Of a stretch of DNA of 64,000 nt, positions 1 to 64,000 are shown one piece after another. A model generated the notes under the pieces. It was not told the origin of the DNA, ran no database searches, and saw nothing but the letters and a program-made list of their open reading frames with translations. Origin of the DNA: Thermodesulfobacteriota bacterium. Lineage in GTDB: Bacteria > Desulfobacterota_D > UBA1144 > Nemesobacterales > JAJCZQ01. Made by a program: the position numbers and the translations under genes. Numbering within the stretch: the stretch's first letter is position 1; every line of letters begins with the position of its first letter. The stretch is from positions 1 to 64,000 of the forward strand of contig CBDBDR010000015.1 of the NCBI GenBank assembly GCA_965203965.1. The letters run 5' to 3'.

Positions 1-3000
1 AGCCATGTGCCTGCTTTGCTGATGGATCAGACTCCACAGAGTGCAATCAGATCACTGGAGCTTGCAACTGCCTTCCTAACTACTCTGGGCTGCAGTGTAA
101 CGAGTGTGCAACTGGTCGATATAATATCTCTGACGGCTGCCCGACTTGTGGATGTGATTCAGCAGGCACCATTGCTGGTCAGATTGCTCAGTGTAACTCC
201 ATTACTGGACAGTGTGACTGCAAGACTAATGTCATGGGTCGTATCTGTGACACATGCCGCACCAACTTTACTATCTAGACCTTGCTAACGTTGATGGTTG
301 CAGTCCTTGTGATTGTCTTGCTAACAACATTGACTCTAGTAGTAGCATTCTTTGTGATCCCGTCTCTCAGCAGTGTGTCTGTTTGCCCTCAGCAATTGGA
401 CTTGATTGCAGCATGTGTGAAAGTGGCTTCTTCATGAGCGATGCTAGCTTATGCATACCATGTGAATGCAACTCAACAGGAGCAGTTAACAATGTCTGTA
501 ATGCTACTAGTGGAGACTGTACTTGTGTGAACAGTGGAGTGATGGGACAGACATGTGATAGTTGTAGACCAGGATTCTATCAGTTCCCAAGGTGAGACAT
601 CATTTTAACCAAATTTCTTTAATCAATGCTACTATTTCTTCTACAGTTGTCTACAGTGTCAGTGTAATGCTGCGGGCTCTGTCTCATCCACTATCTGTGA
701 TGTTGTTTCTGGAGAGTGCCAGTGTAAAGCAAATGTTGAAGGTTTGAACTGTGACACATGCAAGAACGGATTTCAGATTCTAGATCAGAATAACCCATTT
801 GGCTGTTCAGCAGGTCAGTCAATTAGTTTATTATCAGTTGCTCAAATGTACCATTAAATGTTCAGAACTGCTTTATAGTCATTTTATCTACACAGCTCCA
901 GCTCAACAAGCTCCACCCACATTGCTACCAGAAAGCTCCTCTACTGTACTGCTGACATGGCTACCTCCTGAGTCTCCTAACGGAATCATCACTCTTTATC
1001 GATTGTTCAGAGGCAGTGACAACATTGCCAACACCAGTGGACAGGTTCTGAACTACACAGACACTAGTCTGAGTCCAAACACTGTCTACTTGTATGCAGT
1101 GGAGTCGGTTAATATTATTGGCTCTGCTAAGAGTGTTGAGCTATCTGTGAGGACTCAAGAGGCTCCTCCTACTGGTGTGCTTCCTCCCACTCTAACTCCA
1201 GTAAACTCTACAGCAGTACAGGCTATGTGGCAGGCACCATCCATACCAAATGGTGTAATTCAGCGCTACGAACTACGTATTGTAGCTATAAACGGACAAT
1301 CATTATCACAATACATTGTTGCTTTCACTGGTCTGGCTTTCTCTGCTGGTGCGGTGAACTTGCAACCATTCACAACCCACACCTTTGTAATCACAGCCTG
1401 CACAATGGGAGGATGTACCTCTAGCTCTGGAGTGGATGTACAGACACTAGAAGATGCTCCTCTCTTTCAACCTGCTCCAAACGTGACATCGATCAATTCT
1501 ACTGCATTCACCTTGACATGGACTAGCCCAGATCAACCAAATGGAGTCATCACTGGATACACATTGTTTCAACGAGAATCACCTTTCACAGGCAATGGTG
1601 CAATGGTTGGGAGCGTGTCCAGTGAACCCTTGTCACTGGTGGTTGGAGGTCTACAGCCGTTCACACCATATGAGTTCCGTGTTGTATCAGCTACTAGTGC
1701 TGGCAGTACACCGAGTGCCTGGACTAGAGAGACCACACTAGAGGATGGTGAGTGCACTACTGCTGTGCATATTACTATCATAATTGTATTTTCTCATAGT
1801 ACCTAGTGGAGTGCAGTCACCTCTATTGACTGTTCTTGGACCGACAAGTATTCGTGTAAGCTGGATCCAGCCTCAGGTCCCTAATGGAGTCATACTACGA
1901 TATGAAGTGTACCAGTTGCCCTCAGTACTGTTGGTTAATGCGACCACAACTGGTTCTCATGATGTTACTGGACTGAGCCCCAACACATTGTACCAGTTCA
2001 TAGTGACTGTGTGTACAGCAGTTGGCTGTACCAGCAGTGTACCTGCAACAGCATCTACCAGTGAGAGCGGTAAGTACAGTATTGTGTACTTAGTAATTTT
2101 TACCATGTTTCCTATCTCAGCTCCCATGGGATTGTCAGCACCATCTGCTATGACTCTCAATTCTTCAAGTATTCGTCTTCAATGGACACCACCTACACAA
2201 CCAAATGGAGACATCACTGGATATTTTCTTCAACGCAGGCGTCCCAGTATTGTACCATCCCGAAGAGACCACGGAGTAGCATTCTATGGTACTCACTTTG
2301 CTTCCTTCCCTCCATCAACCAGCTTATCTGGGTTCAGTATTAGCTTGTCGCTGTGGTTTCGCACTAGTCGACCTAGTGGTGTGCTGGTGTATGCAATCTC
2401 TGAGAGCAGGTCAGACATGATAGCAATTGAGCTAAGAGCAGGAGTGCCTTGGTTTATCTTTGATTCCGGAAGTGGTCCTGGCGCTATTAGACCAGCTACT
2501 AATGTTACATTCAATGACGGTCGCTGGCACACACTATCCATCAATCTAGTCGGCAGAGATGGAACTATTTCTGTGGACAATATGTATTCAGGTAGTGGAT
2601 CTTCCATTGGAGTGAATCAGTTTATTGGAGTAGCCAGTGTACTTTATGTTGGTGGCTTGGCTGACGGGGCACCATTGTCTTCAGCTCAGGGATCATCCAA
2701 CCCATCGGCTACATTGATTGGAGGCAGCTTCACTGGTTGTCTCTTCAATGTGATGTTCAATGCAGCAACGTTGGATTTCAGTACTCAACTCAACCCATCC
2801 AGTGGAGTTGGTCTACCAGGAACTGGCTGCCTAGTTGATACCGAGCCTGGTGTATCATTCATTGGCGGAGGCTATCTTCAACTGTCACCTCTAAATATTT
2901 CTTCCAATACTATCTTCACCATCTCTTTGAGTTTCCGCACCACCAAACCAACTGGTGTGTTGCTTTTTGCTTATGGCAGTAACTCTCATGTTCTACTAGA

Positions 3001-6000
3001 AGTGATCAACTCATCAGTTTCTCTTAGAGTGAAAGGTAGTAACACAAATGAGCAATCTCTTCTAAGCAATCAGCAGGTTTGCAATGGGCAATGGCACCAA
3101 GTTGAAATCTACCGAGAATCAGATGGCGTGATACTGAATGTGGATGGACAGGCTAAGGGAGTGGCTGTGAATAACCTTAATCTTGGTGCCCTCTCAAGTA
3201 CATTCCTAGGAGGTGTACAGCCTACTGCACAGGGAACCTTCACTACCATTACTGGTAGAATGGTGGACGAGTATAGTGGTTGTATGAGAGCATTGAGTGT
3301 CAATAATGCAGTGGTGGACATGTATGGTTCCAGAGAGAGCTTGGAGCTTGTGAGGTATGGAGGCTGTGGGAACAGCACCAGCAACACAGCTCTAGCTTGC
3401 AGTACGGGAGATAGTGAGCTCAATGTGGGTGTGACTACCTCTCGTGACGACAGTCAACTTGATCCATTCACAGGTGAGCATAGAGATGCTGTATTCATTA
3501 TTAACCATGCTGTTTTGTATTTTTAGAGTACCTTTATCGTGTATCAGCTGTCAATTCTGCTGGAAGGACAGCAAGTAGCTGGTCACTTGGAATAACTCAG
3601 CATTCAAGTAATCACACACTCACTTCAATACACTGGATATAACATGCTCTTTCTCTTAGATCCAAGTGAAGTAGGTCAAGTGTTGGTAACTGGGAGCACA
3701 TCTACAAGTATCTCAGTATCATGGCAACCACCCTCACAGCCCAATGGTATCATAGTGAGGTACACTGTGGCTGGTACTCCCGTGAGCACTGTGGGTCTGG
3801 CTACACCATCCGCAACTACTGTAACACAGGACCTGCTCATTAATGTATGGTTTTACTCATTTTTTTGCTACATGTTGACGTTTATCTCATTCTAAAGGAA
3901 CCTGAAGTGAGCTTGATGACAACCCTCTCAGGACTGCAACCAGCTACAAACTACTCACTTGTTCTCACAGCTGCTACCAATGGTGGAGATACCAGTGGAA
4001 TCCCAACATATCACCTGACTGGAGAAAATGGTATTGCAGTAGTAGTTAACCAATGAGTCCTTGCATTATGGGCTTTGTTCTGTAGTCCCTGTTGGAGTCC
4101 AGACGCCTCTTGTTGTAGCAAGGACCTCTAGCTCACTCTCGTTCTCATGGAATCCTCCAATTCAACCAAATGGCATCATCACATCTTACCAGTTGTTCAT
4201 TGGTACTTCAAGTATATCTGCAGGAACAGGATTGTCTGCTTCAATCAGTAACCTGACTCCATTCACTAACTACCAGTACTTCTTGCAGGCCTGCACTGCT
4301 ATTGGATGTGCTAACAGCTCTGTTGGATCCAACATCACTTTGTCTGCCAGCCCTGAAGGAGTCGCTCCTCCTACCCTTATTGCTCTCAGCCCGACAAGTG
4401 TTCGAGCAACTTGGACTATCCCTACCACTCCAAATGGAATCATCACCTCCTATAGTCTAGTGCACATGTTTGGACCAGGACTGTCTCAGCAAGAAACCCT
4501 CTTCACTGGACTGCAGCTGGAAGCTGTGGTGTCAAATCTGACTGCTAACACACGGTATTACTTCAGTGTGGTAGCACGTACTAATGGTGGTGAGACAGCT
4601 AGTACTGCAGCCAATGTGACTACATCTGAAGACATTCCTGACTGCATCAGTCCTCCACAGGTCACTACCATTAACTCTACTGCACTCAGAGTTGACTGGG
4701 GAGTGCCTTGTGAACCAAATGGAGTTATAACAGAATACAGATTGCTCCAGAATGATCAAGTTATCTTCACTGGTCTAGAAATGACATATCTAGTCACTGG
4801 TCTGGAGCCCTTTACCGAGTACTCTTTCACTATCATGGCTTGCACTGCTAAAGGATGTGGCGCCAGCTCTCCCGCTACCCAACGTACTGCAGAGGCTACT
4901 CCCACAGAATACAATCCACCTAATGTGACTGATACACAGACGAACACAGCCACTATTGTTATCAACCCAGTCAACCAACCTAATGGAATAGTACAGTACA
5001 TACTGACAATGACAGGAGAGTTTTTACTGGCTCCCACTCCTCCTGGTGGCGAGCGAAACAGCACTCTAGAAACCAAAGTGGTCTACAGCAGTACTGAGGT
5101 GGGGACTGTAATCATCAGCAATCTGGTACCATTCTTTGAGTATCAATGTGTGCTTAATGTGACTAACAGTGCTGGGAGTTTGGTTGGTGACTCCTTCTCA
5201 TTAATGACAGCACCAGCAGGTATGTAAAGCATCAAAAGTGCTTTAGATATTTTATCATTATACTCTCTTTCAAAACAGCTCCAGAAGGTCTTTCTCCTCC
5301 TGTCCTCTCACTCTCCTCTGCTACTGTTGTGATGGCTACCTGGTCTGCTCCTATTCATTCTAACGGCATCCTCACTAGATACCAGGTAGCAATCACAGCT
5401 CCCTCTCCAGGGCTGGTAATGGAGGTGGCTGCCAGTGCAACCAACGCTGTACTCTTTCTTGATCTACCTCCTTTCACGACTCACACAGTCTCTGTGACAG
5501 CCATAAACTCTGCTGGTAACATTACAAGTGCTGAAACAACAATAATTACTGGAGAAACAGGTGAGAATTATAGCCTCATACTCAAATATCGACAGAAAAA
5601 ATGACTGATTTCTATTCCTTCAGATCCAAGTGATTTCGACCCTATTGCTTCCCCATCAGTGGGGTCTAGACAGCTCAATATTTCATGGGACCCTCCAGCA
5701 CGTCCAAATGGAGTAATTGTTAACTACACTATTCTACTGGACGATGAACAGGAAGGAGTGGTCGATGCTAGTGTGACTTCATTCACAGTATCACAACTCG
5801 ATCCGTTCACTGACTACAGCATCAGTATAGAGACTTGCAACAGTATCGGCTGTGTTGAGAACACTCCAGTGAATGTGACAACAGCTGAAGATGGTTAGCA
5901 TGTACATATAACACACAATATTATACACATACGTACCCTACTAATGTATCTATTACACTTGAACTATCTTGATCACTCTTGTCTTTTTATAGTTCCAGAG

Positions 6001-9000
6001 AATATGTCAGCTCCTGTTCTTACCACTACAACTGATGGTTCTATTGTCATCTCCTGGCAACCTCCTCTGTTGCCTCATGGCGTCATCATACGCTATCGAG
6101 TAGAAAGATCGATGAGCGCTCCTGACAGCTTCTCTCAAGTAGCAACTGTCTCTAGTAGTACACTCACATACACAGACACCAGCCTCACTCCCTTCAGTGT
6201 ATATCGGTATCGCATCATAGCTGAGAACAGTGCAGGACAAGTAACTGGTCCTTTTGCAGCAATTCAAACACCAGAAGCTGGTAAACAGGTCCATTACACC
6301 CAACATCAGTGCACAGAATACACCTCACTTAAAGAGCATCATACATACATACTTTCTAATCTAAGTTACTTGCTCTTTATTTCTCTTTCCTAGCTCCTGC
6401 TGGTGTTTCACCTCCTGTACTTATGGCGTTGTCATATTCTGCTATCCTGGTCACCATTCTTCCGCCAGCCCAGCTGAACGGGATCATATCTTCGTACAAT
6501 ATCACTCGTGCACCATCGACCACCTTCACCATCTCCTTCCCTGATACTACAGCCCCTAACGTCACCATCACTGACTCCACTCTCCTACCGGTCACTACCT
6601 ACACCTACACTGTCACAGCGTGCACATCAGCAGGCTGTACAACAAGTATGGAAGCTACAGAGGCAACACTAGAGGGACCACCAACTTCACTGCTTCCACC
6701 AGAAACAGAGACACTGTCTGAAAACTCCATCATGGTGTCCTGGCAGCCTCCTTCAAACCCAAATGGAGTACTGCTGGGCTTTCGTCTACTGAGAGCTAGC
6801 ATTGGTTACAGCAGTTCTTCTCCAACTCCAAGCTGCTGTGAACAGCTACAGATGAACATCTCTCTTGATAGTAATTGTGGTCTTGTAGCACAAATCCCTG
6901 CATCAGCTCTTAGCTACACTGATGCTGGACTGGAACCATACTCATTCTACCGATATTGTGTAATAGTGTTCAATGCAGCTGGTTCTACCTACAGCAATTT
7001 CTCAGATTCGACTCAAACTCTTCCAGCTCCTATGCCTGCAGATGGTCCTGTCACTACAGCTGTTGCTATCAACAGCACTGCTATTCAGATATCATGGACG
7101 CCTCTAGATGTATCAGTACTTCTTGGTCCTCTCAGCGAGTACACACTACTCATGGAAGAAAGTGAAGACCAACAGGTGGAAATCTTTTCTGGTACCGATG
7201 AGAGTTTCACTGTAACTGGCTTGATGCCCAGCACCAAATATACATTTGTGGTAAGCTATACCAGTGAAACAACTAGGCAAAACACACTTGTGTATCTATT
7301 AGGTTGAAGTGAACAACACTCGAGGCACAGCACTCGGTAATGCAACATCAGCGACTACCCTTGATGGAAGTAAGCTCATTATACTCACATTGCATCAGTC
7401 TCACTTGCTCTTTCTTTCATCTCTTAGTACCTGAGAATCTTCCTGCTCCCAGTGTATTGGCTATTAATGGTACCGCCATTATCATTGAGTGGGTTGAGCC
7501 TATCATTCCCAATGGATTCATCATAATATACACAGTGCTTCTGTAAGACTTTAGCAACCATACTCAAATCTCATCTTTAAGTTCCTCTCACCACAGAAAT
7601 AGCGTACAGATTCACAACCAGACCACTGTTGGATCACTTGTTGTGAGCGATTTAAAGCCTTTCACTCTCTACTCAGCTCAGATCACAGCCTGCACAGTGT
7701 TTGGCTGTACTAGTAGTCCAGTAGCTTCTAACAGAACATCAGAGACAAGTAAGCAATCAATGAGAGGTCATACCAATTGCACGTCTAATGTGTGTATTGT
7801 CTTTCATCCTCAGCTCCATTTGGTCTTGGGTCTCCATCACTCACTGTTCTTGGACCAGATAACATTCGAGTTACTTGGAGTAAGTCAATTTCTAACCGTG
7901 TATGCTTCTATTATCATCGTTTCTTTGATCAGATGAACCCCTTGATTCCAATGGTATCATCACCAGGTACGATCTCCACCAGGCTACCTGCGAGGAAGAC
8001 AATCCATGCAACTTCTCGGTTATCTTTTCTAGCTTAGGCTTCAATACATCTGCTATGGATCTAGATCCTCACACTTCTTACGGTTTTCGAGTTGAGGCTG
8101 TTAACAGCGCTGGATCTGTGTTTAGTGAGACTTCTTTTCAAACGACAGATGAAGATGCTCCTTCTTCAGTTGCAGCTCCTTATCCAGCAAGTGTGTCTTC
8201 TTCTTCCATCACGGTCACTTGGCAGTCGCCTGAACAGGCCAATGGTGTGATCACCTCATATCAGCTCTATCGTGATGATGAGGAGATATTCACTGGACTT
8301 GCTACCTCTTTTACAGACACTGGATTGACTCCATTCACTAGCTATAACTATATAGTAGAAGCTTGCACCAATGGTGGTTGCACTAACAGCAGTGTGGTAA
8401 TGAACACCACAATGGAAGCTGTGCCAGCTGGTTTCAATGATCCAATAGTGTCTCTTGTACAAGCTCGTTCACTCATTCTCACTTGGTCTTCTCCATCAAT
8501 GCCCAATGGAGTAATCCTGTACTACACTTTATCCTATGGCAACGGTACTGTGGTATCTAACAGCACTGCTCTTGCTGCTACAGTCACTGGGCTGTCTCCA
8601 TTCACAAACTATTCATTCTTGGTCATGGCTTGCAATACCGCAGGATGCTCCCAGACTAGCCTGATTACTCAGCAAACACAGGAAGCAGTACCAGAGGAGG
8701 TATTTCCACCTGATGTTAGAGATCTGTCCACCACATCAGTCGAGATAACATGGATGGAGCCAGGCAAACCAAATGGTATCATAACAAACTACACCATTCG
8801 ACGTGATGGAGTCGTCATCTTCCAGGGTCTTGCATTTGAATTGATCGACACAGATTTAGTTGGAGATGTGTTATACATGTATACAGTAGAGTCCGTTAAT
8901 GCAGCTGGTGGAACTGTGAGTTCCGTAACAAATATCAGAACTAGAGTAGGTATTCCCGAGGGTCTGGCACCTCCCAATCTAACTGTCATTAACTCAACTG

Positions 9001-12000
9001 CTATTCTGGCTGTATGGACACAGCCGATAAAAGACAATGGACAAATTTTCAACTATACTCTCTCTGTGAATCAAATGATGTTCTTCATGGGTCTGCAGTT
9101 TGACTACACTATTGTTGACTTAACACCATTCACATCATATTCTGTCTTTATCCAAGCCTGTAATCTGGCTGGATGTGCTAGCAGCACAACAGCAATGGCT
9201 GAGACAGATGCTGCTTTACCCGGGATCCCTCTCCCCCCGACTCTCGTTGCTCTTGATTCTAATGTAGTTGAAGTGTCTTGGACTGCTCCAGCAGAACCAA
9301 ATGGAATCATATCTTCTTACTTCATCTTCCGAAGGCTACCAGGATCGTTTCCACTAGTGAACTTTCAGAGCTCGTCTCCCGCAAGTTTTAATAGCACTGG
9401 CCTCAGTCCTTATACTGTCTATGAGTATAGAGTTAGAGTAGTCAATCAGGTTGGATTCACTGAAAGTGAGTACGTTGAAGTGAGAACACTGGAGGCCTTA
9501 CCAACCAATCTTAACCCACCATCTTTTCCTCAGTCAGGAATCAATGCAAATAATGTAACAGCTCAATGGACTCCACCTGCACAACCCAATGGAGTAATCA
9601 CCAGTTATAGGCTGTTTTATCGTATTCCACTTGACCCAGTAACAAACTCTCCCGGAACACCCATTTTAGCTGCTACGGTACAACCGAATATTACCACAGC
9701 AGTAGTAACTGGACTTAGCCCATTCACCTCCTATGAGTTTCGTATCATTGCTGTAAATGGTGCAGGAGAAGGAGTGAGCATATGGGAGCTGGTTACTACA
9801 GGAGAGGCTCTGCCTAATGGTATCAGTCCTATTATTGTGGAGCTAAGGACAGCAGAGACACTTGTTCTACGATGGGATCCACCCAGCATGCCTAATGGTG
9901 TTATACAAGAGTATCAGCTTTTCTTGGATGGAGAGAGAGTGTTTCACAATTCGCTCACAATGTACACTGTCATGAGACTAGACCCGTTTACAACTTACAC
10001 TATTCATCTCTCTGTGTGCAACTCTGCGGGCTGCACTGACGGTACACCACAATCAGTCACCACATCTGAAGCACCTCCTGAGAACCAGCAAGTTCCCACA
10101 CTAACTGTCATCACACCTTATTCTCTCCGAGTCAGTTGGGATACTCCTCTAAATCCTAATGGAATTGTTACTCAATTTGAAGTTTTGCGAGTGGCAGGTA
10201 CTCAACCACCTCCCAGTAACCTCACTGGAGTGCTGACACTGTTCTCAACAATGTCATCTATAAGAGAATACAATGACACAACTGTGCTACCCGCCAGTGG
10301 ATACCAGTATGCCATACGTACAACAAACAATGCAGGAGAGACCGTCAGTCCCTTCCTGTTCATTCTAATGCCTGAAGCTGCCCCAGTTGGTATTTCTACT
10401 CCTTCACTTGATGCCACAGGACCTACTTCAATTCAGACCACTTGGACGCCACCTACCATGCCAAATGGTGTGATCACAGTCTATCAGCTGTTCCGAGTGG
10501 AACCTGATGACAATATAGTATCTGTGTACACTGGACAAAACCCTACATTCACTGACACTGGACTTAGTCCATTTACGTTATACAGCTATTTCTTGCAAGC
10601 ATGCACAGCTGGTGGGTGCGGCAATGGTTCCATGGCAATGCAGAGAACAGATGAGACAATACCAGAGGGGCTGAGCGCACCTGTTGCGACTGCTTTGAGT
10701 GCAAATAACATATCTATCACATGGCAGCCTCCTCAGACACCAAATGGCATCATCACAGAGTATCGGGTCACGATACAGTACAGCATTGGCAACCAACAAC
10801 CTGTCATACAGATCACTGTAACAAGCCTTTCAACAATTGTGACTAACTTGCCAATTTATACTGTCATCAATATGACTCTACAGGCCTGTACTAGTGCTGG
10901 CTGTGTATTAAGTGAACCAAGCTATGTCAGAACACTTGAAGACAACCCAACAGGAGTGCAGCCACCCATGGTATTAGCAGTAGGACCAGCAGCTGTACAG
11001 GTAAACTGGAGTGCACCTTTGCAGCCCAATGGGATCATTCTAGCATTTGTCTTGAGAAGAAACAACTCAGTTGTATATGAAGGAAGCACTCTGTCTTTCA
11101 CTGACACTGGACTGCTACCATTCACATACTACACATACGATGTGCAGGCTAACAACAGTGCTGGGTATAGTACGAGAAGCAATGGAGCCAATGTACAGAC
11201 ACTGGTAGACACGCCAACCAATGTTGCAGCACCAACACTAGTACCTCTTAGCCCTACTTCAATACTTGCCTCATGGACAGAACCAACCGTACCTGATGGA
11301 GCAGCAGTTATGGAGTACAGACTCTATGTAAATGATCAAGTGAGACACCAAGGTGATAGTAACATTCTCCAACAAGTCGTGTCAGGTCTGGAAATATTCA
11401 CAACCTATCAGTTCCTTATTGAAGCTTGCACCACCACATGTGCCAACAGTTCAATATCCTTATCAACCACTCTTTCTGATCTTCCTGAGGGACAAGGTGC
11501 TCCTATCCTCATTGCTCAGCCAAATGCTGTTGTTAACATCACATGGTCTCCCCCAGCAAGCCCTAATGGAATCATAACCAGCTACACACTGGAAAGAAGG
11601 CAAATCATAAATGGATCGCCTTCAGCTATAAGTACAATATTTTCAGGACTAGCCTTGAGTTATATTGACCAAGACGCTATTCTTGTTCCTGCTCTACAAT
11701 ACGAATACAGAGTGACATCTATGAATGATCGAGGCAACAGTGTTAGTGATTTTACTGGAGTTGTTCTGTTGGAGGAAGTGCCTGAAGGAGTTCCAGGTCC
11801 ACAGCTTGTTAACAAAACACATACTACTGTCACTCTTTCTCTGTCTCCTCCTTCCATTCCTAATGGCAACCTCACACAGTTCCGTCTCTACCAAAACAGT
11901 CTGCTTATAGCAACAAGGATGCCCACTGGCTCTGCTGTTCTGCACACACTGACCAATCAAGTTCCATTCAGTCAATCAGAGTACTACTTTGAGGTCTGCA

Positions 12001-13647
12001 CTAGTGCAGGATGTACTGCTGGGGCGTCACTGGTTGTGAGAACCAATGAAGCACCTCCAGCTAATCTGCCGCCTCCTGTAGCATCTCAAGTGATGTTCAG
12101 GAGTATGGTTATCTCCTGGGTTCCACCAATCAACCCGAATGGAAATCTTACAAGGTTTGTGTGTGTGTGTGTGTGTGTGTGTGCAGTTGAATATCGTAAT
12201 TTTATCCATTTTCAGATATTCACTGTGGTTCAAGCTACCTTGTTCTCAGCCAGTTACCATACCTGCGTTGAATAGTGGATCTGAATGTCAGGGCAGCAAC
12301 ACCTACCAGCTGCTCTCACAGACTCTGTCCACCATCACATCAGTCACCTTCTCTAGCACTAACGGCACAACCATCGATCCTACTCCTTTCACAAACTATC
12401 AGTTCCTCCTGCAAGTTGAGAACAATGCTGGAGCTGTCAACTCATCAGAATCACTGATAGTTACCACATCTCCTGCTGGTGAGACATTGTTATATTTATT
12501 ATTTCCACAAAAAGGTATTATGTATGACTTGCATCATGCAGCTCCAGAAGTGAACAGCACAGGATTTATTCGATTTGAGATTCTGGATAATACTGCTATA
12601 CAACTGGACTGGAGTGAGACGTTTCTCCTAAACGGAATACTGCAATACTATGAACTGATTGGAACTAATGAAGTGGGAGAAGATGTATCCAAGAGTCAAG
12701 GCTCAACACAATCTAGGACATTGATTGGTGAACCACGTGGAATAAGTAAGTCGAAAAAGAGCCAGCAAGAAAATGATGCATTATTGTCTGTTTGCAGGAT
12801 TAAGATATGTTGTAAGAGCAGTCTCCACAGAAGGGCAGATTGACAGTACACCACTGTTTCTTCAGCTTCCTGATACTCCATCACCACCTAGTACGCATTG
12901 TTTGTGTATCTTTGCTGTTGATCATTCTTTTCTCTCTCTTTATTAGCTCTACCTCCCACCAATGGAACAGTCCCCTCTCCCTCTGTGACACCTGCTCTTG
13001 TTCCTTCTCCATTCTACCAACAGATCCCGTTCATTGTTGGAATGGTGATCCTGGCCTTGCTCCCAATTTGCATCATACTCATCATCATAGTGGCGTGCTG
13101 TCGTCCGAGGAAGAAGGACGATTACAAAGTCAGCACCTTGAAGTCTACGACCTCCTCACCAGACAAAGAACCAGGAACAGTACGAGGCAGCTGGACTCGT
13201 GATTTATCAGTGAGTACATAGAATGACATACTATGCAAGAACTTGATGCATAATGATACACTAGAGCAAATCCGTTATTTTTTATTCATTGTGGTATAGG
13301 TTAATCAATCTCAAGAGCCCAGTGAAGTAACAGTTGAGCCCAGCAGACCGCCATCACGACCAAGAAGCAGACCAAAGAAGCATCATTCACCAGTGAAGCC
13401 AGAACAAATGGTGCTGACAAATATTCACGCTGACACTTCACTAGGAGACACTGTGAGTAACTAAGTGACCATAGCTAAAGAATGACTGTTCACTTCTTCC
13501 TTGCAGCACATAGCAAGATTAAGCATGTATGATCCAAAACCACATCCGCACAAAAAGCAGTTGTCATCACCACCTTCTCTCAAACCATCATTTGAAGATC
13601 CTTCACTAGACTATCAAGAGACGATGTTTATGGATACAAAAATTTAG
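1..13647 (+). CDS. USH2A: Usherin-like protein, multi-exon, 5' end outside window: laminin-EGF repeats, FN3 repeats, two laminin-G domains, many more FN3 repeats, TM helix, cytoplasmic tail with PDZ-binding motif
   Basis: Laminin-EGF Cys pattern (1-813). Repeated FN3 motifs (W..P..PNG.I..Y; L.PFT.Y...V.AC...GC). Two LamG domains in ORF 1784-3526. TM IPFIVGMVILALLPICIILIIIVACC (~13024-13101). Ends ETMFMDTKI* (stop 13645-13647), resembling the human usherin DTHL terminus. Confidence 0.9.
12157..12183. repeat. (TG)n microsatellite in a usherin intron
   Basis: Run of tg dinucleotides just after the donor site. Confidence 0.9.
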
Positions 13648-13817
13648 CTAACAAATAGATATTTATAATAGATGCACAAGTAGCACTTAAGTAACAGACA
13701 GCACTTTATAAACATGAAAATGGCATAGCAATTTATACTATTTAATAACTAACAAAAATAATTACAAGTTGAAATAACAAAGCGTTGATTTATAGCTAGA
13801 ACACAATCACAAGAGTT

Positions 13818-15904
13818 TTAATCTGCTGCGGATGTGTTTCGGCGCCAACGAGACCGCTTTGAAGAGCTTTGCTTAGAGGAAGATGGCTCACGTTTATTAG
13901 ATAAAGAAGCTGATTTAGTAGTAGGTGTCTGTTGCTGTGCCGACAAGGTAGGAGGAAGAGGCGAGGCTACAACAGTAGACACACCAGAACCAGTAGCAGG
14001 TTGAGCAGAAGATGCTGAAGGTAAAATTCCTAATGATCGCATCTGCTGTGTCTGGTTGAGGAGTGCTAGATGCAGCGCATTGGTCTGAGAAGACAAGCCA
14101 CTACCAGCAGCAGCAGCACCAGCAAGGAGACTGGGGTAGGGAGAGAGAAGAACCGAAGGGTTTCGCTGGGATGACTCAACTACCTGCATCAAAGTGGGTG
14201 ACACTAGACCTGGCTGAGCAGCTCTGATAGCTGATGATATCTTGCTGGGAAGAAGATCAAATGGATTCTCTGAGGCAATGGCACTTTTAGACTCATCTAC
14301 AGGAGGATAGACCTGCAGTGAGGTAAGTGGATCTACTTCAAGGGTGATGGTTGGTGTGCCGTATGAGGACACTGGAGTGAGCATGTAGGAGGGAAGGGAT
14401 GAAGGTGTATCCTGGGACGAGTCACCGAGCTGTGTCTGGTCTGTGTGTAAAGATAGCGAGTAATGTCTCTACTACATCCATAAAGTACCTGCATTGGGTG
14501 AAGATGAAGTAGCTGTGGTGTTTTCAAGGTCTTTTTGCCTTCTAGCAGTAAAGTGTACATTTTAAGGATTTGCAAGTTACACACAAACAGACAATTTTAC
14601 CTGATAGAGAATGAGTTTAATACTGAGTCCACTTCACCTGGGCCAGGAATACAGGTTTGTCTAATAGAGAAGAAAAGTATACTTTAGTGGGCAGAACCAC
14701 AACGGATACAGCATTTGAATTTCTCTTATTCGATACTACTACACAAGTGGCTAAGGTTGGTCAAAAATAAGGTCACCAAGTTCTCAAATCAACAAACCAC
14801 TGTTTTCTATGAATCTCCATCATGAGACAAACTAAATAGGGTAAACAGTTTTGTCGTAGCACAAACAGTTGTTGAAATAAGCATCAATTTATTTTCTTAA
14901 TCGATGCTATTCAAGTGGCTAAAGTAGTTGAAAAAATAAGGTCACAAAGTTCCAATTTTGTATGAGAATACATGAAACAAACTAGTGTGATACCATCTGG
15001 TGCTTTATATTCACCTAGCCTTGATAAGAGTTGACGAGCCAACCTGAGTGGATTTGTTAAAACGGCACCTGAGTCGATATATTGATGCCAACTTTGATAA
15101 CTGGAAAGAAAAAAAATTATAGTAAAAAGTTTCATGAGATAAATTCCATACCTCTGTTCGTTCCTCTGTACCCATAGGGGGCAGGAGTATCCTATGAGAG
15201 ATAAACTCAAATATTACACTACATACTCAACATCCAACCCACTCGGACAGATCAGAATCCTTAACAAAATCAATCATTAGCTGATTGAGACGTAGCATGA
15301 AGTCGAGATCAGGCAGACCAGCTGACTATAGGAACATAGATTCACTTGAGCTGCTAATAAAATCAGACTCACTCGAGCTAAGGTAGTGAGAGAGTTGTAG
15401 TCAGAACATGACACGTTCATAGACCACCAATTACGAGATTCCTTCTTTCTGCGCAATGCCTCATTATCTGTGATCATACGCACATCAAACTAGTATTAAT
15501 TCTCATTTCTCACCAGACAATTTCTTTCTGAGCTGACGCAAATGTCGCTTGGTGACCTTATGCTCCATTTCTACTGCTGCTAGTCTCTTTTCTGAGAGAC
15601 ATAGAGATTAGTGAAAGATGATACAGTTACTTACCAAACTTCTTGCATGATTCTGCTTGGTAGCATGTTAGTATCTCCATCTTGCTAGCCAACATACCAT
15701 TCTCTGAATATTATCGACGTTTGAATACACTGTATCATACATAGGTGTCTTACCAATGAACGCCAGTTTCAATAGCCGTTGTTGCTCTTCACAAACTGCC
15801 AGTAGGCCGGCAAGCTGAGCTTCACTGGATCCTTTCATTCGTCCCATTCTCGCGACAGACTCCAGATTCTTCTCAATCCTCTCCATTGCCTTAGGTAACG
15901 CCAT
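13818..15904 (-). CDS. Uncharacterised multi-exon protein: coiled-coil N-terminus, R3H-like domain, low-complexity S/P/A tail, basic C-terminus
   Basis: Hand-spliced GT-AG exons stay in frame: MALPKAMER...EKRLAAVEMEHKVTKRHLRQLRKK...LNQLMIDFVKDSDLSEILLPPMGTEERTELSKLASIYRLRCRF...TLIKARQTCIP, joining ORF 13818-14384. The LPPM...ER...LA..Y.L pattern fits R3H. Confidence 0.6.
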
Positions 15905-16182
15905 ACCAGGTACAGTTGGCTCTGGAAATACACACAGCAATTGCTGAATACCGAGTTATTGACTTCTAACCTCCGCACAACTTTAACGTGTTGTCCGCCA
16001 TTTTTAAATAAAAATTCCGCGGGTGAGTCCGAGCGAACCAATTTTCACATTCAAAATGAATTATTGATATTATTTACAAACAGGAAGAAAATTTGTTAAA
16101 ATAATAACTGTCCTTTGCTTTGATAATAACATAGACTGCAACAAAATTTAACTCTGTAGACAAAAATTGAGACAGATCACTT

Positions 16183-19100
16183 TCAGTCTTCTCTTTCAAG
16201 TGATGAAGATTGTAGCAGATCAGCAGAGAGGCTGCTCACAGGTCTATCACCATCGTGTGGTGTGATGGTACGATCAGAGGCGCATGACTCTGATCCAAGA
16301 CTACGGGCACGAATATGATGACCAGAGAGCGATCGTGTGAGACTACCAGACTCACTAGTTGGAGGAGGAGTGAAGGTGCGTGTGTGCCTCACAGAGGAGG
16401 AGGTAGTGGTTGTTGAGCAGTCAGAGGGAACACGAGTGAACAATGGAGGGTTTCCACGAGGGCTACAACTACGACGCAAGTTCAAACGAGGTTTAACAGT
16501 TTGCTCTTCAGACGAAGTGACAGGAATATCTGGGACTTTGACTGGATCGCTCTGATCGTCATCACCTTGCTCTTCTTGGGCTTGGAGTGAGAAAGAAGAG
16601 GTGGTGAAAATGCCGGAAGATCTGGTCGCTTGAAAGTTCACAAGACCACTGTCAGGTACTTGAAGATGATCAGAGGTAGAGTGAGGAAGTATGGGTGTGC
16701 TGATGGGTGTGCCTGATGACTGGGTGGTGGAGGAAGGGGCTGGACGGTATCCCGGACACATGATGCTCATCAGTGATGGAGAAGGAGAGGGAGCACGAGA
16801 AGACACATTGCTTCCAGCCAGTGATGAACTGGTCAGTTCGCAATTGTGTAGCAATCGCAAGACTTCCTCTTTGGATGGTCCCGCCTTTCGCTCAGCTGAG
16901 AATGAACAAGAATGTGAAGCAAAAATTATATCAAAATTAATATCAAATAGCAAATGTCTACTCACATGAACTAATCTTGTGGAAAATTTCCAGAGCAGTA
17001 GTGAGGTCCCATACCTGTGACACAAGTATAGAATATCTGGTATCAGACTCTGAAGCTGTACTGACCTGTACACTGCCGTTCACATGTCCAGTGAAGATGA
17101 ATCTTCGTGATCTCATGCCCACACGACTCACACCCTCACACTCGTGCACACAGTATGTGCTAACATTGCTGTTATCAACACTTTCAATTTTGCATACCCT
17201 GCCGGCAAAATATTAATAACAATGACATAATGATTCTCGATGACTACCTCTCTCCAGTAGATGACAGACGCACATAGATTTTGTCAATGTCAGGAATTAC
17301 TCTCTGAACAAACACGCGTTCATCATCAGCTTCTCCAAACGGCCCTGCAGATCAAAACACGATGAAGAAATGAAAGGAGTGGTAAGAGTGTAGCATACCA
17401 ATTGAGTTAATGTGATTGTAAAGTGAGTGAGCTCCTTCAAGAGAGAGAACTTTGAATGAGGCGATAGGTGTGGATCCAGGTTGGGTTGATATCCTGCCAC
17501 GGAACCGAGTGACTGTCCATGAACGAACATGGTTCTCAGAGCAAACTATTGAAACCGAACAATAGAGACCAAGCATCATCAAATCAAGATTTTTTTACCT
17601 GACACAAGATTCTTTTCTCCCAGTACAACTTGTGATACAGCACATGAATGAATATTGTAGCTCTGGAATAGTTGAGGAGCTTGTCCAATGTTTTCAGGGT
17701 GCCTCACTATCACCCTCACTCCTCCTCCTCTGGTGCCATACGCCACCTCCATCCATGTTTGGTCTGACCCTATAGGTACAGAGACGCGTGTGTATGTTAA
17801 GCACTGCATGTGTGTACGTTAAGCACTGCACGTGTATGGGTAATGTGTCCTTACAGCATGTAGGAGGCATAAACACACTGAGGGCAGTGATGGCTTCTTT
17901 AAATGGGTCCTCGAACAGTTGTGTCACGAGCAGATCATTGTCCTTCATTCTAACTGGAAATTTCTCCATGTCTAGAAATTAAGGAGTGACATGATATTAT
18001 AGCCAATACAAGACAGTCCCAACTCACCAATGTAGTATATACAACCATTATCACATCCTATCAGTAGATATAGACCAGCCATTGTGTAGCTACTGATTGG
18101 AGACAATTCTTGCACCTAAACCAGGTGGAGTGAAAGAGTTACTTGCTTGGGACCAAATGTTATTACCTGCCAGTGTCTCTGTACTCCTTGCCATACAGCC
18201 ACCTTGCCTGTATTGCTAATAGCAACCAATTGATTGTTACAAAAGAAGAGACCGTCCACTGGTATCCTCATGTCAAATGATGCTAGAGGAAACAGAAAGT
18301 CAGAGCTTCCTACAACACACAGTCAATGTTGCCTAATATGCTCTTCGTTTGCTTACTCATATCCTCACACACCCATAAACACACAAACTGCCTTTACCTA
18401 ACAACTTGGAAGCAGGAGAACAGCTCCATATTTTTATTTCATAACCTGTATTACCAGACAGCTATAGACAATACAATAAGACAGGTCATGGCTTACCTAA
18501 TACTACAGCTAACAGTTTATCACCGAGAGCAGTAGCTGTGACACGACCATTGAGAGCTATCCTCTGAGGAGACTTCTCAAGAGGAGGCGTGGTGAACACT
18601 AGCTCCCAACCTCGAGAGTGAGCACTACACAACAATGAACCTCTCTTCTTCACTCGCGCTATGCTTGTACTCACCTTAACATGCACACACAGTGATGGTA
18701 AGCTACTGCAATACAGTTCATGTGACCAGCAATCTGAATCACCTGACGCAGTAAATCTGCACAAACAGATGAATCAAAAAGGTCAAATGACTATTTGAGA
18801 TTTACCCGGTCTTAGTGGTGGAAAATGTGGTCTACTATCCAGATCAGGCAGTGAATCGAACACTAAAGAGAAGAGTAACTAGTGTTTATGCAAATGAATT
18901 GTGCATTTTACCAGGTGGATGGAGTTGAGCATGAAAGAGAATGCTACCGCAAGAGCTGGTCTCCATTTCCTCGCAGACAGTTAGTCGCTTGACTAGAAAA
19001 AGACAAACAAACAGCCTTGAACACTACATGGATAATGCATGTCTATGTTTTACCGAGAGGATGGATTCCAAAGTATTCAGCATCGTGTTTCAGTGCCCAT

Positions 19101-19714
19101 AGATCAGCATTCCTGGACATGAACATGTCAGAACAAAACAGGTTTACTTGCACATTTCTCGAGTCACAAACTCACTTAATGTCAACTGTACGAGTGCGAA
19201 GAAAATTGAGAATTTGTCTGAAAATGACTGGATCACGATCAATGAAGAGCTATATTGAAAACAAAGTTCTTATAGAATTCAATAGCACGCAAACATAATG
19301 CTTAGACACAACATATGCAATTACCACCTACCGCTCCTGTTTCGTCCCGTACTGATGGAATACGACCACTGAGCAAACTAAAGAGAGATACATTATGTAT
19401 GCATTGAGTATCAGCAGCTTGTAATATTATACCTGGAAAAGAATGAGTCGGGTATCCAAGTTAGGGTTTGTTGAGAAGTGCAGAACCTAAGATGCAAGAG
19501 AGATCAGTAGCAGTGAGTATTACGTACACTATTAAACGTACAGAATGGCATAGCTAGACTGCTATAGCTACATGTATATATGTGACAAAAATGCATAGCT
19601 TAGCATTGTTGTGTTCACTTACTTTTCTCCGCCGACATTCAAGGTTACTATGTCGCTAGTAGACATCGGTTTGGGAGCATTATAAGCGCTCTTGTTAGTC
19701 GACGAGAGCTCCAT
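16183..19714 (-). CDS. KCTD3: BTB/POZ + WD40-like protein of the KCTD3/SHKBP1 family, multi-exon
   Basis: First exon ...[15 protein letters not shown] (BTB start). Later exons [87 protein letters not shown] and [18 protein letters not shown] are family hallmarks. Confidence 0.9.
17788..17835. repeat. 22-bp tandem repeat, ~2 copies, in a KCTD3 intron
   Basis: gtgtgtatgttaagcactgcat / gtgtgtacgttaagcactgcac. Confidence 0.85.
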
Positions 19715-19902
19715 GACTCAGCTGACCGAGCTCGAGACCAATGTGTACTATAAAAGTGCGCTATAACTAGAATGAATATATACTCTCCACCCCAACTATT
19801 ATTAGAACACATTCTTCCTTATAAGACAATGAGTATTCTATAAATAGAAATAGCACACCATAATACATCAGTATTAATTTCCAAAATACAACATATAAAA
19901 AG

Positions 19903-22158
19903 TTATGTTCTAGCACCAACACCGCCAGGACGTGGACTATTGAGCTACAGAGAGAGAGAAAGAATATCACTGGCAGAGCACAATAATGATCGAGACTGAC
20001 TTACCCCAGGTGGATTAATATCAGGAGGTTCACTCATCACTTCTATCGGCATGCCGTGTTTAGGACGTATCCACACACTAACGTAGCCATCCATGCAGGA
20101 AGTAAGAAGGCAGTCCTCACGAAATGCAATATCAGACAATCGTTCGTGACTGATCTTCTTGCAGACGAGTGCTTCAATGAGATTCACTTCATTCATCGGG
20201 TAAGCAATGTCATCGTTCTGACAGGTCTCAAATTGGGAAACAAAGCGTCGTGATGGAGGTGCTTGATAGCTTGAAAAAATTGGAATATTCTTAATTTTCT
20301 TTGTTATTGATTTAATGCCACTGCCTTTCTCTTTGCCACTTTCCTTTAGTGCTTTGTCTTTCTTTTGTTTCTTCTTCGACTTTGTGGAAGAAACAGAGGA
20401 AGGAAGAGATTGAGTAGAATCAGGGAGAGCATCTGAGGAAGAGTTGGGAGGAAGACAAGAGGTTTCACCAGCCATATTGTTCATCTCTATACCGGTAGTT
20501 TGTTTGTCACTGTCTTTGGGAGGCGAAGAAGGACGACGAAATTCATCTTGCTGTGACAAGCGAGCGCGCCATTTTCTCTTCTCAAATCGACTACCAGTGC
20601 TGGCTCGTCTCTCTGTAAGTGGAGAAGAAGAGGATTGGCTCGGCCCACCTCTTGGCAGAGTATTTGACATGCCGGGATTTGTGTCTAAAGATCGAGAGGT
20701 AAAATCTACTGCTTGTGAGGTTCCCTCCGGTTTATCCGGATGAAAGTATGCATGTTTTGACGATCGTGATCGTGTTCTACCAAACTGGCGCCGTGGTTTT
20801 AGTGAGTCACCTGTCAGCTCCCATAGGCACAGCAAACCATCCTGCCCAACTGAACCCAGTCGATAAGAAACGTCATCTTCAGCAAAGTACCGACTACCTC
20901 TATGGCTGGTGTTATCAAGCATAGGAGGTACAGTTCTACCAGCATTTGAGGATGATGTTGCACCGGATTGTGAATTGTATGGATCAAAAGCGACTGCATT
21001 AACATACGAACGATGACCTTCACCACGGACTACAATTTTCTTAATCTCAAATGACCACACACTCACGAGGTCATCCTCTCCTCCCGTCACTACGAACTGA
21101 CCATCAGGACTCCAACACACACACAGCAGTCCACCAAAATAGCTTCTCATTCGACCATGAAGCTCCTCTTTCTGGAAATCATACACTCTCAAAAACCCGT
21201 CTTGACTAACCACTGCCATGTGCCTTGTGTCAGGTGAAAATTCAAACATGTTGATGTTTCCATGACCAATTTTCCAGCGTGAGACTAGTTGTGATTTGCC
21301 TTTTGGCTTGCAAGTGTAAATTTCAGTATCGGTGAGTGTTTTTGTGAGAGAGTAGGTTGGAAGAGTCGGTGATTTGAGTGAGTCTTCTGTTGTCCATAAA
21401 TACAAATATCCGCTCATGTGTGTAGAGATAAATAGATTCTCAGAACCAGGCATCCACCGAATACAAGTGATGTCTGTTTCATCAATTGTGTGCTGAGAAA
21501 GAATTAAGTAGATGTCATTGATTATACAACAAAGAGGACTAGTAACAATGAATTAAAAAAGACAAAATAAGCATTGTGTATGTAAACAAAGAGATACATA
21601 TTACAATGCACTCACATCTCCATTGTAGACTCCAACATTAGAACGTGTTATAGGGTCTAGATGTTGTATAGGACCACGATTGAAGCCCACTATCAGATCA
21701 AGATGTTCAGTGCTTCGAGTGACTTGGTTCACATCATGTACTAGTGGGTATGAGGTACGGTATGAATGCTTGTCAGTCCATTTTTGAAGATCTGGTATCT
21801 GCAGGAAAATACACGGGTCAGTTTACATGAGGAGTGGTCTGGCCTCTACAACTATACATGTAGCAGGAGTGGCCTAGTGAGTTGTATACACTGGTCAAAC
21901 ATGACTTACATTCTCAGCTCCTTCAAATGGGAAACAATAAAGTTCTCTGCCGGAGTTGAATACGATCAGGTCGGTGTGCCCCTGGGCGTCTTGAGTAGTC
22001 ACAAGAGAAATGCGTGTTGGCGATAAGTCTTCTCCTATTAGAGGTTGTCGCTTTGTTCTGCAGTATTGAAGCGATTTCACATTTTTGTAGATGCCTTCCT
22101 TTCCTTTGAATTCTGTTCGCAGGTCAGAGGCGGTCGTGGCAACACCTTTCCCTGCCAT
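19903..22158 (-). CDS. WDR20: WD repeat protein 20 / DMWD family (USP12/46 activator), multi-exon
   Basis: FKGKEGIYK, VFNSGRELY, FSPDTRHMAVVSQDGFLRVYDF, MRSYFGGLLCVCWSPDG.FVVTGGEDDLVSVWS, YRLGSVGQDG.LCLWEL, CKKISHERL. Inferred last exon LNSPRPGGVGART*. Confidence 0.92.
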
Positions 22159-22343
22159 CTTCTTGTTTTGGGCGTAATTTTAATGGGTGGGCTGACCGCA
22201 CCTCCAAAACCGTAGTCCTAGATCCTACCGAGTACCGATTGCGCATAAACAGGTCTCGTCACAGATCAGTGATCACTCGGTAGTCGGTAGAAGAGTCTAG
22301 AGCAAGCACGTGGCAATTTGCGGTAAGAAATCGGGTAACCTTT

Positions 22344-22381
22344 CGTAGTTTCTCGAACATACGATTTGAGCTAGTATAAAA
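22344..22381 (+). promoter_or_regulatory. Heat-shock element plus TATA box of HSP90, in the divergent WDR20/HSP90 promoter
   Basis: cGTAg-tTTCt-cGAAc-aTACg (alternating nGAAn/nTTCn pentamers, two imperfect) at 22344-22363. TATAAAA at 22375-22381, ~85 bp upstream of the ATG. Confidence 0.7.
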
Positions 22382-22462
22382 GGCATTTTATTTCTTGCAC
22401 GCGGTCACTTTGACTTGCTCATCAGCCCTATATCATTGTCTACTACTCGAAAGCCTTTGAAA

Positions 22463-25165
<2,703 letters not shown>

Positions 25166-25395
25166 ACTAACCCAAAACTGACATTCACACTCATACACAA
25201 GCAGCATGCAAGTGATTCATTCTTTGCTGTTTTTTTTTGTGTTGTAAAATTATCAGCTGCTTTGATATTCTGTTTCTGATAACAACGTTCTGAGAAAGGG
25301 TGTGTTTAGCTATTGATGAAAGACAATCATGTTATGATAGCATTACAAACTGTGGAGACATGGATATGCAGCATTGATTGTTCTGGAAGTGAAGG

Positions 25396-26581
25396 TCATG
25401 ATGAATACTCTGTTCTTCTGAGTGTGGCAGTGATACAGCAAGTAGCAGTGAGCAGCTGGAGAGCTGTTTGATCTAGCTGACTGTCCAGCAGAGCAACATC
25501 ATGATATAGACCATCACTATAGCTATCCACACCAGAGTCTTGGGGACTAGAAAAGAGGGAAGACATGAACTACAATGGTAGTGAATTTTACCTCATGTGA
25601 TCATCATATTGGTTGGTAGAGTCCCTAAGAGCATAACACAAAATAAAACACGCCAATGTTTATGATACTTCTCACATGTCAGACTGGTTGCTGTAGCTAT
25701 CATACAGTCCTCCTCCTCCAGCAGGCTCAGTTAGAGGCAGACCAGGATCAACATCAGGCACAACATGACATTCACTGCATAGCTAGAGTGAGGAGAAGCC
25801 AGTGATAGTCATGTGGTTGCATTAGCAATGAAACACTGCTATGTGTTAAAAGCAGCACAATTCAGGTATGAAAGGTGTTGATAGCAGATGTTGGGTCCAT
25901 TATTAGGCTATTCAGCTGGAGATACAGACAGCTGTTAGCTGAAGACTGGGCAGACATTTGCTGTAGCACTGGAATCCAACAGCAAGACTATTTAGAACTC
26001 TTGTCAACACAGGATTCAATGCACAGAAACTAAACATAGACTGAAAATGCACATACTAACATGTACACATACTGTTGATTGGTGATCATAGTGGCTTGGG
26101 TGTTTGCAGAAATAGTGCAATGCAGTGAACTGCTCTGACACTGTCTGTTGAAGACAAGCACGAAAATTCTCGAGCTCTACATTCACGCGATGTCTCAATG
26201 AATCTTCTATACCTGTAAACTTATAGTGACAGCGTTACAGTACCTACATAAATTTGTACCATAGATATGATTGGTCAGTGTATTATCAGGTAGCACGGAA
26301 GGAGGAGGACGAATAAGAAAACGAGAATGGAGTCTTTTTCTGGTGCTTGGCAATGAATGATTCTGAGATATAGGATACAGACTGTCGGATACACTTGAAT
26401 CTTCTATTTGCGTGTTGAGTTGTGGTGAAGGTGTGTTCTCATCTGGTACAACAGGCATTTCTTTTTCGTCTTCCATAACTGTCTGTTTAACAGCAGTCAG
26501 ACGAGACTGACCATCTCCTGCTCTTAATCTGCTGTGTTGCTCTTCATAAGTGAGTTTGAGCGAAGATATGCGCTTGCTCAT
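25396..26581 (-). CDS. Hypothetical multi-exon protein; 3' exon structure uncertain
   Basis: ORF 26207-26581 splices in frame to GIEDSLRHRVNVELENFRACLQQ... Further exon-like blocks with splice signals run down to ~25396. No family recognised. Confidence 0.35.
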
Positions 26582-26680
26582 GTTACTGTCTCCATGTGCA
26601 GCTGCACGGTAATCCTCCGTATTCTATTCCCGAATCCGTAATCTTGATAAAACGAAGATAGTCTACCCCGCCTTATCAAC

Positions 26681-28183
26681 ATGGCTGACAGATGCTTTGG
26701 CTGCACCAGCAAGTACAAATTTCGCGAAAAACCACGCGTTTGTCCTCAGTGTAACAGAAACTTTTGTTCCAAATGTTTGGATCCGAAGAAAGGCAGAGAA
26801 ACATGTGTCTACTGCGCTCAAAAATCTGTCTATCGCAAAGAGGAGAAGGAGATTGTTCAAAACTTTCAAGAACACTTTAACAAGCACAAGCGTCATCACA
26901 GAGCACCTCCGACAGTCACCCGGCTCCAGCTGGATACTAGTCGTATTCAAACACAGCAGCAGAATGCTCCTGGTGATCCGGAGAAACCTTATATCAGTGG
27001 TAAGCTGGCACCAGAAGATCAGGAGATAGCCGATCGACTTCAGAAGTTAAGGGAATCGCGCTCATCAGACAAGGAGGAGGTATCTGAAGAAGATATGAAA
27101 GAGCGGTTAGACAAGTTACGGGGAGAGCAGCCTAAGGATCAGTTATCTACCCCTAGTGTTAGTGGAGGTAATCCTGCAGCTGCCGCTGGAACCGATGTAG
27201 AGAAAGCAGACCATCTTATGGAGCAGATGGAAGGAGAGGTCAGACTGGATAAGAGACTGGCAGACAGTCATGGGAACAAGGAAGATGAGCTGTTTGATCG
27301 ATTTAGTGCTCTAACAGGAAGAGAGCAAAATTCAAAACCAGCCATTTCTTCACCAGATGCAGAAGCTGGCGACAATGGGCAAGAGCCAGAAGATCCTGAA
27401 AAAGTGCTTCGTGATTTGAAAGCAATGACAGTAGATGAAGAACGAAAAGCTGCCCTGGCATTGCAGGGTAATGATATGAAGACCCTAGTTGAGGGTGGGC
27501 CTAATGATCAATTTCCTGACATCTCATATCCAACGAAAGACAAACAAAAAGGAGAAGAGGAGATTGCCAAATTAATGGAGATGGCCAAGGAAGAGAATCG
27601 ACTTGAAGAGAATGCATTGAAAGATGACCAACAGTTTATTTCAGAAAGTTCTAAGCATCTAGCAAGACTGAGAGATGAAGATGACAAGGAAGAAGAAGTT
27701 CGTAGTAAACCAGCTGCTGCTGCTGCTAAGAGAGACCTAGAATTTCAATGGCGGCATTTTAGTGGTTCACAAGCCTCTAATGCACCTGGTGCAGTGAGCA
27801 GTATTGTGGACTGGATGGATGAGGATGACAGTGACTTTGATCAACAGGTTCATGAGCTGCTGGAGCAAATGGCTGTTGAAGGAAAGCTTGATGAACGGTT
27901 GGAAAGAGATGGTCTTACACATATTGTTGAGAGAGAAAAAGAAAACGATTCACAAGCAAGACCACTTCCATCATCGTCAGCAGCTGCTGCTGCTACTCCA
28001 TACGGTGCATTTGGTGAAGACGACCTACCGTGGTGCTGCATATGCAATGAAGATGCTGTCATTCGTTGTTTTGATTGTAGCTCGGATCTCTATTGTTTGC
28101 GATGCTTCTCTGAAGGTCACCAACAATTTGGATTGTTTGATCACCGCTATGCTCCTTATGAGCCTCCAAAGAAATCAAATTAG
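26681..28183 (+). CDS. ZFYVE19: Abscission/NoCut checkpoint regulator (ANCHR)-like, single exon
   Basis: N-terminal atypical FYVE-like finger (CFGC...CPQC...FCSKC...CVYC), [13 protein letters not shown]-terminal [32 protein letters not shown]. Confidence 0.88.
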
Positions 28184-28363
28184 TAATGTAGCTATGTTGA
28201 TGTTATTCATGATGTTCATTATTACTCGTTGACGTTTTCATTACTGTATGGGCGGTCCCGATTTCCCCGTCGCGTCGGATCCTGCTCGGGTCGTGATCTC
28301 GAGCGCTACTGTTGTTCCGAGCTCTACATCTAACAAATTGTTCGTTTAGTAAGATAGCTAGAC

Positions 28364-31300
28364 ATGGGTGGGCTTTTTTCTAAAAACGAAGACCGTTCCA
28401 CGGTAAGCGTGTACATCCAAAATGTACCTATCATCAATCAATCATGTCTTTACAAATAGACTGACATGACTATGATGACTGAGACACAAGACAATGAACA
28501 ATGCTCGAGAGAGCCAGGTATTTAGCTGTTGCTAGATCTTAAGAACACGATATATGCATTTATTGTCTGTAGCTGAACAGCAGTCATCAACAGCTCCTCA
28601 GGATCCGAATCATCAGGCTCAGGATCCGAATCATCCAACTCCTCATCAGGCTCCATCTCCTCACCTGACACCAGATCCTCACCAGACACCAGACCCTCCA
28701 CCTATCAACTCCCCAGTTGGTGATAGAGATGTATCCACTGTGGCAAACTTTATTGATGAGGTTCGGCAGACATCTTCCTCATCAACGCAAAAAATACAAG
28801 AGTGAGCACTCATAGTTCTATTGTGCACTACTTCACGAGTATCCTCATGCATACTGTCCCTTGAACTGGTGACTGGACATGTTTTGATGTCATTCAGTTA
28901 CAAAAATTAATTAGTGATCCGAATATTACATGTATGTAGAGGCTCTTGTCCAAGGAGAGGGTTTCAAAAGCTGAACATATGTAGCTATTGCAATGTCAAG
29001 CATGTAAATGGATAGGATTCATAGTGTGTTATGATGATTCTATCTATACAGTTGCTTGTAGTAGGGACTTTTCTTAGGTGATTCATGAACTGCACATTTC
29101 CTGTGTCAAGAATTTGTCTAGTCTACTGTTTTAATTGTAATTTATTTTTTCTAGGCTGTGGATTACCATCCCTGCAGTGCTCCAAAAATTTCCTCAGCAC
29201 ATCGACGTGGTTGATATGTCAGCCAAAGCTTTCACTCTGAGTGGATTACTCATTCGGTCTGGTATCCCACCACCTCTAGTTCGTCCTCCTCAGTTGGTGT
29301 CGTCATTCATCTCAGTACTCTCTTCCTTTGATTGGAAAAACCACTTCTCAGAAGGAGCCTTGTTTATTGAAACAACCGGAAATATTTTTGTCTTTTTTGC
29401 AAGTGAATTCTTTTCTGATACAGTCTCTGATCTTGCCGCTGTTTATAAAAAGGCTCTAGACATAGACACTTATGACGGACTCTTACGACCAGCCATTGAA
29501 GTTGCTAGTGGATTTCCGGAGGTTTTTTCAGCAGCTATGTACAAAAATCTTGATGCACATGGAGTCCACAAGAAACTTAGAGAAACCTTGGTCTACTACG
29601 AAGAGATGACAGATGAAAATCTTGCAGATATTGTTTCACCACTGTTGCTTTTTGTCAAAGCTTGTCCCACCTCTGCACAAGAGTATATCAATGAAAACCA
29701 TCACATCACTCTTTTCTTTGCTGCTCAGAAGTTCCACTCATCGGCTAAATTCCAGATTCGTGTTTGGCAATTACAATTGCATATATGTAGAAGTGCTTCC
29801 CAATATTTTATTGATCTAAGTCCATCTATGGTAGTAGATGCTATTGCCACAGTTCTACAGGCTCAGGATCGTGCTACAATGGCTATTACTCCTGCTGCTC
29901 AATTTCTTGGCGTTTGTGGTAGTCTGCATAAATCAGAGATGATACCAGCCTGTGTTGACAAGAGAGAACTGCTTGATGTTTTATCGTCAATTCTTGACTC
30001 ATCTCGAGAGATAAGTAGTGATGTAGATAAGGATGAGCTAGAAATGGCATCTCATCTGGTTACATTGTTAAGCAGCAAAGTCCCGAATCAACCTACTATA
30101 GAACCACTTGTACAAAGTGGCATTTTGAACCATCTTAAGAATGTTGCTGCAAAGTGGCCCAATCAATTGGCTAGTACTGCTTGCGATACTCTTGGACGAG
30201 TTATACTCCATTTTCCACCAGATCCGACTCTTCTTTCTCCTAGTGAAGCTCAGCCAACTCCAGAACCTTTACTACAGATTCAACAGAAGTTTTTCGCTGA
30301 TGATTATCATTTGTTTTTGCAGACCTTGCTTAGTGACTGTCCTTCTCTCCCTGACGGTGTTAGAGCTGGCATTTATGGAGCCTTGCATGGTCTTTTGATC
30401 TTTTGCCCTAAAGATTTTGCCAAGAAATGCATAGATCAAGAGTTCCTTAAAGCTTTCTTTGATACTCTAGTGAAAGATTGTGCCAGGGCACCCATGCGAA
30501 TACATGCATTTGCTCCCTCTGCTCAATTAGTTCTTGTGAGAGTGGAACAATTTGGTGACAAAGACGATTGCCAGTTTCTGACTGACCAAGAGATTGCTGA
30601 AAAGCTCACGACTGTGCTTTCATTATGTTCTTACCAGGAAGCACTCACTAGCACGCTGAATGTGGTCGAGGGTCTTCTCAATTGCTACCGCAACACTGCC
30701 AAGGACACAATGCCTTTCGCCAAGTCTGGTCTCCCTACTGAGCTTGTTGCCTTAGCTTTTAAGCTTGGAAAGAAGGGCAGCCCTCATGAATCTGCGCAGC
30801 AGCCGAACGAAATCTTGGAATCGCTCCAAAAACTCCTGCTTGACCTCACAACTCAGAAAAATTCAAGTGAGGAATTGTTGTCACAGGGTTTTATGACGAA
30901 GATGTGTTTACTAGCTACTGGTACTCATGAAATGGTGATTACCTTTGCTGCCTTACATGTTGTGGGTAACCTTTGTTTACATTGCAATGAATTGCAAACG
31001 CAAATTCTTACTGATCGATTCCACATCAAGTTGCTAGACAATGTTAGCCATCCACAGTCTATACACGAGCAAATTCTCAAGGCAAGCTGTAGAGTACTCG
31101 GAATTTTGTCCAACGGCTATACCAACAAGAAGGAGATAATCGGTTGTGGAGTATTGGATGCTGTTCTTGACCTGCTAAATCAGTATGTGAAGAATGTGGA
31201 TGTTTGTTGGAGGACACTCAGTCTACTGGTGTCCATTGGCTTCATATCGGTCTGTAATCTTGAGGTGATCTTTACTGAAACAATAGTTAAAGAGGTGTAC

Positions 31301-32935
31301 AAGGTGTTCAAGACAAGCGATAATCCTAAGATAATATCCTACGCAGTTCTCATCTTCTTGATAATTGCAGATCTGGACAAACACATGATTCTTATGCGCA
31401 GCCTCTGCATTGCTGATGACGTTCAGAAAGTTAGCCAAGAAATGATTGAAGCTGACAGTGACCTAAAACGTTGGCATGGGTCATTTCTGGAAAAGTGCAA
31501 TCTATTTACTGTAGGTGCTAGCCAATCGGTGATGGAAAATAGTGAGGAAAGGCTGGTCGTGGAGGAAGTGAATAAGAGCGTTTCTTGGCCACTACGCACA
31601 ATCTCTGATTCTGTTTCCTCTCCACACTTGCTTCCTGAAGTTGAAGAACTACTTGTTCCTCAGCATCCTACTGGTCCTTCTCTCTCAGCAGCAGACAAGC
31701 TACGTCTTTCTGAGCTAGGTCTTTCACCTGATGAACCTCTTTTTCGAATTGGTAGACTGTGTGGCAACAATTTCAAAACCTGCAGTAACTGTGAAAGTAG
31801 CAATCAATCTCCAGAGCTTGTTTTTCGACCAGAAAGTCTTACACTTCACCAGTATCAGGTTCTTGTAGACAATGGCTGGTACCGCAGAGGAGGTGTGGAC
31901 ATGTTTCGAGTACGTTATGTTCACTCCCTGGATTGCAGTGACTGGGAGACGAGAGTTATCCTCTCTGAGTTCAACCATCGCTCCCGTAAAAGCTATCGAA
32001 AAGTGCTCAAGAAGGTGCCAGACAGTATGACCATTGAAACCATCCCTACCCAGTTCGTGAGAGAGTCGTTTGAGCTCTACAATGAATACAACATAAAGAA
32101 GCATGACAAGTCTGATATTTCTTCTTACTATTACCATGAGCATGCTGTCAATAGCCCAATCAGGAACGAAACCATTGACGGGATCGAGTATGGGACCCAT
32201 CACCAGTTGTATCGGCTGGACGGGAAGCTAGTTGCTGTTGGACTGATCGATATTGTCCCTAATGGAGTGGTGAGCCTGTACATGTGGTATTCTATGAGCA
32301 AGAAGATGCAGAAACTGTCTCTCGGAGTCTACTCTGCTCTAAAGGAGATCGAATTTGCACAGAAACTAAGCGAACGCAACCCCAACATCAAGTACTACTA
32401 CCTGCAAGGGTGGAATGGCAACAATCACAAGCTCAGTTACAAAGCTAACTACACTCCCGGTGACTTCTATAGTCCTTGTACTGTCACAGACTGGGTGTGT
32501 GGACTTGATGGAGTCAAGAAAGCTCAAGAAGAGGCTAGAGAGAAATGGAGACAAGCTCAAGAAAAGGACACAGCCACCGATCAGACAGATAGTGGTGAAA
32601 TCAAGGAGACATCTGTCAGTGTCGAACAGGCAAACAGTGTTTCGGGGCCAGAGAAAAATGCTGTCAAGAAGAATGTTGTCCCTGGCGATGCCTTGCCACT
32701 GGACAGAGTACGTCGTGAGCGTTTGACTGGTTCCAGCAGTGTTGACGTTGGGAGTGTGGTCATTTGTCTGAACCATCAGCGATACCTCCCCTTCCGTGAG
32801 TTAGTGGAGAAGTACCGGTTAGAGGATAAGCAAAGAGAACTACTGGAGACTCGTCTGGAGGAACTAGTACTAGCAGTGGGGCCAGAACTCAGCTCTAACA
32901 TGGTTATCGATATGAAAGCCTGCTCTTTATTATGA
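28364..32935 (+). CDS. ARM/HEAT-like helical protein fused to an ATE1-type arginyl-tRNA-protein transferase domain, with predicted N-myristoylation motif; 4 exons, roughly 1370 aa
   Basis: Exons 28364-28402 (MGGLFSKNEDRST), 28460-28517, ~28572-28801 and 29155-32935 join in frame. ATE_N-like CSNC...YQVLVDNGWYRRGG. ATE_C-like ESFELY..Y....H...YGTHHQLYRLDGKLVAVGLIDIVPNGVVSLYMWY...LSLGVYSALKEI...YYYL...KLSYK. Confidence 0.8.
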
Positions 32936-33102
32936 GTGTAACTCTGAAAGTAATTATTAATCTTCGTGGATATTTCACTATAATATTTTCTATTATCATT
33001 GTACATCTGGTTTATAGCCCAAAATAGCAGTAGACTATTATTATAGTCCAAAGAGTAGTTTTATTAAATTTTATTGAATGATGAAATTACTGGCAGTATT
33101 AA

Positions 33103-33695
33103 TTACTTTGGTTGTTCTGATTTACGTTGTGACTTAATAAACTCGTAGTAATCAACGTAGCCATCATCATTTAGATCATCCGTCTTCAGCATCTGTTTAA
33201 TCAGATCAGCTAGTTCTGCATCGCCGATATCTATCTGGCGCTGCTTTTTACCAGTATCCCCTGATTCGTGAAAATGTGTCATAGCAGCTCCTGTAAGAGA
33301 AGAGAGTAGATACATGTACATAACTCGCAGTACACCGAAGACAAAGCATAGATGATTTACACAAAAAGGCAAGACATCGAGGTATTTTGCTTACCCAGTT
33401 CTAGACCATCGAGTCTGTTGTTGTTATCGTAATCATGGAGTTTGAAGTAATGGAATTCAAACGATTCATCGTTGTCGAAATTGAATTCCTGGTCAGGCAT
33501 CATTTCACGTAAATCTTCCATCAGATGGCTACAATGTTAGAGAGTTGGAAGTGAATTAACAAGGAACAAGTGCTTGTCTCACTCTTTGTTATGCACGTGT
33601 CCAGGTTCATGAAGAGAATTAGAGGAAGAAACCTTGATAATGTACAGGAAAACTAACGATATTATTGGTAGCACTCTTCTTGCTGACCACGCCAT
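33103..33695 (-). CDS. MCFD2: Multiple coagulation factor deficiency 2-like EF-hand ER cargo receptor, 3 exons
   Basis: Signal peptide MAWSARRVLPIISLVFLYII, FHYFKLHDYDNNNRLDGLEL, second EF-hand DDLNDDGYVDYYEFIKSQ. Confidence 0.9.
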
Positions 33696-33882
33696 TGTTG
33701 GCTCTGTTACGTTGCTGCGCTGCTAGTCTTTGTCCTAGGCCTAGGAAGTTTATCACTTACTTTACGTGATTACAGATAATTAGAAAATAAGTTACCGTAT
33801 AAAACACGTGGTGGTACTTTTAAAATCTTTGCCAAAGGCAGGTGTGATTGGTGATTGCTTGCTGCTGAAGTGCGTGCAGCTC

Positions 33883-34407
33883 ATGAGTGAAATGTGTAGT
33901 CCCGTTAATACCGCTCAGGTAAGAGTGAAATGATTTATCGTGTTGTATTGAGATAATTTTTGGCAGGATCATGTTTCTGTGGGCGGGGCAGAAATGGATA
34001 TAGTCTGTTCTCAGTTTGGTAAAACTGTGTTCGTTCTCATTACCGACATGAATAAGATGGGTACATTGGTGAGTGCTAGCACTGTTTTAGCTATTGGTCA
34101 CGTTATTGCACAGATGGCTGTTGACAGGGAGACCGAGGGACCACAATCACAACCAATATTCTCAGTTCGGACTTTGCTAGGTCATGATAAGGTGTGTGTG
34201 TGTGTGTGCTCAGTCTAACATCTCACAGCACTGTCCTACTGTCCCATGCAGCCTGACATACACGTGTTTGGTCGTGCTGTTGGTGAATGTGTCCTCTCTT
34301 CGTCCCCTTCATCACTTCTGCTTGGTTTAGGAGTACGTCACCCTAACCCTTCCTCTATCCCTCATCTCCTTCCAACCATCAAACAACTAGTCAGCACTGT
34401 TCAATAA
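33883..34407 (+). CDS. PSMG3: Proteasome assembly chaperone 3, 4 exons
   Basis: Spliced product ...DIVCSQFGKTVFVLITDMNKMGTL...FSVRTLLGHDKPDIHVFGR...LLLGLGV, a PAC3 pattern. Stop at 34405-34407. Confidence 0.8.
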
Positions 34408-34557
34408 CCTCAACCAACGGATATTATCTCATAAAAATCTATAATTCTGTTGTTTGTTTTTATGTTGAAAATGATAAATTTATGTTTACATGATGCATTT
34501 ATTAATTTTGGTAAATTATTAATAGCGACTTTTCATTGTTTTTATTTGCATCTATTT

Positions 34558-37500
34558 TCAGTACTGGTCCATTCCTGGTTGGTTGACGTGTGCCAGTACC
34601 TCATCATACACACTGCTCATCTGGTCCTGGTAGGAAGGAGTGAGGTGAGCAGGGAGATGAGAGAGGATCTTCATAGCAAGGCTGCACCATCTCTCAGCTT
34701 GTCTGTGCTGAGTAGTACTGGGGAAAGCATGAAGAAGATCCTGTATTATGAGTAGGAATGAAGGCTACCTGTACAGGTGTATACCGGTGTTCCATACTTT
34801 AACCAACAACCACACTAGCTCCATCTCCGGAAACTAAGAGAAGCACGATATTATACACTGAAACATAATCCAAATACCTTAGTGCCGTTCTCAATTACTC
34901 TCAGGGCTTCGCTGAGCACAGTCCATGCCTCTTCAGTACTGGCCATGTCAGTAGCAGTCTCTCCTGCGATGTGCACCATTATTAGGCTGTGGTAGCAATG
35001 CCTAGGCAGTGACAAAGCAGCACCTTATAGCTCACAGCTTGCCTTATTATACTTACGCTAATCGATCACCATCAGGAGAAGTGACATGTGAGTGCAGCTC
35101 AATAGCTTTGTGGAGTGCTGCCTGGGCTAGTCTCTTGTGATTGATACTGCTACTAGTAGTGCTGTGACTGGCAGCTTGTAACACCAATGCTGGGAGAAAC
35201 AGAGACTAAAGATATATGTCTATGATGAGACTAAACATACAGACAATAGTGTGATTGAATTTCACTACAACTTCTCACCAGCAATAGTCTCATATATTTT
35301 AGGCTCCACATTGTCTATTTGGCTGACTCTTTCCATAACACGACCAGCTTCAATGGAATGAAGAGAGAGCTGTGCCTCTAGCTCGTAGAGAATAAGCAAG
35401 GGAAGAGAAGGGTCAGATGAAAAGGATGGAAGCAGTTGACAAAGATCCCGACATTTGTTGACGTGTGATAGAACTTGCTCCATGAGGTCACACTGAGAGA
35501 GAATTAATAGTGATAAAGACAGCCTTCATACCTTTTCCTGTTCACTGGTACGAGCAGCCTGTAGACAAGCAGCTGCTGACATCAACTGACATGTCTTTTG
35601 CCGAGAAATGTTTGTGTGGTCATTGGGTAAGATGGAACATAACTAAAACGAGTAAAGATATCAGAAGATAATAGTGAAGACCAATAGCTCACTTTGTAGC
35701 AAGCCTGAAAGGCACGTCTCATTTCATTGAAGTTATTTCCTGATTGTAGAGCGGCGTTCCAGGACACTTTCATGAACCATACACTCTCAGCCACCTTCTC
35801 TTCTTCCTTCAGCTCAGATAGGTACTGTTCTGCCTCCTCTACACAACCAAGCACTCTCTGAAGTGTGGAGCTAAGGCAGAAGGAGAAGAAAAGTTGATGA
35901 TGAAAAGTTACGAGTGATCAATAGCTCACAGTTGGTCTTCAGTGGATGCATCGTTCAGTTCAGTCAGCTTCAATCGTATTAGACACCTGAAGATCACGAG
36001 AGAGTGAGCTAAGAAATTTAATCAGCTACTCACCTTAGAGATGTGAGTGCCTGTTGATTATTCACAGAATTTTTTGATATATGTTGCAATGCTTCTACAG
36101 CTAGTTCTTTATTGTTGCGCTGTTTGTGAATGGCACTGGATAACTTACTGTAGGTGATGCATGCCTAACCTCAAAAGCTAGTTGTGCAGCAAGAGAGAGC
36201 AATCCAGGAAGATCATCAACACACTGGTCACCAGTAACCATTGCCTGGAGTGCTCGGATAGCTGATAATAGCATGTACCAGTGAGAAGGAATTGAATGAT
36301 AAAGAGAAACTTACCATTATCCCTTTCTCCCAATAACACAGCAACCTTGAAGGACAAGAAGTGAGTGTGTGGAGAGTCTGATTCCTGTTGTAGAGCTGAC
36401 TGAACTGCTTCAGTAGCCTGAAGGGCACATCATGATGATCATCATGACTATACTACTACTACTGTCACCTTCTCATACTGTTTCAAAGCAATGTAGCACG
36501 CACAGCGATTTCTCTACAAGAGTAGCAGAGTGAAGTAGAATGTAGTAGGCAAATACAGTATCTAACCTGTAGCTTGGCAACATTTTTGTCTCCAGAGCTG
36601 TGTTCTGGGAACAATGCTAGAGAATAACTGTACCACTGGAGAGCATCAGACCAGTCGGACAACTGGATGATAAGAGACGAAATTGTAAATGCAGATATCG
36701 TAATTTTGCTACTTGTTTTTAATTCACGATTATTATTTCTGAAAATCACAAAATGAATATTGAAAAGTGGCGAGTTAATGTGGTATATGAGTTGAGTGAT
36801 ACTATGGTTGGTGTTTTGATAAATGAATGAATGACAGGCTAATGCTGTTTCTTAGTTGCCTTCCCAGGGTCAGTTGATCCTTTGCTTTTTCTTGAACGCT
36901 TGACACCACCAGCACGGCAAGGCAGGCAGTAAGGGCTGTCCTTTGTCTCGATACCACCGATCCTGACTGAGATCGTCACTTTAGGAGGGCACGGTGGGTT
37001 GATTATGAAACTAGCAGACCACAACAATTGATCGCGTGTCTGGCGTATAGTCACAGGACAAATTCGACCAAAAGATAAAGATGCTTTCACATCAATACCA
37101 AAGTCAACGTTCGGATCAACTGCTTCAGCAACATGCTTGAGAGATACCAGGAAATCATTGCTACCTAACTGAGCGAAACGAGGCATTGTAATGATCACAT
37201 TGTCAACTAGAGAAGTGTCCACAGCCTTACTTCTCAGAGGGTTGAAATTGGACAATACCGTAGACCACTGAGATTTTCTCACAAGAGATTTGTCAGATGG
37301 TAGTGTGGCGAGCATCTCAAACTGTTCTGTGACCAGCTTGCTAGTTGTGGCAAGGTCAGTGCTGCTGGCTGAGGAAAGAAGCTGTTGAGAAAATGCGAGT
37401 GCACTTGCAATGCGGGTGCGCGAGAGTATGAACTCTTCTTTTTGAGCTGACAGCTGCTTTGTATGTGAAGAGCTAACAATAGTCATGTCTAAGGCAAGAG

Positions 37501-40420
37501 ATGTTTTGTGATGGCGCAGTTGTGTATTCTGTGCTTCTAGAGCTGCAATGCGTGATTGATTTGCAGAAATGCACTTATCAAAAAATCGACGAGCTTCACG
37601 ATTGTAAAAAGCTAACTTCTCCTGCTCTGCTCGGCTTTCTTTATTGATATGCTTCAGGACGGCCTGGAGTTCGGTATCCTTCCTTGTTATGCTGGTTGAT
37701 AGATTTTCCACCTTTTCCATTAGTTCACTTGTGACATCCTTTACGAAGGCATAGTCATGCTGCTTGTGAGTGACAATAGTGCAGTCTCGACAGATGGCCT
37801 CCTGGCAGGTCCTGCAGTACAGCTTCAGTTCCTCTCCATCATGTTCTGTGCAGTAGTGTTTCTGGCTCAGCTGTGTAATCCCTCCACTCTTGATTTCTGA
37901 TATTGAAACGGTATTGTGGTTCTTTGTGGATCGCTGTTTCTGATGAAGAGTGGTACAGTCCTTACACAAGTAGAAGTTACAGTCAAGACACTTGCTAGCA
38001 GCAGGGTTGTCGTCGGTCTCATTTTCACATTTGTTGGGCACGCCCAGTGCAGGATCAGAGAGTGACGAGAATTCCACTACATTAGCGACAGTGAAGTTGG
38101 TAGAGAATCCACTCACGCCAGTTGAAGGAAGATTGTGTTTGGCACCACATGTTGGACATCGAAGGACGGCGCCTGATCTTGATAACCCCTCTAAGCACTC
38201 TTCACAGAACGTATGAAAGCAGGGAAGTATCTTTGGCGCCTTTGCTCGCTTGAATAGCTCCATACAGATTGTACATGCATTCGGGCAAGCGCCAGGAGTC
38301 TTGCATCTTTGATACCTCCTTTGGTAGGGACTGTCATGCTCGACGGCGTCGAAGTTTATCACAATCGGAGAAGTAGACTGCCGTGAGGACGCCATTTCAG
38401 TAGCACAGCTGCTGGCAACGAACCACGTGGCGACCCGCGGCCGCCTTTAGAGAGGGCGTGAACGATTTTTTACGCGCGCAAATTAAATTTTGTACTGTAG
38501 AAAAGTACTTACCTCAAATGCTTTTGCTGCTTGTTCCCACAGTATGTAGTGCAGCTGGTTGATTGCTGCATTACCAGTACTGAAATTATCGCCACGAACA
38601 TGAGCTGAAAAGAAATGTATCAATGAAATTACAAACGAAAAACTAACAAGTGATGCACTCTTCCACTAAGCCTTTAGCATCAACAGTAGCTCCTTTCTCA
38701 AGCAACAAACCCTAAGGACAAGAATGCTACACATGACACCTCTTTCATTCTCTCACCAGGTGGAGAAGGTGTATGCTAAGCAAATCAGGTGAGTGCTTGT
38801 ACTTTTGTTTCAGCAGAGTAATGCCAGCCACAGCAAGGTCATGCCTGGGAGTGATAATAGCTACACATGTACTGGGAACAATGGAATACATGCCTGTTAT
38901 ACTGAGAGGCAATCCTAATAGCAACGGAAGCCATCTCTACACTAATATCAGGATGAGTTAGAGTATCATCAAGTGCTGTGTGAAGGAGATTGACATACGA
39001 TACTCTCTCTGTCCCACACGCACTCACTTGATGCTAGCCGTTCACTGTCAGGCATGTACTGCAAGAGCATTCGTATCTTTAACAATAAACCAGACGGATG
39101 AGAGTGCTCTGAGTTGGCTAAACCTATCAGAATCATTAACTAAAGTAATCATCAGAATATGCTCCAACACTGACCAACAGCATTGAGAGCTCGCTGCCAC
39201 TTTGTTGCTCCATCCCACTCGAGAAGAGAATTAGCAAGAAGTCGAAGAGTGCGTGCCTGGTCACTATGTTTCACCACCAAGCACTAAATCAGAAAGCTAA
39301 GTTTACCTGTTTTACTGCTCCAACATTCTGTGTTGTTTGACCAATATCATAGCTCTCCCTAAAACAAAGAGTGATCACTTGATTGCTGACAGCATCATTC
39401 TCTCACTTGAGCCAGTTGACAGCATGCTCATATTTTCCACGCTGGAACAAATCTAGACCACAGTTATAGCACAGCATGGCAAGGTAGCTAGCCTGCTGTG
39501 ATAAGCATTGAATAAAAAAATGTGGTAAGAAAATTTGAGTACTTCTTTGTTCAGTTCAGAGAGAAGTTGTCGTGCCTCTTGAGCAGCTAGTAGTCCTTCC
39601 TCTGCCTGGTTGAGTGCTATATACTGCAGAGAGACATTGGTGAGATTTAGAGAGAAGCTGTTGATTACCGCTTCAGCTTTACAGCACAGTATTCTAAACA
39701 ACAGCTTCACACAGTCTTGTTGTTGACTTATTGATGGATGGTCCTTACTGAGTTTCATCCAGCACTGAAGAATACAGAGAAGAGGTATATTTATGAGCTG
39801 GAATAACTAGTACCTGGTGAGCCAGGCTGAGAGTTGTTTCAGCCATAACAGCATTTTCAGCATCTATATTAAAATAAAGTTAGAACATACAGGAACACGC
39901 TGACTGAATTACCTAACCAAGCTCTACTTGTTTTAATAGCCATCTGAAAATGAGAATAGCAGGTGAATAACAGTCAATCGACTAACTGTAATTTGCTTCT
40001 TAAGTCCTTGTTGTGAGGATTGCGAAGGAGTGAAAAGAAGGACAACACTGCAGGCCACTTGACGCACTACACACACATTATAATGATTGTATAATACCAG
40101 GATTTTCACATACACTTTGCATTGAGACTGAGTGAGAGTGTGTTTGCTGATTTGAGAGTGACCACTTTGTTCCAGAGACTCACGCCACAGCCATGCAACT
40201 GTGTGGCAGAAGAAGAGCTACATATAGCAGAGGGCGAGGAGTGAAGGTGCTGTATAGCTTTGTCAGCAAGCAGTGACATTTCTTCATCTTCACAACTACT
40301 GGACAATTCACCTAGCAGACCTAAAGAAATGATACTCCTCTTACAATACTGCTAGCTACTTGTCTGACCTTGTAAACTAGTAGTGAACCGAGCAGCAGCT
40401 TCTGTAGCCTCCAGCTCCAT
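34558..40420 (-). CDS. TEX11: TEX11/ZIP4/SPO22 meiotic TPR protein, many short exons
   Basis: LHGCGVSLWNK, LHYILWEQAAKAFE|LSDWSDALQWYSYSL...KLQRNRCACY, WFMKVSWNAALQ, FPEMELVWLLVKVWNTGI, AERWCSLAMKIL; all match recalled TEX11 motifs. Confidence 0.85.
36839..38395 (-). CDS. Intronless TRIM E3 ligase (RING, B-box1, B-box2, coiled coil, filamin-like C-terminus; TRIM45/56-like) nested in a TEX11 intron
   Basis: RING CTICMELF...PKILPCFHTFCEEC...CPTC. B-boxes CLDCNFYLCKDC...H and CTEH...LYCRTCQEAICRDC...H. Filamin-like end VRIGGIETKDSPY. Confidence 0.9.
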   Translation of the reverse strand: MASSRQSTSPIVINFDAVEHDSPYQRRYQRCKTPGACPNACTICMELFKRAKAPKILPCFHTFCEECLEGLSRSGAVLRCPTCGAKHNLPSTGVSGFSTNFTVANVVEFSSLSDPALGVPNKCENETDDNPAASKCLDCNFYLCKDCTTLHQKQRSTKNHNTVSISEIKSGGITQLSQKHYCTEHDGEELKLYCRTCQEAICRDCTIVTHKQHDYAFVKDVTSELMEKVENLSTSITRKDTELQAVLKHINKESRAEQEKLAFYNREARRFFDKCISANQSRIAALEAQNTQLRHHKTSLALDMTIVSSSHTKQLSAQKEEFILSRTRIASALAFSQQLLSSASSTDLATTSKLVTEQFEMLATLPSDKSLVRKSQWSTVLSNFNPLRSKAVDTSLVDNVIITMPRFAQLGSNDFLVSLKHVAEAVDPNVDFGIDVKASLSFGRICPVTIRQTRDQLLWSASFIINPPCPPKVTISVRIGGIETKDSPYCLPCRAGGVKRSRKSKGSTDPGKATKKQH

Positions 40421-40622
40421 AGTACTGTCCTCGACTGTCTCAGACTCCCAGGCACACGCGCTGCAGCTGGCACGATTTTCGCGCGCGCGGGCCGAGCACA
40501 CGTGGAATTATGTCTCTGATGTCAGTATACACTGTACAATAATAATTTTAATTTCAAGTAACATGATACAACTTCTTGTTAGATTGTATGATAAAAATAA
40601 ATGACACACTGCCACACATTAT

Positions 40623-43600
40623 TTAAAGGACCTCCCACTCATCAAGGGTAACCGTCTTTTCAAGATCCTTGCTGCCCCGACCAGGGTATGTTCCACTCCT
40701 ACTCCTACTTGATCTTCTCACACACACAGGCATCACTTTTACCTGCTGCTTAAGAACAGATCCACGCTCATCAATTACTAAAAGATGACCATTGCCAGTT
40801 AATGATAGTTTTTCGAATTTGCCAGGAACATGTCTCCAGTAGTCTCCTGTTGGATTAGAATCTGATACTCCATGTCGTGCGAGAAGGCTTCCTGATGGCG
40901 TGAGAGTGAATACTTTACTATTTGCTGCTGCTAGCTGCTTAGCTTGTTCTCCAGGTACTAGTTCCCACTGAGTGCCAACAGGAAAATCACTAGTCACTCC
41001 GATCCGTGCATATGCGTTATTATTCTTGTCACATGCCCACACAATCAGATCATCTGGACTGATTGCTATCTGTACAAAAGGCTGTGCATTGCCATCTACT
41101 GGTATCCAGGCTGGAGCCATGCCAGTACCAGGCTCACGAGGATGAATTCCAAACCGAAAGTGAATGTGACCAAGATGATCTAGTGCCCATGCCACACGGT
41201 TCCCAATAGCTAGTTTAACTACACTCAAGTTTTGCATGTGTGTGCCAAGCTCTATGTAGTCCCAAGAGATGCCATGCGGCATGCTAGATGTAATACTCTG
41301 TCGTGACCAGATCTGCTGTTTACTAACAACCCAGAGAGCAGAAGAAGATGCAGCCACGTTAGTGACCTTTCCTTGACACTCAACATGCTCTGTTCTGGTG
41401 TTCGATGGCACACAGCATAGCTCTCCATCATCCCGTACAACCCATGGTGCAATGTGGCCTGCTTCCACTTGGCTCCAAATACTGAGGTCAAAGATCTCAT
41501 CCTCGCAAATTTTCTCATAGCTAAATCCCGTAGCATTGCCCCAACATGCGTGTAGTTGACTGTCGGATGTTAAGACACAAACACCAGACTTCATGCAAGC
41601 AGATATTCCAAGCAAACGATGTGAAAGTCCTGCTGATATACGTGAGGACATTGACATTAGCAGACTGCCAGTATTAGATCGTTCTATTGACATGAACTTC
41701 AATAAAGAGTCAGTCGGTGAAGAAGCTGGCGTCTTGGAGATAGTGGAGTGTGTGGTTTCCCACCATTGGCCAGAGCCAGAGGGCTCATGAGAGGATGCCC
41801 CAAAGTGGAAGAATAATCTACTGTGTAAATTTACACCCCAGACTATACCAGATGCTGTGACACTGACTGCTGCTAGTAAAGGTGCCTTGCCAACCTTTGC
41901 CCATCCTTCCCCAATTGGAATAGAACCAGTGATTCCTTCTCTGACATACGATTTGCCAGCAGCATCAAGAGCCCAAACAATGCTGTCACAACAGGCAATC
42001 TGGGTAAAACACAAAGGATGAGTTGGGATTTCCCGCCATACAGAACCATCGGGAAGACCCTCGGACACTTCTTTCCTATAGAAGACCTTGCCATCTAACA
42101 TTAACATCCAGATAGCATTCTCATCACAGGCGATCATCTTTACTTGTCTCTTCATTGGTGTGTTCTTGGTTAGATTCTTCCATGTAGATCCAGACTGATT
42201 GAGATCGCTGATGCCAAGACGTGCATATGCATGTCCATTGTACACACCCCAAACAATTTTACCAGAGGAAGAGGAGGAGATAAGGTTCATAGGATGCTTC
42301 ACCGGTTCCCACCTGAGACGTCTGTTGTCTGGTCTGCTCCAAAAGACGGACCCTTTTAGGTCAGTGATCCAAAGTGATGTATTTGACAGGCACACACACT
42401 GCACATGACCACCGGGTATTGGAATTGGTGACCATATATCACCATTGTATGAAACACTGTCGGCACACATTGCTGGATCATCTATCACTGGTTTGTCTTC
42501 TGCTTCATCTTCCTTAGGCGAGACAAAAGATGTCATGATACGAGACCTGCGATGAGGCGGGAGAGCATCAGCAGGGTTTGATTGCTTAGTCTGCTTCACC
42601 AGATCTCCTAACATGTTGTAGAAACCTGATTCAACACGTGTCATTCTATGCGATATCTTCTTCTTTTCTTCCTCTTCATCCACATCCTCATCTGAGTCAA
42701 AATGATGGAGAGCTAAGTGTTCTTCTAGATCCTCGTCCATGCTGCTTTCTGATAGAGTATTCGACAGTTCTTGATCATGGCTGCTAGCTGATACATTCTG
42801 CTCATCTTTCTGTCCCGGTAATTGTGCCTGAGTAGGTGATTCTTCTTCCTCGTTCTCTTCTTTCAGTGCATAGGCTCTTCGTCGTTGAATGAATGGAGTA
42901 TGCTGGTCTGTTTTTTCGTCCACCTCTTTTACCTCTTCTTTAACAGTCAACAGACACTCGTCATAAGGCAATTCCTCTTCATTCTTTCTTTCATCGCTTT
43001 TCTCATTTGCAGGAACATTTTCTACCTCATCCTCATTGCTTTCACTTTGTTTCTCCGTCACGTTCACTATATTTTCTTCGCATTCTATTGTCTCATTTGC
43101 TGTATCAGCTTCTTTCTCTACAAGGCATTCTTTTTCTTTGAGGTCATCTTCACCAATTTCAGCGTCATCACAAGTTGTGACAACTGGAGGTAAGATCTCT
43201 GAAGAACTCTCATTGACAGATGTAACAGAGACTGGTTTGGTATCTTCAAGCTTCTCCTCTTCTTCTACTGCTTCGTGTAAGCGTTCAATTGAACTGTGTG
43301 TGCCTATAAAAACAGTTGAAAATACAGTAGTGAGCTAGTGAACACTGATAATGAATAGATTATACTGATAATAATTGAGTAAAGGTGTTGCTTACTAGAT
43401 GATGGAGTGAGTTTGTGTCTTTTCTTTCGTCTCTTAGTCTTGTTTCGTTTGGTTTTTGAAACAGACTGTACAACAAGGTCATCTTCATCTGCAACTTCAG
43501 CCATCTTTGTCCTCCGCAGCGTCTCCTCTTCTGATACCACACGAGTGACAGCCAACTAATGTACAGAAAATAAATGTGTGATTGTAACGGGACATGATAA

Positions 43601-45977
43601 TTCTGTAGAAGCTTACAAGAGGTGACTGCTCTGATACAGTTGTGCTAGGCTCCTGCTGAGGTGATTTAGGACGTATGAGCTGTTCACTGACAGAGGTCAG
43701 CTTGCTCTTGAACTCGGCTACTTGTAGACCAATCTTGATGTTCCGTGCCCTCACAAACAGACTGGGGCTACTGGCTGCCTGTATATCCTGAGTCTTGGGC
43801 TCTCTGTTCTCTGCCTCTTCATCTTGTTCACAATCTTCAGTGGTAGTCTTCAAGTCGCTGTCGGTGGATACGGTCTCATTTTGACTATAAGCAACACTGT
43901 CATCCATCGTGGTGATAGGACCATCTTTCTCTACATCATCTTCCTCCTTATTATCTGTCTCATTTGTCAGTGCAGCTATTTCCTCATCGTTGGGATTTGT
44001 GACAACAAGAGCAGGGAACTCTTGATTATTTTCAGACTGACTCTCCTCCTTTGTATCTTCTGCTGTCAACTCCTCATCGGCCACCACTTTCTCTTCTGGT
44101 TCATCATCTGCAATTGGTTTGATTTCCTCCATTATCGATTCTTCCTTATTGTTTATAACTTCTTCCTCTATCACTTCCCTTTTCTCTTCAACAGGCGAGG
44201 GTTGGGACACATCAATTGGCTCTTCTGCTGGCACAGATAATTTCACTATTTTTCTCTGGTGCCCCTTACACAGCAGGTACACATTCCCGCTGTCAGTAGC
44301 CATGTCTACTATACCCTGTCCAAGCGATATACCACCTATGCAGGTAAGTGACTGTGGCTCTAAGACTAGTACAGTGTTCTCATGTGAAGCAACCACCCAT
44401 TCATCACCAAGTGGCTGAATTGAAGACAGCTGCCATGATGATCGGAGTACAAGAGGAAGAAACACACCACCAAACAGTGGTATGACAGGATGTGAATGAT
44501 CCAAGAGAACATCCTTGTACTTGGCAGTGGACAAGACCTATGAATAGAATAAACACAATGAACAGTGATTGCTGGCACGATTCAATAAAGACTAACACAG
44601 TGCCAACATAATGTTGGTATCAGCTTTTAGAGATCCAATTTGAATGTAAAGCATTATACTAACCTTTCCTTGGTTATCTGTTAGCCATAATCTTAATCCT
44701 GGTCGACCAACTACTGCTTCACCTGAAGATGGTAAAAAACAACCTCCATATTCACCGGGCTTTCTAGGGCGGGAACCAACCTATAGTAAGAGAAGAAGGT
44801 GCTTACTATTGTCAATAAGTAAACATGATTGTCCCTAGTACACATCATTGCACTACTCTCCATGCATGTACTGTTCTGAAATATGGGAATTTTGTAAAAG
44901 ACAATCCCCATTTTGTGTATTGTATTTAGTACCATAAACAAAATCCTTGTGACCAAACTAAACAAAATGAGTCAGGAAGGAATGTGTATCGACAGTATGT
45001 CGATTATGAATTCTTTTTATGTGCTAAAATGTTATCATTCACAAAATATTTCACCAAAATGCTTCAGATAACAACTAACTTGAGTTGAAGCTCCAGTGTC
45101 TGTGTTGACGAGAAGAGGGAGGTTGAGAGTGGAGACTAGAAGATGGGGAGCGGAGTAGCTCAGTGATGTGACCTGAGAGCCACATTCCAGGAGTGGTGAA
45201 ATATCAAGATGAGCCTGAACCAAAACATAGTGGAAAAATAAACAATCAGACAGGTCCTTTCTAAGCTAGTTTTTAAACACCCACACCCACATTTGCATAT
45301 ACTAAATAATGGTTAATATACCTTGTCTTTGTTAAATGCAAACGATAGAAGCTTTCCTGATGCGTAACCAACAAACAATTTATCACCATTGTCATTCCAC
45401 AATATAGCAGTAACTGGACTACTGTCTCTCTCCTTCACATGATGTGACTTGACCTGAATTATGAAGAGGAATGCATAAGGACGTGTAGAAAGTAAATAGC
45501 TAATGAAGAAGACTAAGACAATGCAAGTTAGCTTGAGGAGTAGACATGAATGGTACATGTACTTACATGAGTTCTGTGAATGTCGGTTACAATCAACAAT
45601 CCGTCCGATAAGCCCAAAGCAAAAAAACTATGTGCACTGCACAATCTCACCCTCTTGACAGCTGACCTAGACTCCTTTTATGAGAAGCAAGCAACACATA
45701 AACATATTGCATACACAAGTGGAGACTGGAAATATAATATGCATGCATGTGCACAGGTACATTATAAGGTTACACTCACACTAAGCTCTCTAAGGACCCT
45801 CTTTGCTGCAGTGTCAATTACCCTGACATAGCCCTGTTCAGAGCCAACTGCAAGCAGGTCACCACACGCGTGTAGACACGTGTATTCCACACGCTGTCTG
45901 AAGAGTCCAATCTCACCAGGCAAGAGAGTGTTCACGACCAGTAGCTGGTCTTGCTCGCTGACAACACTTGCCGTCAT
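40623..45977 (-). CDS. TECPR2: Tectonin beta-propeller repeat-containing protein 2, multi-exon
   Basis: N-terminal WD40 (EYTCLHACGDLLAVGSEQG), acidic central linker, TECPR repeats (VWALD..G..Y.R.GI....P.G..W), C-terminal LIR-like DEWEVL. Confidence 0.88.
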
Positions 45978-46225
45978 TGCTGTTGGATTAGAAAACGAAC
46001 ACAATGACACAATGAGCATGAAAACAAGAGAAGGTAAGAAAGTAGAGGTGAGAAAGACATATAGCTGACCGTGGATGGTGGACGACTTGCTTCTTGGGTA
46101 GGCGTGGCAATCTTATTTTAGAAAGGAGGCGTTACCGAGCTGGCGCATGTGACCGTGTGACCTTAAATCGTTGTCGCATTTGCCAGCTGAGCTCTCAGCT
46201 TGTTCTAGCTGTGAAAGCGAGAGCA

Positions 46226-49200
46226 ATGGCTGGGATCATCCAAGATGACGCTCGGCTTCACCGTCTCTGCCACAATGGGAAAATGGGAGATATTAAAGAT
46301 TACTTGGACGTGATCCCGGAAGAGAACGTTGACGATCGTCTCAACAACAGGCGAGGCGTGTTCGGCTACACTCCATTACACGAAGCAGTCAGTGGCGGAC
46401 ATGATGTGGTGCTAGACTTTTTACTTGGAAAAGGTGGAGACGTGAACTGTCGTGCTAACTCAGGCTACACGCCACTGCACCTCGCTGCTAGCGCCGGACA
46501 CATCAACTGTGTAAAGGCTCTGCTAAAGCATGATGCAAACATCAGTTTCAAGGACGACTATGGAAAAACACCCAAACAGACCGCTGGACTGAGCTCCAAG
46601 AATAACATAGTCAAACTGCTCCGTAGTGAAGGTAAGGGAAAGGGCGAACAAGTTATATATCATAAGCCTGGGCCCGTAATGGATTAAAATCAACAGTACT
46701 CATTGTATCTGCATTAACTGTAAAGGAGCACCTGAGCTGCATAACTAGTAACAGCCATTTTGAAAGCTTTTTCAGTACATTTATAAGCCGACAGTCAAAG
46801 GACTATAAATGAAGACTTTCACAGTGTCACCACCAGGGTTGATAGAGTTGTTTTTGGACAAAAAAAAATAGCTGGTGTGTTTGAAATACCTTCTTGTACT
46901 GAATATGAAACTAGTAACCTAATGTACACATGCTTGTGTGTGTTTTTACCTACTGGTACTGTTTGAGTTTATGGGAGTTATCAGGTAGAGTACCTGCCTT
47001 GGCTAAGACAATAGTCCTAGCTCCAAACTAGCCAGTTTGAAACAATGGGTAGTGTCCCTCCCTCTCTTAAAATAGAACTTAGCAGTTTACACTATGATGC
47101 CATGCTTATAAAATGTGTGTGTAGTAACCACTTTGCCTGCCTTGGCTAAGACTAGCTCCAAACTAGACAATGGGTAGTGTCCCTCCCTCTCTTAAAATAG
47201 AACTTAGCAGTTTACACTATGATGCCATGCTGTCAGAGTTTATCAAATGTGTGTGTTGTAACCACTGATTGTGGTTTGAGATACACACACTGTATCTATT
47301 CCATTTTGCATGTGATTACATCAGAAAGGATGTTTTTTCAACAAACTTTTCATTGTATAATTTCCAATAAAGCGAAACTTTTCATAACAGCAAATCTTTC
47401 ATCCATAATTTATTAATTTTATTCACGTTTTTAACCTTTTTCAGAAATTATCAAGGAGGTAGAGAAAGAGGGTGACAACTTGACTGATCTTTTACGAGTA
47501 AAGAATGAGGAGTTGGAGAAGGACTGCCTCGAGCGAGCTCTCACAGCTGCTGTCACGACTGGTAACCACTTCAATGTGGGCAAGTTGATTGTTAAGGGTG
47601 CCACAAATATCGACAATGCCCTCAAGCAAGCCATCGAAACAAAGAAATACCATGCCACGGCCATGCTTCTTTTGGTTATTGCTGCTATGAAAGGAAATCG
47701 TCAGCTTGTTCTGAAGCTGTTTACTGAGTATTCTGGGGCTGTTGCTCTCCCTGAAGGTGTAGAAATCACTGAAGAGGATATCAAAGAAGTACAGAAAGCT
47801 GTTACATCTGGGCAAGTATCCACAGTCGTACCAATTGAGATAGCTCGAAGAAAGGGTCAGAATAGTGTCCGAGAGGAGCTGCTTCTTCGCACGGATGTGA
47901 AGCAAGATGAAGGCACCGTATATTGGCATGGGCTACGGCTGCTGAATATTGAGCTCTCCTGGATCAGAAAGATTCACTGGGTAAAGAGACTACGTCTTGC
48001 TCGAAATGGATTCCGCTTCATTCCAAGTGAAGTTGGACAATACTTGAAACAGGTAATTATCAATTACTGCCAAGTATTTACTTCTACATAAAACGTAGAT
48101 AATTGCCCAGATATTGGTTGAACTGCTTAGATTCTTGCGATTACGCTAGTACAATTGGCCAAGAAAAATAATGTCACCGCTTGCCATTCCTGTCGGTTTA
48201 CACTAATCCGCTAATTCATACATGTATCTGGCGATAAAGGTAGACAATTCAATGTGGTGTGGTAACGGACTAGGTATGTAAAGACCAAAAAGATTCAATA
48301 AGAGCTTACCTCGGCATTCATGCTTGATCAATACTACTGAAATTATATTAGGGATGATGGCAGTGCATCCCTATGTAAGGATGTATTAGCGTTCAAACGC
48401 TGATATTTCACCTGGTGGTGAATTGTGTATGTCCAGAGACACTTAGATCTGCTCTCTGGCGTTGACCCATCTTTATAGTACCAATGAGATTGTTCAAAAT
48501 TGTTACTAAAGTGATGAACCTGGAAATGGTGAAAATTGACTTTCGTCATCTTCTTTCTTTCTTCAGCACGCCTAGCGCCTTTACTCGAGCAGTGCCCAGC
48601 ATGAAACACCCACGAACAGCCATGAAATTTTGCTGCCAAGTGCCTTTTGAACTTAGTTTTTAGCGAAACAATGATATATATTCAACGATTTTACGATCAC
48701 AATCAGTTGTCAGCTAAGCATTAGACGCCATCTTGTGATATTGCGCAATATGCAATCACGCAAATACTACAACCCCATGTAGAGAGCAGCGCATATTGGA
48801 GTCTGGAGACTTCAATGAACAATTCAGTGAGTAAGATCGTGTAGGACCACCATTTTGCTACTTGCTAGATAGTAGAATAGCCGTACTGAATTTCTAAGCA
48901 ATAGTGGGCGAGGCTTGTATGAAGAGCTTTCATGTGTGGGTGAGCTAGTAGTTTCAGGATTTTGGAGATGCACAGCATAGTTTGGGCTACAAGTTAGAAA
49001 GCAAAGCCATCAACAACAGCAAAAACTAAACCAATGGTGGAAACTAAGAGCATCAATTCATGCATGCATTCTCAGTCAACACCATGCAGCACTCCCGGCC
49101 TATAGCCAGTAAAGCGTGTGTGGAGAGCATAATCAGAGTGAGTAGGCAGGAGTAGGACACTCATGCATTTGATTAGAAATTCCAAATCCACACATGATGG

Positions 49201-52200
49201 CTGTTTCTAAAGGTAGACTAATGAATAGTAGTGATGGCTGACAGTACATGTACGCTGTTTTTATAATGGATGGAACTGGACTTATAAAAGATAAACAGCA
49301 GATTTCTACTATCCCAAAGCGATCTTCCCTGTCTGCTAGTTCGAGTAGATACTGCTAAAGTGAGAAACGAGTAGAATCTGTGATTGTGGGCCATCATACT
49401 GGTTCTCTATGATGCATGTGGCAATCGTCTGTGAGTCATCATGGGTATAGAAAGCGAAATACTGCTTGATTGATTTGCCTATGTGTAGCTTAATCATCTT
49501 GTCAAAAGGATGTGGAAATGAAGACTGATCTGACAAAACTAAAGGCTCGTCTGCACTACAGAACTGGTTCAATGTGCATTAGTTAAAGATCAGATCATAG
49601 TGCATCGATCTGCTTACCACATGTCCGCACTGGTTGCAAATGCTGTTGTCATGTGACGTAAGCAACAGCTCGCTAAACAGCAAGAAAACTGGCCTTGTCA
49701 CATACTAACGCTATTCTAGTGTGTTTCGTGTCCTTTCTTTGCCCGAGCGCCGACCAGAGCTTCCATAGTACTAGTCACACGCCATGTGTTCGAGACCACT
49801 CCCATATCCAATCCAGTTCAAGTCACTTCAATGCACCTCCGTATGTGCACATCGATTCGCGTAGATTCACTTTTGTAAAATTGACGTGTAATGTAGACGG
49901 GATTAAACTACGCATTTTGAATGCGCATTGAACCGCATTAGAGCCCTAGTGCGGACGAGCCTTAACTAATTTGAAGTTTGAATAAGCTGCATTAGTAATT
50001 CATTACCAAAGTCAAGCAAACCATGAAGCACATCAGTTTTTCATTAACATTATTAATTTTCTCTTTTCCAGGTTGTGAAGTTGGATTTACAGCACAATGA
50101 GCTCACAGAAATACCTCGGTGTATCCTTGAGCTGCCTAGTCTAACCGAGCTCATCCTCTCCCACAATCATATTGTGGAATTGCCTGATATACATGAGTGG
50201 TCCGCTGGTCTGACAGTACTAGATTTGGCTTTCAATGAGCTAAGCAACCTCCCTAATACAATCGTAGCTCCCTCCATCAGGACACTGAATATCGGCGGCA
50301 ACAAGTTTCGCTTCGTTCCACTTTGCATCTGCTCCTTTACCAGCCTTCAATATCTTGATCTCAGTGAAAATGTTGATATTCTTTCTCTTCCTGTTGAGAT
50401 GGGTCGACTCTCTAATCTCACCAAGCTAGGACTGGTAGGTCTAAAGGATCTCAGTGATCCTCCACGTAATGTCCAGCGTGATGCAAGAGACTGCGTTCAC
50501 TACCTCAATAGCAAGCTTCGCAGTGCTAAAAAATTTTATCGCATGAAGCTTATGCTTGTTGGCAAGCAAGATCGAGGTAAGACAACTTTGGTAACTCGAC
50601 TGCAAGGCAATGAGATCGTGGGTCCCAACCAGTCTACGGTAGGTGTAGACGTGAGCGAGTGGAATTATGGTGGTATTGGCAAGCGCAAGTTTCAGTTTAG
50701 TATCTGGGACTTTGGTGGTCAAGAAGAATACTATGCTACTCATCAGTGCTTTCTCTCTGAGCGATCTATGTACCTCCTTCTTTTCAACCTCAAGCACGGA
50801 GAAAAAGGAGTCGAGGAGCTCAAACCATGGCTTGACAACATTGTCCTCAGGGCGCCACGTTCCTGTGTCATCATTGTTGGTACTCATCTTGATGAAGTGG
50901 AAGACTCAGAAAGGCCACAGATCGACCAACTTCTCAACAGTGTGGCCACTCTTGCCAGCAGCTATGGCAACAAGCTGCAAGTTCCTGAAGTATTGCCAGT
51001 TGGTCTTGTGAACAGGCTAGAGAACATAGGAGCTCTTCGCGAGGCAATATACTTACATGCTTCCGAGTTTAAGGCTCGAGGAAACCAGCCAATTATGGGA
51101 CAAGAGATTCCTGCTAGCTATTTTCAGCTCAACAAAGAATTGGAGAAGATACAACAACAAGTGAAAGAAAACAAGAGTGAGCCAATCATGCATGCCGAGC
51201 GCTTCAAGGATCTAGTTCAACAGCTGAAGCTCCCTGACATCCACAGCGATGGAGAGCTGCGAACAGCCACCCTCTTCCTCAACGAGGTAGGAACTATTCT
51301 CCACTATGATGATCGTAGCCACAACTTAAATGAGCTATATTTCGTGGATCCTCGTTGGCTTTGCGACATGATGTCAAAAGTTGTCACAGTCAGAGAAAGA
51401 AACAACTTTGTCAAGAATGGAATTCTCCATAGTATGTACATACCATTTCTTTATCGTGACAAACGATTTCCCTGGCAGTACTTTGAGCAGTATGTCACTC
51501 TTCTGGATCGCTTTGAAATAGCTCTTCCTCTCGACAACAAGCGAATACTTATTCCCTCCATGTTGCCCATTGAGCGTCCAAACGATGCTGATCTGTCTAG
51601 TCATCCAGATGGCCCTTACTACATGCGCTACATCACATTTGCTACTACTGTTCCTCCTGGATTCTGGAGCCGACTTATCTCTCGTATCATGCACACTGTG
51701 CCTGAAGTGTGCCATGCTGTTGATGTGAAAGCTGCCATGTCAAGTGATGAGGAGGCTATGGCATATTCTTATCCAGGAACACCAGATAAACCAGGTGACT
51801 TACTTATGGATTCTTCTGAGGCCGTCTCTCCTGCTGGACCTCAATCTCCCAAGCCACAGTCTCCTTTGTCTACTCCTTCTACTCCTTCTACTCCCGGTAG
51901 TCAGCCTACTGTTCACCCACCCCTTGTTTTGCCTAATATCAGTCGCATTATTCATGATGAAGACTTTGGCGATGTCAATCCTGAAGACATCAAACTGGTG
52001 TACTGGAGAGAAGGACTAGTGTATGATGGACCTACAGTTAGTTTTGCTGTGGAGTCACTGACAAGATCAGGGCATAGATCAAAATCTGGTAGACAAGGTG
52101 TGTTATTAAAGGCATCTCCTACTGGGAAAGGCACCAAGACTATCTGCCTCTTGGTCGACTTGGTATTGGCACTTATTCATGACTGGTATCCAGGCCTGAA

Positions 52201-55000
52201 CGAAAGTACCTTTGCCAGTGGATGTGGTGTTGAGCAATGCATCCCTTGCTATGAGTGCCTCAGAGAAAACCATAGTGATCCTTTTGAGTTTGAAATTGAG
52301 CAATCACGTCTACATATAAGTAACAATCAGATGCAGATACGATGTGGATACAACACAAGAGATGATTCAGCCAATCATTTAGTCCAATTAAGTGACATTG
52401 TTCCAGATATGCTCTTGAGAGATCTTGATGCTGTATTTCTCCTTAAGAATTCTGAAATCAAGTATCAAGAAGATGCCAATTCTTTGCTAGGTGAGGGAGG
52501 CTTTGGAAAGGTGTATCGAGGCAAGTGCAGAGATAAGAGTGTTGCTATTAAGAAGTACATAGTGAACAGCAGTCGTCTTGAAGATGCCTTCAGTGAGCTT
52601 CGAGCAGAAGCTCTTGTTCTTCAGAAGTCTCATCATCCGTGTTTAGTGTGTCTTGTGGGAGTCTGTGTTCATCCTATGATGGCACTGGTTCTAGAGGAAG
52701 CTCCCATGGGATCTTTAGAGAAGTACCTCATTAAGAAACCAATACCAATTTCTCGAGTTGTGATCTATCGCATGGCAGCTCAGATTGCAGCTGCACTAAG
52801 GTTTCTTCATAATACGGGGTACATCTTTAGAGATCTGAAAGCAGCAAATGTGCTCGTTTGGTCACTAGAGCCTGAGTCTTTGTGCCACTGCAAGGTAACA
52901 GATTTTGGCATCGCCACGCACCTCTCTCCAGTTGGAGCACTTGGAATTCAAGGAACAAAAGGGTTTATTGCTCCAGAGGTTCTCTACATTGGAAAGAGGA
53001 AGGCTGTCTATACTCACAAGGCTGACATTTTTTCTTTTGCAATGTTGCTGTATCAGATGATTGCTCGTCGCCATCCTTTTCATAATGTACAGCCAGTGAA
53101 GATTGATACGAAGGTTGTGAGTGGAGAGCGTCCGAACATTGTTGATGTCCCTTTCGCTGACACTGGTTACTTTTTCTTGACCTACTTGATGAAGAAATGT
53201 TGGGAAGACAGACCAGAGTTACGACCACAGACCAGTGATATCATCAACAAAGTGTCTGGAATGGTCATGCAGTCAGTGATGGCCATACATTCGGTGAACA
53301 GCCGCTTCTCTGTACGCCGTTGCTGTGCGATTACACCAAGTAACTATGCTCGTGCTAATGTAGGCAACCATCCAAGTGAGCTTTGGGTTTGTTGCGATGG
53401 GGCCGAGGGAGCGGAAGTTAATATCTACAGCACTCGAATGGTGAAGCTGAACAAAAACTTTATCAAAGATAATCAAGTGCAGTGCATGTGCGTGTGTGGA
53501 GACCATGTCTGGGTTGGATCACGAGCTGGCATTGAGTATGGAGTGATTGATATATTCAGCATCACATCACGCGAACTTGTTCACAACATCCGAATGAGAG
53601 AGAATTCAGTCTCCTGTATCACCTGCTCTGACTCAACTGTCTACCTCGGTACACTTGAGGGCTACTGTTTTGCTTTCTGCATGGATATCAAGGCCATTCA
53701 GTCGAATGCTCGTCCACGATATAAGTACATCTCTGAGAATGCAGTGGATGGTATCGCTGTGACTAACAAGCATGTATGGGTGTCTCACACTAAACTGATA
53801 TACTTCCTCAACCTTGAAACACTGCAAATGGAACACTCCTGGCACCGACAAGGGAATCAAGATGAAGGGAATCAAGATGCGTTCATTGGACAACTGTCAT
53901 GTTCAAATGATGGAAAGATCATCTGGAGTGCTCATCTTGGAGGAACAATATTATCTGCTTTTGATGCACACGATGAGACCCACTTGTACGATATCAATAT
54001 CCAGCAAGAGTTCATACGTTTAGTGGGGAAAGGAATCCACTCAGAATATGATATCATAATGACAGCCGTAACTCCAGCACTAGACACAGTGTTTGTGGGC
54101 ATGGCAACAGGTCACATCGTGGTATTCCATGAGCAACTAGTAATGATGATCGCTCGACCATACACAGAGTATGTGAGGTTCCTTTGTCCGATTTTATCAG
54201 AAGGCCCTTGCCAGACAGAAAAGTGCATGGTCTTGGCTGGAGCTAAAGGATTCACCAGCCCTTTACCAGAGTACGATGTTGTTCTTTCTACAGCCGACTC
54301 AGAGGAAGAAAAGGGACATCAATCAGCCGGTGTACTAGTGATGTTTGAAGCTTATCCTGGCCCAATGATAAAGCAGATGAAATGTCTTGAGGATGATGAA
54401 GGAGGCTATTTGTCATCACACACTAATCTCGCCAGAATGATTCGTAGTCAGCACTTCAAAGATGCTACTCATATCCTTGATTTAGCTGGAAAGAGTGAGA
54501 CACTGAGACCAGTTCTACAGAAAACCACCAAAGATTTTGAAGAAAGCGGCATTCGTCACTCTATGCTGACCTCCTCCATAGCTGGCTCTCTTCCCTCTAC
54601 TCCTATCAAACAATCAAATGAAAATTTTGAAGAGAAGAAAATTTCACCACTTCCCTCATCCACCGAGATAGATGGACAACCTCCTTGTAACAAGGAAGAA
54701 ATTATCAAAGAATTGGAATCTCCTCCTCGACCACGAGCAAGAACCAACACGGTTATTCAAGAGACAATGGATGTGGAAGTGCAAGGCCAAGCGGTACGTA
54801 TCTCCTGTCCCAAGCCAGCAACAATGTCAGAAGTTATGAGAGAGCTAGCCATCAATACATCAAAGGAGACAACTCAGAACCATTGTCTTGGGTATAGAGC
54901 TCTAGATTCGGGAATGATGATAAAGGTGCTCGCAGACGATGAACTACAGCAGTATCTCAAAATGGAGTCTCGACCCAGCCTAACCTTGATCCTAAAATAA
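46226..55000 (+). CDS. LRRK-like Roco kinase copy 1: ANK-LRR-ROC-COR-kinase-WD40-like plus PB1-like tail; exons 46226-46631, 47445-48052, 50072-55000
   Basis: Ankyrin GYTPLHEA/GYTPLHLA, LRRs, ROC RMKLMLVGKQDRGKTTL and IWDFGGQEEYYATHQCFL, COR PPGFWSRLI, kinase LGEGGFGKVYRG, VAIK, FRDLKAANVL, DFG, GTKGFIAPE. Confidence 0.92.
46993..47266. repeat. Two-copy tandem duplication (~140 bp unit) in Roco copy 1 intron 1
   Basis: cctgccttggctaagac...caatgggtagtgtccctccctctcttaaaatagaacttagcagtttacactatgatgccatgct...gtaaccact starts at 46993 and again at 47136, with small indels. Confidence 0.9.
49543..49962. mobile_element. PIF/Harbinger (Tourist-like) MITE, 420 bp
   Basis: TIR AGGCTCGTCTGCACTA / TAGTGCGGACGAGCCT (1 mismatch in 16), TAA on both flanks (49540-42, 49963-65). 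Confidence 0.8.
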
Positions 55001-55183
55001 CTATACTAGTGTGTGCTATGTGTATTGCACCTTTTACCAACTAGGACTCTACAATAGACTAATTTGATTTCAGTGTAAATTTGCATGCAGATCATTATTA
55101 TTTCGCGCTTTGGTTCGTCACGTCCACGTGATAGAGATCTCTTCTGGATGTGTCGAGAGTCGAGATTTTAATAGCAGGTGATC

Positions 55184-58100
55184 ATGGCAAGATATTTTAG
55201 CTTCAAGAAAAAAGACAGCAACTCGCTTCAAGGTAAGAAACTCCGCGTCCGTGCTTCTGAATCATTTGCGGCTACGACCTGTACGAGGTTGCCGCTGGAG
55301 CAAATGTACAATGTATTCGAATGGTGGATAGGGCATTATTCATTGCGGTAGGAGGTGGTCGGATTTTTATTTTGGTTTGGTACAGATATTAGCGCCATTA
55401 TTACCCTGGGGTAGGGTTGGGTTTGTCTGTCTGTATGTAGTATGTGTATGTACAAAAAACGTGGCTGTTTATTGCCTTACTGCTCAAAGATTGTCATGAA
55501 ATAGCTCTCAACAGCTTGGTTGTTGAATATTTATTCAACGCTTGCGAAGTCATGCATGAAAGTCTTCTGTCGCGTGCTACGGCCATGCATGTATTCCTAT
55601 TAGCAACATCGCCGATTAGAACATTCCGGTAAGTAGGTGTGCCACAATTGTGAGACGTGGCCAAGCCATTAAATTAAAATCCACCAATAATTATTTTGAC
55701 AAAACGCTAATAATTATACATGTAGTACTTTGCGCCAATATTTTCTGCTATATGGTATGAGATACCTATGTCCATTGCTGTTCCATTTAGCGACTGATTA
55801 GAGCATAATAATTATTAGACCACAGCTAAACAACGCTCACGTGTCTTTGCTCGTCGTTCGTGTTGTTTTTGTTTGCTGTTGCTATGGTCTAAATCAGTTA
55901 GACTGCGCATCCAATCGGATCTACGCGATGTAGATGCCCTCACGCCGTTACCATAGCGCCCTCGCTACACTCGGATGCTATATAGCAACGGCTCTCGGGC
56001 TTCTAAATTGTGTAGATCCTCGGATGCGCTGTCTAACTATTATTTATAATGAGATTTACAGTGAAACCCCTCTTAATTAGCATGGACCGGACTCATCTCT
56101 CTATAATAGCACTTATTATTACTGAACCCCAAATAATGGATACCCTAGCTCTCTAAAATGGACAATATTGTTTGTCCTAATGGTGTCCGCTTTATAGAGG
56201 CTCCACTGTATCGCAAACTTCTGACTTGTTTAACTTTCAGAAATGGTGTTAGTTTTTAAGATTTGGTTTGTTTATAGTTTTAGAATCAGTTCTGTTTTTG
56301 TTTGAGGTTTGGACGTTTATTATGACAAGAAGGTTTTCATAATAAAAGCTTGACTCAATGAATGATTTTATGTAAGTCCACAAAGAAGTCTGTGGAGTAT
56401 GTTAAGCTCCTGTTTGAGCTAATTTATAATTCTTAAAACCTGTATTGGCAAAAGGAAATGCCATTTAGTAAGTTAGTGGTTTTCCAGAAGTAACACAAGT
56501 ATGCAGCAGTCATAGTGCATTGTCTGGTAACAAGGATTAAAACTCACAAGACTGAATAATTATTATTGCACCAAAATTTAAACAGCTTGATGGTAGCCAG
56601 CAAAAGTATCCTGATCTACTTGAGTGCCCGATACTGTTTTGCTTGGCTACTGATGAATATCGAACAAGTCTGAACTTCATGGAATCCTCGAGGACAATTC
56701 ACTACATAGTTAGCAAAATAGCTTTACTCTCTCAGGCCCTAGTAAGACAGTTAGTAGATGAGTACTGTTCGTAATTTTGATGCTAGAATTGGTATGCCAT
56801 TTTCCAGCACAGCGCCCACACATTATGCTCACTGCAGCTACATCCATGGAGGCGCAGCAGAATTCGACTAGATGATAATCATTCAATGACTCAATACAAT
56901 GTTAATGTTGTGACTATGGTTAATCGATAATCAAGGTAGAGGAGCTCCACATTATGACACTGTAAGCGTGGATGCTTTTTACTATGCGAAAACAGTAAAA
57001 TTTCTGTGTTTATTGTAGCAAATTTTTACACTACTGATTTAATAGTGTGTGATAGAAACTTTTCACTAAAATTTTAATCATAGAAAAAATCCAAGAAACA
57101 GAGGATGAGGATCGAATAAAGAATGAGGAATTGGAGAAGGACTGCCTCGAGCGAGCTCTCACAGCTGCTGTCACAACTGGTAACCACTTCAATGTGGGCA
57201 AGTTGATTGTTAAGGGTGCCACAAATATCGACAATGCCCTCAAGCAAGCCATCGAAACAAAGAAATACCATGCCACGGCCATGCTTCTTTTGGTTATTGC
57301 TGCTATGAAAGGGAAATGTCAGCTTGTTCTGAAGCTGTTTACTGAGTATTCTGGGGCTGTTGCTCTCCCTGAAGGTGTAGAAATCACTGAAGAGGATATC
57401 AAAGAAGTACAGAAAGCTGTTACATCTGGGCAAGTATCCACAGTCGTACCAATCGAGATAGCTCGAAGAAAGGGCCAGGATAGTGTCCGAGAGGAGCTGC
57501 TTCTTCACACTGAAGTGAAACAAGATGAAGGCACCGTATATTGGCATGGGCTACGACTGCTGAATATTGAGCTCTCCTGGATCAGAAAGATTCACTGGGT
57601 AAAGAGACTACGTCTTGCTCGAAATGGATTCCGCTTCATTCCAAGTGAAGTCAGACAATATCTAAAACAGGTAATTAGTCAGCATAATATTTTTTCCAAT
57701 TAGAATTAAGGCCTACAAAGTGCATTGAATTCCCTTTGGAGAATTGCTCGTCCAAGGTGAAGTCAATGCGCATTGAGTGCGTTCACAATTTAGTGACAAT
57801 ACAAATAAAGAAACGATTTGAAAAATGAATTAGCCATTACCGCTGTCATGTGACCAAATTTCTCTTGGCGTCCTAGTCACTTCAGTAGCCCATCCAATCA
57901 TCCATGCAGTTGTAGTACCCCTCTAGTCTCTCTGCATGCACTCACGAAGCACATTTTCACGATTTCATGCAAGAGGTGTGACTTCGTTATTGATGAATAA
58001 TAATATGATTTGCTTGAATCGCTTCCAGTCCACTTCCAAACCATCTCCGTACATGGTTTAGCTGAAAGCGCATTGAACTCGAATGCGCATTCAGTGTGAA

Positions 58101-61100
58101 TGATGCAAATCGAATTCAATGTGCATATAATGTACATTGAATTCGCAATTTTGCCATAGTATAATGAAGGGCCTTAAATGGGTGCACACTGCTCACTTCA
58201 TACTTGTTTACTCTTTCCCTATCTAGGTCGTTCTGCTTGATTTACAGCACAATGAGCTGACAGAAATACCTCGTTGTATCCTTGAGCTGCCTAGTCTAAC
58301 CAAACTCATCCTCTCCCACAATCATATTGTGGAATTGCCTGATATACATGAGTGGTCCGCTGGTCTGACAGTACTAGATTTGGCTTTCAATGAGCTAAGT
58401 AACCTCCCTAATACAATCGTAGCTCCCTCCATCAGGACACTGAATATCAGCGGCAACAAATTTCGCTTCGTTCCACTTTGCATCTGCTCGTTTACCAGCC
58501 TTCAATATCTTGATCTCAGTGAAAATGTTCACATTCGCTTTCTTCCTGTTGAAATGGGTCGACTCTCTAATCTTACTAAGCTAGGACTGAAGGGTCTGAA
58601 ATATCTCAGTGATCCTCCACGTAATGTTCAGCGTGATGCAAGAGACTGTGTTTACTACCTCAATAGCAAGCTTCGCAGTGCTAAAAAATTTTATCGCATG
58701 AAGCTTATGCTTATTGGCAAGCAAGATCGAGGTAAGACAACTTTGGTAACTCGACTGCTAGGCAATGAGATCGTGGGTCCCAACCAGTCTACGGTAGGTG
58801 TAGACGTGAGCGAGTGGAATTATGGTGGTATTGGCAAGCGCAAGTTTCAGTTTAGTATCTGGGACTTTGGTGGTCAAGAAGAATACTATGCTACTCATCA
58901 GTGCTTTCTCTCTGAGCGATCTATGTACCTCCTTCTTTTCAACCTCAAGCACGGAGAAAAAGGAGTTGAGGAGCTCAAACCATGGCTTGACAACATTGTC
59001 CTCAGAGCACCACGTTCCTGTGTCATCATTGTTGGTACTCATCTTGATGAAGTGGAAGACTCAGAAAGGCCACAGATCGACCAACTTCTCAACAGTGTGG
59101 CCACTCTTGCCAGCAGCTATGGCAACAAGCTGCAAGTTCCTGAAGTACTGCCTGTTGGTCTTGTGAACAGGCTAGAGAACATAGGATATCTTCGTGAGGC
59201 AATATACTTACATGCTTCTGAGTTTAAGGCTCGAGGAAACCAGCCAATTATGGGACAAGAGATTCCTGCTAGCTATTTTCAGCTCAACAAAGAATTGGAG
59301 AAGATACAACAACAAGTGAAAGAAAACAAGAGTGAGCCAATCATGCATGCCGAGCGCTTCAAGGATCTAGTTCAACAACTGAAGCTCCCTGATATCCACA
59401 GCGATGGAGAGCTGCGAACAGCCACCCTCTTCCTCCATGAGGTAGGAACTATTCTCCACTATGATGATCGAAGTCACAGCTTAAATGAGCTATATTTCGT
59501 GGATCCTTGCTGGCTTTGCGACATGATGTCAAAAGTTGTCAGAAGAAACAACTTTGTCAAGAATGGAATTCTCCATAGTATGTACATACCATTTCTTTAT
59601 CGTGAGAAACAATTTCCCTGGCAGTACTTTGAGCAGTATATCACTCTTCTGGATCGCTTTGAAATAGCTCTTCCACTCGACAACAAGCGAGTACTTATTC
59701 CCTCCATGTTGCCCATTGAGCGTCCAAACGATGCTGATCTATCTAGTCATCCAGATGGCCCTTACTACATGCGCTACATCACGTTTGCTACTACTGTTCC
59801 TCCTGGATTCTGGAGCCGACTTATCTCTCATATCATGCACACTGTGCCTGAAGTGTACCATGCTGTTGATGTGAAAGCTGCCTTATCAAGTGATGAGGAG
59901 GCTATGGCATATTCTTATCCTGGAACACCAGATAAAAAATCAGGCGACTTACTTATGGATTCTTCTGAGGGCGTCTCTTCTGCTGGACTTCAATCTCCCA
60001 AGGCACAGTCTCCTTTGTCTTATCCTTCTACTCCCGGTAGTCAACCTACTGTTCACCCACCCATTGTTTTGCCTAATATCAGTCGCATTATTCATGATGA
60101 AGACTTTGGCGATGTCAATCCCGAAGACATCAAACTGGTGTACTGGAGAGAAGGACTAGTGTATGATGGACCTACAGTTAGTTTTGCTGTGGAGTCACTG
60201 ACAGGATCAGGGCATAGATCAAAATCTGGTAGACAAGGTGTGCTATTAAAGGCATCTCCTACTGGGAAAGGCACCAAGACTATCTGCCTCTTGGTCGACT
60301 TGGTATTGGCACTTATTCATGACTGGTATCCAGGCCTGAACGAAAGTACCTTTGCCGGTGCATGTGGTGTTGAGCAACGCATCCCTTGCTACGAGTGCCT
60401 CAGAGAAAATCATAGTGATCCTTTTGAGTTTGAAATTGAGCAATCACGTCTACATATAAGTAACAATCAGATGCAGATACGATGTGGATACAACACAAGA
60501 GATGATTCAGCCAATCATTTAGTCCAATTAAGTGACATTGTTCCAGATATGCTCTTGAGAGATCTTGATGATGTATTTCTCCTTAAACATTCTGAAATCA
60601 AGTATCAAGAAGATGCCAATTCTTTGCTAGGCGAGGGTGGCTTTGGAAAGGTGTATCGAGGCAAGTGCAGAGATAAGAGTGTTGCTATTAAGAAGTACAT
60701 AGTGAACAGCAATCGTCTTGAAGATGCTTTCAGTGAGCTTCGAGCAGAAGCTCTTGTTCTTCAGAAGTCTCATCATCCGTGTTTAGTGTGTCTTGTGGGA
60801 GTCTGTGTTCATCCTATGATGGCACTGGTTCTAGAAGAAGCTCCCATGGGATCTTTAGAGAAGTACCTCATTAAGAAACCAATACCAATTTCTCGAGTTG
60901 TGATCTATCGCATGGCAGCTCAGATTGCAGCTGCACTAAGGTTTCTTCATAATACAGGGTACATCTATAGAGATCTGAAGGCAGCAAATGTGCTTGTTTG
61001 GTCACTAGAGCCTGAGTCTTTGTGCCACTGCAAGGTAACAGATTTTGGTATCACCACGCATCTCTCTCCAGTTGGAGCACTTGGAATTCAAGGAAACAAA

Positions 61101-62660
61101 TGGTTTATTGCTCCAGAGGTTCTCTACATTGGAAAGAGGAAGGCTGTTTACACTCACAAGGCTGACATATTTTCTTTTGCAATGTTGCTGTATCAGATGA
61201 TTGCTCGTCGCTGTCCTTTTCATAATATACAGCCAGTGAAGATTGATACGAAGGTTGTGAGTGGAGAGCGTCCGAACATTGTTGATGTCCCTTTCGCTGA
61301 CACTGGTTACTTTTTCTTGACCTACTTGATGAAGAAATGCTGGGAAGACAGACCAGAGTTACGACCACAGACCAGTGATATCATCAACAAAGTGTCTGGA
61401 ATGGTCATGCAGTCAGTGATGGCCATACATTCAGTGAACAGTCGCTTCTCCGTACGTAATTGCTGTTGTGCAACATTGTCTTGCAAATCTGCTCAATTCC
61501 ATAGCAGTAGCCAATTCAGCGAGTCTTGCAAATTCAACAGTAGGAGCCTATTGGGTGAGCTTTGGGTTTGTTGTGATGGGACTGAAGGAACAGAATTTAT
61601 CATTTACAGCACTAGAATGGAAAATCTGGGCAAGATACTCATCAAGAACAATCAAGTGCAGTGCATGTGCGTGTGTGGAGACCATGTCTGGGTTGGATCA
61701 CGAGCTGGCATTGAGTACGGAGTGATTGATATATTTTGCAAGACGTCACATGAGCATGTTCATAACATAAAAATGACTAAGTTGGTCTCCTGCATCACCT
61801 GTTCTGACTCAACTGTCTACCTCGGTACACTTGAGGGCTACTGTTTTGCTTTCTGCATGGATATCAAGGCCATTCAGTCGAATGCTCGTCCACGATATAA
61901 GTACATCTCTGAGAATGCAGTAGATGGTATTGCTGTGACTAACAAGCATGTATGGGTGTCTCACACTAAGCTGATATACTTCCTCAACCTTGAAACACTG
62001 CAAATGGAACACTCCTGGCACCGACAAGGGAATCAAGATGCGTTCATTGGACAGCTGTCATGTTCAAATGATGGAAAGATCATCTGGAGTGCTCATCTTG
62101 GAGGAACAATATTATCTGCTTTTGATGCACATGATGAGACCCACTTGTACGATATCAATATCCAGCAAGAGTTCATACGTTTAGTTGGGAAAGGAATCCA
62201 CTCAGAATATGATATCATAATGACAGCCGTAACTCCAGCACTAGACACAGTGTTTGTGGGCATGGCAACAGGTCACATCGTGGTATTCCATGAGCAACTA
62301 GTAATGATGATTGCTCGACCATACACAGAGTATGTGAGGTTCCTTTGTCCGATTTTATCAGAAGGCCCTTGTCAGACAGAAAAATGCATGGTCTTGGCTG
62401 GAGCTAAAGGATTCACCAGCCCTTTACCAGAGTACGATGTTGTTCTTTCTACAGCCGACTCAGAGGAAGAAAAAGGACATCAATCAGCCGGTGTACTAGT
62501 GATGTTTGAAGCTTATCCTGGCCCAATGATAAAGCAGATGAAATGTCTTGAGGATGATGAAGGAGGCTATTTGTCATCACACACTAATCTCGCCAGAATG
62601 ATTCGTAGTCAGCACTTCAAAGATGCTACTCATATCCTTGATTCACCTACGCATGTTTGA
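55184..62660 (+). CDS. LRRK-like Roco kinase copy 2 (no ankyrin exon, no C-terminal tail); exons 55184-55232 (inferred), 57084-57670, 58227-62660
   Basis: Exons 2-3 are near-identical to copy 1 with an intact ORF. Candidate exon 1 MARYFSFKKKDSNSLQ ends in phase 1 (g|gtaag), matching the phase-1 acceptor at 57084. The first exon is less certain than the rest. Confidence 0.8.
55814..55891. repeat. Short inverted-repeat element
   Basis: tagaccacagc ... gctatggtcta termini. Confidence 0.45.
55896..56038. repeat. Long imperfect palindrome / hairpin MITE
   Basis: agttagactgcgcatcc..gatctacgcgatgtagatgccc..gccgttaccatagc pairs with gctatatagcaacggc..gggcttctaaattgtgtagatc..ggatgcgctgtctaact. Confidence 0.75.
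56059..56208. mobile_element. Tc1/mariner-pogo type MITE, 150 bp
   Basis: TA|CAGTGAAACCCCTCT ... AGAGGCTCCACTG|TA: imperfect TIRs with TA target duplication. Confidence 0.7.
57709..58174. mobile_element. Degenerate PIF/Harbinger-like MITE in Roco copy 2 intron 2
   Basis: ttaAGGCC ... GGCCTtaa ends. Subterminal AATGCGCATT and GAATTC motifs at both ends; AATGCGCATT is also seen in the 49543-49962 element. Confidence 0.5.
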
Positions 62661-62901
62661 AGATTAAAGTGCTTACAGATTAATTACATCAATACCTGAA
62701 GAAACTTGCACCATAGTTACAAATATCTTTAATCCTCATTTTAGTTTATTGATCGTCATAATAATTATAATAATGATTTCACAGTATAAACAAATTTGAC
62801 ATAGGTCTTGTGAATAGTTACATGGTATGCAGTTTAGATCAGTAGTTCAGACTTAGTAGTGGTAGTGAGTATTTACAAATTGCATGTAATAAAGTACTTG
62901 T

Positions 62902-64000
62902 TTAGTTATTAATCCTGTCAGCCATCTCATTCTCTTCCATCCGTTTTAGAGCAGCTCTCAACACACTCCATGAGGGCACACCTTTCTGTGATACAGTGTC
63001 TTTCTGTTGCAGCCAAGCTACCAGCATCTTTAACTTGCACTGTGAGATATTTCTATGCTGTTCTTCTGAAATTCTTTCCAATGTGGGATAGTGCAGGCCC
63101 AACTTTAGACCAAGGTTCATCCAGTCATTCAGATCTTCTACAATTTCCAACACATCACACAGATCATTAACAGCTGTGAGTGAAAAAAAAACAGTTTTGT
63201 GATCTAAAGTCTGTTTCAAAACATGACACAGATGCCAGCATTAGACAACAAGGCTTATGACACTGCATGATAAAAATTACAATCTAATCTTAGTATTGAT
63301 CAGCATAATGTTTGTTAGAAGCTAGCACAAGCATCATATTGTAGCCAGGTTTTACTCACAGAGTGTGTCACTGCTAACAGCATCAGGAGCTTCTGGTGGC
63401 TCTATGTCCTCTGCTTTCAGTTCTGCTACTTCCTGTACACACATACATAATACTACTGCACATGTCATTAGCAACAGTGCTCACCAGAGGATTCCTACCG
63501 GCAAATATGCTTTGTTTGTTCAGGCAATCTCTCAGTTCCTTATGGTCTTGTGGTTTCTGCTGGGCCTGTTGGAAGTACCTGAGTACTTCCTGAAAGAGGG
63601 AATCTAGAACAGGTTGGCTAGCCATGGTTTCTTTGAAGAGCTGGCAGACAGATGAGGGTCGTAAGAGATAGTAAGGTTCACAAGATAGAGCATCACTTGT
63701 AAGAAACTTGTTTCTTCCTTCCTTTCGATCCAAAAGAAGCTTATGCTGAAGAAGCATCGACTTTGCTACTGTAGGCATATCAAATAGGTCGATATCAGGC
63801 AAGATGTCAAAGGGATAGCGGTCTAGTAGAGAGGGAGAGATTAGACATTCACATGTGCTCACAACACTGCACAGCTGCTGTTGGAGGTCAAGGATCATCC
63901 TAATGACACTGCTAATGATCTCTGCTGCTTCTGTACTTTTCTCAGACACCAGCACAATAACCCAGCGATTACGATCCACAATCTCTACTACTGTGGACAC
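62902..64000 (-). CDS. 3' end of a death-domain protein with a possible COR-like region upstream; 5' end outside window
   Basis: Last exon DLCDVLEIVEDLNDWMNLGLKLGLHYPTLERI...CKLKMLVAWLQQKD...PSWSVLRAALKRMEENEMADRI is a death fold. It links via a short exon EVAELKAEDIEPPEAPDAVSSDTL to ORF 63383-64000. Confidence 0.8.

What the first reader, a model, noticed from the sequence alone, without database searches (positions are those of the whole stretch)
36663..38512. Intronless TRIM gene nested on the SAME strand inside a TEX11 intron
Seen: TEX11 exon ...AAKAFE ends at a gtaagt donor (38512) and resumes LSDWSDALQWY after a cag acceptor (36663). This 1850-bp intron, among ~50-bp ones, is almost wholly filled by a 518-aa TRIM ORF with a CpG-rich upstream stretch. 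Known: nested genes are usually antisense to the host. Inference: a retroposed or transposed TRIM inserted in a meiosis-restricted host, tolerated because of separate expression.
Basis: partly seen in the sequence, partly recalled or inferred. Interest (0 to 1): 0.75.

Follow-up and report, generated by a model that had tools for sequence, protein, structure and literature searches.

The report
Intronless TRIM gene inside TEX11 intron
A complete, separately transcribed ubiquitin-ligase (TRIM) gene sits on the same strand inside one hugely enlarged intron of a meiosis gene (TEX11/ZIP4 family) in an unidentified invertebrate; the arrangement is real but is an ordinary example of a well-described kind of gene nesting.

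Summary
A 518-aa RING/B-box/B-box/coiled-coil/filamin TRIM ORF (36839-38395, minus strand) fills 84% of a 1850-bp GT-AG intron (38512..36663). The host is a 28-exon, 901-aa SPO22/ZIP4/TEX11-family gene whose other 26 introns are 39-89 bp (median 49).

Transcriptome-like contigs of a public run hold a 2753-nt host mRNA. Its length and piece coordinates fit only if exactly this intron is removed. The same run holds a separate unspliced 1643-nt contig, 36769-38411, that stops about 100 nt inside both splice sites. An independent DNA run is colinear across both intron borders.

The TRIM 5' end is one of two CpG islands in the region; the other is the host promoter.

Origin: most paralogs have ORFs interrupted inside the RING, read here as a short intron. 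The window copy is uninterrupted yet nested within them (AU p 2.7e-8). This fits retroposition, but there is no poly(A) remnant or convincing target-site duplication.

A 78%-identical, full-length ortholog exists in a sister taxon, probably on the same contig as its TEX11.

Same-strand, single-exon nested genes are the known pattern in Drosophila (PMC3814207). The window is animal DNA binned into a bacterial MAG. Verdict: a new member of a known kind, of low to moderate interest.

The parts
36839..38395 (-). Nested TRIM coding sequence, 518 aa, no intron: RING (res. 41-83), B-box1 (123-160), B-box2 (182-213), long helix 218-342, filamin-type Ig domain about 377-494
   Evidence: ORF. Pfam RING and B-box hits above cut-off. 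AlphaFold model. Foldseek hits to KAP1 RBCC and to the Lin-41, TRIM3 and TRIM45 filamin domains.
36769..38411 (-). TRIM transcript as assembled in RNA-like run X1: 1643 nt, unspliced, colinear, 0 mismatches. The 5' UTR is at least 16 nt and the 3' UTR at least 70 nt.
   Evidence: table 8, record 2 (depth 36.3). It ends 101 nt and 106 nt inside the host splice sites, with no loose ends there.
38396..38512 (-). CpG-rich 5' flank of the TRIM, the putative promoter: 11 CpG in 117 nt, o/e 1.53. It holds CCACGTGG, GCGCGCG and AAAATCGT.
   Evidence: The CpG-island-like stretch 38201-38620 is listed.
36663..38512 (-). Host intron 15, 1850 bp, phase 0, GAG|GTAAGT...CATCCAG|TTG
   Evidence: Its removal in RNA is inferred from the contig length and coordinates.
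38513..38604 (-). Host exon 15 (...HVRGDNFSTGNAAINQLHYILWEQAAKAFE)
36567..36662 (-). Host exon 16 (LSDWSDALQWYSYSLALFPEHSSGDKNVAKLQ)
34558..40420 (-). Host SPO22/ZIP4/TEX11-family gene, from ATG to stop: 28 exons, 901 aa
   Evidence: Gene model from RNA joints plus hand-read introns. Pfam SPO22 on exons at 39367-39501 (27.9 bits, cut-off 27.5) and 39035-39259 (19.6 bits). Exon-wise scores of 25.5 and 12.8 bits.
40400..40599 (-). Host promoter CpG island (o/e 1.12). It holds CCACGTG, GCGCGCGCG, AAAATCGT and TTTCGCGC. The RNA contig starts at 40478.
36718..36723 (-). ATTAAA, the only canonical-type poly(A) hexamer between the TRIM stop and the host 3' splice site, which lies 55 nt further on
   Evidence: Its use as a poly(A) signal is inferred, not shown: the RNA contig ends earlier, at 36769.

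Best explanation
This is a host/nested gene pair. An autonomous, intronless TRIM E3-ligase gene (RING, B-box1, B-box2, coiled coil, filamin domain) lies in the sense orientation inside intron 15 of a TEX11/ZIP4-family meiotic gene of an unidentified invertebrate. Shown: the host pre-mRNA is spliced across the whole TRIM. The TRIM is present as its own unspliced RNA contig that begins 16 nt before its ATG, next to a CpG island. Inferred: the TRIM uses its own promoter and ends near the ATTAAA at 36723, about 55 nt before the host 3' splice site. When the host is transcribed, polymerase must therefore read through the TRIM's 3'-end signal, and the strong GTAAGT donor and CAG acceptor remove the whole gene as an intron. 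Having no internal splice sites, the nested gene cannot mis-splice with the host; that is the published explanation for why same-strand nested genes are mostly single-exon. Origin (inferred, about 55%): a processed (RNA-derived) copy of a member of a large, tandemly expanded TRIM family landed in a formerly ~50-bp intron before two sampled sister taxa split. It lost the family's RING intron on the way and has stayed intact and fast-evolving since.
For: The ORF and domains are intact, with all Zn ligands conserved. The RNA-like run X1 holds a spliced host contig of 2753 nt, equal to the exon sum of the 27-intron model, and a separate TRIM contig at 36769-38411. DNA run X6, from another study, has one contig colinear over 36454-40700. 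In the 200-bp steps over 34000-41199, the bins with CpG o/e of 0.98 or more lie only at 38200-38599 and 40400-40599; the highest bin elsewhere, 0.93, is inside the TRIM body. Intron retention would stop after 12 codons, and I read no in-frame acceptor into the TRIM, so there is no fusion protein (and my reading). Retrocopy signs: of 48 family rows, 23 start inside the RING, 16 start later, and 2 carry a junk insert between the RING halves. The window TRIM is the only uninterrupted row in its 33-row clade (SH-aLRT 99). The AU test rejects placing it outside the 42 other non-outgroup rows (41 of them interrupted or starting later; P0044 has a contiguous RING): delta lnL 160, p 2.7e-8. As a control, ORFs of relatives read straight through a known host intron in the same database. 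Age and constraint: a 520-aa ortholog at 78% identity has indels only in whole codons. Its longest-contig length (1,006,547) equals that of a host exon-24 ORF of a relative. The pattern matches Drosophila, where 72.5% of same-strand nested genes are single-exon (passages).
Against: The joint across 36663-38512 was not among the 15 of 28 joints printed, so it rests on arithmetic and depth. Contigs cannot show true transcript starts or ends, the strand, or whether the two RNAs come from the same cells. X1's label as RNA is the tool's guess; only its intron-less contigs support it. The 'intron in paralog RINGs' is inferred from protein predictions, since no paralog DNA could be fetched. The outgroup rows have contiguous RINGs, and the AU group was named after the tree was seen. 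No poly(A) remnant was found. The only flanking direct repeat (13 of 14 nt, at 36704-17 and 38522-35) is at chance level and would put the host donor inside the insert. A CpG-island promoter is not what a bare retrocopy brings along, which favours a DNA-level copy or an inherited 5' UTR promoter. Many long uninterrupted ORFs occur in this window (27 of at least 150 aa), so intronlessness alone is not unusual here.
Confidence: 0.85

Rival explanations
1. The nested arrangement is the same, but the TRIM arrived by DNA-level duplication or transposition of a gene plus its promoter from one of the family's tandem arrays. The RING intron was then lost separately, or was never present in its direct parent.
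For: The CpG-rich 117-bp 5' flank (o/e 1.53) is unlike the host's small introns (o/e 0.20) and looks like imported promoter DNA. There is no poly(A) tract and no credible target-site duplication. Family members sit in dense tandem arrays, with several hits sharing contigs of 7928, 45889, 426919 and 388697 bp. More distant family members (P0031, P0034, P0037, P0040, P0041, P0044) have contiguous RINGs.
Against: It needs a second event, a precise intron loss, in a lineage nested four well-supported nodes deep among interrupted paralogs. No flanking paralog-derived sequence or transposon ends were seen: the repeats are short and at chance level.
Confidence: 0.35
2. The TRIM RNA is not an independent transcript. 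It is a by-product of the host: retained-intron or intronic-polyadenylated TEX11 pre-mRNA.
For: It has the same strand as the host. Both RNAs are found in the same run at similar contig depth (42.8 and 36.3). Contigs cannot define transcript starts.
Against: The TRIM contig stops 101 nt short of the donor and 106 nt short of the acceptor with no loose ends. No laid X1 contig covers 38412-38512 or 36663-36768 (depth bins reproduced in my arithmetic). A CpG island sits exactly at its 5' end. Retention gives a stop after 12 codons. An intact ORF is kept in a sister taxon at 78% identity.
Confidence: 0.07
3. The two TEX11 halves are separate genes, or the join is an assembly artefact.
For: None found. 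The window does lie on a eukaryotic contig wrongly binned in a bacterial genome, so caution about the assembly was warranted.
Against: One RNA contig carries a continuous open frame of 898 codons, from the ATG to the contig's end just short of the stop, across the junction. DNA contig 13 of run X6, from a different study, is colinear over 36454-40700. The exact TRIM protein is recorded on 3 contigs, the longest 1,130,156 bp.
Confidence: 0.01

Closest known systems
[quoted passage not shown]
   Same: A whole protein-coding gene lies inside one intron of a host on the same strand. The nested gene is single-exon, as are 72.5% of same-strand nested genes there. It evolves faster than its host (78% against about 91-93% protein identity here). 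It comes from a duplicated family, and the host has a germline function.
   Different: The host genome here is very compact: 49-bp median introns in this gene, so the intron grew 37-fold. Tissue expression of the nested gene is unknown here, whereas a testis bias is shown in flies.
Mammalian host/nested gene pairs and intronic retrogenes (Montibus et al. 2024, PMC11694760, passages; Kaer et al. 2011, PMC3192792, abstract only)
   Same: An intron holds an independent transcription unit. Interplay through premature polyadenylation of the host is a known possibility and would apply here, with ATTAAA 55 nt before the host acceptor.
   Different: No truncated host isoform was looked for or seen here. 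Mammalian introns are long, so nesting there costs little.
Filamin-domain TRIMs: vertebrate TRIM45 (RING, two B-boxes, coiled coil, filamin); TRIM2/3/71 (filamin plus NHL). The class naming is recalled, not tested.
   Same: Domain order is RING, B-box1, B-box2, coiled coil, then one filamin Ig domain. Foldseek target TM-scores are Lin-41 filamin 0.75, TRIM3 filamin 0.75 and TRIM45 filamin 0.66.
   Different: Identity to named TRIMs is only about 25-32%. Pfam Filamin is not hit at sequence level. There are no NHL repeats. It belongs to a lineage-specific expansion of about 50 relatives seen only in unnamed assemblies. Orthology to TRIM45 was not tested.
TEX11 / ZIP4 / SPO22 (ZMM meiotic crossover protein family, Pfam PF08631)
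   Same: The host exons match the SPO22 profile in colinear order (positions 28-72, then 81-141). The protein is 901 aa, TPR-like and all-helical by sequence character.
   Different: The scores are borderline (27.9 bits against a cut-off of 27.5). The C-terminal half has no Pfam hit. Orthology to TEX11 and meiotic expression were not tested.

Membership tests
TRIM / RBCC E3 ligases | N-terminal C3HC4 RING | tested here: met
   Pfam zf-RING_UBOX 34.9, zf-RING_2 34.5 and zf-C3HC4 29.4 bits, all above cut-off, at residues 40-84. The C-x2-C-x14-C-x-H-x2-C-x2-C-x12-C-x2-C pattern was read from the sequence.
TRIM / RBCC E3 ligases | One or two B-box zinc fingers after the RING | tested here: met
   Pfam zf-B_box 48.5 bits with 2 stretches. 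The six-frame search gave 45.9 and 27.0 bits at 37751-37864 and 37901-38035.
TRIM / RBCC E3 ligases | Coiled coil after the B-boxes | tested here: met
   The AlphaFold model has one helix at 218-342 (pLDDT 83-97) and a return helix at 345-363. Foldseek hits KAP1/TRIM28 RBCC at E 2e-7. Dimerisation was not tested.
Filamin-domain TRIM subclass | C-terminal filamin/ABP280 Ig repeat | tested here: inconclusive
   At fold level it is met: Lin-41 filamin E 3.7e-7 with TMt 0.75, TRIM3 0.75, TRIM45 0.66. At sequence level it is not met: no PF00630 hit, although relatives P0031, P0034, P0036, P0037, P0040 and P0041 carry PF00630.
SPO22/ZIP4/TEX11 (host) | Match to Pfam PF08631 above the gathering score | tested here: met
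   27.9 bits against a cut-off of 27.5 at 39367-39501, plus 19.6 bits at 39035-39259, colinear in the profile. The same search 'rings' below cut-off in 5 of 14 bacterial or archaeal control genomes, so this is borderline.
SPO22/ZIP4/TEX11 (host) | Orthology to animal TEX11 and meiotic expression | not tested
   The spliced protein could not be sent to the search tools, since joined sequence is not accepted. The exon-wise searches reached only unnamed relatives.
Host/nested gene pair | Nested gene wholly inside one host intron, and host exons spliced across it | tested here: met
   (length 2753 = model; coordinates match on both sides).
Host/nested gene pair | Nested gene has its own transcript and promoter | tested here: inconclusive
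   There is a separate RNA contig at 36769-38411 and a CpG island at its 5' end. Contigs cannot prove a transcription start.
Retrogene (processed copy) | Lacks introns that the parental gene has | tested here: inconclusive
   Paralog ORFs are interrupted in the RING: in the 33-row clade, 17 start inside it, 13 start later and 2 carry an insert, and only the window row is uninterrupted. The AU test gives p 2.7e-8. Paralog DNA was never seen.
Retrogene (processed copy) | Poly(A) remnant and target-site duplications | tested here: not met
   There is no A-tract after the 3' UTR. The best flanking direct repeat is 13 of 14 nt, with about 0.4 expected by chance (my estimate), and it is placed inconsistently.
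Retrogene (processed copy) | Identifiable parental gene elsewhere | tested here: not met
   The nearest paralogs are only 46-53% identical. The window row has a long end branch of 0.64.

The most novel reading that the evidence does not exclude
The TRIM is not a neutral lodger but part of the host's germline programme. The two adjacent CpG-island promoters share CCACGTG, GCGCGCG and AAAATCGT motifs; this E-box plus GC-rich/E2F-like combination recalls, from memory, promoters of germline genes controlled by E2F6/MGA-type repressors. The TRIM's 3'-end signal sits 55 nt before the host's 3' splice site, so TRIM polyadenylation and TEX11 splicing would compete. That would make a RING E3 ligase and a ZMM crossover factor a coupled, mutually gating unit, conserved across sister taxa.
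Probability: 0.07. Interest if true: 0.55.

Novelty: new member of a known kind. Interest (0 to 1): 0.25.

Why it matters
It is a clean, RNA-supported example of same-strand gene nesting in a compact animal genome. One intron of a meiotic gene grew 37-fold to house a complete E3-ligase gene. The nested gene is single-exon, as the mis-splicing hypothesis for same-strand nesting predicts. It adds a data point outside flies and mammals, and a likely case of a retrogene retained across species inside a gene whose family is needed for fertility in mammals (recalled). It overturns nothing. Practically, it also flags that this 'bacterial genome' carries at least one 115-kb contig of animal host DNA.

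Tried and rejected
1. DNA of relatives. The search for related loci was run with the TRIM on genome contigs (53 pattern matches, 0 relatives) and with alignment A1 (20 matches, 0 relatives). It was also run on viral contigs (10 matches, 0 relatives) and metagenome contigs (71 matches, 1 distant locus, L003, 35% over residues 40-153). L003 is a different kind of genome and was no use. The genome search in the MAG's bacterial family found 0 of 4 other genomes with a match. The orthologous intron in related species could therefore not be inspected.

2. RNA holders. No listed holder is on record as RNA. X1-X4 are 'RNA?' guesses, and X1 is treated as RNA-derived only because its contigs lack the introns. 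In X2 and X3 the host is covered in fragments (depth about 2-4) and the TRIM-specific parts have no cover. This is no evidence either way.

3. Promoter likeness of host and TRIM. The best local alignment is GCGCGCG(N0-3)AAAATCGT, score 21. That score is reached by 2.1% of random window pieces and 8.9% of 56 CpG-rich pieces, so it is not significant. The composite pattern is unique to the two sites in 482 kb, but it was defined from them. All three motifs together occur in 5 of 193 CpG-rich stretches, a post hoc count.

4. Target-site duplication. The direct repeat at 36704-17 and 38522-35 was rejected. It is at chance level, and it would place the host's last exon codons and donor inside the insert.

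5. TEX11-TRIM fusion by read-through or an upstream acceptor. Rejected: retention gives an in-frame stop, and I read no in-frame AG acceptor into the TRIM.

6. Taxon. The HSP90 search was mistakenly run with lengths 'longer'. It gave about 80-82% identity to assorted animals and no placement, so the organism remains 'an animal'.

7. Exon-wise Pfam for the host's C-terminal half: 0 meaningful hits for the 12 C-terminal exons, and only 2 of all 22 exons hit SPO22.

8. First automatic intron searches. One search timed out, one search used an ATG off by one base, and one search gave 3647 possible paths. They were replaced by hand-read introns checked against the RNA contig length.

9. CpG o/e of the TRIM body (0.63) is twice that of the host exons (0.31), but it lies within the range of other ORFs in the window (0.31-0.67). 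It is not used as evidence of youth.
Full report
**What is there**

On the minus strand, an ATG at 38395 opens a 518-codon frame that ends at 36839.
- Pfam finds a C3HC4 RING (residues 40-84) and two B-boxes, all above their curated cut-offs.
- An AlphaFold model built on 19 family sequences has mean pLDDT 68.3. The RING and N-terminus are poorly modelled; the rest scores 72-97. It shows one long helix (218-342), a return helix, and a beta-sandwich at about 377-494.
- Foldseek matches the tripartite part to KAP1/TRIM28. It matches the C-terminal domain to filamin Ig repeats, including those of Lin-41 (target TM 0.75), TRIM3 (0.75) and TRIM45 (0.66).
- The protein is therefore a RING/B-box1/B-box2/coiled-coil/filamin TRIM. 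Pfam's Filamin model does not hit it at sequence level, although more distant relatives carry that domain.

**The host gene**

I rebuilt the surrounding gene from RNA joints and by reading splice sites.
- It has 28 exons, with the ATG at 40420 and the stop at 34560-34558, giving 901 aa.
- Of its 27 introns, 26 are GT-AG and one is GC-AG (38893..38845).
- Twenty-six introns are 39-89 bp (median 49). The remaining one, 38512..36663, is 1850 bp with a consensus GAG|GTAAGT donor and a CAG acceptor.
- A six-frame search of the assembly with Pfam SPO22 (PF08631) hits exons at 39367-39501 (27.9 bits; cut-off 27.5) and 39035-39259 (19.6 bits), in colinear profile order. Single exons give 25.5 and 12.8 bits.
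- That places the host in the SPO22/ZIP4/TEX11 family, though narrowly. Orthology to TEX11 itself was not tested, because the spliced protein could not be passed to the search tools.

**Is the intron real?**

Nine public runs hold the stretch, and I laid four on 34300-40700.
- Run X1 is labelled only 'RNA?'. It contains a 2753-nt contig (depth 42.8) whose pieces skip the introns, all with CT..AC ends, which is GT..AG on the minus strand.
- My model from 40478 to 34569 sums to exactly 2753 nt.
- The contig's own coordinates agree with the model on both sides of the big intron: 40114-40317 = record 114-317, 35693-35870 = 1780-1957, and 34569-34717 = 2605-2753.
- The depth bins also fit exon 15 ending at 38513 and exon 16 starting at 36662. 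Inside the intron the depth is 36.3 throughout, which is the second contig alone.
- Caveat: the tool printed 15 of 28 joints and the big joint is not among them, so it is inferred, strongly, from this arithmetic. One of the 28 joints is not explained by my 27 introns.
- In DNA run X6, from a different study, one contig is colinear over 36454-40700. That spans both intron borders, so an assembly artefact is excluded.

**Is the TRIM its own gene?**

- X1's second contig (1643 nt, no mismatches) covers 36769-38411. It starts 16 nt before the ATG and ends 70 nt past the stop.
- It stops 101 nt and 106 nt inside the host's splice sites, with no loose ends.
- In 200-bp steps across 34000-41199, CpG observed/expected is 0.09-0.93 except in two places: 40400-40599 (1.12, the host promoter) and 38200-38599 (0.98-1.13, the TRIM 5' end). 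The window average is 0.47.
- Intron retention would terminate the host frame after 12 codons.
- This points to an autonomous transcription unit. Contigs cannot prove a start site, so I keep a 7% rival that the RNA is a host by-product.
- The only canonical-type poly(A) hexamer after the TRIM stop is ATTAAA at 36723-36718, 55 nt before the host acceptor. Its use is inferred.

**Origin**

About 50 relatives (30-78% identity) exist only in unnamed assemblies, often several per contig, which suggests tandem arrays. Named proteins reach only 20-46% over the aligned stretch, about 25-32% where more than a quarter of the query aligns (sea urchin, molluscs, vertebrate TRIM56/TRIM3).
- Among P0002-P0053, only 10 of 52 carry the first RING half in the same ORF.
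- In the 48-row tree, 23 rows start inside the RING just before 'CPTCR', often after F/L/I/Y/S-rich junk. Sixteen rows start later. Two rows (P0006, P0014) carry a 16-25-residue junk insert between the RING halves. Seven rows are contiguous. P0002 and P0043 were dropped for short cores.
- I read the interruption as a short intron. As a control, ORFs of relatives in the same database read straight through a known host intron.
- The window TRIM is the only contiguous row within a 33-row clade (SH-aLRT 99). The tool flags its long branch (0.64).
- An AU test rejects placing it outside the 42 other non-outgroup rows, 41 of which are interrupted or start later (P0044 has a contiguous RING): delta lnL 160, p 2.7e-8. 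The group was named after the tree was seen.
- This favours loss of the intron in this lineage, which a processed copy landing in a foreign intron would explain in one step.
- Against that reading: there is no poly(A) remnant; the best flanking repeat is at chance level and inconsistent; no parent is closer than about 53%; the copy has a CpG-island promoter; the outgroup RINGs are contiguous; and no paralog DNA could be fetched.
- I put retroposition at about 55% and a DNA-level copy at about 35%.

**Age and constraint**

- A 520-aa ortholog, P0191, is 78% identical, with whole-codon indels only and the same uninterrupted RING. P0002 and P0192 look like a frameshifted rendering of the same gene on a 4348-bp contig.
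- A relative's ORF, P0197, covers host exons 23-24. It is identical at 62 of 68 exon-24 residues and 17 of 17 exon-23 residues. It shares P0191's longest-contig length, 1,006,547.
- The two genes therefore probably lie on one contig in the sister taxon. Whether the TRIM is nested there is not shown.
- The TRIM diverges about three times faster than these host exons.

**Comparison with what is known**

- In Drosophila, 71% of nested genes are on the opposite strand. The same-strand minority is 72.5% single-exon, narrowly expressed and testis-biased, and is explained by selection against mis-splicing (PMC3814207, passages).
- In mouse and human the orientation bias is slight, and nested genes can drive premature host polyadenylation (PMC11694760, passages; PMC3192792, abstract only).
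- A search for TEX11 + nested + intron found 8 papers (7 listed), none with all three terms in title or abstract (listing only).
- The present case follows the known rule. It is notable mainly for the 37-fold intron expansion in a compact gene and for the meiotic host.

**Context**

The 'genome' is a 2.0-Mb bacterial MAG (99.5% complete) whose 115-kb contig C15 is animal DNA. C15 carries fn3/laminin-G, HSP90, ATE1-like, tectonin and two LRRK-type ROCO kinase genes. The animal was not identified.

**Verdict**

This is a new member of a known kind, with interest 0.25.

Noticed in passing
window 1-64000 = G000:C15:1-64000; genome G000: The window is animal DNA: short spliceosomal introns, with fn3/laminin-G, HSP90, tectonin and LRRK-type genes. 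It sits in an assembly scored as a 99.5%-complete bacterial genome, and earlier notes on other pieces describe bacterial operons. Contig C15 (115 kb), and C6 with two TRIM-like ORFs, are host contamination of a symbiont or associated MAG. The other small contigs were not checked.
   Followed up: partly
window 50057-54997 (+) and 58227-62657 (+): Two tandem, uninterrupted ORFs of 1647 and 1477 aa have an LRR, Roc, COR-A/B, kinase and beta-propeller (LRRK/ROCO) architecture. Long intronless genes are common in this window (27 stop-to-stop frames of at least 150 aa).
   Followed up: no
window 38845-38893 (-): One host intron is GC-AG (CAG|GCATGT...CCCAG). It is supported by the pieces of X2 record 6 (table 8) and, for X1, by the 2753-nt length fit. 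The other 26 introns are GT-AG.
   Followed up: yes
window 36454-36483: DNA run X6 breaks its contigs here, inside or next to the small host intron 36468..36418, which is microsatellite-like (GTAGTAGTAGTA...GATGATCATCATGATG). A 57-nt loose end at the break suggests an indel or haplotype variant.
   Followed up: no
window 37737-37839: The B-box2 stretch of the TRIM attracts high-depth contigs that diverge on both sides (depth up to about 540 in X1 and 228 in X2). Paralogs of the family are therefore abundantly present in the RNA-like runs.
   Followed up: no
window 26651-28180 (+): A 510-aa open frame carries an ANCHR-like B-box at its C-terminal end (53.3 bits). It is a second, unrelated B-box gene 9 kb from the TRIM.
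   Followed up: no
window 40626-43334 (-): A tectonin/Hyd_WA beta-propeller gene, with a 903-aa open frame, ends only about 145 bp upstream of the host's RNA contig start (40478). The host promoter is thus squeezed into a very short intergenic CpG island.
   Followed up: no
G000:C6:5053-5946 (-) and 8290-9171 (-): Two tandem TRIM-like open frames (809 and 744 aa) are 28-30% identical to the window TRIM and also uninterrupted.
   Followed up: no

Follow-up and report, generated by a model that had tools for sequence, protein, structure and literature searches.

A mosaic of young and old divergence in a tandem pair of LRRK-type Roco genes

Introduction

Interlocus gene conversion is an already known mechanism, and several systems close to the present locus have been described. 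In the copepod genes GOT1Sd/GOT1Sr and GOT1p1/p2, conversion between paralogs is mostly limited to exons, one intron differs greatly in length and is unalignable, and islands of divergence are discussed as indel-driven or selected (PMC3728101). The tandem HMA4 copies of Arabidopsis halleri have homogenised coding sequence and long introns which escape conversion, and insertions of transposable elements hasten the escape (bioRxiv 10.1101/2025.10.29.685298). At exon 5 of the primate red/green opsins, a local peak of old divergence stands amid homogenised sequence (PMC3924837). In general, indels and transposable elements terminate gene conversion (same review). For salamander Nav1.4 exon 26a/26b, the 3' exons were partly duplicated in tandem and homogenised by conversion (bioRxiv 10.1101/2021.03.25.437018).

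As to the proteins, human LRRK2 and LRRK1 and Dictyostelium Roco4 share the order LRR-ROC-COR-kinase-WD40 followed by a C-terminal helix. In inactive LRRK2 the LRR shields the kinase (PMC10786121), and the metazoan LRRK1/2/3/4 clades are set out in bioRxiv 10.1101/2022.11.22.517582, in the main text of which the word “sponge” does not occur. The ROCO candidate immune receptors of brown algae (see also PMC3341825) show Roco expansions and variable LRR residues; each LRR there is a shuffled exon, and sites on the concave face are positively selected (PMC11378527).

Here we analysed a window of 64,000 nucleotides (contig CBDBDR010000015.1) with two tandem Roco genes, copy 1 and copy 2, which resemble these systems in part. 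One GOT1 copy loses its frame, whereas copy 2 keeps a frame of 1672 codons; besides, the main island here appears to be anchored on indels, and a cross-lineage comparison is at hand. The long introns of HMA4 are 5-6% divergent, alignable and under dosage selection, while here the introns have been wholly replaced and copy 2 is a truncated, asymmetric duplicate. The opsins have homogenised introns and known functional sites; our locus shows the reverse pattern. Transcripts demonstrate alternative use of the Nav1.4 exons, and sharing of exon 1 is only a possibility here. In contrast with LRRK2, LRRK1 and Roco4, no armadillo region was detected, copy 1 has an extra C-terminal tail and three coding exons, and the family forms tandem duplicates that are lineage-specific, many of them with changes in the kinase motifs. 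Unlike in the brown algae, the LRRs lie within two large exons without shuffling.

Locus and gene models

The contig is sponge-like host DNA sitting in a bacterial bin, and it carries two tandem LRRK-type, LRRK2-like Roco genes (Table 1). For both copies, Pfam Roc, COR-A and COR-B are all above the cut-off, with LRR before ROC and with kinase, WD40 and C-terminal helix after COR. PDB matches reach E 3e-133 to LRRK2, and the fold match has a TM of about 0.70. Copy 1 is a full gene encoding 1980 aa with intact kinase motifs. Copy 2 is partial: it stops 167 codons earlier than copy 1, and the likeness to copy 1 ends at 62643, just past the C-terminal helix.

Table 1. Features of the two Roco copies and the spacer between them (window coordinates)
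Feature	Position	Strand	Remark
Copy 1 coding exon 1, ankyrin repeats	46226..46631	+	phase-1 donor; run X7 contig begins at 46162, with 813 nt GT..AG left out
Copy 1 exon 2, helical linker and first LRRs	47445..48052	+	joints present in X7 contig
Copy 1 intron 2, 2019 bp	48053..50071	+	skipped as GT..AG in X7
Multi-copy repeat within copy 1 intron 2	about 48381-49050
Element with 17-nt inverted ends, inside copy 1 intron 2	49542-49963
Copy 1 exon 3, LRR-ROC-COR-kinase-WD40-C-terminal tail	50072..55000	+
Copy 1 side of last-LRR peak, exon-3 residues 99-143	50366..50500	+
Copy 1 counterpart of patch, first two WD40 blades, family-consensus sequence	53315..53626	+
Candidate new first exon of copy 2, 16 codons from ATG to phase-1 consensus donor	55184..55232	+	predicted only
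Multi-copy inverted-repeat element, spacer	55896..56038	.
Copy 2 exon 2'	57084..57670	+	old divergence in the first 45 nt and the last 21 nt; interior apparently converted; phase-1 acceptor retained
Copy 2 intron, 556 bp	57671..58226	+	unalignable with copy 1 intron 2
Putative MITE-like segment, 8-bp inverted ends, most of copy 2 intron	57706-58177
Copy 2 exon 3', LRR-ROC-COR-kinase-WD40	58227..62660	+	open frame of 1477 codons
Second divergence peak, copy 2	58521..58655	+	D102H, L104R, S105F, V/K122, D126Y, H143Y and linked silent changes
Copy 2 activation-segment changes A948T, T962N, G964W	61053..61103	+	near-invariant sites
Rearranged loop, copy 2 patch	61455..61556	+	net +39 nt; internal 11-nt repeat; low-confidence surface loop, WD40 blade 1
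Patch segment A	61557..61649	+	homologous; pS 0.68, pN 0.15
Identical 22-codon island in patch	61650..61715	+	read as short conversion tract
Patch segment B	61716..61802	+	pS 0.60, pN 0.15; includes 3-nt deletion

A second ankyrin exon for copy 2 was not found by tblastn, and remnants of the ankyrin exon or the C-terminal tail near copy 2 were absent as well (best E 0.27). The retained acceptor of copy 2 would take exon 1 of copy 1 in frame, and copy 2 would have ankyrin repeats if exon 1 were shared in this way by splicing. As for the candidate first exon of copy 2, a comparable site turned up in 4% of cases when the spacer was resampled 2000 times under a Markov model.

Mosaic of young and old divergence

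Self-BLAST gave two blocks, 47495-48059 versus 57113-57677 (96.6% identity) and 50084-54482 versus 58239-62643 (94.3% with the patch counted). The exon interiors are 97.2% identical (127 differences in 4572 nt), and their silent changes show no clustering (p 0.62). A reading made from the sequence alone had described the exons as almost identical even at silent sites; it turned out that this holds for the overall identity of the interiors, but silent divergence there is about 7% (pS 0.072) and not zero. The same sequence-only reading had found no similarity at the exon edges, which has to be corrected, since the amino-acid pattern is retained there and it is the silent sites that are saturated (pS 0.66; p 1.5e-8). 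The sharply divergent patch it had placed at about 61455-61785 is real, both peptides quoted for it are present, and it extends over 61455-61802. In the patch outside the island pS is 0.64, and with the island included the silent divergence still differs from the background (Fisher p 2e-13). Uniform divergence with alignable introns, the case that would speak against a mosaic, is not what was found.

The 66 bp of the island are identical, which is unexpected by permutation (p 0.00025; silent sites alone 0.016). A second, smaller peak spans 45 codons, in which 17 nt differ (scan p 0.0006), and the WD40 beyond the patch has 0 replacement versus 10 silent changes (p 0.005 against the rest). The diverged shadows measure 12-45 bp at exon edges and about 90 bp on each side of the island within the patch, and the homogenised tracts end 12-21 nt short of the exon/intron junction on both sides.

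Intron 2 has the same position and the same phase in both copies. Its sizes and dissimilarity had been noted correctly from the sequence, and we obtained no BLAST match between the introns of the two copies. Local alignments compared with shuffles gave p 0.08 and 0.13 with one scoring and 0.02 and 0.39 with a laxer one, and the best-aligning stretch is a short motif within repeat elements. The earlier remark that indels keep the frame was borne out, as each of the 8 gap runs in the protein-guided codon alignment spans whole codons, although such an alignment could mask compensating frameshifts within the rearranged loop. Internal stops were found in neither copy. As to polymorphisms that the paralogs might share, 23 of 26 exonic run-by-site differences in the sequencing runs are the base of the other copy, which should be read with the fact that contig assembly can merge paralogs.

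Origin of the mosaic

Copy 2 is probably best explained by an old tandem duplication followed by repeated conversion, with the edges and the patch as relics. A sponge-type LRRK gene would have been duplicated in tandem before the split from the lineage of P0123/P0125, repeat turnover would have replaced the non-coding parts, and the ankyrin exon and C-terminal tail would have been lost from copy 2. Interlocus conversion at the DNA level, with the constrained copy 1 in effect as donor and copy 2 as recipient, may since then have kept overwriting whatever can still pair, namely exon interiors. The direction of conversion from copy 1 to copy 2 is the one the data suggest. Tracts would halt near heterology (introns, the truncated 3' end and the rearranged WD40 loop), hence the edges and the large patch can be regarded as relics of old divergence. 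The patch itself would consist of two shadows, probably anchored by indels, with a converted island between them.

The three-exon layout is common to the relatives L001, L002 and L004, and the intron position is therefore taken as ancestral. Both copies share 12 derived residues, which are spread over both sides of the patch. Another line of evidence comes from the database protein P0125, in which a patch start of copy-2 type is joined to kinase alleles of a sister lineage: among all fetched proteins, the copy-2-type motif KSAQF occurs only in P0122 (identical to copy 2) and P0125. A quartet over the 249 P0125 columns that precede the patch gave 4 sites in favour of grouping by lineage, none in favour of grouping by paralog and 14 uninformative ones, which together with the patch start indicates that the duplicate is old and homogenised per lineage. 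P0125 shifts frame and then stops inside the loop, where it differs from copy 2; to align with copy 2 it needs two gaps. This trans-lineage evidence is a single predicted protein of 269 aa seen apart from its DNA, and the frameshift may be an assembly error. The data support an old tandem duplicate which gene conversion has probably homogenised separately in each lineage; the proposal of an old duplication with exon-restricted conversion fits the saturated edges and patch, the uniform interior, the ancestral intron, the shared derived residues, and the lineage-wise kinase beside the paralog-wise patch start. DNA of a close relative was found neither among 31 loci in metagenome contigs, where the best long matches had 50-55% identity, nor among 9 loci in genome contigs or in 4 related genomes, so silent changes could not be polarised.

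Three other origins were weighed. If copy 2 were a recent chimera of copy 1 and an old third paralog, made by one or two long tracts or unequal crossovers, the uniform silent divergence of the interiors would follow from a single epoch, and a third, broken LRR fragment (P0121) does fall in the same 90% cluster. Many switches between old and new would be needed, however (both edges of exon 2', the intron, the LRR peak, segment A, the island, segment B and the 3' end). P0125 represents independent homogenisation in another lineage, and apart from it protein searches returned no protein with a copy-2-type patch, which leaves the chimera very unlikely. Reverse-transcribed copy 1 mRNA as conversion template would explain why homogenisation is confined to coding exons, and copy 1 is indeed seen as a spliced contig; we hold it to be highly improbable, as copy 2 still has its intron, similarity stops in mid-exon at 62643, and the tract ends before the junctions are predicted equally well by DNA pairing.

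An assembly artefact, in which merging or polishing of two haplotypes or paralogs had produced a spurious tandem mosaic, deserves almost no credence, even though the host contig lies inside a bacterial bin and no long read across both copies was seen among the four runs examined as contigs. Flanks and introns are unrelated, unlike those of alleles; over 4.5-6.1 kb, the copy 1 contigs of X5 and X7 show only 2-3 nt of difference; and the copy 2 protein P0122 occurs on two contigs. Furthermore, contigs from two samples of two studies, one of which may be the assembly's own source, bridge the end of copy 1 to the spacer (54453-55502 and 54453-55492) and the spacer to exon 2' (56632-57156 and 56632-57139), each with 0-1 differences.

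Selection or relic at the WD40 start

The more serious question is whether, within the same conversion history, selection keeps the WD40-start patch distinct, for instance as a new binding surface in blades 1-2 of copy 2 with a peak like that of the opsins or RHCE/RHD. Such selection is of low probability in our judgement, but several features agree with it: the in-frame loop insertion lies on a propeller predicted to be intact, the remaining WD40 has no replacements, and peaks of divergence have been described as a mark of selection acting under conversion (PMC3924837). The shadows of the patch are also longer than those of the edges and enclose an island showing that conversion can enter the patch, both of which fit selection too, and copy 2 shows constraint (open frame of 1672 codons, in-frame indels); these observations weigh against the relic explanation.

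The sequence-only reading had gone further and proposed that the WD40 start is kept divergent in the manner of immune-type gene clusters, which the data do not support. In the patch dN/dS is 0.12-0.22, compared with 0.20-0.27 in the background, and there is no excess of N/S (Fisher p 0.49). In 114 homologs the region is conserved like the rest of the protein (p 0.43). Copy 1 has the family type, and almost all patch changes (31 of 32, with 1 unclear) are derived on copy 2. The dip of the patch is -30.5 identity points; no other pair shows a dip like it, the minimum being -18.2 among 8128 homolog pairs and the range -12.5 to +7.5 among 28 same-contig pairs. In the tandem pair of L001, a near-identical converted tract lies exactly over the patch region, and in other duplicate clusters residues 1050-1200 are not enriched in changes (ratios 0.71-0.82). 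Besides, indels adjoin both segments, and P0125 loses its frame in the loop. Selection against conversion at the patch may still act, as it does not require dN/dS >1; indels are the likelier anchor of its divergence. As a source of the insertion, a transposon fragment was dropped: no second copy was found in G000 (only about 0.5 Mb of it outside the bacterial contig). The loop has an internal 11-nt repeat.

Recurrent change in the last LRRs

The signal of recurrent variability points to the last LRRs instead of the WD40 start. The smaller peak surrounds the equivalent of human LRRK2 Ser1292, with which Ser114 of copy 1 exon 3 aligns. At the protein level, changes in this segment are enriched 7.4-fold in duplicates. 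It holds 38 of the 355 changes counted across four further clusters of duplicates, compared with 22 of 1564 between orthologs, and D>H, L>R and D>N/Y occur there in parallel. The change goes along with kinase-motif loss, which is frequent in the sponge-type LRRK family, and copy 2 appears to be one of the derived paralogs under relaxed constraint that this family makes repeatedly. If any sites of copy 2 are withheld from conversion, its last-LRR residues are the likeliest.

These results offer a new lead, family-level convergence of the last LRRs, which we put forward tentatively: sponge LRRK duplicates might repeatedly keep GTPase and fold, drop kinase catalysis and convergently remodel the Ser1292-equivalent LRR segment, with selection shielding a few residues from conversion. 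Copy 2 would then act as a decoy or regulator that may have gained a new first exon. On this reading sponges would offer a natural mutagenesis screen for LRRK autoinhibition, and dozens of duplicates would map which LRRK surfaces and catalytic residues are jointly dispensable, with a bearing on kinase-independent roles of LRRK2 and on LRR-mediated autoinhibition. If the pattern is not adaptive, copy 2 would be an ordinary decaying duplicate kept young through conversion. The locus is a clean example that a striking divergence island under conversion need not mean diversifying selection, because the large patch is lineage-specific and apparently indel-anchored, while the inconspicuous LRR peak recurs across lineages.

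Two related candidates were not retained. For charge, 22 of 29 non-zero pairs shift positive in the last LRRs (p 0.008), with a mean of +1.6, where the means of 39 control windows range from -0.85 to +0.80. Some of these controls are just as one-sided, however (19 of 23 negative), and the LRR window was picked post hoc. Catalytic residues as extreme outliers were dropped too: in a less circular test DFG Gly, Asn and DFG Asp rank 10, 71 and 98 of 467 columns, HRD Asp was filtered out, and branch lengths are alike (p 0.27).

Expression and kinase of copy 2

Run X7, guessed to be RNA, contains a single spliced contig of copy 1. Its contigs cover no copy 2 exon except for a 47-nt piece with both ends loose, and none joins 57084 to exon 1 or the candidate exon; cover that is missing from contigs proves nothing and was not counted as evidence, which also applies to the holes in X1 and X5. 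Word shares in X6-X9 (one study) are 0.36-0.39 and were likewise not used; copy 1 by itself should give 0.43, and the two copies together 0.71. Spacer contigs of X3 have about half the depth of their neighbours (279-332 versus 435-660), but contig depth is no copy number, and hemizygosity was set aside.

In the kinase, copy 2 retains the VAIK Lys, HRD Asp, catalytic-loop Asn and DFG Asp and does not classify as a pseudokinase; its changes there are limited to A948T, T962N and G964W. T962N falls on the position of LRRK2 Thr2035, where T2035A is inactive (PMC4024040). Roco4, described with an active kinase structure (PMC4017136), also has Asn at this position, and a kinase-dead copy 2 was accordingly downgraded as a candidate.

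Gene structure and host of the locus

The product of copy 1 (1980 aa) comprises ankyrin, LRR, ROC, COR, kinase and WD40 parts and a tail, and both splice joints of the gene are reproduced in one contig of X7, a sequencing run which is RNA by guess, with 3 differences in 6.1 kb. Copy 2 has an open frame of 1672 codons, which ends directly after the predicted C-terminal helix. No ankyrin exon was found near copy 2; a new first exon is predicted (see table), and joining copy 1 exon 1 to copy 2 would likewise keep the frame. The introns of the two copies share position and phase, are unalignable apart from a short repeat motif, and contain repeat or inverted-repeat elements in both copies. The three-exon layout of copy 1 recurs in three relatives' loci (L001, L002 and L004), indicating that the intron position is ancestral. 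Intron 1 contains an imperfect tandem duplication of ~140 bp (46993-47266), where contigs of runs X1 and X3 have a joint going back 114 nt, which suggests that the unit number is variable.

Coordinates of the genes, exons and tandem pair (window positions unless a locus is named)
Feature	Position	Strand	Remark
FN3-repeat gene, long	784-13202		presumably usherin-like
WD40 gene	19945-21552		
Hsp90-like gene	23756-25165		taken to be Hsp90-like from its sequence
ANCHR-like B-box gene	26651-28183		
Open frame, 1264 codons	29141-32935	+	weakly armadillo-like region and arginyl-tRNA-protein transferase domain
RING/B-box TRIM gene	36839-38446		
Tectonin-propeller gene	40623-44537		
Copy 1, three coding exons	46226-46631, 47445-48052, 50072-55000		
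Copy 2, candidate new first exon	55184-55232		predicted; comparable site in 4% of resamples
Copy 2, exon 2'	57084-57670		
Copy 2, exon 3'	58227-62660		
Tandem pair of locus L001	L001:2181-4292 and L001:12359-14478		independent pair, likewise L002

In the assembly (G000), a single contig of 1.5 Mb carries 44 tRNAs, and the 16 small ones carry none. The window covers positions 1-64000 of contig C15, which carries animal-type genes with introns. The host is probably a sponge; the sole organism-named relative is from Ephydatia muelleri (P0144). Contigs C1-C16 (482 kb), all without tRNAs, lie within a bacterial bin with scores of 99.5% completeness and 0.07% contamination, and C15 repeats are also found on C1, C2, C4, C5, C7, C11 and C16. 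The animal-type genes of C15 and its repeats on seven more contigs thus indicate host DNA inside a bacterial genome record. No immune-cluster context was evident among the neighbour genes in the 64-kb window.

Mosaic divergence and age of the duplication

In the exon interiors, 127 of 4572 nt differ between the copies (pS 0.072; dN/dS 0.20, or 0.27 with transition correction), and the silent changes show no clustering. The 26 edge codons have a pS of 0.66 with the amino-acid pattern retained. The divergent patch at the WD40 start of copy 2 opens with a rearranged loop that is longer by 39 nt; segment A (pS 0.68) follows, then an identical island of 66 bp, and finally segment B (pS 0.60), which contains a 3-nt deletion. 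Copy 1 also carries a 15-bp duplication (53852-53866), absent from copy 2, P0123 and P0002, which dates it after the most recent conversion of that stretch.

P0123 is a copy-1 ortholog, with 94-97% identity by region. P0125 (269 aa) carries P0123 kinase alleles at 4 of 4 informative sites, grouping by paralog at 0 sites, and after the kinase part runs into a copy-2-type patch start; among all fetched proteins, the KSAQF motif occurs only in P0125 and copy 2's own entry. Moreover, the two window copies share twelve derived residues, located both before and after the patch, relative to the state common to P0123 and P0002. The allele pattern and the shared residues together indicate that the duplicate probably predates the split from the P0123/P0125 lineage, a dating that rests on one predicted protein known without its DNA, and each lineage would have homogenised its own pair of copies by gene conversion. 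The sequence-only reading, an old duplication with exon-restricted conversion, was right on this history, given the uniform interiors, the saturated edges and the grouping of P0125. Mis-assembly is unlikely to have produced the mosaic: although no read spans both copies, contigs of two samples, one of which may be the assembly's source, bridge copy-specific junctions.

The feature is real and its mechanism is already known. Exon-restricted conversion has been published for HMA4 and, together with an unalignable intron, for copepod GOT1, and divergence peaks and escape by indel or TE have been reviewed (PMC3924837). No relevant title on Roco/LRRK expansion or pseudokinases in sponges or Amphimedon appeared in a coverage with few subscription journals; the supplements of an LRRK1 phylogeny preprint might list sponge proteins. 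An LRRK phylogeny was reportedly given by Marin in 2008.

P0121 is a third, broken LRR-only fragment of the LRRK gene studied here, and its allele is carried by an X5 contig (window 58400-58484). In X1 and X5, a loose end lies a short way within the copy 1 intron-2 acceptor (50052). Together these point to another partial duplicate or haplotype elsewhere.

Origin of the WD40 patch

Divergence maintained at the WD40 start, as proposed from the sequence alone, is probably the wrong explanation of the patch, which shows no N/S excess, a broken frame in P0125 and a unique dip. Neither its dN/dS (0.12-0.22) nor its N/S ratio departs from background (p 0.49), and its columns show the same degree of conservation as the rest of the protein (114 homologs, the two closest left out). 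The homolog alignment included 116 of the 120 proteins listed (334 found), leaving out the locus's own entry and three proteins whose domains are duplicated; P0003, P0016 and P0062, whose scores are unusually high for their identity, were excluded from counts and probably have internal domain duplications. Polarised by this alignment, 31 of 32 patch changes fall on copy 2. The identity dip is unique among 8128 homolog pairs and 28 same-contig pairs (contig membership deduced except for L001), and the tandem pair of L001 has the opposite pattern: windows of 25 residues have 22-25 identities there vs 13-22 elsewhere, and silent changes nearly vanish from the midpoint of the patch region onward. 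P0125 has a frame shift and then a stop within the patch loop. In predicted models, the loop insertion is low-confidence (pLDDT <50 at 294-314) between two kept strands, and the WD40 propeller of copy 2 is intact, a prediction favoured by copy-1-like input alignments. Two points argue against a pure relic of old divergence: the patch shadows exceed in length those at exon edges, and conversion has reached inside the patch, as the island shows.

In the L001 pair, a sharp conversion tract of ~600 bp crosses the first half of WD40; in the upstream copy, DFG and the Lys of the catalytic loop are gone.

Derived changes in copy 2

Over exon 3 residues 35-1470 outside the patch, there are 28 copy-2-derived changes, 8 copy-1-derived and 5 unclear. 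Columns at least 90% conserved are changed by 9 of the 28, as random placement would give (36% of columns), vs none of the 8 in copy 1 and 3 of 57 ortholog differences. These include A948T, T962N and G964W. T962 would be the LRRK2 Thr2035 position by a count assuming no gaps, with which Asp1994 and Asp2017 fit; LRRK2 T2035A is inactive in vitro (PMC4024040). Since Roco4 has Asn at that position, T962N does not establish kinase inactivity of copy 2. Constraint is seen in its in-frame indels, in the lack of any stop, and after the patch in 0 replacements vs 10 silent changes.

Recurrent changes across the family

The significance rests mostly on a family-level lead, recurrent last-LRR change in duplicates; the sequence-only reading probably singled out the less relevant patch. 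A second divergence peak (58521-58655) has p 0.0006 for nucleotide differences and p 0.34 on silent-only codons. In four other duplicate clusters, 38 of 355 changes fall in exon-3 residues 100-150, compared with 22 of 1564 for six ortholog pairs (7.4-fold, p 7e-15, with some dependence among the changes and two proteins used twice in the baseline). These four were pooled from nine non-window clusters, leaving out two likely same-species re-assemblies and three that had diverged too far or lacked the greater part of the LRRs. Change is likewise raised at residues 150-200 and 1200-1250, and residues 1050-1200 show no enrichment.

D126 is altered in 5 of 5 duplicate clusters, the window's own included. 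H102 appears in 5 clades, R104 in 9 and N126 in 17 (132 proteins); with a median of 3 and a 95th percentile of 11 for the most recurrent change per column, D126N is the sole outlier on count. These LRR states accompany kinase-motif departures (counts 23, 11, 14, 82; odds ratio 12, relatedness ignored). Departures at catalytic Lys, Asp, Asn or Asp occur in 38 of 131 family members, spread over up to 27 separate clades. The HRD Asp is altered most commonly, becoming N, S, G or Y, whereas the ROC motifs are preserved (by cell, catalytic D/N/D 45/384, ROC G1/G3 1/611, structural kinase 6/640). Because the search retained long open frames only, it leaves out broken duplicates by construction. Ser114 of exon 3 aligns with LRRK2 Ser1292, an autophosphorylation site in the LRR shielding the inactive kinase (PMC10786121). 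The last-LRR signal may stem from relaxed constraint on a regulatory surface or from positive selection.

WD40 residues 1200-1250 (window 53669-53819), 2.6-fold enriched in the other clusters, are unchanged in copy 2, and the adjoining residues 1185-1218 have lost positive charge in 19 of 23 pairs.
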